DNA of 64,000 bases from Anthoceros angustus (lineage: Eukaryota; Plantae; Anthocerotophyta). The stretch spans positions 62,001-126,000 of the forward strand of contig MU008174.1 of the NCBI GenBank assembly GCA_010909165.1, written 5' to 3'. Of the stretch, positions 1 to 64,000 are shown in pieces. The translations under genes were made by a program, and so were the position numbers. Under the pieces are notes generated by a model that was given only the letters and a program-made list of their open reading frames with translations, ran no database searches and was not told where the DNA came from. Numbering within the stretch: the first letter of the stretch is position 1; the number at the start of each line of letters is the position of its first letter.

Positions 1-744
1 GGGCACTGCAAACCATGGGCTGCACTACACAAAACAATCAGGTAATCAAGTCGAACTTTCATATTACCTTTCAGTTAGGGCATCGATGGACACAAAGATC
101 GGTCTCGGCATTACATGTAAAAGACACAGTGGTGGTCATCTAAAAAGCAATCGATTGTGGCCTACGATCGTGAGGCGAATATTCTTTTTAGCAGCTCAAG
201 AGGTAATGCATATGCGGTCCCTTCTGGACACACTTGGACATGAGCAGAAAGTGCCTTCATGTATTTGGTGTGATAATCAGTCAGCGATAGCCATCGCCAA
301 GAATCCTGTGGCACATTCCCGCACAAGGCACATAGATGTTAAACAACATTTCATTCGTAAGGCAATAGAAGACAAAGTTCTTGATTTGAAGTATATCTGT
401 ACGAGCGACAACATGGCAGATCAGTTGACAAAGGCACTGGCCAAAGAAGCACACTGGAAACATACAAGAGCACTAGGTATTGAAGCAGTTGAAGTTAACA
501 AGCAGAAAGCTGACCATTCAACGTGAAGCTCGAAGACAAGATATGTATGCTGCAACTAGCCTAAGTGGGAGTAGAAAGATTTAGATGGAAATAGTGTAGT
601 CTAGCAGCAGCATATAGAACAAACCTGTAAATAAAACTATACGTAAATAGCTATAAACAATATGTCCTAAAAGGACCAGAAACCCTAACTGCCGGGCGCA
701 CATAGGAGCAGCTCTGCTCTGCTCTCCTCTGAAGCTATATTAAC
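1..744 (+). mobile_element. Ty1/copia 3' end: RNase H, polypurine tract and candidate 3' LTR
   Basis: ORF 86-526 has copia RNase H motifs (CDNQSAIAIAKNPVAHSRTRHIDVK, NMADQLTKAL). PPT AAGTGGGAG is at 563-571, followed by about 170 bp of AT-rich candidate LTR up to where the next element's gag begins. The LTR end is approximate. Confidence 0.85.
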
Positions 745-3700
745 CCGGAAGAGGCATCAGCCATATGGGATCAGCTAGATAAAACTTATCAGGTTCAAAA
801 CATACTAGCACTCTATGTAGTAAGGCAAGATTTTTATGCTTTGAAAATGAAAGAGGGAGACAGGATTGCTGCCCATACCAGCAAGTTCCGTCATGTAAGA
901 GCTCAGCTCACTTTGTTGACTAGTAAACTAATGGACGAAGTGGACGCTGTTGCCCAATTCTTGACCAGTTTACCTCCCTCATACCAATCTTTTGTATCCA
1001 GCCAGAATCGCCCCATACAGGCTGCACAGACTAATGTTGCTTCTAGAAGTGGTAGCACAGTCACTCTTGAAGAGGTGATTGCCGCCTTGTACTAGGAAGA
1101 GCAGAGTCGACTCTTTATATCTGAAGTTCCTAAGAACAAGACATAAAAAGTGTTAGCAGCAAACCGCAAGCCATTCAAAGGGAAGACAACATCGAAATTA
1201 GGAACACGACCTAGATCCATACTTGTTTTATCTTCCCCTACAAAACGACTAGGGAACTATAATTGGTGCGGTATTCCAAGCCATTGGGCCAAGGAATGCA
1301 AAAAGAAAAAGGGTGGAGAGCCTCAGAAAAATTCAAAGGATACAACAAGTATGGTGATAAAGGAAAAACAGTCGGGTGATAAACCCCCTGTTAAGATACT
1401 CACGGTTTGCCTTGTGAGATCACTCTCAAAGAATGGCATCTGGCATCTGGACTCAAGTGCCACATCTCATATCTGCAAAGATAAAGATCAATTCCATTCT
1501 ATGGAAAACAATACATCTTCAGCTAAAGTCCTCCTTGGAGACGAACAAAACAAAACAAGCTTACAAATTCAAGGACAAGGTACCTGTAAATTTATGCTTC
1601 ATAATGGTTCAATCCTGATTATAGAAGATGTGTTGTACGTACCCAGTGTGGCCAAGAACCTCATGTCTATGAGTAGACTTATGCAACTTTGACAGTTTAG
1701 CATGAGTGTAGAAGATGATACTTGTCTCTTCTTCCGAAAAGCCAATCCAGCTGATTATGTCTTTAGGGGTATTCTTGAGAATGACCTCTATTGTCTTGAC
1801 ATATATACCTGTAAACCATCCATAGGCGTAGCTTCTGTCAATACTCAGAGATTAATTATCCTATGGCATGCTAGACTAGGTCACGTCAATAAACATAAGC
1901 TGATAGACATGTCAGTGCAAGAATGTCACAAAGAACCCTTACCTCGCTATGTTAAGGATCTTCCATTATGTGAAGCCTGTATAATTGCCAAACAGAAGCA
2001 GCATCCGTTTCCTGCCGTTGCCTCATACAGGGCCAACGAAATTTTGGAATTAGTATATGCTGACATATCTGGCGAAATACAAACTCCTTCATTGGTGGAG
2101 CAATATATTACCTGTGCCTCACTGATGATTATTCCTGGTACACTTGGACAATGCCTATGCACCATAAAAGTGACACCTTTGTATTATTTCAAAACTGGAT
2201 GATCTCTGTTCAAAGGCAAACAAGCTAAAATGTCTCCGCACAGACAATGGCGGTGAATTTGTAAATCATACTTTTGATACCTTCCTGCAAGTCCATGGAG
2301 TACAACGTCAGCTTACTGTTCCATATACACCGCAACAGAATGGCGTTGCTGAAAGGAAGAACCAGACCCTTCTGTCCATGACCCACAACATGCTCTTATG
2401 GTCTGGATTGAGCCAACGGTTTTGGGCAGAAGCCTTAGTTATAGTAACATACATCCTAAACCACTTGTTTACAAGCTCATTTCCCTCTAAAACACCTTAT
2501 GAAGTACTTTGGGGAAGGAAGCCCAACTTACTACACCTTAGGGTATTTGGCTCTAAGGCCTTCGCCTCCATCCCTGAAGAGAAACGAAGGAAACTTGACT
2601 CTCGAGCTCAAGCCCTTATATTTGTGGGCTACAGTGACACCTCCAAGGCCTATAAACTGTATGATCCTGCTACCCAACAAGCCACTTTATCTCGATCAGT
2701 CACCTTTGTTGAACCACTCTCTCCTCGATTACAATCTCATCCAGAAATAGAGGGAGAGAATTCAGAAATAGAGGGAGCCTTATCTTAAGATGAAGATGAT
2801 GCTAAAACAGTTTCCGAATGATATTGCTCCCGAGGCAGAAGCTGAACTTGCCCCTATAGCCCAAGAGGCCGGAACCCCTCCTGATCTTCCAAACAATACT
2901 GAGCTCGTAGTCCAACCTTTCAAACGAGAAGAGGATGACCCTGCACATCCCAATCCAGATGCCGCAAAGGAGGCTGATCCTAAACCACTTCTGCGACGAT
3001 CTGGCAGATATCGAGCTCCACTTGAACAATGGCAAGAACCACGTTATGAATTTATTGACTTTTGAACATCATATGTAGAGATTGTTCACTCTGCATCTAT
3101 GACTATACACTTGGAACCATAATCACTATCAGCAGCACTTAATGGACCTGAACGTGATAAATGGAAAATGGCAGTTGATGATGAATATACCTCCCTGGTT
3201 AAAAATGGGACGTGGAAACTCATAGACTTGCCACCTGGACGCAAACCCATTTCCTGTAAATGGGTATTTAAACTCAAGACATGTTGTAAGAAGCCTGCTC
3301 TTTATCGCTAATTGGACTAGGCCAGATATAGCCTTCATTGTAAATACACTTTCTCAATTCCTAGAGAAGCCTGGGATGATACATTGGATAGCAGTAAAAC
3401 GAGTGTTTCGCTACCTAAAGGACACCCAACTTTACGGCCTACAATACAGAAGCAACAAAAAAGGCACACTCACCCTAAAAGGATACACTGATGCAGGCTG
3501 GGCATCGAATGGAGACTCCAGAAGAAGTCTCTCAACTTATTATTTCTTGTTGTCTTCTGCAGCTATTAACTAGAGTAGTAAGAAACAAACAATGGTAGCC
3601 TTATCCTCTACTGAAGCTGAGTATAAGAGTCTTACTGAGGCATCAAAAGAGGTAGAATGGGAGCACTCCTTCCTCGCCAGCATTGACCAACAACAGCAGC

Positions 3701-5337
3701 AACCTACGATAATACAACATTTCACCTGCGATAACATTTCAGCTCTAGACCTTGTTGCTAACCCAAGGTTCCACGCAAGGACAAAACACATTGAAATATA
3801 GCATCACTATATTTGTGATGTGGTTGCAAAAGGAGCGGTGAAAGTAGCCTACGTTCCTACAGAAGAAAATATAGCAGATATCCAAACGAAAGCATTGTCC
3901 AAACACAAGCACTACTTTTATATGGCAGGTCTTGGGCTGGTTGACTTCTCAACATACTTTGACCCAAAGACAGGATAGTCTCTCGAACTTATCTGATGTG
4001 GTGAAGGGGGTGGGAGCAGAAGCTCCCTAATTGAAATTGCGAGAGTATATTGCCTCCTTCACAAGCAAGGCTACCACCTGCTACATACAAACACACGTTT
4101 AGTGACTACATGAAACAGTTAGTGGGCACAAGTGGATGCAGCTTCATGCAAACCCAATCACTTGTTGTCTGTTACTCCCCCGAATCCTCCTTCTTGACCA
4201 CATGTACCTCCATATGGTATGCACGCTTCAGGCGATCCATCAATATGATGGTTTCCCTGACAGGACGCACCAAGGTGGTCTCCTCTGAGATGTCGCAGTC
4301 CGGTACATGGATACTGCTGGCAGAGGAGTAGCCGAATCCAACTTCTTCCAGCTGAGGCTAATGTTGAGAGAGACCTTGCAGCCTCCCAGGCGCACTGTAG
4401 TGCCGACGCAGTGTCTCTCATCCCATTCCTCCACTTCAGCTAGTGGAGGAACCTGTGCAGATTTGGTTTCCTGTGTGCTATTCGCAGTTCCTCTGTGCCA
4501 CTTCCTACTCCTTATTGGAGTGCTAGCTTTGTACAGTTTTCCACTTCTCGTCCTCATGATAATCAACAGAATGAGGATGCATAATATGCAAAGCTGGAAC
4601 ATTGCCATTGCTACCTGGGACGAGTAGCTTAGGATGACTAAGCTACTGCTATATAGCCAGCAGATGAGGTAGGCATGGTCCCGAGGCACTTCGAGTCATA
4701 TGCCGGTGAGCTCGGTGGCCTACTCAAGTGGTACATGACTTGAGTGCTAGTGCAGCCAGCAGCCTGCACAATCTCATTGTTAGCATCGCTGATAGGTGTC
4801 CGAGCTCTTCTGGTGAATCGGCCTTGGCTATCCCAGGCTCCTAAGCCCTGGGAGAATTTTAAATGCAGAGGCGACATGGTGAGCTCCAGCAAGCGGCGTT
4901 CAATCTTGAGCCTTATCACAAGAATGAAGGCATATAAGATGCCTACAAACGGGGCGCACCTCACAGGATACGGCTCCATGCCGTCAAAGTCCATTGCTTA
5001 TCAAGGACTGGAGTGGAGCGTAATGGACGTGGGGTGTAGTTGAGTGTTACATGTGCGCCGCCTTCAAGACGGGAGCTGAAGAGACTGCCACGAGAAGACC
5101 TTCAAGAGACTGTCCTGTTCTTAACATGCTTCAACAAGTGGGAGTGATAAAACCTAAGAGTGGTTAGGTTAAGTGTGTTATCAGCATATTAAGAAATAGA
5201 TTAATTAATGTTTAAAGTCAGCAGGTTACCCTTTCATTAGGGTTACGTCGTTCCATCAATAGGCACACCTTTTCATAATAATTTAAGTTGGACTTACAAG
5301 AACATATATAGCATATATACAAGCAACTTCCTTGACA
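745..5337 (+). mobile_element. Degenerate Ty1/copia retrotransposon, 5'-truncated, with most of RT deleted
   Basis: Domains in copia order: gag (LKMKEGDRIAAH), decayed Zn knuckle (WCGIPSHWAKEC), protease (WHLDSSATSHIC), GAG-pre-integrase (LWHARLGH), integrase (TPQQNGVAER, FWAEA), RT start (CKWVFKLK), RT end (RPDIAF) and RNase H (LSSTEAEY, HARTKHIEI). Many stops and frameshifts. PPT AAGTGGGAG at 5136-5144 is followed by a TG...CA candidate LTR at 5145-5337. Confidence 0.85.
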
Positions 5338-5491
5338 AGATGTAATTATTTAATTGTTTATTATTTAATTGACCTGCACTTAATGCTTAAGTTTATGAGT
5401 CAGCCGCCCAGGTAGTTGTGCATAAAGTAGCGAGGCGACAAGCGACTTGTGTATCCANGTGTATTCTATCTCTACCCGATATATCGTGCAA

Positions 5492-5576
5492 AAGCCATAA
5501 ACAAATAGTATACAAGCCAATAATAGCTATGGTAAGCCATAAACAATTAGTATACAAGCCAATAATAGCTATGGTA
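5492..5576. repeat. 42-bp tandem duplication
   Basis: AAGCCATAAACAA(A/T)TAGTATACAAGCCAATAATAGCTATGGT occurs at 5492 and 5534. Confidence 0.9.
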
Positions 5577-6324
5577 GGGAAAAAGGTTGATATAGGAATT
5601 ATGGGTTGGTAGAGGAAGGAGACAATTAATGAGAGACAATTAATGAGCATGTTAGTGTGATATCCAGTTTGGGCGCCATTAACAATAGTTGTGAAGAGAG
5701 TGCAATGAAGAGCAATAGGAAAAACATTAACTAATTGTACTTCCAATGGGGTGTAATAAAGAGGGGGCGATAGAGAGAGAGGGTCCTTATTACGGTCATG
5801 TTGCATTTGCATGAGGGAATTCATAAACAATGCGTATGAGAGAGGGATGTAGTTAAGAGGGTGAAGTGGTAGGAGAGAGCAAGGTTCGTGTTAAGATTGT
5901 AGGCCCAATGCGGAAAGAAATGACAAACTTAATACTAAGCCTCCAAATGATGTTGCAAGTTACAAGTGTAACATAAAATTGCAACACGAATGTACATAGG
6001 GGCCATTTCTAGTAGGGCACGTTGGGCACGATGACTGCCATGGCTGATGGTGTGGTAGATGGAGGATCTGTCTGTGCCCATGGAACATCAACACCTTGAC
6101 CTAGCATTTGTGTCCAATATGCCCTGGAATACATGGAAGGGGATGGCATAGGGGTTTGAAGAAACTCGGTGAAGGACTGTGAAGTCCTTGTAGAAAGAGA
6201 ATCCTAGGAGGTTGGTTACATTGTTGCTCGCTTGATGTCGGTGCTATAACGAGTCCTTGGTACATCCCACTTGGTGGTGGTGGCCCATGGTTCACATATC
6301 GACCTTCCATAATGATTGCCTTTC

Positions 6325-6595
6325 TACCAAACTTGTACTTTCTTCCAAGGGCCTACTTGCACGCTCTTCCAACGCCACTGGAATGCTCCTCCAAGCCCAC
6401 CAAACTCAACGCTCTAGTCTCGCTACACTCTTTCAAGCCCACGCCAAACTTAAATGCTCTTCCAAGCCTCTTGCCCAAATTGGAATGCTCTTCTCGCCAC
6501 CTCCAAACTCGAATGCTCTTCCAAGCCCCCACCAACACGCCTTCCACCCTCCTACCAAACTTGAATGGGATTCCAAGCCCCTACTAAACTTGCAT
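6325..6595. repeat. Degenerate ~30-bp tandem repeat
   Basis: Recurring CAAACTTGAATGCTCTTCCAAGCCC-like units, with AATGCTC at about 6382, 6453, 6484 and 6512. Confidence 0.7.
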
Positions 6596-6635
6596 GTGAA
6601 ACTTTGTGAATTGCAACGAAACTTTGAAGAAGCTC

Positions 6636-9600
6636 GTTGAATTGCAAAAAGGAATAAAGCAATTAATTAAAAGTTGAATACAAAATTGTCTTAAGTACTT
6701 CATGTGAGTAGGTGTGACCATTCACCACTAACCAAGATATTAAATAACTAAATAATAAGCGGTAGGTTAATAACAACCTTCACATTCTAACACTCCCACT
6801 TAACCTGAGCAGGTAATTATTTATTCACCACTGAGTTCCAAGTAACTTATGGTAAATACGGATAAATCCGGATAAAAATACCGTTATGTACCCATGGGCA
6901 TGCGCATGTGGGGGTAATGGGGTTGTTAGATACCTTTCACCCCGTGAAAGCCGTATCCGCGGCGCTCAAAACACACCCGAATGGACTCGAAGAGGACGCA
7001 GAGCCATCGGCTCGACGGGGAGGAATCGGCCGGAACAATTAAGCGGCGGTGCGGATGAGTGTGGGAGGTCGCTCGCCTCGCCCAACAAAGCCAACAGCGG
7101 CTGGCGCCTGCGGCGATGGTCGCAGGAGAGACAGACCACTGCATGCATGGCAAACACGATTCGGTCGCCTCGCCGGGCCCCTGATGATTCATCTGATGGG
7201 GCGAAGAAGCATGCCAGTCGCCCCTCACCACTCAAACTTGTGCCTTGTTTACAGTGTGTTCTTCCCATGACCCATTGTAGCCGAATAAGACGCACCCTCA
7301 ACGAGACATGCAGGCGTGTGCGGGAGATATAGCCTCGTAGTTGAAATTGCACTATATCCATGCTTCATGTCCTATTTTGTTTTTGAAGTGCTGAGTTAAC
7401 CATTGCGTGTGTATCTATAGAGATGGAAGATGTTCCTCACGAAGTCACAGGCCCTCAAGACCCAACGGCGCCCAGGCTCCGGACCCTTCCAACTTTGAGT
7501 ATGTTGCCCCCATCCCGGTTATCCTCCTAGGTGACCTCCAGATACATGGCCAATGGAAAAAATCCATAGAGGTCCGATGCGTGTTGATCCCTTCATCCGG
7601 ATGTGAGATATGACCGAGACACTTTGAGGAGGACGGAGAAAAGATCCAGGGATGATAAGAAGAAGGATAGCGCCTAGGCGGGACATCCAAGACCTACACT
7701 CACGGATGCACAATGGGAAGAGTGGATAGTGCAAGCGTCTTAAGGTAAATATAAAGAAGGTGGCTTCAAAATTAGCTAAATCTGCACTAGTACTTGTTAG
7801 TTGAAAATACTAACCTCGATCAATTACTTGTCGATTCACGATTTGATTTAACCTAATGCTTCATCCACTGACAGAATGTGCAGACAACTTAACAGAAAAA
7901 AAAATTTGCACTGACCATGGATGCCTTGAAACATGTAAACAAACTCAGGTGGCGAAAACTAGCAAGCTAAGGAGTTAGCAGCTAGTAAAACTCCAAACTA
8001 AAAAACTATGAAATTTTATCAGAGGCCACCCACGGTCCAAGTAGTAAGACTGTTAAATTAGAAATGAAACTCCCTAAGACCTAGAGACTCTAGGTGCTTA
8101 AAGTGCTTAATTTTAGGCAAAGCCTTAGTTAAAATATCAGCAGTGTCATCTTCTGTGCTGATATACTTAATCTTTACTATTCCTCTCTCGGCAACATCCC
8201 GGATGTAATTGTGATAGAGCTCTATATGTTATGTCCTAGCATGAAACCTAGGGTTAGCAACTAAAGCTATAGCACCCATATTATCACAAAACAGACTAGT
8301 AGGACTGGCCAGGACCGATTTACGTAATCAAGAAATTGACGCTCCCACTCGCCTCCTTGCAGCATCCGCCGTGGCTTTGTACTCGGCAGAGAAGACAAAG
8401 CAAGAGAAGCTTGTTTCTAACTCCAACTAATGCACCCGAGGCCAAGGAAACAATAAGCAAAGACTCTTTTCAAGATTGGACGCCCAATCAAGATCGGCAA
8501 AAAAGAGGTAAAAGTGACTTGCTCCCACTGAATATTGTAAACCATAGGAAATAGTGCCCTTGATATAACGATAGATACGCTTAATGTCCAATGTGGCGTG
8601 TGCTACTTGAACTGCGAAACCATACTAACATCGATGGTCGTCGAGTCCAATTGGCTGTGAAAATCAAACAACTAACAACCTCGCATAAGGAATGATGCTA
8701 TATCTTTAAGATCTCCGCACTGAGGAGCTTGATCTATACTAAACTTTTCCCCACCGCAGAGGGAGTCGTAACAGTCCGGCCTCATCCATATGAAAGCGCT
8801 TAAGAATTTCTTTGATGTACTTAGTTTGATGAAGAATAATTTGACTGCACGCAAAAAACTGGATGCCGAGATGTAATACAGATCCTCTTGATCCCATTTC
8901 AAACTCAACAAGCATAGTCTTAACTTTCTAGTTGTGGAGTACTATTACGAGAAGGCAATCATCCACGTAAAGTGCGAGAACAAAAGACCACCTGGGGTAA
9001 AACACATTGTTGTCATGGGATTGTAGAAAACCTAGCTTCTTCAAGTACTTCACAATCCGCTTGTACCACGCTCTTGGACTTTGTTTCAAGTAAATAGTCT
9101 TTAGCTTGCAAACTTTCCTAGCCCATTTTTGTTGATGAAGCCTCGTTGCATGTATAAAACTTCTTCTAACTCCCCATGCAGAAAGCGTATATACGTCCAT
9201 CCGTTGGACTTCAAGATCATACTGTAGCCATGGCTAGCAACATACGGACAGAAGGTGGCTTCACAACCGTGAGAAGGTATCGCCATAATCAATACCGGTA
9301 TTTGACTAAACCCCTCGCAACCAAGCGTGATTTATATCTAGCCAGCTCCATCCGACTTGAGCTTGGTCTTGAAGACCCACTTACGCTAATAGGTTTCCGC
9401 CGTGGAAGATCAACAAGTTCCCAAGTGTTATTCTTCATAAGAGAGTTGTACTCATCATCAATCGAAATGCCAATGGTGTCCATCCGTCCGTGATTGCTTC
9501 CTCATAGGATGCGGATCCGCCTTACATCGCATATGTAGGCTAGAAACATGGGCACCATGCTTCAAATCCACAACTGATAAGGAGGCGCCCCATTTCACAG

Positions 9601-11450
9601 ATCTCGCCCACGAGCGTGATACCGTGAACAGTGGTCTCTGCGAGGTGGAGAGGGAGGCCTCCACCGCCGAGATCCTTCCGGATCATCAAGCTGAAAATGA
9701 CCAACACCATCCATTGATGCATTCTCAAGGTCAAGATCTGCTTTCTTCCCTTCCTCATGTTGAGAAGTAGTCAAGATTCTAGGTGTGCTCTCACCATCGA
9801 AAATGGATCAAAGAAAAACAGCGGAGAAGAATCAACATGTGGAGGACTAGGTGTCATCTTGAATTTTCGCCACCGACTCATGTGAAGGAGAAAATATAGA
9901 CCTGAATCTTCTAATGTTAGGAGAATGTAGTTCACAAAGGTGACACTACGAGCAAGTGTGAGTTTCCTGGTCTTAGGGTCATACAACTTGTAGGCTTTAC
10001 TTTCCTCAGAATAGCCTACAAAGAAATAGGGCCTGGACCTATCATCTAACTTCCGACGTTTGGACACAGGAATGAACACAAAAGCAGGAGAGCTAAAGAC
10101 ACGAAGATGCAACAAACTAGGTTTCTTGCTCCAAAAGGCTTCAAAAGGGGTTGCGTCAGGTAAAGAGGCTGTGGGAACTCTGTTTAAGATATAAGTAGCC
10201 GTCACAATCGCCTCTGCCTAATATCCCTTTGGAAGTCCTGACTAAGAGAGCTTACTACATGTCATCCCCATCAAAGTCTGATTTTTTCTCTCACTCCATT
10301 TTGTGAGGAGTGTATGGAACCGTGAGTTGCCTTCTAATTCCATTTTTCAAAAAGATCATCATACTTTGCCCAAGAAATTCACCACCATTTCAGACATTTA
10401 ACTAACTTTCGCTTTGTTGTTGAACAGGGAATCCAAGCGCTATCTTATCAAATGCCTCACTCTTCAACTTCAAAGGAAATGTCCAAGTGAATCGAGAATA
10501 GTCATCAGAGTTAGATAATACCAAGCGCCACCAGGAAGAGACTTGCGCCTTGCCGAATATCAAGATGAAAGCTCAAGTACCTCAAAGGCCCTAGTAGCAT
10601 CCTTGTTCTTGAAAGGTAATTCCTTGGATAAGATACATGATTTGCAAGCATGAAGGTCCTTGAATTGAGCTGGAAGTCTCTCCTTGTAACACCATACATC
10701 AAGCTCAATTTCACCTTGTTGATATGACCAAGGCGAGCATGCCAAAGTTCAACGCTTTTAAAATGTATCATTGAACTTGGGACAAGACTTATAGTCGAGA
10801 TAAAGTTCATTAACCAATACACCTCTTTCTATGCACGATTAGGGCTGGAAATTTTATACAAGCGAGAATTCAAATCAACCCAACCAAAGCCGAATTGTGT
10901 AAAGATGTTACCGCTAAGGCAACCACTCTTCTTCCAATTTCCTGGAAGACTGTACTTATCTCGTGTCCAGGCTCAACTGATTCATGTGCAAGTTTGCGGA
11001 GGAGTGGCATGCCTCATCTACTAAAAGCTTCAAGGCTAAAGCGAGTGGTCCTTGGTGGCCCTTGGCGTTGGTGTTATAACGTCTTGGCCTTCATGATCGT
11101 AAGGTCTCATCCTTTCTCACCTAGTTGCAATTTGGGCATATGGCTATTGGGGCTTAAGCGATTCAACATCGCTAGACACCATTTTGTCGAAATATGTCTT
11201 TCGAGGAAACCGCCAACACATCCTTAGGTCAAGACTCGGCTACCAACAAGTGGGACCAGATTTTTCAGGCTCTTACTCGATATGCGCCAACTCTCGGATT
11301 TCTAAACTCGGAGGAACTTATCTCTTACTTCAACGATTGGCTACTTTTAGTGCAGTTCCTTAGCAAAGCTAGTCTTGATCTTTGTTTGATCTACTTTCTT
11401 TGCTTTTACGCTCCCCAAATGTCACTTCATTCATGTTCTTGATTCATTAC
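6636..11450 (-). mobile_element. Degenerate Ty1/copia retrotransposon, minus strand
   Basis: GAG-pre-integrase LWHARLGHIN at ~10740, integrase (TATYILNRVPT, FFVGYSEESKAYKLYDP), RT (NNTWELVDLP, RYKSRLVARG, LKQSPRAWY, LYVDD) and RNase H at ~8070-8300. Minus-strand PPT AAGTGGGAG at 6793-6801 is followed by TG at 6792. Both outer boundaries are approximate. Confidence 0.85.
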
Positions 11451-12641
11451 GGTGTCATAGCCTCGCACATATGCCTAATGATCTATAAATCAATAAATAA
11501 AATAAAGCGGCGATGAGGTAGACGCCAATAAAGAGACGGGCTAAGGCGAGAACGAAACTAAAAATAGTGATAAATGGCCTGGATGTCGGGCAAGTGTTAG
11601 GATCGAGCAGCACCGCTTGTACAGCCCTATCGATGTCGCACGAGTCTAAATATATAGGAACAAACGCAATGAGGCGCAGTGAAGAAGAGGCAGGTTAAGG
11701 CGAGAAAACTAAAAATACGAGCATTCTTTTGGGAGTAATCATGAGCGACATAATGAGCTTTGTCGTCTTCGATGTACAAGCTACATGAGATATGAAGGAA
11801 TATGAAGAAAAGACTCAAAGAATATACCAAATACAGGGTTGGTATGTCGAATAGGTATTTAACAGCATAATGACAGCCATTTTTGGGTTATTTTTCAAGC
11901 AAAAAATTTGTGAAAATTATTTTGGATTAACTTTTTGGTTCTCCAGCTGAATCTCTATTCAACGGGCTATGACATGCTTGATCGAAATGCTTGCCCTTAA
12001 ACCGTGGGAGGTTAGGTTAATGAAGAAAGTTTTTTCTGGTAGTATTATGCTTTATTCTAGAGATCAATATTTGTAATTCCACATAGGGCACCTGATGGGA
12101 CAGCCTCCCGGCGTAGTAGAACTCTCTAAAGAGCGTTCTACTACGCCTCGAAGCTCTCGTTAATTTTTACTAGCTTATAGAGTGCTCTCCTGCGCTTGAA
12201 ACAAAGCATTATATTAGTATATTAACATAAAAGATATTTTGGCAGCCTTGGGATCTTGGGATGAGAGGCAAGCGACAAATAATACTCGATTATGAGGAGA
12301 AAAGGCAACAAGCTTTATTTGATCGTGAGAGAGACATTGAGCGCCGCTGCCACTAAGAAGAGGTATGGTAAGAAGGGGTGTATCAAAGAAACCCCGCATT
12401 CACCACCCATGACCCGTAGGACCCATACAAGACTAAGTCCTTCCATCAAGACCAATTTCTAGAAGGAGGAAAAGAGTCCCAGGTAGGCGCTACGGCCCCT
12501 AGTCACTTGTCGATGGTCTATCCAGGACTTCGCCGGATGTCCCACCCAAGAAGAGAGGAAAAGAAATGGACCTCTAGAACAAAGGAGTGAGCAATCGAAT
12601 CCTCGATTCAAACAGCCGCAAAAGGTTCTTCGAAGCCCTCT

Positions 12642-12795
12642 TAAGCTCGGTAAAGAGTACCAAAAACTTTGCCTTACACACTGCTGTCATGCAGTTCTCC
12701 ATTTATATCCACCATGGCGGTGGCTCAGTACATCGTATCGGGCAAGGTATACATATGTGTCCGTATGTTGCCTAACACTCGTATATCGCCTAACA
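12642..12795 (-). repeat. 3' LTR of the gypsy element
   Basis: Shares AAGAGTACCAAAAACTTTGCCTTACA, TTCTCCATTTATATCCACCATGGCGG and GGCAAGGTATACATATGTGTCCGTATGTTGCCTAACACTC with the 5' LTR. Confidence 0.88.
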
Positions 12796-15700
12796 ACTCA
12801 CCCGGGGATGAAGTGGTTTCGGCCTCGAAAACGGGAGGCATGGTAGGCAGCAAGGCGTCGTCACAATGGGAAAGGTTGCGGCGGCTCCCGGTGGCCTCGA
12901 TAGAGGATAGCCCAGTACGAGATATTCAAAAGTTTGTGGTGCGGTGTTTGAGGATGCGGTCCACTTCATACATGGGTTTCCGAAGTCCAAGACGGGTGGA
13001 GGTCGGGAAGGGAGGGGCCTAGGCGGCTTTAGCAGGAAGTGTGAAAGGCGTTGTGGCACTTGTAGGAAGGAGGAAGGGCGAGGCGATAGGGCGGGGCCGA
13101 TGACTGTAATACGGAAAAGGTCCGATCCATCGATCGGCCAATTTCCGGATCCGATACCAAGGAGTGGGGTAGAAAAGCGAGTAGACAATAGCACCGATCG
13201 CCGAGAAAAAATGTGGTCGTCGATGGCGGTTGGTTTGTAGGATCTGCCGATTTTGTGCCTCAAACACATGTTGCGAACTTGCTGAAGAACTGAGCCTGTT
13301 GGAGGAAGTCCATGGCCGCGGTCTTGATCGGCAGCACATGTTAACATGGTCCTGGGATGAAATCCATAAAGAGCAAAAAAGGGTGTTGTTCCTGTGCTGG
13401 CATTCTTAGAGTTGTTGAAAGCAAACTCTGCTAAATGTAGATATTGCTCCCATTTTTCCTGCTGAGTACTGACATATGCTCGAAGAAGATCTTCAATGGT
13501 TTGAATAGCCCGCTCTGTAGCTCCATCAGTCTCTGGGTGGCTTGCTGTTGATAGATACAATTTAGTTTGTAGTCCGCGATGCATAGCTTGCCAAAACTGA
13601 GAAGTAAACCGGGGTCCCGATCACTTACTATCTTTGTGAGGCAAGCCATGGAGCTAGATATAACGAAGGTATAGCTCAGTGCATCCATCGCTGAACATGC
13701 TTGTAGTGGGGGCTAAGTGGATCATTCTCGTAAGTTTGTCGGTAAACACAAGGATTGCATCATATCCTGGGGTCAAAGGTAAACCCACTACGAAATCAAG
13801 AGTGACTTGCTCCCACGGAAGTAAGGGAATGGGCATAGGCAAGAAGACCGTACCTTAGTCCGGGAGCCTTGATCCGTTGACAAATGCCACAAAGATGGAT
13901 CCAAGTAGTGACATCATCGCCATTTTCGGCCAAGAATACTGCACTGCAAGTTGTAAAGTGTACGGTGAATGCCTGATGTCCGCAGAGGGAGTCTCATGAG
14001 CCTCCAAATAGTATAAGACGAACATGTGGTAGTGGAGGAACATAAAGCCTACTCGAAATGAAGAAGACTCACATCGATTGAGTCCATGCCCAGATCCGTA
14101 ACTTGCAGAGCATCCTTAGCAACAGGTCTGCAGCAAGTAAGGAACTCATCACCGCTTTCCTTGTACATTAATAGTGTAGTAATAGTTGTTAAACGAGACA
14201 GGCATCCGCCACACGATTCTGCTCACCAAAATATGTTGAATCGAAAAGTTGTATTGCTGGAAGTGCTCCACCAACAGCTCGCTTCCTACTCAAATGTGTT
14301 TGAGTTTGAAGATATTTCGTGGCTCGTGATCCGTCTCTAAAATGAATGGGGTGCCTCCGGACACCACCTCCATTCCTTGAGAGCTAAAACTGTGCCAAGG
14401 TTTCCTTTTCATGGGTGGTCCGATTAAGTTCAGCCCCTTTCAACTTGCGACTAAAATATGCTATAGGTTGTCGCCCATGACCTATCTTCTTTTAACCACT
14501 GATGGCAACATCAAGCATCGTAGTGACTATAAAGGAAATCTTTGGGTCGGGTAGATGAGCACAGGCGAGATTAACTTGAGGTCTTCAAATGACTCCATTG
14601 TTGAGCCCGCCATGTCCACATTGCGCCTTTTGAGTTAACCCGTGGGGGGGCCGATGGGAAAAGCGCCTATAAATTTCACGTAGTAAGATACTAAGCCGAG
14701 GAAAGATTGAACGTCCTGGACAGATCTAGGCACTGGCCATTTTTGTACTACACATACCTTTTTAGGGTCCACTCGTATCCCATCTGCTGAAACTATGTGT
14801 CCAAGGTATTCTATGCTGGTAAGCAGGAATTCACACTTCGTTTGCTGTATGAATAGCTTCTGTCTCCGTAACCTAAGCAGGACTTCTCGTAGTAAAGTAA
14901 TATGCTCCTCTACTGTCTTGCTGTAGATGAGTATATCATCTAAATAAACCAACACCCCTTTCCTGATTAAATCACGCATAGTGTCGTTCATCGATTCTTT
15001 GGAAAGTGCTAGGAGCATTAACCAAACCAAAACTCATGACTAGCCACTCATAGTGCCCATCCCTCGTGTTAAAAGTCTTCTCGATGTCTTCATCACGGAT
15101 TTGGTGAGGCTGCCAAATCTAACCGTGAAGTACTTGGCCCCTTGCAATTGCTCAAGCATCTCATCAATCCGTGGTAGGGGTAGCAATTTCGTTTGGTGAT
15201 ATTGTTGAGTCCTCTATAGTCCATGCACATCGTAGTCCCTCTTTTTTTGAAGAGAATAGGGGCCCCACGGAGACTTTGAAGGACGGATGAATCCTTTCGC
15301 AAAGGGCTTGGCATCGAGCTTCCTCCAATTCCGTGGGTGATAATCGATACCTGAGCGGTATGGGGCTTGATGCCCGGTGAGTCGACTCTATCTTATGATC
15401 CACACTCTGAGGGGAAGCCTTGGTGGCAACCCTTGAACAACCACATCTTGAAACTCCAGCAGTCCGAACTTGACCTCTTGAACCACAAGACCTTTCTTAT
15501 CTACAACATCTTCTTCCCCGAAACGCCACAACTTCATTATCCGTTGTTGGTGGTGCAGCCCAAGCGACTCATGAGCAGCTAAAGCAGTGCTCTACCCGCA
15601 TCTCTCCTTCCGGAAATATTAGGATTACGTTCCTCCAACCACTCCATCCCCAAGATTACATCACAATTAATTGGCAGCGGAGTTATTGTACAGCAGAATG

Positions 15701-16935
15701 TAATCGGCGTCCTATCCTAAGAGGTACACACTTACTTTGCGTCCGGGCGGTAGCTCCCCATTCGCGAAGTGACAAACCATTTTCTTGTGTCGGTCCAGGT
15801 TGGGCAAACCGTGTTGACATGAAATTACAACTTGCTCCACGTCCACGAGGATGGCACACGGCCATCCACACTCCCACGTAAGAGATTCCAGTACCCTCGT
15901 CTTGGATGGGGCTAATCTCAGGCTATGGCCGCTTCCCTCGTGGCCATGCCTACGTTTTCCGTCTTTTGGGTCTCCACCGCCATAGCTACTATCTCATTCA
16001 AGTGCTCCTGCCGTAGTGGTATTGCGCTGTGGCCTTGCCTCCGAGCCACTGTCCCTATGCGGAGGCACACACTAGCTTGTGCCCCATTCGTTACAATTAA
16101 AACATCGGCCTCGAAATTCTTGAATCCGCCCAAGCTCCATAGGCACCGCCCGAACTAGGGCTAGAAGTCATCCTCCACGTAGCCTCGGTCCCATCCCTTA
16201 TCTCGCATCGCATCGTAGTAAAGGGCATCTGCTGTCGCTAGTGTCATTGCATCCAATGTCTGCATCCCGTAGTTTCACCTCTTGCGAATCAGAAACTTCA
16301 ATCCTCGAGTGTAGCGGTCTCGTTTCGCTTCACTCATATCGGGTATGGCCATCACCAGCTCAAAACTCACGATTGTATTCAACAACACTCTTCCTCCGCA
16401 CCGCCACTAATTTATCTCAACCTCCGACCCTCCGTGGAACAAACGTGGTTCGGAGGGCTATCAAAAACTCATCTAACTGTGAAGTCGGCAAGCTCCCTTG
16501 CGCTGGACTGATTCTGGCGTCAGAGCCACCAAGTAGACGCCCCTCGCAAAAATCCGCCGATCTACTGCAGAGGTGGGGGCACCAACCGAGGCGCACATAC
16601 CTTTTCACTTGATCAATCCTTATCCACCGCCTCGGCTCCTCTTTCCCATCAAGTTCTCGCCTTGATCCCTTTACCTTTTCCATACCTTGAAGCCGTGACA
16701 TAGGGTCTGATGGATTTGCAAGGCCGCTGTAACGCTTGCTCAAGGTGAGCAATCCGCTCACTCGATGCCCGCTCCAACCGGGCAATCCTTTCATTGAGGC
16801 AGCGGCTAGCCGAGCATCCACGCCAGCTCCCCCCGCTTCAAATTCCTATTGCCGGCGTGTCGACGCCCTTGGCCAACTCCTTCGTCCGCAACCACGCCCG
16901 CACGCCCCGAACGCTGGACGAGGCTCGATACCGCC

Positions 16936-17091
16936 TAAGCTCGAGGCGGTGAAGAGTACCAAAAACTTTGCCTTACATACCGTTTGCCGCAGGTTCTCCA
17001 TTTATATCCACCATGGCGGCTCGTATAAAGACATCGACGGCAAGGTATACATATGTGTCCGTATGTTGCCTAACACTCATATCGCCTAACA
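16936..17091 (-). repeat. 5' LTR of the gypsy element (~155 bp), with adjacent PBS-like site
   Basis: Begins TGTTAGGCGATATGAG on the minus strand and matches 12642-12795. Minus-strand GGTATCGAGC at 16923-16932 resembles the tRNA-iMet PBS TGGTATCAGAGC. Confidence 0.85.
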
Positions 17092-17582
17092 TGCCGGGTG
17101 CAAGCAGAAAATGCCGGGCGGCGTACCAGCAGCGGGACGCTGGAGGAGGTCGGGTGTCCGAGCAGAGGAGAGGACCGTGGTCGCCATCCGAGTGACAAAT
17201 GATCTCAACATTCTCATCACAAGTCTTGCTCGAACTAGTTGCTAGTCCCGACAGACTCACCAATAAATGCATAACATGTGCTATCTCGCCTTGTAGGCCC
17301 GGATGATATCACCGCCATGAGAGTGGAGAGGCTGGGCAAGCAGGCGCCACAGTAAGTAGGTTGTTCTAGCTCCTCCGGGTCTTCTGCTCATCCATAGGTA
17401 CCAGCCATCCCCAATCTCATCTCCTCTCCCGATGCACATGGTATACAGAATGTAAGGATTCCAAAGAATCCACTTCACGTTTTGTGCCAAGTGTGGTAGC
17501 GAAAGGATGCTCGTGTGTGTTTGATGGACTCAAGTTTGTTGTGCTTAACTCAGCCCATGCGGTTGCGCTTTTACAATCGCAG

Positions 17583-18038
17583 ACATTGCCTATCTTGATG
17601 GCAAGCATACCGTATGTCCAAATTGTGGTCTCGTAGCTAACTGCGTGCTGGGGTTTTTTTTTCTTCTCAAGTGTTGAAACTGAACTTCTGGGGAGACTGC
17701 TGGACAGACATTTTGAGGGCCTTGAGACTCTCGTGCGGATTAATGACGCTCATGTTGATGAGGAAGGCCGTCCCTACAAGAGCATCAGGTTTGCTTGGAT
17801 CCACTAAACTCCAGTTCTTGCACAGTTTAGGGGATGGCTCACAGCTTATGCTATGACTTAAGGTCACAGAGCATGGTCATGCAGTGCTTTAAGGCTATGT
17901 GGTTTTCACGATGTTCTTGGTTGTACACTGGAAGAGAACTAAGTAGCCATAGTTTATGTTGGAAGCAGGATAAAGCACACGTACATGGTGGATGATCCCT
18001 TCCATGATCCTCAACTTGCTAGCCTAATACCCGAAAGG
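17583..18038 (+). pseudogene. CYP59: Intron-containing internal fragment of a CYP59/PPIL4-type cyclophilin gene
   Basis: Three exon-like pieces translate to DIAYLDGKHT, EGLETLVRINDAHVDEEGRPYKSIR and IKHTYMVDDPFHDPQLASLIPE. This matches the end of the CYP59/PPIL4 cyclophilin domain. No N-terminus or RRM was seen nearby. Confidence 0.8.
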
Positions 18039-19159
18039 TTTTGAGCTCAAGCCCCGGAGAGCTCAATCCGCCATGATTCCCTCAAATTCCGTATCCCGAG
18101 GCCCTCAAGTAGCCAAGTGCCACTCAAAATATAGTACCCCGGCTTCTCATGCTCAACCGGTGGCTTACTTGATGACACAGCCTACGGGAGAACCTAACCT
18201 CTAGTGGTAGGCGGCGTACCATCATGCTTTGCATTTCCTTTACCTCCTGCAATAGGCTTTGCAGATTCGCATGTTGTACCACTCTTCTCCCATGCTTCGC
18301 TTGGATGCTTCACACGTGCAGCGAGGATGAAATGAGCGGACGGGCCAGTGAAAATTCACCACGGGATTCGTGATATGTCAATGCCACGGGCACATGTAGT
18401 TCCAATTAAGAAAATTCACAGGTCCGAGATCAAATGTTGCTTTTATTAACATTAATTTTTCCATCTTTCATTCAAAAGCGTCGCCATACTACAGAACGAA
18501 CGAACTACTTTACACTTTTATATAGCGTATTTAAATAAATTTTATAAATAAATATCATTGTAAAAATAAAAGAAATGCTAAATATTATAACTTATTCAAT
18601 CTAAACATTCCAACCTTTGGGTACTAACATGGTGGAAAAGTACAAGGACTATAATGCATTGAATACTTCGGCTTGCACATATGCATCACACCACTTTAAG
18701 TTAGACACATTGATATCCACCTTGCAAGTTAAACTAAACACAAAAAAGTCGCTTATAAAAAGTTGAAAAGAAGATTTTTTCTTGAAGCAAGAAGCTTTTG
18801 TAAATACTACCTGCTATTGACAAGATAAAGAAAAAGATGTATATTATAATAAATAAGTGCTAAATATATTTCTACATCTTAAGTTTTTCTTGTGAAAAAT
18901 TCAAAGGCTCAATTACTCTAATTTACATCCGCTTTTGACAGTAATGTACATATCTATCAAGAACCAATTACTTTACTTCATCAAATTGCAAGTATCTTTT
19001 ATACCTCTCAACAAAGTGGGAGGTACATACCTAGGTAGTGCTTTTCTTGGATAACTATCATATTCGTTAATGGCAATAATCTAAAACTAAATAAGGAAAC
19101 TTGAACACAAAGAAACAACTCCAACTAACATCACCCATGATACCAACTGTTTCACCCCA

Positions 19160-19757
19160 CTATTGCGGAGGTTGGGCTACGCGAGACCCAAAGCTATCCA
19201 TGGAGTTGTGGTTAGTCAAGGATCGCGATGTCTGGGTGGTAGGAAATGCAATAAGGGTGAATTTTTGACCCAAAGAACAGTGGCCTGGTATTCCACAAAT
19301 GAAGTAGTAGGGTCCAGGCTTGGTAAGAGTAATAGCTGTCTTTCCACTACCATGTGTCGCAATCGCATTGTTGGTGTTACAACTACTGTACTCCTCTTGT
19401 GAGCTTACTTGCACCACGCTGTGAATCTCTCCCACATATGTGAATACTGCATACAAGTGACTTGAAATATTTTAATAAGTTGAAGCAACAATATAGCACA
19501 TATCCAAATGTAGGTTGATTAAGGTTGGGAAGTTTGATGTTCTGTGAGTCAGGAAGATTGGAATGCTTACATAGTGTGTCTCCCACATGGTATTTATGAC
19601 CAGAGGCCCATGAAGTGTAGTTCACATTAGCGAGAATGGGCAAAGTCCACCCATCCTCGTCACCCACTGCAAACTGTGTTGGAGCTACTGCACCTTGGAC
19701 AATGTTGATTGCAAGCAAAAGGCATACTCCCATACAAAGCTGGCATTTCATGTCCAT
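19160..19757 (-). CDS. Phytocyanin (stellacyanin-type blue copper protein), exons 19757-19571 and 19446-19160
   Basis: Signal peptide followed by VGDEDGW, NYTSWA, YHVGDTL|LFTY, HSV and YYFICGIPGHCSLGQK. Copper ligands are H, C, H, Q. The phase-1 GT-AG intron at 19570-19447 splices in frame. Confidence 0.92.
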
Positions 19758-19859
19758 CTTGCTAGTGCATGAAATAGAGGTTACTACTATTGAACAATCT
19801 CTTTGAAGAAACCCTTCAAAGTTTGCAGCTAGCTAGGAAGTTGCAGCAACAGAAATGAG

Positions 19860-20086
19860 CTCACATAACTGTTGAAATGAGAGGAACATGCCACTTATGC
19901 CAAAAGAAAGGCAGCATGGCAGTTACAGTAGCCTCCTCGCATAACTGTTGAAATAAGGGGCCAAATGCCACTGATGCCCAAAGAAAGGCAACATGGCTGA
20001 TAGGGTAGGCTCCTCACATAACTGTTGAAACAAGGGGCCACTTACGCCAAAAGAAAGGCAGCATGGCAGTTAGGGTAGGCTCCTCA
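19860..20086. repeat. Three copies of a ~70-77-bp unit directly upstream of the phytocyanin
   Basis: CTC(A/G)CATAACTGTTGAAA...GCCACT...AAAGAAAGGCA(G/A)CATGGC...GTAG(C/G)CTC occurs three times. Confidence 0.9.
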
Positions 20087-20251
20087 ACTGCTGCTCAAAA
20101 CTGCCAGTTCATGGTGTGAGGACAGCCACCAAACGTTGTCACTCAATCTTGAAGGTAATGCCTCTCAACCATCATCTTAGGTTGTGGAGCGTGAAAAGCA
20201 GAGATAGTTCGCTTGACACTTGAAGAGATAGGGAGCATGAGCATGGAAGCA

Positions 20252-20410
20252 CAAAGGGACAACTTTAGTACCAAAAGACATTGACGGATATAGATTAAAG
20301 TACTTTTGTTTATCAATATGGCTTTATGCAAAAGGGGACAACCTTAGTGCCAAAAGACATAGACGGACATAGATTAAAGTACTTTTCTATATAAATCTGA
20401 CTTTATGCAA
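20252..20410. repeat. ~80-bp tandem duplication
   Basis: GGGACAAC.TTAGT.CCAAAAGACAT.GACGGA.ATAGATTAAAGTACTTTT...CTTTATGCAAA occurs twice. Confidence 0.85.
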
Positions 20411-20694
20411 ACAGATAGTCCTACGTCTACCATTTTCTTGTGTTTATCCTACGCTTAGGTATATTCTACTTTATTTTCTTGTATTACCTATTAGGTTTAT
20501 AGATAGGTATATTCAGCTTCTTTTTCTAGTATTTACCTATTAGGTACATATGTACTTAGGTGTATTTAACTTTTAGACAATAGAAAATACAGTTTCAAAT
20601 TTATTTTTTGTAGGTGGGAAGTCTTTTATTTCTAGGTTTTCAAAGAAATAAGCTAGGGCACGTACCTGATTATTTTAATTTTATAAATTTAGGT

Positions 20695-21529
20695 TTATAT
20701 ATTAATCAAAAGTTACTAATAAAATCAGGCATTCTTGTTAAAATACCACTAAGTCATGATAAGCTAAACCTGTATTTTCAGGATCAACTTCTTTTGCTAC
20801 TTGGTCTGCTAACATGCTAAGTTCATTTTCTTCAAGTCCTGCTGAGGAAGGAACTCTTTTCAACAAATGAAGTGAAGGACGAACCATAGGTGTTGAACAT
20901 GTGACAAGATCGATTCCATGCATAATGTCCTCTGCACATATTGCATGCGGCATGTGAAAATGACTATCCTCATTTCAAACTAGTTTTAACAAGTTGGTGC
21001 AAAAACATTTCTCCCTACTAAAATTACCTTTGCCAATTAGATCATCTCCATCAAAATCCCATATTGCAAATGCCCATATCATTTTATTTCGCAATGTGTG
21101 GGGAAAAAGCGATATCATATTCAAAAACTTCAAGGTTAAAACTCGACATGTCCTCACTAAATAAATCACATATTCTTGATTTAAAAGGATTTGCACGCAA
21201 TTCCTCCACTTGAAGCAAATCATCTTTGTTGATTATATCTCCACCGTAGCACTTATCATCTTTGCATTCCCAAGATCATAAGTGTTAGATTTGTAAAACA
21301 ATTCGGTTTGATGTTGCTGGTTTGATGGACTTCATTTTTACCGTTGTACTCTCGCAATTTTATTGGATTTTATGATCCGTGAATGCTTACCTCGAAATTT
21401 ATTGTACAACTTTGTAATTTCTGATTTACTAAAAGGGTACTTATTCTTGAATCTATCTATATCTTCTTGAGGCAATACCCTCAATATTCTTTTGGAGGTC
21501 TTGGGGCTTTATGTAACACCTCTCCCCAT
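20695..21529 (-). CDS. CIB-like (calcium- and integrin-binding family) EF-hand protein, exons ~21529-21391, 21259-21028 and 20931-20695; disrupted as assembled
   Basis: Manual splicing gives MGRGVT*SPK...PFSKSEITKLYNKFR | ...VEELRANPFKSRICDLFSEDMS/..KFLNMISLF..NKMIWAFAIWDFDGDDLIGK | EDIMHGIDLVT...EVDPENTGLAYHDL/GILTRMPDFISNF/INI*. Both GT-AG introns are phase 1 and join in frame. There is one early in-frame TAA and several small deletions, so it is either a pseudogene or carries consensus errors. Confidence 0.8.
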
Positions 21530-22523
21530 CGCTTTTGTTATTTCCATACTTGTTTGCAACAAGAAATCATTGGAAAAGCTAAAGAGAGTGAAGGAGAGCT
21601 GTGAGCTCGTATAATAGAATATTATATATAATATATATACATATATATAATACCCTTAAGTTAAATATATCTAATTATTTTTATATTTTTAATTTTATGA
21701 TAAATTATAGGTAAATATATGAATCTAATATTAAATAAAAATGACATTTAAGGTACTATTCCAAACTTGACACGTTTTATTTTTGGATTCAGGTTGAATT
21801 TTTATATAAGCAAGCACTTGTACATAAGCAAGAATTTGTATATAAGAATGACAAGATGACATGCATAAATCGAGAAATTTTTCAAAGTTTTTTATGCGCC
21901 TCTATGGTTTAGTGGTACTGCTTTTGTGGAGAGAAGTTAGTTGTTTTTAACCTAATGTTTTGGATACAATTGATTAATTGTTACATTACTTTTTAGCTAC
22001 TATAAATGTATGTCTAGTAATGATGTACACATGTACGTGTACTCTTTTCTTCCACCTAATTTACTGCACTTTTGTCCCACCCTTAGTGAACATAAATAAA
22101 GTTGCTGTTGTTGTAGAGAGTCAATCTTGTAAAATAATGGTCCGAGTTCGCAGTGGAGGTATTCTCCTATTTTATCTTCACCTTTGTAACCTAAATGCTC
22201 AATCTTGTTTCCATAATTGTAGATATCCCAATGTTTCATCCTCATCATTGTAGGCTATATCAAAAATCATTTTTTGGATTTTTTTCTTTTTGAATGAAGA
22301 GAATATGAGACGAAAAAAATATATAAGCAAACCGTCCATGTCTATATAATAATAAATTACTATATTAATTTAACTATTAAAATAAATACATATAATTTAT
22401 TTTTAACTTTATATATATTATAATGGTTTTTATAATGCAACAATAATATCAATGAATGTAGATTGTGTGTTTAAATTTGCTTTTCTTGTATAAAATAAAA
22501 TGGAAAAAGGAGTTCTACTTTTG

Positions 22524-23132
22524 TCAAAGTTTATTCAATTTGGTTACAACTCCAACTCTTAGACATTGGTCAAAAGATCCAAATACACATAATCCTTCTT
22601 TGTCGGGACTCCAACTAAAAGAGCAAATTGGTTGTGTTGACAACGATTTGGATGACAAGAGATTACAACAACCCATTATCCCATACTCTTTTCCATTGTC
22701 ATCTTTCATGGATCTTTTATCGATATGAATATTTATATAGATTTAAAGAACCATCACCACCCAAAATCATAAACACCTCTCTATTTTGAGGTAAATGCTT
22801 AACACCCCAAACCGTGGTGCCATGCTCCAAGTTTTGTGTTAAGCTAGCAAACCCTTTTCAAAGATGATAAGTTCTTACATCATAGACATTGAATTGTGCT
22901 TCTAACGTAGTAGCTACAATTTTGTTCATCTTGATGTCTTTACGATCAAATTGCACACCACAGACTCCATTTTTCATACTTGTCTCCCATCGGATAGCAC
23001 CTGCTCTAAGGTCAAATAATTTCACATCCCCATTGTCGTAGCCAGCTAAAACACAGCGTTCTTCATCATTGTATGAGTTTCCAAATGCAACGGCCCAGCA
23101 ATCTCGTGCAATATCTTTATTTTCGTGGTCAA
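22524..23132 (-). CDS. WDR92: WDR92/DNAAF10 dynein axonemal assembly factor, 3' half only (cut at N 23133), with small frameshifts
   Basis: Diagnostic WDR92 sequence: [104 protein letters not shown]. Confidence 0.92.
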
Positions 23133-23661
23133 NCACCGACAGGCCTGCATCCACTCCCCGCAGTAGCACGCTGCCGTCTCGACCTGCAGCGAGGACATGC
23201 ACGCCATGCGGGTGGCGGGATCTGGACGCCGCGCGCATGAGCGTTGCATCGATCGAATGCCCCGCCTCGCCTCGGCTGGCCTCGCCTGCCGTCGCCGGCG
23301 TCTCCTTTCTGCCAGCTGCCGCCACCGGCTGACGCCCCACCGCATCAGCCAGGACAGTCCATCCCGCGCCCTGTGCGGTCGGTCGGTCATGTGACGAGAC
23401 TGCAGCTCCAGTCGTCTCTCTCGCCGGCTCTCTCTCTCTCTTTCCCTCCCGCCTCCTTATCCTCTCCAACCGGGCTCTCCGCTCTCTCCCGTATTTTAGT
23501 ACTTACGCTGCGGGAGCACAGAGTGAACTGAACTTGAAAGGTCTCGCGCGGGCTTGGAGCCTCACTCCGGGCTCCCAGCGTGAAACAAGGAAGGAGACGC
23601 GAATTCTGATTCGCGAATCGGGAGTCGCGAATTCTTTGTGAATCGGGAATTGTGATGCGCG

Positions 23662-25520
23662 ATGGAGCTCCTGCCTCCCAAGAATCGGGCCAACCACGTG
23701 GCGCTCTCACCGATCTCCTTCCTGGAGAGGACGGCGGTTGTGCATCCGGATCGGCTCGCTGTCGTCTATGGAAGTCGGAGATTTACCTGGCTCGAGACGG
23801 AGCGGAGGTGCCGGCTTTTGGCCTCGGCGCTGCTTGCGCACTCCGTGCAAAAGGGAGACACTGTGAGCATGTGTTATTGCGTTTTTTTTCTCCGGTAGGA
23901 GGGGATGGACGGATGTGTTTGATGCACGGGTTTCGATGATGGTGATGGCCAGGTTGCCGTGGTGGCGCCGAATGTGCCGGCGTCGTATGAGGCTCAGTTC
24001 GGGGTTCCCATGGCGGGGGCCGTGCTGAATGCGATCAACATCCGGCTGGATGCACGGACGATCGGGTTTTTTCTGGTGCATGCGGAGGTGAGGGTTGTGG
24101 TGGTGGATGTGGAGTTCTTTCCTTTGGTGGAGGAGGCGTTAGGGTTTGCCAAGGAGAAGGGGGAGTATCGGGCGCCGTTGCTGGTTGTGGTGGAGGATGA
24201 GGAGGGGCATGGGGATAACGATGGGAGGTTGGGGCGGGCGTTGGGAGCGGGAGCTGTGGAGTATGAGGAGTTTCTGAGGAGAGGGAATGCAGGGTTTCGG
24301 TGGCAAGGGGTGGAGGATGAGTGGGAGAGTATATCGTTGTGCTACACTTCTGGCACAACGTCCAGTCCCAAGGGAGTGGTGACGAGCCACAGAGGCGGGT
24401 ACTTGGCGTCCCTGAGCAACATTCTGGATTGGAGGGTGCATCATTATGCTGTTTACCTCTGGACTCTACCGCTATTCCACTGTAATGGGTGGTGCTACGC
24501 CTGGGTTGTTGCAGCAGTTGTAGGGACCAACGTCTGTTTGCGGCAGGTATGTGGGTGTTTTGGGTTTCTTTGTACGAGACATGGCTTGACGAGGTGGTTG
24601 AAGTTTTCTGTTTGCCTCAGGTCACAGCCAAGGGGATCTTCTCTGCCATAGCCGAGCATGGGGTGACACATTTTTGTGCAGCCCCTGTGGTGCTCAACAC
24701 CATCATCAACTCGGCTCCCCATGAGAGGCAGAGGATCAAGCCGGGGGTGGAGGTTATGACTGCAGGGGCAGCACCACCGGCTTCTGTTCTTGCCAAGATG
24801 GAGGAGGACGGATTCAGAGTTACCCACACTTACGGGCTCAGCGAGACCTACGGGCCCTGCACGGTGTGTGCCTGGAAGCCCGAGTGGGACTCGTTCTCTC
24901 TGCAGGACCGAGCTCGGCTTAAAGCCCGGCAGGGCGTGCGGTACACTCTCCAGGAGGGCCTGGACGTGGTGAATCCGGACACCATGGTCCCGGTGCCTGC
25001 GGATGGGAATGCCGTGGGCGAGATTGTGATAAGAGGAAACCTTGTGATGAAGGGGTACTTGAAGAACCCAGCGGCCAACGAGGAATCCTTCAGAGGTGGG
25101 TGGTACCATACTGGGGACTTGGCTGTCAAGCACCCGGATGGCTACGTTGAGATAAAGGATCGGTCCAAGGATATCATCATCTCTGGAGGAGAGAATATCA
25201 GCAGTCTGGAGGTGGAGAGTGCGCTCTACAGACACCCGGCGGTGCTAGAAGCCTCCGTTGTCGCCAGGCCCGACGATCAATGGGGGGAGTCTCCTTGCGC
25301 ATTTGTCACGCTCAAGGAAGGCTCTCAAGGTGGAGACAAACTGGCCAACGACATCATAGCATTCTCACGGACCCAGCTCCCGCGCTACACGGTCCCGCGA
25401 ACTGTCGTGTTCGGCCAACTCCCCAAGACTGCTACAGGAAAGATACAAAAGCACATTCTCCGAGACAGAGCAAAGGCTCTAGGTCCGGTGCTTAAACAGG
25501 CGTTGAATAGCAGGCTGTAG
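23662..25520 (+). CDS. AAE7: Peroxisomal acyl-activating enzyme, AAE7/ACN1-like acetate/butyrate-CoA ligase; exons 23662-23862, 23953-24546, 24621-25520
   Basis: ANHVALSPISFLER, the AMP-binding motif YTSGTTSSPKGV, THTYGLSETYGP, DRSKDIIISGGENISS, LPKTATGKIQK and a C-terminal PTS1 (SRL). Two GT-AG introns join in frame. Confidence 0.92.
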
Positions 25521-25721
25521 GACTGCGTTCCTCGGGGACGCTGTACTGTAATGTATATACAACGACTATTTAAACATGTTAGGGTTGACGTGGCCTTTGG
25601 ATGTGGGTATGGATCTTCGTTCTAGTATGCTCTAGGGCTGTCGCTCAGGACCAAGGGGTTCAGAACACACCTACAAAGCTGAACAGGGGTTAAAAAGTAT
25701 GAGAACATGGGTAAATATTAC

Positions 25722-25850
25722 TATACAAGCTACGATGCTGCTATGTATGACGAGGAAAGGATGCTGCAATGTATGACCAGGAAAGGAAAGAATGCTGCAA
25801 TGTATGACCAGGAAAGGAAAGAATGCTGCTATATGTGACAAGGAAAGGAA
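25722..25850. repeat. Short tandem repeat of ~26-31 bp
   Basis: ATGCTGC(A/T)ATGTATGAC(C/G)AGGAAAGGA-type unit, about four copies. Confidence 0.8.
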
Positions 25851-26105
25851 GTCATGTACGTCCAAAACAACTCAGTGTGCAGGGAGTCATGTATGCCATG
25901 GTAGCCGCTTACTTGATGTGGTGGCGGGGTTGGTGGTGATCTGCCCGAGTATGTGCAGTGTGCAGGGAGTCATGTACGTCCAAAACAACTCTGTGTGCAG
26001 GGAGTCATGTACATCCAAAACAACTCAGTGTGCAGGGAGTCCTGTACGTCCAAAACAACTCAGTGTGCAGGGAGTCCTGTGCGTCCAAAACAACTCAGTG
26101 TGCAG
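25849..26105. repeat. 35-bp minisatellite, four tandem copies plus one detached copy
   Basis: GTC(A/C)TGTACGTCCAAAACAACTCAGTGTGCAGGGA at 25851, 25969, 26004, 26039 and 26074. Confidence 0.92.
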
Positions 26106-27104
26106 AAACGCTACACACACGCTTGAAATCAGGACTTCATGGTCAGCATACACATGCGAAATAGCGACGATTAGATACAAAATACTGGGTTGCAATGCAA
26201 GGCAAGGGAAATGCCTAGGTGAGACAATCCTGTCACACAAAGACGTCCAAATGTTCAGAGATAGGGCCTCGATGTCGGCCTTCTGCTTAGTTGGGGCTTC
26301 ACAGCACTACTCATTTATACAACCATCATGCCAACAAGGGCCATCCTCACAGCTAGGATGAGGGCAAGCCCTCTACACAAATCACATTCGACCTCTATGG
26401 CTTCCTATCTTCACAGTTCGCTCCTAAAATGAGCATGTCTCGTAATCAAGGAGGTGGAGATGCCCATGTGTCGCTTTCACCCTTGCTTCCCATAGGCCGC
26501 TTTGGATTCCTCAAGTGTTTCAAGTTTATGCTATCTATGTTGTTGGTATGTGTATATGTACTTTCAATGCTGAAAAGTTGAAGTACTGGAAAAGAAGACT
26601 TTATCATAAAAAAGAGATGGAGAAAACCCATCCACCCCAAAAACAAAGGGGAAAAAACCCAACGAAGGGCACCATGCCAGGGGGACTAGCCCCCACGATC
26701 ACGCATTTCAAAACTACCAACCGCCCGAAGAACTTCGTGGTCAAGGATGTGAAAAGGCCTACTTACCACCGGTGTCGAAGAAACTGCATCTCCCACGCTC
26801 GCTATCGTTCTGCACGCTGCATTGGCCAACGCTCTTTGCAGGGCTCTACTGGTACTTTCAATGTTATAAAGTTGAAGTTGAAGTTAGATATGTGCTTCCA
26901 GATTTATAACATTGAGTTAGAGCTAGCTTATGTATGTGTATTTTCAGGTCTGTGAAGTTGAAGAAGTTAGAGCTAGTTTATGAACCATCTCTTTTTTGCT
27001 CAATGATTTTTCAGATCTACCACTGGGTAGGTAGATATGTAGACCTTTTTGCTAAAGTTTATGTCATTGGGTAAATATGCACAAAGGGAAGACTATGTGC
27101 CTCT

Positions 27105-27460
27105 GAATAGACCAATATACTAACAACGGTCATAACTAAGATAGTGTATTGTCTTGATTCATAGTGTATTGTCTTGATTCATCTTTTCGTTGTGCTCTAT
27201 TCAAGACAGTACGCTATCTTAGCTATGACCGTTGTTAGTATATTGAGATCATCGATGTTAGTTATAGTACGCTATCTTAGCTATGACCGTTGTTAGTATA
27301 TTGAGATCATCGATGTTAGTTATAGATCCTGAAACCGAACAATAAGAGTCATAGACCAAAGTCTTTCACAAACAAAGACCAAAGTCTTTCACAAACAAAG
27401 ACCAAAGTCTTTCACAAACAAAGACCAAAGTCTTTCACAAACATAGACCAAAGTCTTTGG
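27105..27460. repeat. Composite inverted and tandem repeat cluster
   Basis: CAATATACTAACAACGGTCATAACTAAGATAG (~27113-27144) is inverted against CTATCTTAGCTATGACCGTTGTTAGTATATTG, which occurs twice in a ~58-bp tandem. There is also a 20-bp duplication and about 4.5 copies of the 23-bp unit AGACCAAAGTCTTTCACAAACA(A/T) at 27353-27457. Confidence 0.88.
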
Positions 27461-29794
27461 TGAAAGACAATGGAACAAATGCAAAGTTATGGTCACCCAA
27501 GGGTTGCTCCTCTTTAGAGATATTGAGCTTAGCTTGTATGAAGTTGTTCTTGCCGCAAATGTATATTTGTCTAAGACTAAATTAACGGCCAAGTACTTGA
27601 TCCAATGTGCATACAGTGTAATCGCAATCATTAAAAAACATGCAATCAGATTATCTTGAACAACTAGCGCTCCTTCATGCAAGCTTAAAAAATTGCGTGA
27701 TGTGCTCGATGTTGCCCCTGTCGCATGTTGTATTATGAAATGCCCTGCATCTGCGCAAGGAATGGTCAATGTTACCCGGCTGCCTCGCACCACCATGTTT
27801 ACCAAAAAGGAAGGAGAGATGACAATGGTCTCATTGTTGTCCCCAAATTTGCAGATGGCAGTGGTCTTAGTGTTGTCCTCAAGCAGATGACAGGGGTCTC
27901 ATTGTTGTCCCCAAATTTGTCTTGAGCTAAGGAAGGCAATCTCGAAATGCTCCGACAAACCATAATTGCCGGTCTGCTGTACGCAAAAACATAATCGCAA
28001 GTCTGATGTAAGTAGAAACATTAGAGGGAAAGCATCATGTGCAGCACTACATCACACCCAATTCAGCCAATACGTTGGCAAGTTGAGGCCTAGTACGAAG
28101 CATAATTCACAAATTTAGTGAATGAAATAGATGAACTACCCTTTGAACCATGAGTCTGTCAGCCGGTCATGAGTTAGTTGAGGGAAAAGAAGATCACCTA
28201 TGCAAGCTTTCAGTTAGGAACTAGATGCAAGACTAGATTCGCATGGGTCAGGTAATACTCTTCATGTCTATCAGGCTAGCTTTCCATCCCCATTCGACAA
28301 ACAAAAATGATGGGCCTAACCACTCTTCATGCCTAGTAGACTAGCTTTCCATCCCGTTGGACAAACAAAACATAATGGGTCTTATACGACTCAACCGCTG
28401 GGTCCCAATTCTATGGTCATGAACAAGTTTAATATTCTTGAAAATTCACTTCTATGCTGAGAATCTAGACCTAACACTCCATCTGAAGGGGCCATATTCA
28501 ACACAACAATGATAGTTGATACACCTTGTTGGACGACCTAACAAGTGTGTCCTTCCATCTTCTCGGTATGACACTAAAAACGCTTACCGTATCCCACTTT
28601 TTGGGAAAGGCAGCAAAGGGTTGAGAGTAAAATCAGGGGACAACATGAAACGTAGATGCTAGTTTTCTCTTTTCATCAAGTCACTTGATTTGCTGGCCTT
28701 GAATTGTCCAAGGATTCATTGTTGGTTCCATGTCGACAAGGAGGACAATTTTTTTGTCATGGCACGTTGAATGTTGATGAGCTGTCAAATCTCAACTTGC
28801 CCCGAGACTGTACTACAACGCAAGTTAAGCCCACATCAGATTTTAGTGGACCATAATTCTAGCGTATCTTCAAAGAAGAAAGCCGATCCCGTTTTCCAAT
28901 TTGTTCGTGATAATTATGTCTTGATAAAAGACATCACAAATACCCAGGCTGAGCTCCAGGCTAGGACAGGGCAACTTGTGGAAGACCCTGAATGCGGAAC
29001 CGGTGGTTTGCAGAGCAACCTCCACTACCACAGGAGCATGACAACCATACGTTTGGAAACAATCAAAGGAGCAGGCCATGCAGGAAGTGCACGACGGTCT
29101 TGCGGAGATTCGAAGAATTGCTGAAAAGTGGCCGGGGCTGTATGATCAGATCATGGAAATACTGCACCAAGCTATGAGAAAAATAAAAGGACTTGATAGC
29201 AGCAAAGCAAGAGTTCCAGCAACCTTGCGTCTTGTCACGGAAGCCATGTGATGGAGATAACTCCTTATAGCATGAGCAATCAGTCTAGTATGGTAGCCAT
29301 GCGCACTTTATCTATTTTGATAGGAACTGCAACAGGAACTGAAACTGTCACTAAACTCACAGAGAAGCCCTAGGCTAAGCAATTCTGTGACACTTGCAAT
29401 GCCAATTTTGAGCATCATACTCACCTGCACAGGCGCACAGAAGGAATTGTGAGCGATGCGAAAAGGACATTGAGAAGCACTCATGCCTTGTGTGAAGAGC
29501 TGCCCACATGCAAAAGAGGCTTGCCAAAGTTCAGTCACTGCGAGCCAGATTCACCTGCTCGAGAGGTTCACACGCTCTACCAACACTCCCGACAAACAGT
29601 CAGTTGCTGAATTCAGCTGGAACAAATAGAGACCAGCTCAAAGCATTCCTCCCTTCTTTGGGTTCGCTCGTCTGGGTTTTGAGGTGTTGGTCGGCATTTT
29701 ATTGCCTGATCTGTCGACACGTGGAAATGTTCCTTCAATCACTCGTGAGCGTCGAATTTGGGGAGGAGCTTGTGGACGCCTGTTCAATCGAGCA

Positions 29795-31652
29795 TTATTG
29801 ACTAGGAGCATATGTTCGGGGTCTCTCCATGTGCACCGATCTTGATGACTGGGAGAAGATCATCCTAACGTGCTTGAACACATTCACGCCCAACAAAATT
29901 CTACATCCAACAGCCCTTATGGCCGGTACTTCGCCAACAGCGAACTGAGCACCTTTGATTGTGAAATCAGCCCCACCAGCAGCTCCTGTGCCCGTCTTCT
30001 CAGTGATTATATCGACATCTATTAAGGCCCCGGAGAAGGCCATAGTTCCCACTTGTCCAATGCCTCCACCGCCGAGAGTGGGTCGTGTGCCATTCTGATC
30101 CCATGGTTCACACGTTTTCAGTTAGACAGTGCTATGCTTCATGACTCCAGCAGCATGCAGGTGTCAGCTACTTACGAGAATATGTTCTGGTACACCAGCA
30201 AGTCTGGCGATGTCAGGGCTTGCGACGCACAAGGAGGAGCCAAGATCCAGCAGGGCCATTTCAGGGGGTGCTGTGCCAAGTCTAACCTGCTTGCAGACGA
30301 GGAGTGGCTTGTTAGAAACCGAGCTCAGCTGGAAGATTTAAGCACAAGTAGCAAGATGTCGCCCATGGATTGCTTACCTCGACCGACAGTATTCCCAACA
30401 CCACAACTGATGAGGATAGCTTCTCGAGACCTTGCAAGTCACACTCTCCTCTGCTCACAGCCCCAGCCGAGTGAAAGATGATCTGGTTCCTGGGGTTGTC
30501 GAACTCCACATCAACCTGTGACAGCATGTTGAGCCCCATGATGCCTGCTGCAGCAGGATCCCAGCCTTGCAACATACTTTCGTCCATCAGGAGCGCCTGA
30601 CATGCCCAGACACCATCCAGTGAAATGCCACCAAAGCACCATATCCACAAACCTTGCCAGGCAAAGGAACTGGTGCATGTGGCAACTCACATCCACGGAG
30701 CTCAGCACATGATCTCCGAGTCCCACTTTCCCAAGTGCCACACTGAGAAAGCTCTGAGTTGTGGCCCCTCCTCCGAACAGCCCGACAGTCCTATTGGCTG
30801 GAGTCGGTGTCAGCCCCAACTGACCATACACAATGGATGGCACTATCAGCGTGATGGTGCTGGCTGTGTCCAGAACGAAGTTGAACGGCCCTTGCCCGTT
30901 GATCTTGAGCGGCACAAGGATGTAGTCCTTAGGTGAAGCCTGTGTGCTCCTCAGCCGTGTCATGGGAAACCGAGCCAGCGGCCTAACCCCATTCCCATCC
31001 CTCCCCCCTCTCCTGCCCTTGCCTAGCCGAGCAGTTGCCAGCCGCACCACCAGCTCCTGCTTCTCAAAACAATCTGCAAATGAGACGCCTGCGAGACACA
31101 TCCAGATCTAAATACCAGCACACACACACAAAACCCACCAGCTGTGGACAAACACAAGGCATGCCATGGTCCTCACCAAGCACCATCAGCTCGTCCTTGA
31201 TTGCACTGGCCCGCATTTTCTCCACCTCCTCGATTGCATTCTGCAAATTGCATGGTTCCCCCCACAGCCAACGCGGAGAGGTGAAGTGCCACCAAGCTTC
31301 TGCACTCTAGGAGAAGCCATCACACATTCACACATTGCATCACACCCAGCCTCACCACCCCAACCCACAACCCCAACCCACCCGCCACCCACCACCCACC
31401 ACCCCACAACCCACAACCCACAACCCACAACCCACAACCCACAACCCACAAACCGACATAGCTGGAGACTTTGCGTGCCTTGAGGCTCAGGGAATCCCTG
31501 TCTTGGCCACTTGCTCGGAGCTGCAGCGTTCGTGGAGAAAGAGCCTTCCAACCCCACGGCCTGTCATCCACGCGACCCAAGAAGCCGTTCCGTCTCTGCA
31601 GCCTGTACAGCTGCTGCCCCCCAGGGGAGGCGAAGCAGACCAGGGCTCGCAT
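29795..31652 (-). CDS. Tandem two-domain retropepsin-like (clan AA) aspartic protease with probable plastid transit peptide; exons 31652-31458, 31240-31177, 31088-30691, 30596-30378, 30286-30176, 30094-29795
   Basis: All five GT-AG introns join in frame. Domain 1 reads ILVPLKINGQGPFNFVLDTASTITLI...GLFGGG...AGIMGLNML. Domain 2 reads MALLDLGSSLCV...LGGGGIG...ILLGVNVF. The N-terminal helical motif is IKDELMVLGVSFADCFEKQELVVRL. The start codon is tentative. Confidence 0.82.
31362..31452. repeat. (CCCACAA)n / (TTGTGGG)n heptamer tract in intron 1 of the protease gene
   Basis: About six to seven consecutive CCCACAA units at ~31403-31452, with degenerate copies to the left. Confidence 0.9.
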
Positions 31653-32057
31653 GTTGGGCGAGGCAAAGAGGGCACCCCAGATTCCTCTAGCACACAAACA
31701 TTCCTCTCTCCTGCTCCCCCGATTTACAAGTCTTATCCGCCCGACCGGCTGGCAAAGTTCGGATAGCGCCTACACGGACAGAAACACTTCAGTCGCTGCC
31801 ATCGCGTTGCCCTGCTAGAGCTGCTGCTGCTGCTCCTGCCTGCTGTCGATCAGGCGGGCCAGGATCCTGGAGCCAGGGCAGCGGCGGCCGGCGCGTGAAC
31901 GCGAGCCTGAGCGTGAGCCCGGCTGCTGGGTGGCTGGCTTTTTGTAGGGATGGCGGGAATGCTTCCTCGCAGTTCTCGCTAATGGTGATTGCGGCTCGTG
32001 GGATGGCGGCCGGCTGGTAGCTGGCTGGAGCGTGCGAGCGGGCGACGTGGGAGAGCC

Positions 32058-35000
32058 ATGGCGGGCGTTCCGTCTTTGCTGGTGCAGGGGGTGGCCTGCG
32101 GCGGGATGCAGCAGGGGCAGCAGGTGCTGCTGGGGCGGTCCGGGCCGGGGTCAGCGTTCTCAGGCCTGCAGCTCAGGCGGGGGAGGGCGGTGCTGGAATT
32201 TCCCGACCTCGGGTGCCGGGACGGGTGGAGGGTTTATGCTGCCCGTGGCGGGGAGCCAGGAATTCCAAGGCGGAATCGCAGGAGTGCGCGGAGTGGGCAG
32301 AACGGAGGTGAGGGGCATGCAGAGCAGTATTTCTTGTGGGTTGCTTTGCTTGTGCTGAATCTTCTTCCAGGGGGGCATGCATTCTGGAATGTGCAACACA
32401 TTGTGAGCGCTGCTGCATTTTCATTTCAGTCTGTTCGGCAGGAAAATGCAGGCAGTTCGAAAGTCGGAATGCTTAGAGTAGGCGTTGGCTCACTGGTTTT
32501 GGACATTTGGTTTGTTGCAAGTAGGCGTGGAGGGGAGGGATGTCATACTGGTGGCTGATAAGAGCTCTGGGCAAACATCGACCTCGGGGAAAGTGACTGA
32601 GAGCGTTGCCGCACCTGCGGTTGAGCCAAAGTTTGCAGACCAAGGAGGATACATGTAAGCTGGCTTCTCAAAAGCTTGGCATGTCTGTCGAGTGTGGCAT
32701 GTTGGCTCTAGTTTGCGTTTAACATTGTTCTGCTGTCGTTGTTGCAGAGGGTCTCCTTTGTTGTGGATTGGAGTCGGAGTCGGGCTTTCAGCGTTCTTCA
32801 GTTGGGTATGTATGAAGGGATTGAGTGACACTGTCTTGATGATGTTCGAGGTGTTAGAACAGCGTCTTGGTATGGTTATTTCCTCTGTTTCTTGTTAGAT
32901 TTGGACATGTGCTGAACAGTTATCCTGTTCGTTGGCTGTGCAGGCATCCGGCAGATTCAAGGCAAGCAATGTCCGATAGGTTTTTGGTGCTGCTTGTCGT
33001 ATGGAAGGGAGCCGTTCTGTGGAACCTGCTGAATTTTGCACGTGCTTGTTTTCTTGTCTTGGTATGGTTTTTCCTCTCGGTTGGTTCACACTCTCTGATT
33101 CATTGTTGCTGCTGCTGCATGAACAGAAGTATGCGATGCAGCAAGTTCTGAAGAGTATGGCTGGGCCCAAGGGCATGGTAGGCTTGTCTGGGATACCTGG
33201 GATGCCAGGCATGCCAGGCAAACCTGCCACGGGGCCAGCACCTTTCTCTTTCCCTCCCATTCCGACTGCTTCACCAGTTGTATCTGCCTCGAGCCAAACG
33301 GTTGATGTCCCGACGGTCATTAAGCCTCTGGACCCAGTACCACCAGAGACAACTGTGGGAGCAGGAAGTACGACGACAAGAGTTTCTTCTAAACCTTCTG
33401 GTAAGCTGGTCGTTAGCTATCAAGTGCGCTTTTACAGATGAGAGACATGCATGCCTTTTGCACTCACAGTTGCATGTATTCCAAGTCTGTACACCTGAAG
33501 TGACACTGGTCTGGTTCGCAGCATTTACCGATGTACCAGCTTCAACAATTGAGGAGGAGAAAGTCAAAGCAGCAGCGGCACCAGCATCAGCACCATCAGC
33601 AGCAGCCAAGGCTGTTGAAGAGGAGCAACAACCAAGGACAGCATTTTTCCAAGATACTGATGTAAGGCCCTGACTAGAGGGAGTTATCCTGTCTTTGATC
33701 TTCTGCTTTTGGTGACGACAGCTCTGGTCTCAACCGTTGTGGGTGGCCTTGTGACTCGTACTCCATCAGGTTGTCGATAATGGGGCTGGCTGGGAGAACA
33801 ATACCGGGAGGTCATCGCCGGCATCCGATGGTTAGAACCCTTGCTCTTATGTCTCTCATTTTCATGGAGAGCTTGGAAGATTCAGTGATGGTTGACTGCT
33901 CGTTCCCTCGGAGGCTCATGTAAGCCATTACCTGTTCATCTTGCAGGAAAGCCCGGATCAGTTTTCACTGTGCAGGCTTTGGAGCGCATGATGGAGGATC
34001 CCATGGTTCAAAAGATGGTCTATCCGTAAGTTCTCTGCAGCTTAACTGTCATTGTTCTGAAGTTATGGGATTTGCACGTCGCATGAGTGGACTGTTTTTG
34101 TTGCAAGGAGCATTCTACGGTGCATGCAGTAGGTATACCCCGGAATGTGCCAATAGTTCTGAATTCGCTTCTGGTGCACACAGGTACTTGCCGGAGGAGA
34201 TGAGGAACCCTAGTACCTTCAAGTGTAAGTTGTTTCTGGAGAGATGTTAAGGGTTCATCCAAACACGCTCTCTATCTTGTTAGTGTTGATGCACACTAAA
34301 TAACATTTGTTCCTTGCAGGGATGCTGCAGAACCCTCAATATCGCCAACAATTGCAGGACATGCTGTAAGTTGAAGTTCACGACTTTTTTGCCTGTGGTT
34401 GGAGTCATGGTTGAGAGAAGTGGGAACTGTTTGATACTAAGCTGCAAGCACAATCGCAGGAATAATTTGGGTGGTGATGGGACTTGGGACAATCGCATGT
34501 CGGACATGCTCAAGAACTTTGATCTGAACAGCACAGAGGTTAAGCAGCAATTCGGTGAGTGCAAGTCACAACTTGATTGGCTTGCGAACGGTTCACTCGC
34601 AGATAATCACAGCGACTTACAGCCCACTCCACTTTGCCTTAATGCAGAGCAAATAGGCCTCACTCCAGAGGAGGTGGTAGCGAAGATCATGGCCAACCCA
34701 GATGTTGCGCTTGCCTTCCAAAATCCGCGGGTTCAGGCTGCCATTATGGATGTAAGTTGGTTCTGTTCTCAGGAACGTCTGATATCTGCACGTCGTTCTG
34801 TGCCTGTACTAGCTTCACGTTGTCTCTAATATCTAATTCTCCATACATCTCCTGTCCAGTGCTCACAAAATCCACTGAACATCACCAAGTACCAGAACGA
34901 CAAGGAGGTAATACTCTGACTACACAGCATGTCTTTACTTCGTTGGATCTTTGGACAGTCATGAAAGGTGATAACAAAACCACTTGCACTGCAGGTGATG

Positions 35001-35063
35001 GATGTCTTCAACAAGATATCCGAACTCTTTCCAGGCATGACCGGTGCCCCCTACGAAGTTTGA
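32058..35063 (+). CDS. TIC40: Chloroplast inner-envelope translocon co-chaperone TIC40, multi-exon
   Basis: GSPLLWIGVGVGLSAFFSW, YAMQQ, ALERMMEDPMVQKMVYPYLPEEMRNPSTFKWMLQNPQYRQQLQDM, IGLTPEEVVAKIMANPDVALAFQNPRVQAAIMDCSQNPLNITKYQNDKEVMDVFNKISELFPG. Stop TGA at 35061-35063. Confidence 0.95.
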
Positions 35064-35855
35064 ATGCCATCTTATCTCATGGGAACATGGGAACGGCAGC
35101 TAAGCAGCATCGCGCTTTCAGGGGAACTTTGGCCTGTGGTCAGGGACACCCCCCATCCTAAGTCTGAGTCGGCCAGCACTTCGTTGCTACTATACTCTGG
35201 CAGCCAGTTTGTAGGCAGACGTTTTTAACCATTCCTTGTGCTGGGAGCGCGATGGACAATTTTCTTGGAGTCGAGGTTGAGTTTTGAGGAACCCATGTGG
35301 ATTGCGCCGCTGCACACATCCAGCAGCGAGAATAAGAGAGTCCAATGTTCGTATTGTGGGTTGCCGTTAAGCTATATGAAAACTGTAAGCCCTTGATGCA
35401 ACTTCATCACAGTGCAGCAGTGAAAGGTTTCACGAGAAACAAGACCCAACCCCCTCCTGACTTTGTTCGGTTGTGCACGAACCACACACACTGAAAAAAG
35501 AAAGTCCTATTGACCCGACGTCAACAAAGTGTAACTCACAACAGCAAGGGCTTCAGGAAGACCCGGCCACAAAATGTTTCAATCTACAATCTCTGCTGCA
35601 CCTAAAACCCGGCGCGATTGAATCGTCAGGGACAATTGCACTATCGACCGCACATACCTCTGGCCTTAATAAGGCGGAGCATCTTAGCCACCAATTCAGC
35701 AGCTGATGGAACCAGCCAGACCTTCACCTGATGCGGAGAGGAAGGCTGCTTCAGCATGAACATGCCACCTCCACCTCAGCTACATCCTCTCTACGTAAGC
35801 AACCCTGCATGCTCTTCCGAATAGCCTGCCCATAACTATGCATACCCCATGCCAA

Positions 35856-36134
35856 TCATTTCCCTGACGAGGAAGGAGGAGCCCCCAGCAAGCCGGCTTG
35901 TTGGCTCTCCAGCTCAACCATCTGCTGGTCCCTATCCATTTCGATGATCAAGGGCACAATGAGCACCAAAAACGAGGTTCCCGCAATCCAAGCAGCCTTG
36001 CCCGTGCTCCACAGCAGCTTCCTGCTAAATCGTGCAGTGTTGCTGGCGGCGCGCTTGGATTTGTGAAACACTGCCGAGTTTCTGACACTGCTTCCCACCC
36101 TCCTGATCACCGTGTCATTTCCCAGCGATGCCAT
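35856..36134 (-). CDS. TOM9: Mitochondrial import receptor TOM9 (plant TOM22)
   Basis: 92-aa ORF containing the plant TOM9 signature KLLWSTGKAAWIAGTSFLVLIVPLIIEMDRDQQ. Confidence 0.95.
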   Translation of the reverse strand: MASLGNDTVIRRVGSSVRNSAVFHKSKRAASNTARFSRKLLWSTGKAAWIAGTSFLVLIVPLIIEMDRDQQMVELESQQAGLLGAPPSSSGK

Positions 36135-36693
36135 TTCCCGTGACGCTTGCTACCAGGAATTTACAGATCTGGGGCGATCCCCGCCACTGCAGTTCAACCA
36201 ACAAGCCGAAGCTTCAGCCAGCAGAATCATACGTTCAACCAATCCAAACAAATTCAAATTCCGCAATCTGATGACGCAACTTGCAAATCAGCGATGGACC
36301 GATAACAGCAAGTAAACGGAAGCACACCTCGATCACACCCTGGACGAGCTCCAAGCAAATCCGCCAGTGCGCCCCAGAGAACACGAAACCCTGCGGACTG
36401 AGACTGTAAGACTGTAACACAACTGCAAACCCGGGTGCCCTAACCACTGGTAACCAGGGTTAGCCTGTCGCTGTAGCTTCGTGACACGATGGGTAACTTG
36501 TAGTTGTGGTTAGGTCTGTCTCGTTTGCGTGAGTACTTCCTTTGCTTCGCATTGTTGGCTCTGTTGTGATGCTGTGCGATCTATGGTAGGTACTTGCCCG
36601 AGCTTTTGTGTATTTTGGGATCTGTTGTGTTGGATATTGTCTGATGCACTCTGAGTTTGGCAGCTTGAGCTTCGACAGCACTCACCTTCGACC

Positions 36694-38505
36694 ATGGCAA
36701 CAGGAGGTCTGTTGTTGTTTTCGGCCGCTGTAGTTTTGCAGGTGTTGGTGCCGGAGGCACTGGCACTTACGGAGGGCGGTGTGCCAGCTTACATCTGGTC
36801 GGATCTCAGGTTAGGAGGATTGTGATCAGATCTCTAGGACCAGGCGATTGGCTGATGATAGTTCGCCCTTCGCCATTCAGATCCCACTGCCACTAGGCTG
36901 GTGGAGCTGGATTTGAGTCTTCTGCTGTTTATTTTCCGGCGCGAATGGGGATCTTTGGGTGTGAAATGTTTTTGCTCGGCTGTGAATGCAGATGTTTGAG
37001 TAGGTTGGAGCATAGTCCGAACAGCAAGCATGTCACGCCGATGCATTTAGCCCTCGACTTTCTGGAAACTTATGCCGGGGCTACACCCAAGGTGATAATT
37101 CAGCTTCACCATGGCTATTTGGATTAGATGATGAGCGGGAAGTGCTTGGTTTGCAGTCTGATGGGAAAGTGTTGTCTTCGCAGTGTGACAACGGTGAAAT
37201 CAGTGGGGCAGTGGAGACAGCAGTCTTTGTTGTTGGAAATGAGGTATTATCTTGAGCTTACATGTGCCTGTAGAGCTAGATTAGCTGACTGTTTGTTGCC
37301 TTTCCTGTACATGCTGTGCCCCATAGCCTTTGAAGAATTCAGAAATCCTTACAACGTTGATTTGGCAGATTTACTTATGAGTATCCTCTTGCAATGCTCA
37401 GCTGCGGTTGTCAGATTCTTTGGTTTCTCCCTCTCTCAACGGCTTTGACCTCAAGCAGATTTTGGAGGTACGTTGGGTACTGTAGTATGATGCGGCTAGT
37501 TGGCAGGGTTTGGCCCCCGTCTTAGTACTTCTTTTATCCTTGCTCACTTATTTGTTTTCTTCATGTCCCAGACCTCTGGTGTATCTATTGCCTATTCTGT
37601 AGTGAGCTCGGTGTATGAGGTGAAGTCAGTCGCTGAAAGTTTGCTATCCGGCATAAGTTCCAACAGCATTCAGGCCTTGGGCAAGGTTGCTGTCTTGGGT
37701 GCTTGTGGGGTGGACTTGGGGGAGGTTCAGGATATTAAGCTACAGGATCTGAAGGTGGCCTCCTGCCCCTATTCTAGCCCTTGAACATCAAGTTGCTGCA
37801 GGCTAGGCAGTATCTGCAGCTAGTTTCCTGTTTGACATGCTGTTTTGCATCTCTCTTTTAGGAGTACTTATCAGCAAGGAAGAAAACAGAGAGACCAGGG
37901 CTGACAGACGTGCTTGTTGTCTGCACTGCTTCGGAGGGCAGTTTCAACAGACATCAGCTCCTGCAAAACGAAGGTGTGGTTTCAGATTTTGCCTTTCATT
38001 TACTTTCGTGCATGCTTATGGCTGCCCACAAGTGAGATGTGCTAGTGGCTGCATTTGTGGCAACTCTGAGATTATTGGGTGGCTTCCCTTGCAGCCAAAG
38101 TCTTCATAGAGACACTGTCAGCGTTGCAAGCATCGGGCACAAGCTATGTGGGCCTCTACACAACTGAGCAACAGGGGCATGGTGAGGTGATGGTTAGGTC
38201 ACTGGCTGATTACAGCAATGGAACTGGCAACGATATCGGAAATGTGACTCTAGTTTGTGGCCCACAATGTCTCCGAAGAGCTATGCTGTGGGAGAACTTT
38301 TTTGTGGTGAGTGCGAATGGTCTGTGGTTTGGACAAGATTCTTTGGTAGTGTCTTATCCAGCTTCCTTGGCAGCCAGTCTGCTGCATTATCTCATGAATC
38401 TTACTATTGCAGGTTCTTCTGACGCTCATCATCCTTCTTGGGGGCATATGCTGCATGGCGAATCTTCAGGCCCCAACCAGATTCGAAATTGCTAAGCAGG
38501 AATAG
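36694..38505 (+). CDS. Type I membrane protein, V-ATPase accessory Ac45/VOA1-like (At3g13410-like family), multi-exon
   Basis: Signal peptide MATGGLLLFSAAVVLQVLVPEALA followed by VPAYIWS. Later exons give TDVLVVC, SGTSYVGLY, CGPQCLRRAMLWENFFV|VLLTLIILLGGICCMANLQAPTRFE. Internal exon boundaries are not all resolved. Confidence 0.75.
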
Positions 38506-41500
38506 TTGGACGTGCTGTAAGATCCCACTTAGTGATCTCACCTTTGTTTATGGGAGCCACACGTGTTGTGTTCCAGGTCCACGTTTTTTCAGTGTTGGTT
38601 TCTTTTCCACTATCTTGGAAGTAGCATCAACGCCTTTGCCATATTGGGACGTGAAGAAGTCTTGGTGAAGCCTAGCTTAGATGGAAGCTAGGCTGCCAGA
38701 AGTGGCTGAGAAAGTCGGAAAGTTCCATACCAATCGGAGGTGGATCTGTCACCTGCATTATATGGGACATACTTTCTTGTGTGACCTGTGAGGGTGTTGG
38801 ACAGGAGTTAGTGACAACACTAGGTAGTGAGCTCCTCGAGTAGGGTGAAGACATCGAGCGTGAACCACTGTTACAGTGGTCTCTTGAAGCAGCTAAAGGG
38901 CCTCGGGCCTGTTTGGCACTTTTTGTGCTCGTGCCATTTGCCTTGTTTGCCATGCTTTTGTATCAATTCTAATTTTATCAGAGCTATCTATCTTGTCTCC
39001 TCCGCGCCTTGCTGCTGGTGGACTTCCATGTTGCTGTTGCTGATTGCCGGTTTCAGTAACCCTGATGTTCTGTTTGATAGGTCTCTTACAGGAGTCACTT
39101 ATCTTGTTTCACCCTCCCAAGCAACGGACCTTGGTTTTGCTGTCGTTCAAACTAGTGTAATGAGAAGGCCAAAGGTCATAGGCGTGAAGCATGAAGAAGG
39201 TGCAGGAAGCATGAAGGTGGGATCCAGCAGGTTGTGTTCCGGATCCATAGATAGGTAGCTTGAAAAGGGAGATGCAAGTGAGTTTGTACTGTAAAGAAGC
39301 AAGGGCCTGTATGTTACAGGAGGGAGGGGGGGAGAGGGTGGGGAAGAGTAGAAGAAGACGAGGCTGGACACGATGATTGTGAATGATGAAACTGTTAGCG
39401 TTGTGGGAAAGGGGTTGGGTCATGATGGGAATGAGGAATAACGGACCGTTGGGGCAGAATGTTGTCTCTTGTTGGTCAAGCCGCGTCTCCCGTGAGCGTC
39501 ACCGACAGTTGATGTGGGGATCTTTGATTCTTTGCGCAGAGCTGGAGGTCCGCCATTGGAGAGGCAGCAACTCACGGAGGTACGTTGTGCTGATGCCCGC
39601 CCTCCGTTTCTGGCATTCTGCCTGCTCCAGCACGGCCCGCTTCTGGGGACGCGCATTTCATCCGTGAAACTCACACTCACCAATGCCCATGCCCCCCCTT
39701 CATGGCCAGGCCTGTGGCCCCGTGTTCTGCTGTGTGGGAGATGGGGACATCCCAACATCATTGCCCTTGTGAGATCAGCAGGTCGCCACCCCGCCGTACC
39801 GCTGTCTGACGGAGGAACATCAGCAGTAGCAGTTCCAGTACATGCCCCAGTTGCATGTTACGGGGTCGGCGTACCTCTGTAACTGGTACATACATACCTC
39901 ATTGTCCTGCGCTGGACGAGCTTGCCCATGAACTTCAGAATCATCCCCTGGCTCCCTCCCAGTACACACATTGAAGCCTGATGAAGGTGACGTCGTCTTC
40001 GGTACCTACCCTCAGTTAATAGCTGCCAGAAGGCCAGGAGGCCAGGAGGCCAGGTGCCCAGGGAGGAGTTGTTGTTGTATGTATGTATGTACATATGTAT
40101 GTGTCTCACCAACCATCGTCCAGTCGTGGTGATTTCTTTCAACACTTGTTCGAAATCCTTGAACCCAGAAGATCAATGTCATTAACAGCTAACGTATGTG
40201 CAGGCTGTATCCATGTCATCAACAGGGTGCAGGCTGTATCCATGTCATCAACAGGCAACAGCACACAGATGTATCTGCAGGCTGCCGGTAATACACCTCA
40301 TGAGCCGCCAGCTGAGTCCCGTTCCCATTGGCCCCGTGGGCAAGCCACGAGCTTGGTGTGGAACCACAATTCGGGTTCGGGCTTCCGGGTTTTGGGTTCC
40401 GGCTAATAATGGGGCAGATGCAGAATATGTATGTACAGTTGCAGACTGCGGACTGCAGGTGCAGCGGAGGCGAAGGAGCGGGAGCGGGAGCAGGAGATGG
40501 AGCTGGAGCCCAGATATATGAATGATTAGAGAGGTATGTGCCGGTGCCCCTTGCCTCACAGTCTCACTCCCTCGTCAGATGTTTTATGTTTTTCTATCTA
40601 ACCATTACGCTGACCAGGTGGTGGGTAGTCGAGTTCTGCAAAGACCATCTAAGTCTAGTCTACTGTAGACGCCCTTTTTACAGAAGCGCATGCTTTCTTC
40701 CGACCAGGTGATGTTGGGCAGTCGCTTTGCACAAGTGGCGCGGATCATGGAACAAAGGCGGGGTAAAAGCTGTCCCGTCTGGGCGCGTGTGAACAGGGCC
40801 CGCCCCAGACCCGGTCCCAAACCCTAACGCCCTAACGCCCACAGTCCGTGCCGTTCTGCTCCTCCTCCTCCTTTGCCATCAATCTCACGACCCCCTCCCG
40901 CTTTTGCAGATGAGCGAGGCTGTACCGCTTCCCATCAACAATAATGGATGCAACGCTTTGACAAGCTCACAGCCCTTTTCTTTTCCGTTGCCGCAAAAGC
41001 GGAAGCCGGGCCCGGGACGGGACCCTGTTTGGAGCGCGAAGCTTCATGCTGCGGGGACTGGACGGGGATGGCAAAAGGATACACCCAGATCTTTGTGGGC
41101 ATAAAGCGAACGACAAGGAGGTATGCAACGGGCAATCAATCAATCCTGTTCCAGCTCCGCAGGCAGCAACTGGAAGGACGCCAAGGGATTGGGAGTGTGT
41201 GGAGCGGTTGCGGTTGTAGAGGAGCGGAGCTAGCCATTGATATCCATAATGGACGTCCGACCTCCGGCTGGCCTAGTCGGTGGGTCCCCGAACCCGTGGA
41301 CCCCTTCTGCACTAACTGCGACTGAATCGCCCCGAATCGAGACTTGAATGCAGCAGTCAGAGCACTGAATGGAGCAGTGTCAGGACTCAAGTCAATCACC
41401 CGGGCCCCAGGCAAAGCCAGCGCGCAAAGCGAGCAGCAGTAAAGGACAGCCCGATTCGGGCCGAGGTCTATCCACCCTACCCTACCCCACCAGGTACCGA

Positions 41501-41589
41501 TCAGGGCATTCATGGAGCTGCAATGTAAAATTAGGCTTTGGATTAAATCAACATCAACGAAAGCACTGCATGTGTGGAGGTGGAATGCA

Positions 41590-41920
41590 AAACAAAGGTT
41601 TAGGAATGCAGAACTAGGTCTTGGAAATGCAAATCTAGGGTTTGAGATTGCACGATTAGGGTTTGGAATTCAAAGTCTAGGGTTCGGAAATGCATTATCT
41701 TGATGCTGGATAGGGTTTGGAATCGCAAAATTTAGGTTCTAGAAATGCGGGATTGGGTTTAGGAATTGCGAAATCCGGGGCTTAGAACTGCAGGATTGGG
41801 GATTCGGGTTTGGGAATCATAGTGACTAGGGTTTTCATGGAGTGATCGCTTTTTCATTGCAGAATCAGGGTTTGGATTCGGATGATACGATATACATAGG
41901 TACGTAGTTAGGATTTTGAT
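41590..41920. repeat. Degenerate ~21-bp tandem repeat built on TAGGGTTT (telo-box-like)
   Basis: Recurring (C/T)TAGGGTTTGGAA(A/T)TGCA-like units. Confidence 0.7.
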
Positions 41921-44900
41921 GGATTGATGGAATTGGAATGGAAGATCGGGGCGTTTATTTAGGATGTCAGATACAAGGTTTTACCGTTGTAAGCATGCGA
42001 GGGAATTCGAACTCACGATCTGTCCTGTGGTGTGTTTCCGTGCTATCTCAGTGACCACGGCGACTATGGTGTGTTTCTTTTAGCTGCTTGTTGCGGGAGC
42101 GGAGGGGGGGAGCCGGCTTCCCTGTTGTGCGGCGGTAACGAGACAAGGGTGGGTGGCCTGTTTCAGGCCGTCCACGCACACAGCTCTGCGATTCTGACAC
42201 GCCCACGCGTTTCCAGGGCCGGGACTGTGGCTGCGGGCAGTGAGCTGGGACAGGGGTTCCAGCTATGACGCCCGCTGCAGTGCCCGCCCAACGGCCCGGG
42301 CCGGTGCTGTGCAGTACCGGAGTCCGGAGCTCTGGAGGGGCAGATGTACATTTACTGTAGTTTATGAGCGGTGGCGGAGGTGTTCATGTGAGCATGCCCA
42401 GTGGGCTGAAATTGCTTGTGGGCAAAGGTGGCGAGGACTCCATGTTGGTTTTCCATGTCGTGCACAGACAGAGGCAGAGAGCAGGTCCGGACTCCAGTCT
42501 CCGTCGAGTGCAGGTACCTCTGGAGGGAGGCCGTGCGGCGGGCAGAAGCATGCTGGCTCTGGCTCTGGCTCTGGCTCTTGCCCTTTGTTTTGTTTACTGC
42601 TTTCCTCCCGGCTCCTAAGCCCCATGGGACGCTTGAGACAGAGATTATGTGCCCACCTGTTGCATGGCCTCCGACCCTGTGTCTGCCCGGCTTTATCCTC
42701 GTTTGCGCCCTTCCAAGTCCTCGCACATGCTAAAGCCGTTGCCGCTTCCTTTGTGCGCACATGAATTATCCCTGGCCTCCCTGAATCTCTGGTACCTTCG
42801 GTACCTCTACTGCTGCTGCTGTTGCGAGGCCTGGGCCCGAGAGCCCGAGCAACGTGCTGTCGGTGTATTCAACCCATAGCCCTTTTACATTCTCCCGTCT
42901 GTCTTTTTTGTGTTGGGCAGAGACTATAGTATTATTATGTGTACGCTTATCGATTCTATGTATGTATCCCGTGTACATATCCATGCATGTACATCCTTCC
43001 TGACACATAGTATGAATGTATGTATGCATGCAGTTAATGATGATAGCAATGCGCATGCAAGGAAAGGACGCTGGCCGCCTGGCCGAGGCAGCAGAGGCGC
43101 GAGGCAGAGGCAGAGGCAGAGGCAGTCAGAGCTCCAGCTGGGGCCTGGACTCCACAGGAGGCCCAGTCTTCAAGGCGCTTTCAAACGCGCTCTCCAGCTG
43201 CCGCTAAACTGGCTCCACAGATGCATTAATTCCTGCCAAAGCCTGCCCGCACGGCCTCGCTTCCCGTCTCGTTGTGTGTGCTATGTTTAACCTTTGTGTT
43301 GTTAATCCCAGCTTCTGGGCCCTGCATCCTCGCTAACTTCGATGCTTGCGCTGGCTGTGGCTGGCTATGGCTGGCTGGCCTTGGCTGGGCTTGGCTGGGG
43401 CCCTGGCTGGAGCCACTGCTGCAGCAGGAGCATGTGCAGCTGCAAGCCCACATCATCTCTCACGGACGGGACGACTCATCTGTCATGGCCCATGGAATAT
43501 GGATTTCTGCCCACCTTGTCCGGCTCGCTCCCTCCCCGTGGGCTGGCATGGGCACTGGGCAGTGGGCACATCTCCCCCGGAGAGCCTATGTCTTATGCAC
43601 CAATATCCCCCTTCTGGCGCGTCTCTTGCTCCCAAAACATCGATTTCTGACACCCTTTCTTTGACCGCCATAGCCCGTTCAACCCTGCTTCGGTGCTCCC
43701 TCTCGTCATCCCACAACCTCGGAATTGTACTACCCAAACGGAACGGGCTGCCCCAGTACCCTTATCGAGATCTCCGGGTGGGATTTGGAAATCGATTTGC
43801 GGACCTGGGATCTAGCTGACCATGCGCCATTCCGGTCTGTTTGTAAACAAAGTCGCAATGGAATTTGCAGGAATGTATGTACAACATTCTGCTCGGCTTA
43901 CGCCCACGTTTATGGGGCCCTGTGAAGGAGGTACACGGATTTGTCAAACCTTGACCCATTCAAATTCAGATATATTTCTCACCTTGGGCACCTTAGGGCA
44001 CCTAGGGGGACCTATGGGGACCTTGGGGGCATTGGGGGAGAAGGGAATGGAAGGAGAATACACTGTTTTCTTTCTTTGCTGAAAACGGAATGGAAGGGGA
44101 ATACCGCAGATCGTGTTAGACATTCCAAACAAGACTGCCAATGAAATGCCATACCGGCTGCTCTCACGTTTCATCATCTCATTGGCAGCAAAATGACATG
44201 GGTGCACAAGGACACATTTCATTGGCAGTAGAAGGAGGACATGAACAGCATTGAACCCAGGACCCAGCCCTTCCATTGGTGCAACGTCGGAATAGATATT
44301 ATACCTGCCCATGATGCGGCGTTGTTGGCATCAATGTTGACCTATCGCCCACCACACTCCCAACTCGGATATTGATGACCCCGGCCCCGGAGGGTGTAAA
44401 TCGCTCTAGTAACGGGGAAGATGCGGGGGTTGGACTCCTACGAGCAGCCTAGTTTGTTTAGCTACCTCGAGGGGATGCAGACAATGCATTTGAGGAATCT
44501 GAGAAATTCCACATTCCTTTTGGCGAGCTTATCGAGGCCCAACGTGCAACCACCATCTGCACCCATCCGAAGGGCTTTCACTTGTTACCAAGTATGTAGC
44601 CTCAACTTCCCCCTCCAAGGCCCCACCCCAGGCCTCCTCTTGGGCACATCTCCCGTCCAGAATCCTACACACATCCTTGATGGAACCCACAACCAGGGCC
44701 AAGCTTCCACACACCCAACACACCAATTGGCAAACACCAGCCCACAAACAAGTACAGCGGGGTGCAGAGGGTAAATCTCCCATCCAGAATGGGGCCAGAT
44801 TTTGCAGCCCACAACACGCTTCCCTTCCAGTTCTGCCTTCTGCCTTCTGCCCCTGGACTAACAGGGCTGAGAAACAGGTCTGCCAAAGATCGAGCTGTGC

Positions 44901-46188
44901 ACGAGGTGAGACGAGGAGATGGCGGTAGCGATGTCAGAAGTTGGGCAGTTGGCGCCGTCTGGCCCCCCTTTAAGGGCCCCAGTTAATCCACACCAAATCT
45001 TTGGCGAACCCACCTCGAGATGCGCGCTGCGCTTGGCTTTTTGCTGTACGGGACATGGGGCCCTCTAGCCGCCATTAATCCCCCGCCTCCCCATCATTGG
45101 CCCCACCCTTAACCCTATTTCATATTTCATATAAACCCTAACCCTCCATCTATATTTAGCCCTCACCCTCACCCTACCCCTACCCCTAACCCTAACCCTG
45201 ACACCAGCTAAAGTGGGTGGGCCGGGGCCCGATGCCCCCGTGTTGGAGGCCGCGATCAGGCATATAGGAAAGCCGCTTTTGGGGGCTCCAAAATGCGACC
45301 CGCCCTTGTCGTTTGCTGTTACTCAAGCAAACAGTGAAAATGCGCGTGGGAATTAGCGTAGGGCCCACCAGAGCGCGACATGTACACCCCTAGTTATTAC
45401 GCTGATTCATGGAGCCGCTTGCCGTTAGTATTTAAACCTCTCTCGTCGCAACTCGAACCTTCTCTTCCACACACACTTTTTCAGTTTACATATGGCTCAC
45501 CACTCACCACCTCGTCCTCGAGCTTTTCGTTACTGCCTTCATTAATGCAGCACCTTTTCGGCAAAAACTCTTCCATCCACCATTTAATAAAAACTATTAA
45601 TATTATAATATTTATATGTATTTTAATACTCACTAAAATATAAAGACAATAAAAATTTAGCTTCACTGCCCTTCATCCTTTGTTATGGGTTAATAGTCTT
45701 GTAGATCTTCTTTTTATTTTAAAAAGTCTTGTTTGTTAGCCACTAAAACGAGATTGAGCTTCAAAAACATACTTCCACAAACAACATCATAAAATGAATC
45801 ATGTACCAGAATATTTAATACATTCTCATAATTTCTATATAGTAAAAATTATATCATTAATAAAAGAAAATAAAGAGAGAAATTTTAAACGAATATAATA
45901 TTTTTATATTTATCCAAAGTATAAAGAAACAAACTGAGGTGTCATATAGAGTTGAAGTATAAAATGTTTTGGTTTTGTTTCTTCTTATCTAACTTCTAAC
46001 TTTTTTCTTCTTTTATCTGTATTCTTAAATAATAATTAAGTGTAAATAATATTTCCAAAGGGAATAATAGAACCATCTAAAAAATTAATAATCGAACCAG
46101 CTTATGAATCTTTGTTGTTTGGGTCATTCATTTGGCATCGGAATCATGTAAAAGCACGGAGAATAAGAATGTGGAAGTACTTGAATAA

Positions 46189-46240
46189 ACACATTCCCTT
46201 CTGGAATGCACACATTCCCTTCTAGAATGCACACATTCCG
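46189..46240. repeat. 21-bp tandem repeat, about 2.5 copies
   Basis: ACACATTCCCTTCT(G/A)GAATGC repeated. Confidence 0.8.
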
Positions 46241-47861
46241 AAGAGAAGTTGATTGGAAGAGAAAAATATGACTTATAGCATCATAATTGCATATGTACTT
46301 TTTATCCACTTTCAAGTCTACGGAAAGATATTACATAGCACACTTGTCGATACCCTTCCTAATACATGTTAGTTTTCTTGTTTACAAGCTATCAAAAGTT
46401 GTTATCATCTTGTACAAAATAAAAACAAATCAAAATCCTCTGAAGTATTAGAACAGAGGGAATTAGACGGAGCCCTTCTAGAAAAATGAGGACATAATGA
46501 GGCTCTAGGGACCCCATCTAAGTATTGATCTAAGTGCTGAGAGGGTTTCGGAGTGGGAACATTGTACTGAACAATTTTCATTAGATGCCAAGTAGTTGCG
46601 GCACACCGTGGTACAAGTTGTTAAGTATAAGTCCCATGACAACAAAATTTCGCCCAAATGGACTATGATAGACATCTTCTAGTCTCTCTTGGAGTTGGAA
46701 CAAGGAGAGCGGCAGGTAAGAAGACTACCTATGCAGGTACTCAAAGAGGTGATCGGTGATACATACCTAAAGAATTAAGGGAGTAGTTTTCTTAACCATG
46801 ATAAAGGAAATCAGGGAAACAGGAACGGAGAGTCGGTAAAGCGCAGGCAGGTGGGGCCAAGGAAATTACGTCCGTTGGGTATTGACGGGCAGGAAATAAA
46901 TGAGAATAATGATTGGGGAAAATGAATGGAAAGAAGCATTTATGAGGCCACGTCCCGCTTGCTTTAGGTTGGCCCTTATAACTAGAAAATAAAGGGGCCT
47001 GGAAAGGGAAGGCTATATGGGACCTGGAGTTATTGACCACCAGACGAGGTGACGAGGGTGAATGGGGGACAGACTAGGCGGGACCCGCCTCAGGATTATT
47101 GGGACGCGAGCGAGGTCCGTGTGAATTTCCAAGTGGCCGGTACATGCTATTCTAGGCACGGAGTGCCGAAGCCATTGCCGCTGCCACCCGTGCGCGTCGC
47201 CCCATCGCCATCGCCCTTTGCCCAACCGGCGCCCCTCTACCCGCCCACAAAGCCCCCTTATTACTAAACCCTAACCCTTTATTCATGTTTTACCGCCCAA
47301 ATGCTTTGTTGCTAACCTCACCCTAATCACTAACAACTAACGTAACGATCCCTAGATAAAACCATGAAGAACTCGTCATCTCACCTATGCCTTCTGATAG
47401 TGGAGATATGGTATGTTGTGCTTGAATGATTGTCCACCTCATCTATACCTTTTAATGGTGGAGATATAGTATGTTGTGCTTGAATGATTGTAATTGGAAT
47501 TATGATAGTGTAGGTATTCACCTTATTTTTTCATATCAAATAACGTAAAGAGGTTACCAATCACTAAAAGGATGTGAACAAGAACTTTTGTGATCAATGA
47601 TCTTGATTAAGAGGATTAATTGATGTCACCATGGGTTGTTAAGTGTCCTCGACAGTATTCCAACCATGATTGTCTATGAAAATATGTTAGGATTCCTCTT
47701 GTAAAGTTCTTCTTGTCCAAAAATAATTCGAAAGTGGAGGTTGTCAAGTATCCTCTTGGCAAGTCTCCTTTTACTGGCAGGAAAAGGTAATGACATTCTT
47801 ATTGTGCAATTAGTTTTGAATGTCCGATAAGTTTTGATCCCTAGCAAGCGGTTCCTTCCGT

Positions 47862-48320
47862 GACAATCTCAAAAGCACGAGGCTTCTTCCTTGACACAAT
47901 CTCAAAAGCAGGAGGCCTTCCTTGACACAATCTCAAAAGCAGGAGGTTCCTACCCTGACACAATCTCAAAAGCACAAGGTTCTTTCCCGACACAATCGCA
48001 AAGCGGACATCCATCTTTCCCTTACTTGTACAATCTCAAAAGTGCGCATTCGTCTATCCTGACAGAATCTTAATACCGATATCCTTCTATGTATCCCTGA
48101 CACAATCTCAGTAACGGACATCTCCATCCCGACACATTCTTGATGCCTGACACATATATGAGGCCCCGACAATTCCTTGATGCTTGACACATATATGAGG
48201 TCCTGACACATTCTTGATGCCTGACACATATATGAGGTCCCGACACATTCTTGATGCCCGACACATATATGAGGTCCCGACACATTCTTGATGCCTGACA
48301 CATATATGTATGAGGTCCTC
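47862..48320. repeat. Compound minisatellite: ~32-bp units grading into five 37-bp units
   Basis: GACACAATCTCAAAAGC units at 47862-48130, then GACACATTCTTGATGCCTGACACATATATGAGGTCCC at 48131, 48168, 48205, 48242 and 48279. Confidence 0.92.
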
Positions 48321-51305
48321 GGCAGGTTCCATTAAAGATGCACTTTCATGCCTGACATGTTGGGTTGTGGGCACACGATAGGTTGTGCTTCCCAAAAGCT
48401 GCACATATGTATACACATCATGTAAGATTTATATTGTACAAGGTTCTTGGATATGGTTCATGGATTGAATCGTGCGACGTTTAGTTAAGCATTTATGTTG
48501 TATAATAGTACAAACAATGACCGTATATTGTGAAATCAATTATTGACTTGAGGAAAGATGTTGTATCTCTTGATCTTACACAAGAGAGTACTACATTGAT
48601 ATCGTCCTAGGGTGAGCCGCACTTTAGATCAAGTTGGGAGGATGAGACTCTCTTGATCAGTTCTTGCACACAAGACACCCTAATAACTAAATCGTAATCA
48701 TAATCCCGACATCCTAGCATATCTCAGTGTTTTATTAACATTGCAAAATATAAAATACTATGTACTATAACGTTTTACTATTGTACTAATACAAATCAGA
48801 CTTGTGGCATGCTAGATGAGAAGTGTACCGCATCTCACTCTTGAGTCTTGGGTGGATGACACTTGCACACCATGATAAGAGTTGTGAGGAGAAAAGAGAC
48901 TCCACATAAAAGGTCACTTTTTGTCTAAAACATAAGGCTTAAGCTTCATGGGGTGATCCGTTTGACTTTTGAAACCACAAAGGAAAAAGGTGCTAACGGT
49001 GCATCCAAGATGCAAGCGAAAGCCAAAGGCCGGCACAAAAAAGCAACAGGCAAAGGGACATGGGTTCATGTGATTGGCGGGCGCGAGGAGCATAAGCAAA
49101 TGCACAACACATACAAGGGGTATGGCTCGGACGTGCGAGCAGGAATCAAATATCTGTGCAGTGTTTGCACCCACCAACCATGTCGACAAAGGCTGCTACA
49201 TACTCCTCATATTCCCCCCACATTGAAAAATCCCACGAATCAAGGGAAGTGGAACTGCCATTTCCTGAATCCTACTGCCTGCTGAATCCTGAATCCTGAA
49301 TCCTGTGATGATGATGGCCGCATGCCGCATGCCGCTGCAGCTTCCCCTGCCTCCTCTGCTCTGCTCCACCCTGGCGACCCTGCCTGGTGCTGGTGGCTGT
49401 CGAGGTTGGTGGCTGGATTGCATTACTACCCACTTCCTGTTGCCGGCCATTTAGTATCGCCCAACTCCAATCGCCCATAACCCATGTGGTAATCCGGGGG
49501 CGGATCCGGGGCGGGGCCTCGAGCCCGTTGCAGTGACGGCGGACCGTGTGGGGAAGCGAGCCATGGCTTGTATAATAAGCTGGTTCCTGGCTGCTGCTGG
49601 GCCCTGGAGGCTTTGTTCCAGGACCATGTATGTGCGTGGGTTTTTGTGTTTTTGTGCCTATTTACGGAAAGATAAAAACTGGGGGCTGGGCGCTGGGCTA
49701 GGCTGGGATTGTCGTCAACCAGCGTCACGAGAGCGGCGTCCGAGAGATGGACCAGGTCACGGGGGATCCGAGGGCGCAGGAATGCGGTACCTGGATGATA
49801 AGGATCGAGCGTCCCAGCAACGAGCGATTCCGAAGCAGGCTACGCGCGCCTCGGTTGTGGGCTGTGGGTTCAAGCCGAGCGCGCGCGCGGGCAGCCCAAT
49901 CGGGGCGCGCCGTGTGCCGCCATGGCTCGCCGAGACCGGATTGGTAGAAAAGTGTGGAAGGAAGAAGCGTACATGCCAGTACAGGGCAGGTAGAGAGGTG
50001 GGGAGGCCTGGGCCGGGCTGGCCGGGGTAGTCTAGAGAGAGAGTCAGGGTAGAGAGAGAAGGAAGGTTGAGAGAGAATAAGAGAGTAGAGAGGTAATAAG
50101 AGAGTAGAGAGAAGAGGAGGTAGAGAGAGATGGCGGATGGAGGAAGGGGAGGGGGAGAGGAGGGCGAAGGAAGTGAAGTGAAGTGAAGGCGATGGAAAGA
50201 GTAGAAGTCTCTGCAAGACAAGGCTGGCTGGCTGGCTGGCTGGCTGCGAGAGAGCTGTGCCTGGAACGCAACGCCGAGAGCCCGCGCTTCTGCCGTCCCG
50301 ACTCCCGTCGCCATTGTGCTTTGAAGAAGTGGGTGTTCGTGCAGCCCTGATCGCAACGCTCGCCTGCGCGCGCATTTAATTGCTGCTGCTCGGAGCGTGA
50401 GAGAGACGAATTGTTGCAGGCCAGGACGTGCCTAGAGCTGCTTTTGATTAAGCGCTTGGTGGGCAGTAGCGGCTGAGAAGGAAAGCCTGGTGGGCAGTGA
50501 CAGCGGGGAGGGGAAGCCCGGTGGGCAGTAGCAGCAGAGAAGGGAGGAAGGGAGGAAGAGAGGAAGAGAGGAGAGAGCCCGCTTTGAATGCCTTGCATGC
50601 GAGCGAGAGCTCTGCAGGCGCGGGAGGAGCAGGAGCGGTTAATGCGAGGGGTTTGGAGCGTGAAGAGCTGACAGGGAGGGGACAGGAGGGGAAGTGGGTG
50701 GTGCTGGATGAGGCGGGGGAGAGGTTGGAGTTCATGTCGGGGGCAGCGGAGGGGGAGCCATTGCTGCTGCTGGAGCGGAGCGTGAAGGAGGAGCCTGAGG
50801 CGGAGGATTGTACAGGTGCAGGGGGCCCGGCACGGCAAAGGGAGGCACCATGCTGGTAGTTGCGAGCAGAGGGTGTCAGGGGGAGTCGCAATCGCAATCG
50901 CAATCTGGGCAGAGCGGGCTGCACGCGCTGCTGCTGTGGGGGTGCAGCAGAGGGAGGGGCGCGCCCGCGGCCCGGGCTCTTCCTTCCCCCCACCGCCATG
51001 AATGTTAGGATGCCAGGACAGCCCGAGGTAGGAGCTTAAGAGGCAGCCATGGAGGGCCTTCCTTCCATCGCCTTCTCCTCCTGCTCTCGATCTCTCGCTC
51101 TCTGTGCCAGCTCGCCCTCTGCCTGCCAGCAGCAGCAGCTGCTGCTGCAATTCTGAGCTCACTCGGTGGGCTGCTGCCATCGCTGGCCCTTTCCGGTTGT
51201 TGTCTGTCATCTGCTGCTCTCGTCCTGCTACCGCCCACCATCCTGCTGCTGGTGCTGGTCGACCTTTGTGGGTGCTCTTGTGGGAATCGGATTCGGCTCG
51301 TGACC

Positions 51306-53689
51306 ATGAATGGCATTCTGCTGGCTCTCTTGCAATTTGTGGGCACCCTGCTGGCCCTCTTCTATGCGCCCTCCATCCTCATCCGCCTGAAGTGGACCTG
51401 GACCCTGTTCGCGCGGCGCTCCCGCCCAATTCCTGGCACCAAGTGGTACCACTGGCTTCCCATTGTTGGCGATGGACTCCAATTCCTCCGTGACCCTGAG
51501 ACGTTCTGGGACGTGCAGCGTGCTCGGTAACCTGTCCTGCCATGCCATGCTCGGATTGCCGCATCCTGTCCCTTCTCGCCCGTTTCCGCCTGCCTGGAAT
51601 TCCATTCCGTGCCTTAGCTTGATCATGGCATCGGGTTGTGGGCCTGCTTGCTTCCTCAGCTGCCCGGCGTGGTGAGCAGGGATTGCCTCATCAGATTTTG
51701 TTCACACCCTGCTTGAACTGCCTCTTCCTGTTGCTGTGCAGGTACGGGAGAACTTTCCTCACCAACCTGTTTGGGAGGCCCATCATCATGACCTCTGCGC
51801 CGGATGTGGTGAAATTCGTGCTTCAGACGCACTACCATCTCTTCTCTCCCAGCTATCCCATGTCCATGGACATGATTCTCAACGGGACGGCCCCTTGGGA
51901 GGGAGAATTCCATCTGCGCATGAGGAAGGTCCTGCAGGCGCCGCTGCTCAACGAGTCGCTCAAGGCCAACATGGACAGCTTCGACTCCCTCGCTCGCTGG
52001 ACCATCAACGCCTGGAAGGAGACATCCGGCGCAATCAACGTTCACGAGGAGGCGAGGAAGGTGATGGCCGATTCTCATCTCATCTCATCCCTTCTTGCTG
52101 TAGACTCTCACAGATGAGCATTTCTCACACGCCCAGCTGCAAATTCCTTGGACTTGATTGCAGTATAGCCTCCATGTTGCACTAGCCGCCACCTGCAGCG
52201 TGCAACCCAACGACACCACCATGACCCTCCTGGACAAGTACACCGTCATCGGCCAGGGCCTCACAAGCCTGCCCTTGAACATCCCCGGCTTCGCATTCCA
52301 CAAGGCTATGCAGGTGAGTACTATCTACCACCACCCACTTCCATCTCACACCCATTCTGCTTCGCTTCTGCTCACCCGCCCGCCCCGTCCCGATGTGCAG
52401 GCCAAGACGGAGATCGTGGCCGAAATGCAGAGAATCGTGGACATGCGCAGGCTGAAAAGAAGAGTTTCCGGCGTCAGATTCAACGACATCTTGGACTCCT
52501 TTCTGACAGAGAACAGTCGAGAGCGCGGACAACATTTCTCCGACACCGAGATGCGAATCAGCTTGTTCATTGTCCTGATTGCCGGCCACGAATCCACTGC
52601 CACCCTGCTTGCCTGGGTCGTGAAATTCCTGACCGAGAACCAGGACATTCTGAAGCAAGTCAAGGTGTTTTTCTTTCTGTGACCCACCCAACAAAACATG
52701 CTTTTCTTTCCACTTCAACAGCATACTAAAATGTGCAGTCTGCTTCTTCTGTTTTACTACTACAGTGTAGCTCTTATCTCATTCATCTACTGTTTAAAGA
52801 GCTTGACAGTGTGAAATCTCTGTATCCCTTTCCCTTTGGACTCCAGGAGGAGCAGGATGCTGTCAGAGCCAGCAAGGGCTCGGCAGAGGAACCTCTCACA
52901 TGGGCAGACACCAAGCGGATGCCGCTGTCATGTCGGGTAATCACATTCTCACATCCCACCGTTCACCTACTTCACAGAACACCTTCCTTCTCCTTTCAGC
53001 ATCTCATTCTTTTTCTCTAACTCCATCCTTCCTTCCTGCTGCAATGAACACAGGTGATCCAGGAAAGCCTCCGTCTCGGCAACCCAGTGCCTCTAACCCC
53101 CAGGATCGCCCTCCACGACATCGAGTACAACGGTAAGCAAATCTACACCTGCATGCATGAACAACCGTAGTTCCCCACACCATGCAACCTCACTAATCTG
53201 TGAACATCGTGCAGGAACCGTGTACCCCAAAAACTGGCAGATCTTCTGCAACTACAGAAACGTGCACATGGATCCCGAGCTGTACCCTAACCCCACCAAG
53301 TTCGACCCGGATCGCTTCCTCCAGCCTCCCAAGCCCTTCACCTTCATGCCGTTCGGGGGAGGCTCTCGCTACTGTCTGGGCAGCGAGCTGGTGAAAGTGG
53401 AAGTCCTCATCTTCCTCCACTACATGGTCACCACTTACAGGTAAAACCCAAAATTCCTACAGTCTCGCTCTCGGTCATCGCACAGGCCATGTCGATCTCA
53501 GTCATCAGATTCTGATTTGTGTCTCTTCCTGCCCGCAGCTGGGAGCGGTATGGCCCGGACCGCGGTGTGCAATTTTGGCCATCGCCTCGTCCCAAAGGAG
53601 GGTACCCTATTCTTGTGCGCCGTTATGCCGGCATCTCCTGCGAGCCGCCGACTCACACTGCAGCCGGCGAGGCTCTGCAGTATCCTTGA
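51306..53689 (+). CDS. Cytochrome P450, CYP85 clan (CYP707-like); exons 51306-51526, 51742-52060, 52164-52313, 52401-52664, 52847-52936, 53054-53132, 53215-53440, 53539-53689
   Basis: N-terminal membrane anchor, LPIVGD, RYGRTFLTNLFGRP, I-helix AGHEST, K-helix ESLR, PDRF and heme motif FGGGSRYCLG. Introns join in frame and the multi-intron layout fits the CYP85 clan. Confidence 0.93.
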
Positions 53690-54689
53690 TCGAGCTGCTG
53701 CCTCGGATCCGGCGCCTTCTAACCACCACTGACTGCAGATTAACGTAGGAGTGGGTGAACAAACCGAGCCGATCCACGTTCCCACTTTTTTCCGACCCAA
53801 CATCACCCTAGAGACATAATTTTTGATGTTTAGCAAGCTAACGCTGGCCCAAGCAACTTTGAGTGTAAAGCTCTCACCGTTGAAGATTTTGCAGCTGGTT
53901 ATCTATCTGTTTGGAGTTCAAGACTATAAGAATTAGTAAGATGGTTTCATATTTTTTATATACTAGTTATAATGAATATCTATGAGGTTGATCCAGCATG
54001 CATATATATCTTGAAAATAAGTTGATATCATCCAATATGTAAGAAAGGTTAGGATATATGGTGATGATCAAGTATACAAGTTGAGTAGCTTTATGATAAA
54101 TATGTGAGGGTGGTTACTAGGAAGCTATATTCTTGCCGAGCATCAAAAGCATGATCATCAAGATTTAGATGATGAACATGTATCTTATACTTTATATCTG
54201 AAGATCCCATTGCATCGGGAATATAAATAAAGAAGGCTAATTTTTATTTCTTTGTAAAGTTGTCACTTTAAAGGTTTATATCTTAGGTCTTACATGAAGA
54301 GCTTGAATGAATACCTTGAGGTCTTTGAAAGGATATCTTTTGGTGCAAGTAGTCTAGACAAAGCCACCATAATATATATTTTTTAATTTTTTTAGATGAG
54401 GAGCTTCAAATGATATCTTTTAGTGCAAATAGTTTAGAAAAGCTCCATATTTGACTCCTTCCATAGAGAAGCTTAAAGGGTACCTTTTGATGCCTAGTCT
54501 AGACATATCATGATACAAAGTAGTAAGGATACCCTTTGATGCCTTATCTACACATATCACCATGCAAAGTAGAAAAGTTGGCCTTTGATGCAATAGCCTT
54601 AACATCCAAGATATAAGTATATGTGGAATTTGAAAGAGTATCCTCTTGTGGAAGGCAAGAAGTAAATGGGGACCCTGAAAAAGTATGCT

Positions 54690-54850
54690 TTGATGCAAAC
54701 AGTCTAGATGTACCACGGTACAAGATTCAGGATACCTTTCAGCACAAGTAGTCTAGGCATACCATTCAATGCAAGTAGTGATGCAAATAGTCTAGATGTA
54801 CCACGGTACAAGATTCAGCATACCCTTCAGTACAAGTAGTCTAGGCATAT
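54690..54850. repeat. ~70-bp direct duplication, ~89-bp period
   Basis: TGATGCAAA.AGTCTAGATGTACCACGGTACAAGATTCAG.ATACC.TTCAG.ACAAGTAGTCTAGGCAT occurs twice. Confidence 0.85.
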
Positions 54851-55839
54851 CCTTGCATCCTACAATACTTCTCGCTTTAATATTCTATGGTGGTCTTGCA
54901 ATCTTTGATGTGGTGAGGAAATAATACTTAATTATAAATAAAATTGCATCTTTGATATGATGATCGATATACAACACAAAACACAAAATTTTAATAGTTA
55001 TTTTTGTGAGCAAAACCAACTTGTACATGAGACCTAGTGGGGTAAATGGAATTTCCCATCTCCTTTTTTAGATAAAGTCTCCACTTGTTCTTCATAAGAC
55101 CTAGTAACCATCTTGTCTCTTTACTGCCCTGTATATATTCTCATTGCAGTGCTTCGCACCAGTGGGAAGATGGGGTCACGAGTGCCTTCCGACGTCTGCT
55201 GCTACTGCCGAAGAGGCACCACGCAGTGCCGGGCGCCCCTACCGTGGAAGAAGAGGACTGATGCAAGCCATGGCGGCGTTAAGGCTTGCGGTGGAGTACT
55301 GCGGCGCCACCGCCAGTCAAAGGCGGTATTGGGCTGCGGGCCGAGACGTCACTGCCACGCCGTATGGTCGGGAAGAATGCGCGGGAGCCGAATCTGCAAA
55401 CCGAGGTGTCGACAATAATATGGTGCAAGAGGCGAGGATGACGATGGTGGAAGGCCAGGATGCCTAATCCATCCTAGCAAGAGGAAGGAACTTCGCACCG
55501 CCTTACATGTTCCTTTGTTCATAGGCTAGCGATACTTCACTTGGTTAGCGTTTGTGTTGTTCACAATGCACCAGTTTGAATGCACAGGCATAGTAGGAAT
55601 GTGGCTGGGTGATGTCCTTATATGTGTTTCGTCCAATTCCAGCCGGTGTGGTGATGGGCAGATTGTGCTTGAGCCCTTCGAGTTTTTTCACTCTTCACTG
55701 GGCCATCAGTTTGTGCCATTCGTGGGTGGAGGATGCTAGGTTGGCAGGCTGTGTTGGACCCAATTGTCATGCGCGAACGCAATTTCAAGGGCACTCGTTC
55801 ATTCTAAGCTGTCGTATACATTGAACCATTCAAGACATA

Positions 55840-57660
55840 GGGGGTCAAGACTCTGTGCCCTCACAAATGGAGCATTTCGTCACAAGGCGTATACCCATTG
55901 ATACAACATGGGATCCAAACTCAAAGTGTTTATCCCCGACTCGCACCGCATTTGTCCAAAAAAAGGTCTGGTCACATGGCCTCTGAACACTCACAACCAG
56001 GTGCCAGGCAAATTCACAGAGACCCCTCACATGATCCACACGACAAACACATTCAATCGTCACACGGTCTTCAACTTTTTCGCCTTCGCATGTTCGACCT
56101 TTGCCAACCACTCTATGTACTTCCTCTCATGTGGGTGGAGCCAGTACAGTTGTTCTGCGTTTTCATTTTGCTCTCCATTGGCCACATCAAAAACTTAGTC
56201 GCCAAGACTGTGTCCTCCTCAGAGGATCACAGGTGCTACAGCCGAGTCCAAGAAAGTGTACATACCAATGCTGTCGGGAACTTGCTCATAGTAGAAGGCT
56301 TTCACAATAATAGTGCCTCGCTCAAACTCCTCCCTCCCAATTAGTATCCTTGAAGGTCAAGTTCGTACAGTTCCATACATTTCAAGAGATAAAGTCCACT
56401 TCTCGTGGATTTCCTTGAGCCAACACCATGAAATTTGTACCTGTAGTCACGGTCATCGAACCATAGCCCATACCTTTAGGTCGTTGAGGCTCTTCATCAG
56501 GCTGGTTACGTCTGGCACGAGTGTTCCTCCCTCCACGCCTAGCCCCTCTCCGCTTCAATGGGCCTGCCCGACCACGATTGTTTCCTCCACGGTGGCCACT
56601 ACCACGTGAAGGGTGCGAACTTCCTGTACCTGCATTTGTGCTCTCATCCTGTTCTACAAGAGCAGCAACTAAACCTGGCAACCTGTCATCCACCTCTTGA
56701 GCATGCAGGGTGGCATCTTCATCCTTGTCGCTGCGGAGCTTCTGTGCATGCTCGATGTCATTGTCCACTTGATCGCCTCCACATTCGCCCCCAGCCTTTG
56801 AGAAGAGATCGTGGTTCCACGCGGGAGATCACAACCTGACCATCACCAACCTTTTCACTCTTGTCCACACCATCACCATCAAGCATAGCCACATGGTCAC
56901 CAAAGGACAGAGCTACACAATTAACAGGCTTCAAACCACCAGCAGGCTGAAAATCACCTGCAGCTATAACCTCTTGGGCACCAGAAATGACAACAACAGC
57001 ATGCTGACCGTCGCTATCTGCCAATTCAATCTCGTCACCCTCCTGAACAGCTCCATCGCGTTCTTCATCACTGGGTGCCAGAACTACCTGGTCACCAATG
57101 TGGACAGCACCATCGACCTGTACAACACTAGATCCTACAAGCATATCGCCAATACTTTTCCGAACACCATCTTCGTGGAGCAAAGTCTGACCAACAATGG
57201 CATCCACATCCTTCAGCACTCCCTCGCTAACAGCAATTTCCACAGTAGTGCTAGGTGCAGCCTGTAGGGGCACCTGAACAGAAGCCACTGTAGGGACTAA
57301 GGGCCACACCCCGTCCATGTTCCCTTCAAGCCCGCCCGTTCCCAAAACGTAGCCTTGAGCCTGTACAGCAAGGGCCACCACCTCTGAGTCCATCTTTGGA
57401 GGATTGGATTGGCTACCGGCTGTGGACACGACAATTGGCCCGGATTGCGATGCTGCAAGCTGGGCTTGTTCAGGCGTGGTAAGCACATATTCGTGCATGT
57501 CCCAGCATGAGCGCACCTCCGTATTAGCTTTTGCTGGTGGAGCCCTAGGCGGTGCTGGTGCTGGCGGCGGTGTTTTAAAGAGGCTACTCACAGCATGTAT
57601 GGAGAAGTTTGTGGACATGGGGGACAGCCTGCTCATGTTCCCTGGCACAAGCAGCACCAT
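55840..57660 (-). pseudogene. Decayed ~600-codon transposon-associated ORF, resembling LTR-retrotransposon extra ORFs
   Basis: Consecutive minus-strand frames 57660-56758 and 56768-56382, plus a stop-interrupted continuation containing WEEEFERGTIIVKAFYYEQ and FVVWIM*GVSVNLPGTWL. These recall the 'LVREFYAN' and 'I..G..IN' motifs of the putative plant transposon protein domain. Confidence 0.4.
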
Positions 57661-58760
57661 TCAAAAATGAGAAGAATGATACAAATATGGCCAGGAAATT
57701 CCCACACCCATTGGCAGATAGCAATGTGCAAGTGCGCCAAACCTGATTATTCTAAGTACTTCTTGCTCTGAGGTGTTGCCAGCCAGTTGTTTGAGCTTAT
57801 CGGAGCGCCACCTTCTGCCCATGTGTGATCACTACTAGGAAAACGGGTCTTTTACTAGAGGCTATTTTTTAGAGCGAGGAGAGATTTCATGCTAGTTTCA
57901 TTTTACAACGGGTGTTCATGGTTCAAGTATTATTTTCACGTATAGCCATTCGCTTTACTACGAGGTTACGGTGATTTACTATGGGGGATTTAGCCACGGG
58001 TTTTCATATATGGCGTGGCATAACGAAGCGATTTTACAACGAGGGCTCTTCCGGGTTACAACACAAACCGATTTTAGCTAGGACTTTTCAAAATTAGATG
58101 TTCGATTTTCGACTCATTGGCAAGTGTGGTTTACAACGATTAGGGTTTACAACGGATCATAGTCTGGTTACAACGGTGCGTGGTTTACAATGGGACGTTA
58201 GGTTTTACAATGGGGGCGTTTACAACACAGGCATACAAACCTTACAACAACAAGCCGGTTACTAAGGAGGACAGTAGTTTACAACGAGGGTCAAGGGTAT
58301 TGGCACGATTTATTGGAATGAGAGATGATGACTTTATTAGGAGACATTACACTCTGGCTCCTCGTTTGCATCGGTCATCAAAAACCATTTCTCTAATGCC
58401 CATAACCAACAGGGCATTACATGGTTCTTTTAATCCCAACTCTATAGGCTGATGCGGATGCGTGAGGGTCCCCGTTTGCGACGCGCCGCCTCACCCTCTC
58501 CAATTACACGCTCAATTCCATTCTCCTCAATGCCCTGACCTTCTCCAATTACGCCACAAGAAGGTGGTAATCGTGGAAATCCTCCGAGTCCATCCACCGG
58601 CCTCCCTTCCGAACATCCGTCATGGGCAAACCTCTGCACCTCCTTATGCACGCGCTCTAGCTTGTCAAGGTGCTTATACACCAGCCGCATCAGACGCCAC
58701 AAGTACTTGTGAGAAAGGGAGTCGGGCTTGTCAATTAGGATTGACAATTCTTTCTGGTCG

Positions 58761-61700
58761 TCCTCGAAAATCGGAATACCATGTCCAGTGTTGAAAGCTA
58801 TAGCTTGGCCCTTCCCGTTCTTCACAACCGTACCTCAGCTGGAAGCCTGCTACAAACCAAGTGTTGACAAAGTGTTATCAAGCGAATTGCAGCAGCAAAA
58901 TCAAAAGGCCAAGAAAGCAGCGCACACAAACTTCAGTGGCAAACTAGACAAATGCCCACAACCTGTAGGAAATAGCTATGATCGCAAACCGCCTGAGGAA
59001 TCGGTCAGCAAGGCAAATCAGAAACCATTAGAGTGCCTTGGAGGTCAGGCCTCCTTATATTATCGACAAATGGATGGCCACGTGTGGGCGCATATCGAGT
59101 TCAAAATTCCGCATCTTTGAAGTGCCGGCGGAAGTCATGTTCAAAATGACAAGTCCCAAAACTCGACATCAACTCAAGTGGTCAATCGAATCCTTGACGA
59201 AATCTCGACAAAATGACAATGTGTCCTTGATGAAATCAAAATGACAATGTGTCCTTGATGAAATCCGGGTTTATAGGTTAACCGGGTTTTCCTTATGACG
59301 TGGCATAACGAAGCGATTTTACAACGAGGGCTCTTCCGGGTTACAACACGGGCATACAAACCTTATAACCATGGTTTAAGAAGATCAACCAAGGACACAT
59401 CGATGCGAGTCCTTGTCGGATACAACCCATTGGTTTACAAGTGTATTTTGTTCAAACCCGTTAATCAGAACTGAGCTCAAACCCAAGGACACTTTCATTC
59501 AAAGTAATATGTCCTTGGGTTTTGGGGTCGGTCTCGAAACCTGGTTTACCATATCGTGGTTTACCGAAACCCAAGGAAGTAATTGGCTATAAATGGTTGG
59601 AAATGCGGTAATTACGTCTACCCAGAGGCCGTGTTCACATTACAAGAGCACCATGCAAGCGATTTGGACTTCAATACTAGCGGCAAAGTTGCGGCATAGA
59701 ACCTACCGTGTTCAAAAACAATGAGTGTCATGAAACCTCGCTCCAGCTTGAGTAAGCCGGTTTACGCTGGTGTTGCTGCATAACGACACATCGCCAGCCG
59801 TGGTTCATGCATGCAGCTTTGTCAAGGTGAGGGGTAGGGGTTGTTTTACCGTGTGTTCTTTGAGCTTTGTTCTGCTCATGCCTTCTGATTCAGAGCTCCT
59901 GTTCTTCACAACCAACAATGGGTTGCAGATGCCATTAGCCAGGAAGATTGCTTGTCGTGCCGAGAAGGACCCAGAGACACGGGCTACCGCAACGGTTTTG
60001 CGCGGGGATGCATTGTCGAGGCTACAAAGGCGAGGATGGTGCATTGGACCCAACGCTGGTTGTAAAGAACAGGAACTTGGCTACGGCTGCAACCATTTTA
60101 GGGCCGGCCCCCGAACACCTGAAAGGCAAGTGGACGACGGTGAAGAAATCTAGGACGCAAGCACACGGCGAGGCAGCAGACCCAGAGCCGTGCAGTCTTC
60201 AACATACTCGGCATGGGAAGGATGGACGGGGTCGGGCAAAGCGCGGTGGCCGGGCAAGGTGCAACAAAAGGACGGTCAACAATACGGAACTTGGAGACTG
60301 TGGCATGGATGGGCTTGGGAGGGCAGCTCGAGGTGGGACAGACGGTCCAAGCGCATCAAGGGTGAGCCTGGCATGGTGTCTGCAGCACCACAAACCCGCT
60401 CAAAAATCGAGGCAGGCAGAGAGGGTTTTGATGATGAGGTGAAGGGCAACAAAAGGACGGTCCAAGCGCATCAAGGTGAGCCTGGCATGGTGTCTGCAGC
60501 ACCACAAACCCAAGGACACATCGATGCGATTGATGATGAAAACAAGATGTAAGGTGGTGGGCGACATCTCATAGCAACCCAAGATGGCTTTGGGGCGTCG
60601 ATGCGTGGGCATTAGAAGACGCCCATTCGCTTGATAATATGGACCATCCCTTTGGGATGTCAAAATGATAAGGCACACATGCCGGAATGGGTCTATGCCA
60701 TGCAGGGACTGCCGGAATCTCCAAAGGCGATTGCTGATGAACACATTGCAAGTCCTGAGTTTTGCAGGCCTACAGACAAAAAAGCACACTCAGCCACAGA
60801 AGGGAACAAGGAGGCAGGTTGGGAAGAGGTCGCTGAAGACAGGAGATCCGCCGTCCAGTTTTGCGATGATCAGTTGGAGTTACAAATGTGTCCGCATGCT
60901 AGCAAGGGCGGGACATGCACTCCCTCGAAAATCGGAATACCATGTCCGGTGTTGAAAGCCATAGCTTGGCCCTTCCCGTTCTTCACAACCGCATTCTCAC
61001 CGGAAGCTGCTACAAACCAAGTGTTGACAAAGTGTTATCACCAGAAGAAAATCAAAGGCCAAGAAAGCAGCAGACAAACTTCAATGGCAAACTAGACAAA
61101 ATGCCCACAATTGAGGAAATAGCTATGATCGCAAACCGCCTGAGGAATCGGTCAGCAAGGCAAATCAGAAACCATTAGAGTGCCTTGGAGGCTGTGCCTC
61201 CTTATATTGCCAACTGGGACAAATGGATGGCCGCCACGTGTGGGGCGCATATCGAGTCCAAATTGCCGCATGCTGAAGTGCACCGGCCGGAAGTCATGTT
61301 CCGAAAATGACAAGTCCCGAAACTCGACATCAACTCAAGTGGTCAATCGGAATCCTTGATGAAATCTCTGACAAAATGACAATGTGTCCTTGATGAAATC
61401 TCGACAAAATGACAATGTGTCCTTGATGAAATCCGGGTTTCAAAAGTGTCCTTGATGAAATCCGGGTTTCAAAAGTGTCCTTGATGAAATCCGGGTTTAT
61501 CAAAACCTTATAACCATGGTTTAATACCCAAGGACACATCGATGCGAGTCCTTGGGTTTTGATGATGAAAACAACCCATTGGTTTATAGGTTAACCGGTT
61601 TCAAACCCGTTAATCAGAACTGAGCTCAAACCCAAGGACACTTTCATTCAAAGTAATATGTCCTTGGGTTTTGGGGTCTCGGAAACCCTGGTTTACCATA

Positions 61701-62988
61701 TCGGGTTTACAAACCCAAGGAAGTAATTGGCTATAAATGGTTGGAAATGCGGTAATTACGCCTACCCAGGCCGTGTTCACATTACAAGAGCACCATGCAA
61801 GCGATTTGGACTTGAATACTAGCGGCAAAGTTGCGGCATAGAACCTACCGTGTTCAAAAACAATGAGTGTCATGAAACCTCGCTCCAGCTTGAGTAAGCC
61901 GGTTTACGCTGGTGTTAACGACACATCGCCAGCCGTGGTTCATGCATGCAGCTTTGTCAAGGTGAGGGGTAGGGGTTGTTTTACCGTGTGTTCTTTGAGC
62001 TTTGTTCATGCCTTCGATTCGTAGCTCCTGCTCTTCACAACCAACAATGGGTTGCGATGCCATTAGCCGTGAAGATTGCTTGTCGTGCCGAGAAGGACCC
62101 AGACACGGCGCCGCAACGTTGCCTTTGCGCGGGATGCATTGTCGAGGCTACAAAGGCGAGGATGGTGCATTGGACCCAACGCTGGTTGTAAAGAATGTGA
62201 ACTTGGCTACCGCAATGATTTTAGGGCCGGCCCCAACACCGAAAGGCAAGTGGACGACGGTGAAGAAATCTAGGACGCAAGCACACGGTGAGGCAGCAGA
62301 CCCAGAGCCGTGCAGTCTTCAACATACTCGGCATGGGAAGGATGGACGGGGTCGGGCAAAGCGTGGCAAGGTGCAACAAAAGGACGGTCAACAATACGGA
62401 ACTTGAGACTGTGGCATGGATGGGCTTGGGAGGGCAGCTCGAGGTGGGACAGACGGTCCAAGCGCATCAAGGGTGAGCTGGCATGGTGTCGGCACCACAA
62501 ACCCGCTCAAAAATCGAGGCAGGCAGAGAGGGTTTTGATGATGAGGTGAAGGGCAACAAGCGGAGCGGTAGAAAACGAAAGAGGATTTGGGACTTACGAG
62601 AGGTTTTGATGATGAAACAAGATGTAAGGTGGTGGGCGACATCTCATAGCAACCCAAGATGGCTTTGGGGCGTCGATGCGTGGGCATTAGAAGACGCCCA
62701 TTCGCTTGATAATATGGACCATCCCTTTGGGATGTCAAAATGATAAGGCACACATGCCGGATGGGTCTATGCCATGCGTGGACCGGAATCTCCAAAGGCG
62801 ATTGATGAACACATTGCAAGTCCGAGTTTTGCAGCCTACTGCATAAAAAGCACACTCACCACGAAGGGAACAAGGAGGCGGGTTGGGAAGAGGTCGAAGA
62901 CAGAGATCCGCCCGCTTTGCGATGATCGATTGGAGGTTACAAATGTGTCCGCATGCTAGCAAGGGCGGGACATGCACTCCCTCGAAAA
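58761..62988. repeat. Two tandem copies of a ~2.1-2.16-kb unit
   Basis: CCTCGAAAATCGGAATACCATGTCC occurs at 58761 and ~60923, with collinear similarity throughout. The copies differ by indels and by the number of internal TGTCCTTGATGAAATC subrepeats. Confidence 0.92.
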
Positions 62989-63988
62989 GCACTAGCCGAG
63001 GGAAGTCTCAGTGATAATTCGGAGGAAATGCTTGTGCTCCCCTAAACCAAGGTGAGATTGCTAGCAGGATGTGCAGTCCTAGGTCGACGTTGTGGTCCCG
63101 AGCACCCCAAGGATCCGTTCATCCCACACTGTGCGAGAGGACGAGGATGCACCGTACAAGAGGGCAAGAGCATGTCCCACAATTTGGGCATCTCCCGTTG
63201 ATGCCCATGTTGGGGATGGTATTGAAATTCCAGCAGTGTTTTGATGATGAGTTGAAGGGCAACAAGCGGAGCGGTAGAAAGCGAAGAGGATTTGGGACTT
63301 ACAAAGATGAGGTTCTCCTTTCTCATTTGCATGAATCGTAGCGTGGGCGGTTTCTTATTTTTCCGAGTAGTCTTGTGGCAATTCGGTCTAAGCTACAACA
63401 GTTGTAGCTCGGACAAAAAGCACACTCACCACGAAGGGAACAAGGAGGCGGGTTGGGAAGAGGTCAAGATGTGAGATCCGCCGTCCGGTTTATGATCGAT
63501 TGGAGGTTCAAATGTGTCCGCATGCTAGCAAGGGCGGGACATGCACTCCCTCGGCAAAAGCACTAGGCGAGGGAAGTCTCGAGTGATAATTCGGAGGAAA
63601 TGCTTGTGCTCCCCTAAACCAAGGTGAGATTGCTAGCAGGGGAGTGCAGTCCTAGGATCGAGGGTTGTGGTCCCGAGCACCCCAAGGATCCTGCTCATCC
63701 CACACTGTGCGAGAGGACGAGGATGCACCGTACAAGAGGGCAAGAGCATGTCCCACAATTTGGGCATCTCCCGTTGATGCCCATGTTGGGGATATTGAAA
63801 TTCCAGCAGTGTTTTGATGATGAGGTGAAGGGCAACAAGCGGAGCGGTAGAAAGCGAAGAGGATTTGGGACTTACAAAGATGAGGTTCTCCTTTCTCATT
63901 TGCATGAATCGTAGCGTGGGCTTTCTTATTTTTCCAGAGTAGTCTTGTGGCAATTCAGGTCTAAGCTACAACAGTTGTAGCTCGGACA
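62846..63988. repeat. Two tandem copies of a ~570-bp unit
   Basis: AAAGCACACTCACCACGAAGGGAACAAGGAGGCGG occurs at ~62847 and ~63417. The ORF track shows near-identical translations (63042-63332 and 63633-63953). Confidence 0.92.
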
Positions 63989-64000
63989 CGTAAATCAAGC

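What the first reader, a model, noticed from the sequence alone, without database searches (positions are those of the whole stretch)
20695..21529. Hidden CIB-family calcium sensor gene in a land plant
Seen: a three-exon minus-strand gene with an MG start, ELRANPFKSRICDLFSED, AFAIWDFDGDDLIGKED and a C-terminus RMPDFISNF-INI*. Known: these blocks match animal CIB1-4 (CIB2-type ELRENPFKERI..AFSED and APDFLSTFHIRI). They do not match plant CBLs, which end in an FPSF motif that is absent here. Animal CIB2/3 are TMC channel subunits, and CIB1 and CIB4 are needed for mouse spermatogenesis. Inference: this is a non-CBL calcium sensor retained in plants with flagellated sperm. I know of no characterised plant example.
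Basis: partly seen in the sequence, partly recalled or inferred. Interest (0 to 1): 0.85.

Follow-up and report, generated by a model that had tools for sequence, protein, structure and literature searches.

The report
Green-plant CIB calcium sensor gene
This land plant (probably a hornwort) has a real gene for a calcium-binding protein of the animal CIB family, whose members are helper subunits of the TMC hearing and touch channel; such genes run from green algae to ferns and Ginkgo, are named only by automatic database annotation, and may partner the plants' own unstudied TMC channel.

Summary
The gene is real and CIB-like, but not unique to this genome. Full-length relatives occur in liverworts (Marchantia Mp1g13580), mosses, lycophytes, ferns, Ginkgo, Klebsormidium and chlorophyte algae. 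No named hit is an angiosperm, conifer or Chlamydomonas. They form one clade (97/95). Their profile ranks animal CIBs first (112-149 bits), then calcineurin B (87-102) and CBL (48-56). CBL hallmarks are absent.

The clade differs from animal CIBs: only EF3 is canonical, EF4 is degenerate, the EF1 insert is missing and the MG start is not conserved.

The window copy has a stop and several frameshifts. Listed differences from a relative's contig reopen exon 2 and most of exon 3, so assembly error is likely (about 70%) but not proven for the source organism.

Best mechanism: auxiliary subunit of plant TMC, whose published range matches. A sperm role is untested, and no spliced transcript was seen. 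RefSeq already auto-names the Selaginella protein CIB3; I found no paper on plant CIBs. The scan noted this stretch before (s1-655663) and a CIB-type gene elsewhere in this genome (s1-680469).

The parts
21391..21570 (-). Exon 1 (first two helices).
   Evidence: 14 bits to green profile; relatives X7 and X14 show +5/-1 gap letters here
21260..21390 (-). Intron 1 (GTAAGC donor; no canonical YAG acceptor in the window)
   Evidence: position within a base of the phase-0 intron of Marchantia and Selaginella; X7 joint 21263-21394 with 134 other letters, X14 loose end
21028..21259 (-). Exon 2: degenerate EF1, ELRANPF motif, degenerate EF2 (SED), canonical EF3 start DFDGDDLIGK; broken by small deletions in the window
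   Evidence: PDB best hits CIB1/CALM-1/CIB2; X7's listed indels (+5 then +6) give one open frame
20932..21027 (-). Intron 2, phase 1, GT..TGCAG
   Evidence: same place and phase as in Marchantia, Selaginella, Sphagnum and Klebsormidium
20695..20931 (-). Exon 3: end of EF3, green-clade insert, degenerate EF4 (DPENTG-LAYHD), C-terminal RMPDF..NF helix, stop; frameshifts near 20750 and 20708
   Evidence: 50.6 bits to green profile against 3.7 to animal CIB and 2.2 to CNB; +1 at 20750 in X7 restores the frame; the break near 20708 is not resolved by listed rows
22517..23132 (-). Neighbour: 3' half of a WDR92/DNAAF10 gene, cut by the N at 23133 and also frame-broken
   Evidence: human WDR92 residues 164-245, E 9e-39; on the same X7 contig as the CIB gene
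5459..23132 (.). Block bounded by single N letters that holds the gene; lower GC (0.43 against 0.50)

Best explanation
The locus is this plant's member of an old green-lineage branch of the CIB family, inherited vertically (shown). The breaks in the window are mostly long-read assembly errors in a poorly polished contig (inferred, about 70%). The protein is a CIB/calcineurin-B-fold sensor-adaptor with no catalytic part. EF3 is its one canonical Ca2+/Mg2+ site (sequence-level inference), and a conserved hydrophobic groove closed by the C-terminal PDF..F helix takes an amphipathic target helix (inferred from animal structures). Its most likely target is the cytosolic helix pair of the single plant TMC channel, which it would stabilise or traffic and tune according to divalent cations, as CALM-1 and CIB2/3 do in animals (inferred, not shown).
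For: Profile against PDB: CALM-1 149, CIB2 127, CIB3 124, CIB1 112-115, calcineurin B 87-102, CHP 64-71, NCS 50-58, CBL 48-56 bits. The AlphaFold model of the Marchantia ortholog (pLDDT 83) has TMC-bound CALM-1, CIB2 and CIB3 as its top Foldseek hits. Diagnostic columns: 12 shared with animal CIB, 0 with CNB. The green clade is monophyletic at 97/95 with bryophyte, lycophyte and fern groups, and introns are shared with land plants. Groove residues equivalent to CIB2 F70, F179 and F183 (CALM-1 F84 and F197 face TMC-1 helices, PMC9605866) are kept in 22-25 of about 25 green sequences and mostly differ in CNB. All five taxa with a published single Tmc (Coccomyxa, Klebsormidium, Marchantia, a moss, Selaginella; PMC7003098) have a CIB-like hit at genus or class level. 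Earlier notes report TMC genes in this genome (unchecked). X7's indels restore exon 2 and most of exon 3, and 6 of its 7 other listed exon-3 substitutions are silent.
Against: No binding, expression or localisation data. CIB2 residues that bind TMC1 site 1 (Q17, F21, D90, D93; PMC11861898) and the C-terminal R186 are not conserved in the green clade. Ferns and Ginkgo have the CIB, but TMC has not been reported there and I could not search for it. Animal CIBs bind many partners other than TMC. The tree had only three groups (no CBL, CHP or NCS sequences were available), so it cannot by itself place the root. X1, the nearest holder, does not list any X7 insertion in identical form, and its 930-nt contig spans 932 window bases, so an intact frame in the source organism is not shown.
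Confidence: 0.5

Rival explanations
1. A CIB kept for sperm or flagellar function (spermiogenesis or Ca2+ control of swimming), lost together with motile sperm. This can be true alongside the TMC reading if the channel works in sperm.
For: The land-plant range of named hits equals the lineages with motile sperm, including Ginkgo. The gene lies beside the dynein assembly factor WDR92 here and in organism C. Mouse CIB1 and CIB4 knockouts are male-sterile (PMC11900603).
Against: No named hit in Chlamydomonas or other Chlorophyceae, while coccoid Coccomyxa and Chloropicon have it (that they lack known flagellate stages is from memory; cryptic stages are possible). WDR92 is not a neighbour in Marchantia, Selaginella, Sphagnum, Klebsormidium or Coccomyxa. 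The closest animal matches are CALM-1 and CIB2/3, not CIB1 or CIB4. No expression data.
Confidence: 0.3
2. This particular copy is a real pseudogene (or a decaying duplicate in a sex or accessory chromosome segment), and the working CIB gene of this genome is the one noted on another piece.
For: A stop and at least four frame breaks in the window. X1's listed rows do not show the X7 insertions, and its length does not allow all of them unless a repeat was skipped. The block is AT-rich and holds retroelement remains.
Against: X1 has a single contig over the gene, not an exact match to the window. It differs by 16 gap letters but only 10 substitutions and sides with X7 and the family consensus at 20750, 21086-21090 and 21180-21182, which is error-like. 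WDR92 next door is broken in the same way. A tandem repeat at 58762-62991 has a second copy about 5% shorter. Substitutions against organism C are mostly silent.
Confidence: 0.25
3. The green clade is a separate offshoot of the calcineurin-B/CHP/CBL superfamily that only resembles CIB, and it serves a kinase or phosphatase partner.
For: It lacks the 11-residue EF1 insert of animal CIBs, and algal members keep a CNB-like EF1 loop. Language-model neighbours were led by a 'calcineurin subunit B' cluster, with scores too close to separate families. Klebsormidium's protein is annotated as a PP3 regulatory subunit.
Against: All 26 green sequences score higher on the animal CIB profile than on the CNB profile. 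12-to-0 diagnostic columns, and the C-terminal P[DE]F motif in 21/26 green, 14/15 CIB and 0/8 CNB. The CNB sample was nearly all fungal.
Confidence: 0.1
4. The N-bounded block is contaminating animal, fungal or protist DNA.
For: Composition differs from the flanks and the block is joined by single N letters.
Against: Intron positions are shared with land plants. The closest proteins are liverwort, lycophyte and fern. In run X7 the block and the flank right of the N have the same depth (136 against 127). Four related organisms in nine studies hold parts of the stretch.
Confidence: 0.02

Closest known systems
C. elegans CALM-1 and vertebrate CIB2/CIB3 (auxiliary subunits of TMC-1/TMC1/2; PDB 7USW, 8TKP, 8XOQ, 6WUD)
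   Same: Fold (TM about 0.66-0.70 by query), E.r.NPF..RI..lFSEDG block, DFDGD EF3 loop, C-terminal PDF..F helix, groove aromatics; best sequence and structure matches.
   Different: EF4 loop is 11 residues with Pro at position 2 and no acidic position 5 in all 25 green sequences that reach it; no EF1 insert; an extra 10-25 residues after EF3; MG start not conserved; terminal HIRI arginine and site-1 acidic residues replaced.
Human CIB1 (calmyrin) and CIB4
   Same: ELKANPF-type motif and overall fold; best hit for the exon 2a piece.
   Different: Lower profile score than CALM-1 or CIB2/3; no integrin partner in plants (own knowledge); myristoyl switch not evident. CIB4 was not compared.
Calcineurin B / CHP
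   Same: Same superfamily fold; 12-residue EF1 loop without insert, nearly canonical in algal members.
   Different: Lacks CNB's canonical EF2 and EF4 loops; has the CIB-type C-terminal helix; 0 diagnostic columns shared.
Plant CBLs (SOS3/CBL4, CBL2)
   Same: Plant four-EF-hand sensor relay of the same superfamily.
   Different: No 14-residue EF1 loop, no FPSF motif, no MGCxxS/T; only 48-56 bits; Marchantia's three CBLs are defined by those features (PMC10953335).
Selaginella moellendorffii XP_024517853.1 ('calcium and integrin-binding family member 3', RefSeq automatic name) and Marchantia Mp1g13580
   Same: Orthologs: same clade, same two intron positions.
   Different: About 40-70% identical over the matched pieces; not described in any paper I found.

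Membership tests
CIB (calcium- and integrin-binding) family | Best sequence and profile matches are CIBs rather than CNB, CHP, NCS or CBL | tested here: met
CIB (calcium- and integrin-binding) family | CIB fold with C-terminal helix (PDF..F) over the hydrophobic groove | tested here: met
   (model is of the Marchantia ortholog)
CIB (calcium- and integrin-binding) family | Monophyly with animal CIBs against all other superfamily members | tested here: inconclusive
   one search had only green, animal CIB2/3-type and CNB rows; CBL, CHP, NCS and calaxin sequences could not be fetched
CIB (calcium- and integrin-binding) family | EF3 canonical metal-binding loop | tested here: met
   DFDGDDLIGKED in the window; D[FY]DGD in all green sequences aligned; binding itself not measured
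CIB (calcium- and integrin-binding) family | EF4 canonical metal-binding loop (animal CIBs) | tested here: not met
   11-residue DP...G loop in all green members that reach it; this makes it a variant
CIB (calcium- and integrin-binding) family | N-terminal myristoylation glycine (CIB1-3) | tested here: inconclusive
   MG at 21529 may be internal; 3/26 green against 14/15 animal sequences start MG
CIB2/3-CALM-1 TMC subunits | Conserved TMC-contact residues | tested here: inconclusive
   groove aromatics kept (F70, Y115 as W, F183); site-1 residues Q17, F21, D90, D93 and R186 not kept (PMC11861898, PMC9605866)
CIB2/3-CALM-1 TMC subunits | Physical binding to a TMC channel | not testable with these tools
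   no plant TMC sequence was retrievable by reference; no complex prediction tool
Plant CBL | 14-residue first EF-hand loop | tested here: not met
   EF1 aligns without gap to the 12-residue CNB loop; feature from PMC10953335
Plant CBL | C-terminal FPSF motif | tested here: not met
   0 of 26 green sequences; absent in the window
Calcineurin B | Four canonical EF loops and CNB-specific residues | tested here: not met
   EF2 and EF4 degenerate; 0 against 12 diagnostic columns

The most novel reading that the evidence does not exclude
The TMC-CIB channel module of animal hearing and touch is older than animals. Green algae and seed-free plants keep a minimal one-TMC, one-CIB complex with a single metal site, possibly working in motile sperm, and both genes were lost together in Chlamydomonas-type algae, conifers and flowering plants. 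Marchantia would then offer a haploid, editable system for TMC gating.
Probability: 0.4. Interest if true: 0.8.

Novelty: new variant of a known kind. Interest (0 to 1): 0.55.

Why it matters
Surveys of plant calcium sensors list calmodulins, CMLs, CDPKs and CBLs, and a 2025 CIB review describes the family as conserved from arthropods to humans (PMC11900603). A green-lineage CIB clade adds an overlooked sensor class and offers a candidate partner for plant TMC, whose function is unknown. If the two bind, the core of the hair-cell channel complex dates to early eukaryotes and can be studied genetically in Marchantia or a moss. The window's own copy adds a probable hornwort member and is otherwise a damaged sequence.

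Tried and rejected
Pfam on the window pieces gave no EF-hand hit because the fragments are too short; full-length homologs do hit EF-hand models. The top hit of the representative search, a 2175-aa spider repeat protein, was rejected as a repeat artefact.

Ten literature searches found no paper on Mp1g13580 or on plant CIBs (the library is incomplete). CBL, EF-hand and ciliary-sensor papers read do not report one.

Conserved CIB-WDR92 or CIB-TMC linkage in five other genera: not found. A spliced transcript: not found. Run X14 pieces continue into intron sequence, so they are DNA or unspliced, and no holder is on record as RNA. Homopolymer statistics inside against outside the block: uninformative.

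Strand asymmetry of X1 transitions is 12:0, or about 8:0 after removing alignment artefacts. It hints at single-read error, but X4 shows 7:0 outside the block, so I treat it as weak. The metagenome scan added only two algal-type loci.

The joined-model search and fold were left out, so the tree and structure use intact homologs.

Full report
Observation. They lie in two frames. There is a TAA at codon 7, a frame change between the SED and FLNM motifs, a two-codon gap before TLRNK, and frameshifts near 20750 and 20708. The exon 2 pieces hit human CIB1 (E 1.4e-4), worm CALM-1 and CIB2 ahead of calcineurin B in the PDB.

Relatives. The exon 2a piece retrieved proteins of Calypogeia, Diphasiastrum and Marchantia (Mp1g13580). 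Searches with the Marchantia protein and with a 15-sequence profile added Riccia, Sphagnum, Ceratodon, Selaginella, Ceratopteris, Adiantum, Ginkgo, Klebsormidium, Coccomyxa, Trebouxia, Myrmecia, Chloropicon, Pyramimonas and Bryopsis. No named hit is an angiosperm, a conifer or Chlamydomonas; the search is word-limited and many hits are unnamed, so absence is suggestive only. RefSeq already names the Selaginella protein 'calcium and integrin-binding family member 3'. All five window pieces fall in order on the green profile and score best there. Intron 2 has the same place and phase as in Marchantia, Selaginella, Sphagnum and Klebsormidium, and intron 1 lies within a base of the Marchantia and Selaginella intron. 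The gene is therefore native to a streptophyte plant. That the host is a hornwort is inference: runs of about 100 Mb, GC near 50%, no close match to sequenced mosses, liverworts or Selaginella, and earlier notes. The single-N joins would fit an assembly like that of Anthoceros angustus (Nanopore, Pilon, SSPACE; 119 Mb assembled against a 107 Mb estimate; PMC7027989), but the species is not shown.

Family. The green profile ranks CALM-1 149 bits, CIB2 127, CIB3 124, CIB1 112-115, calcineurin B 87-102, CHP 64-71, NCS 50-58 and CBL 48-56 (a calmodulin-CNB fusion chain scores 117 by length). A model of the Marchantia ortholog (pLDDT 83) has TMC-bound CALM-1, CIB2 and CIB3 in its first nine Foldseek ranks, with CNB close behind; the Atlas shape search agrees. 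Where animal CIB and CNB consensus differ, the green consensus equals CIB in 12 columns, CNB in 0 and neither in 7. The CBL hallmarks (14-residue EF1 loop, FPSF; PMC10953335) are absent. In the tree the green sequences form one clade (97/95) with liverwort, moss, lycophyte and fern groups. Only three families were in it, so it does not test rooting against CBL, CHP or NCS.

How it differs from animal CIBs. EF3 is canonical. EF4 is one residue short, with Pro at position 2 and no acidic position 5, in every green member that reaches it, whereas animal CIBs bind cations at EF3 and EF4 (PMC11861898). The EF1 insert is missing, and algal EF1 loops look CNB-like. A green-specific insert follows EF3. 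Only 3 of 26 start MG. Groove aromatics that face TMC helices in CALM-1 (F84, Y129, F197; PMC9605866) are kept as F, W and F. The CIB2 residues that hold TMC1 site 1 (Q17, F21, D90, D93) and R186 are not kept.

Is this copy intact? One 3802-nt contig of a relative (run X7, organism C) covers the CIB gene and the WDR92 gene upstream at one depth. Its listed indels in exon 2 (+2, +1, +2, then +3, +2, +1) and +1 at 20750 give an open exon 2 and an exon 3 open to the ISNF motif, both matching the family consensus. Six of seven other listed exon-3 substitutions are silent (the tables are truncated). The nearest holder (X1, organism A) has one contig over most of the gene, with 10 substitutions and 16 gap letters against the window. 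It sides with X7 at 21180-21182 (A, not K), at 20750 and, by an equivalent alignment, at 21086-21090. However, none of X7's insertions is listed for X1 in identical form, its contigs are net shorter than the window, and tiny X1 contigs at 20811-20872 differ only by gaps. X1 therefore looks indel-noisy itself and does not prove an open frame. The neighbouring WDR92 is broken in the same way and cut by the N at 23133, and a tandem repeat at the window's end has a copy about 5% short. I put assembly error at about 70%. In exon 1, X7 and X14 carry a net +4 bases between 21478 and 21597; an ATG at 21570 lies 92 bases above the conserved frame, so it would be in frame, and the MG start remains open. 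No spliced RNA was seen: X14 pieces run into introns.

Mechanism. Shown: family, range, gene structure, EF-hand pattern. Inferred: a one-site Ca2+/Mg2+ adaptor that grips a target helix. For the target, the published green taxa with a single Tmc gene (Coccomyxa, Klebsormidium, Marchantia, Physcomitrella, Selaginella; PMC7003098, also PMC12806904) all have a CIB-like hit at genus or class level, the closest animal proteins are the TMC subunits, and earlier unchecked notes report TMC genes in this genome. I therefore favour an auxiliary subunit of plant TMC (0.5). The sperm reading (0.3, not exclusive) rests on the land-plant range, on mouse CIB1 and CIB4 (PMC11900603) and on the WDR92 neighbour, which is not conserved in five other genera. 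TMC in ferns and Ginkgo could not be tested.

Verdict. A real gene of a green-lineage CIB clade, auto-annotated in databases but not described in any paper I could find. It is a new variant of a known family, and it yields a clear test of whether the TMC-CIB module exists outside animals. Interest 0.55.

Noticed in passing
window 22517-23132 (-): 3' half of WDR92/DNAAF10, cut at the N at 23133 and frame-broken; adjacent to the CIB gene also in organism C, but not in five other green genera.
   Followed up: yes
window 5459-23132: Block between two single N letters with lower GC. Relatives' contigs right of 23133 continue into other sequence, so the join is a scaffold join. The block is plant DNA at normal depth in organism C.
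   Followed up: partly
Atlas cluster, row 8: A chordate cluster named DNAAF10 carries EF-hands plus WD40 (578 aa), probably the vertebrate calcineurin B (PPP3R1)-WDR92 read-through (own knowledge). An EF-hand gene beside WDR92 here is probably coincidence.
   Followed up: no
window 58762-62991: Tandem repeat of about 2.1 kb whose copy spacing shrinks from 2161 to 2057, so the second copy is about 5% shorter with few substitutions; fits deletion-prone long-read sequence.
   Followed up: partly
window 22077-22114: A 38-bp stretch matched by many unrelated contigs in all four runs: a short conserved high-copy element between WDR92 and the CIB gene.
   Followed up: no
window 19383-19757 (-): Phytocyanin (plastocyanin-like domain) gene start, with three 70-77-bp repeats upstream at 19888-20110.
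   Followed up: no
window 23959-25520 (+): Acyl-activating (AMP-binding) enzyme gene with long open frames, right of the N join.
   Followed up: no
window 30511-31101 (-): Aspartyl protease (Asp_protease_2) domain, part of the spliced retropepsin-like gene noted earlier (s1-655695).
   Followed up: no
L001 14328-18642: In Marchantia the gene downstream of the CIB is a centrosomal CEP44-family gene; not seen beside the CIB in the other loci.
   Followed up: no
P0016, P0019, P0064: Several algal CIBs begin with a cysteine cluster (MVGCC, MSLCCC), a possible S-acylation anchor in place of myristoylation; the window's ATG 21570 would give MISCC.
   Followed up: partly
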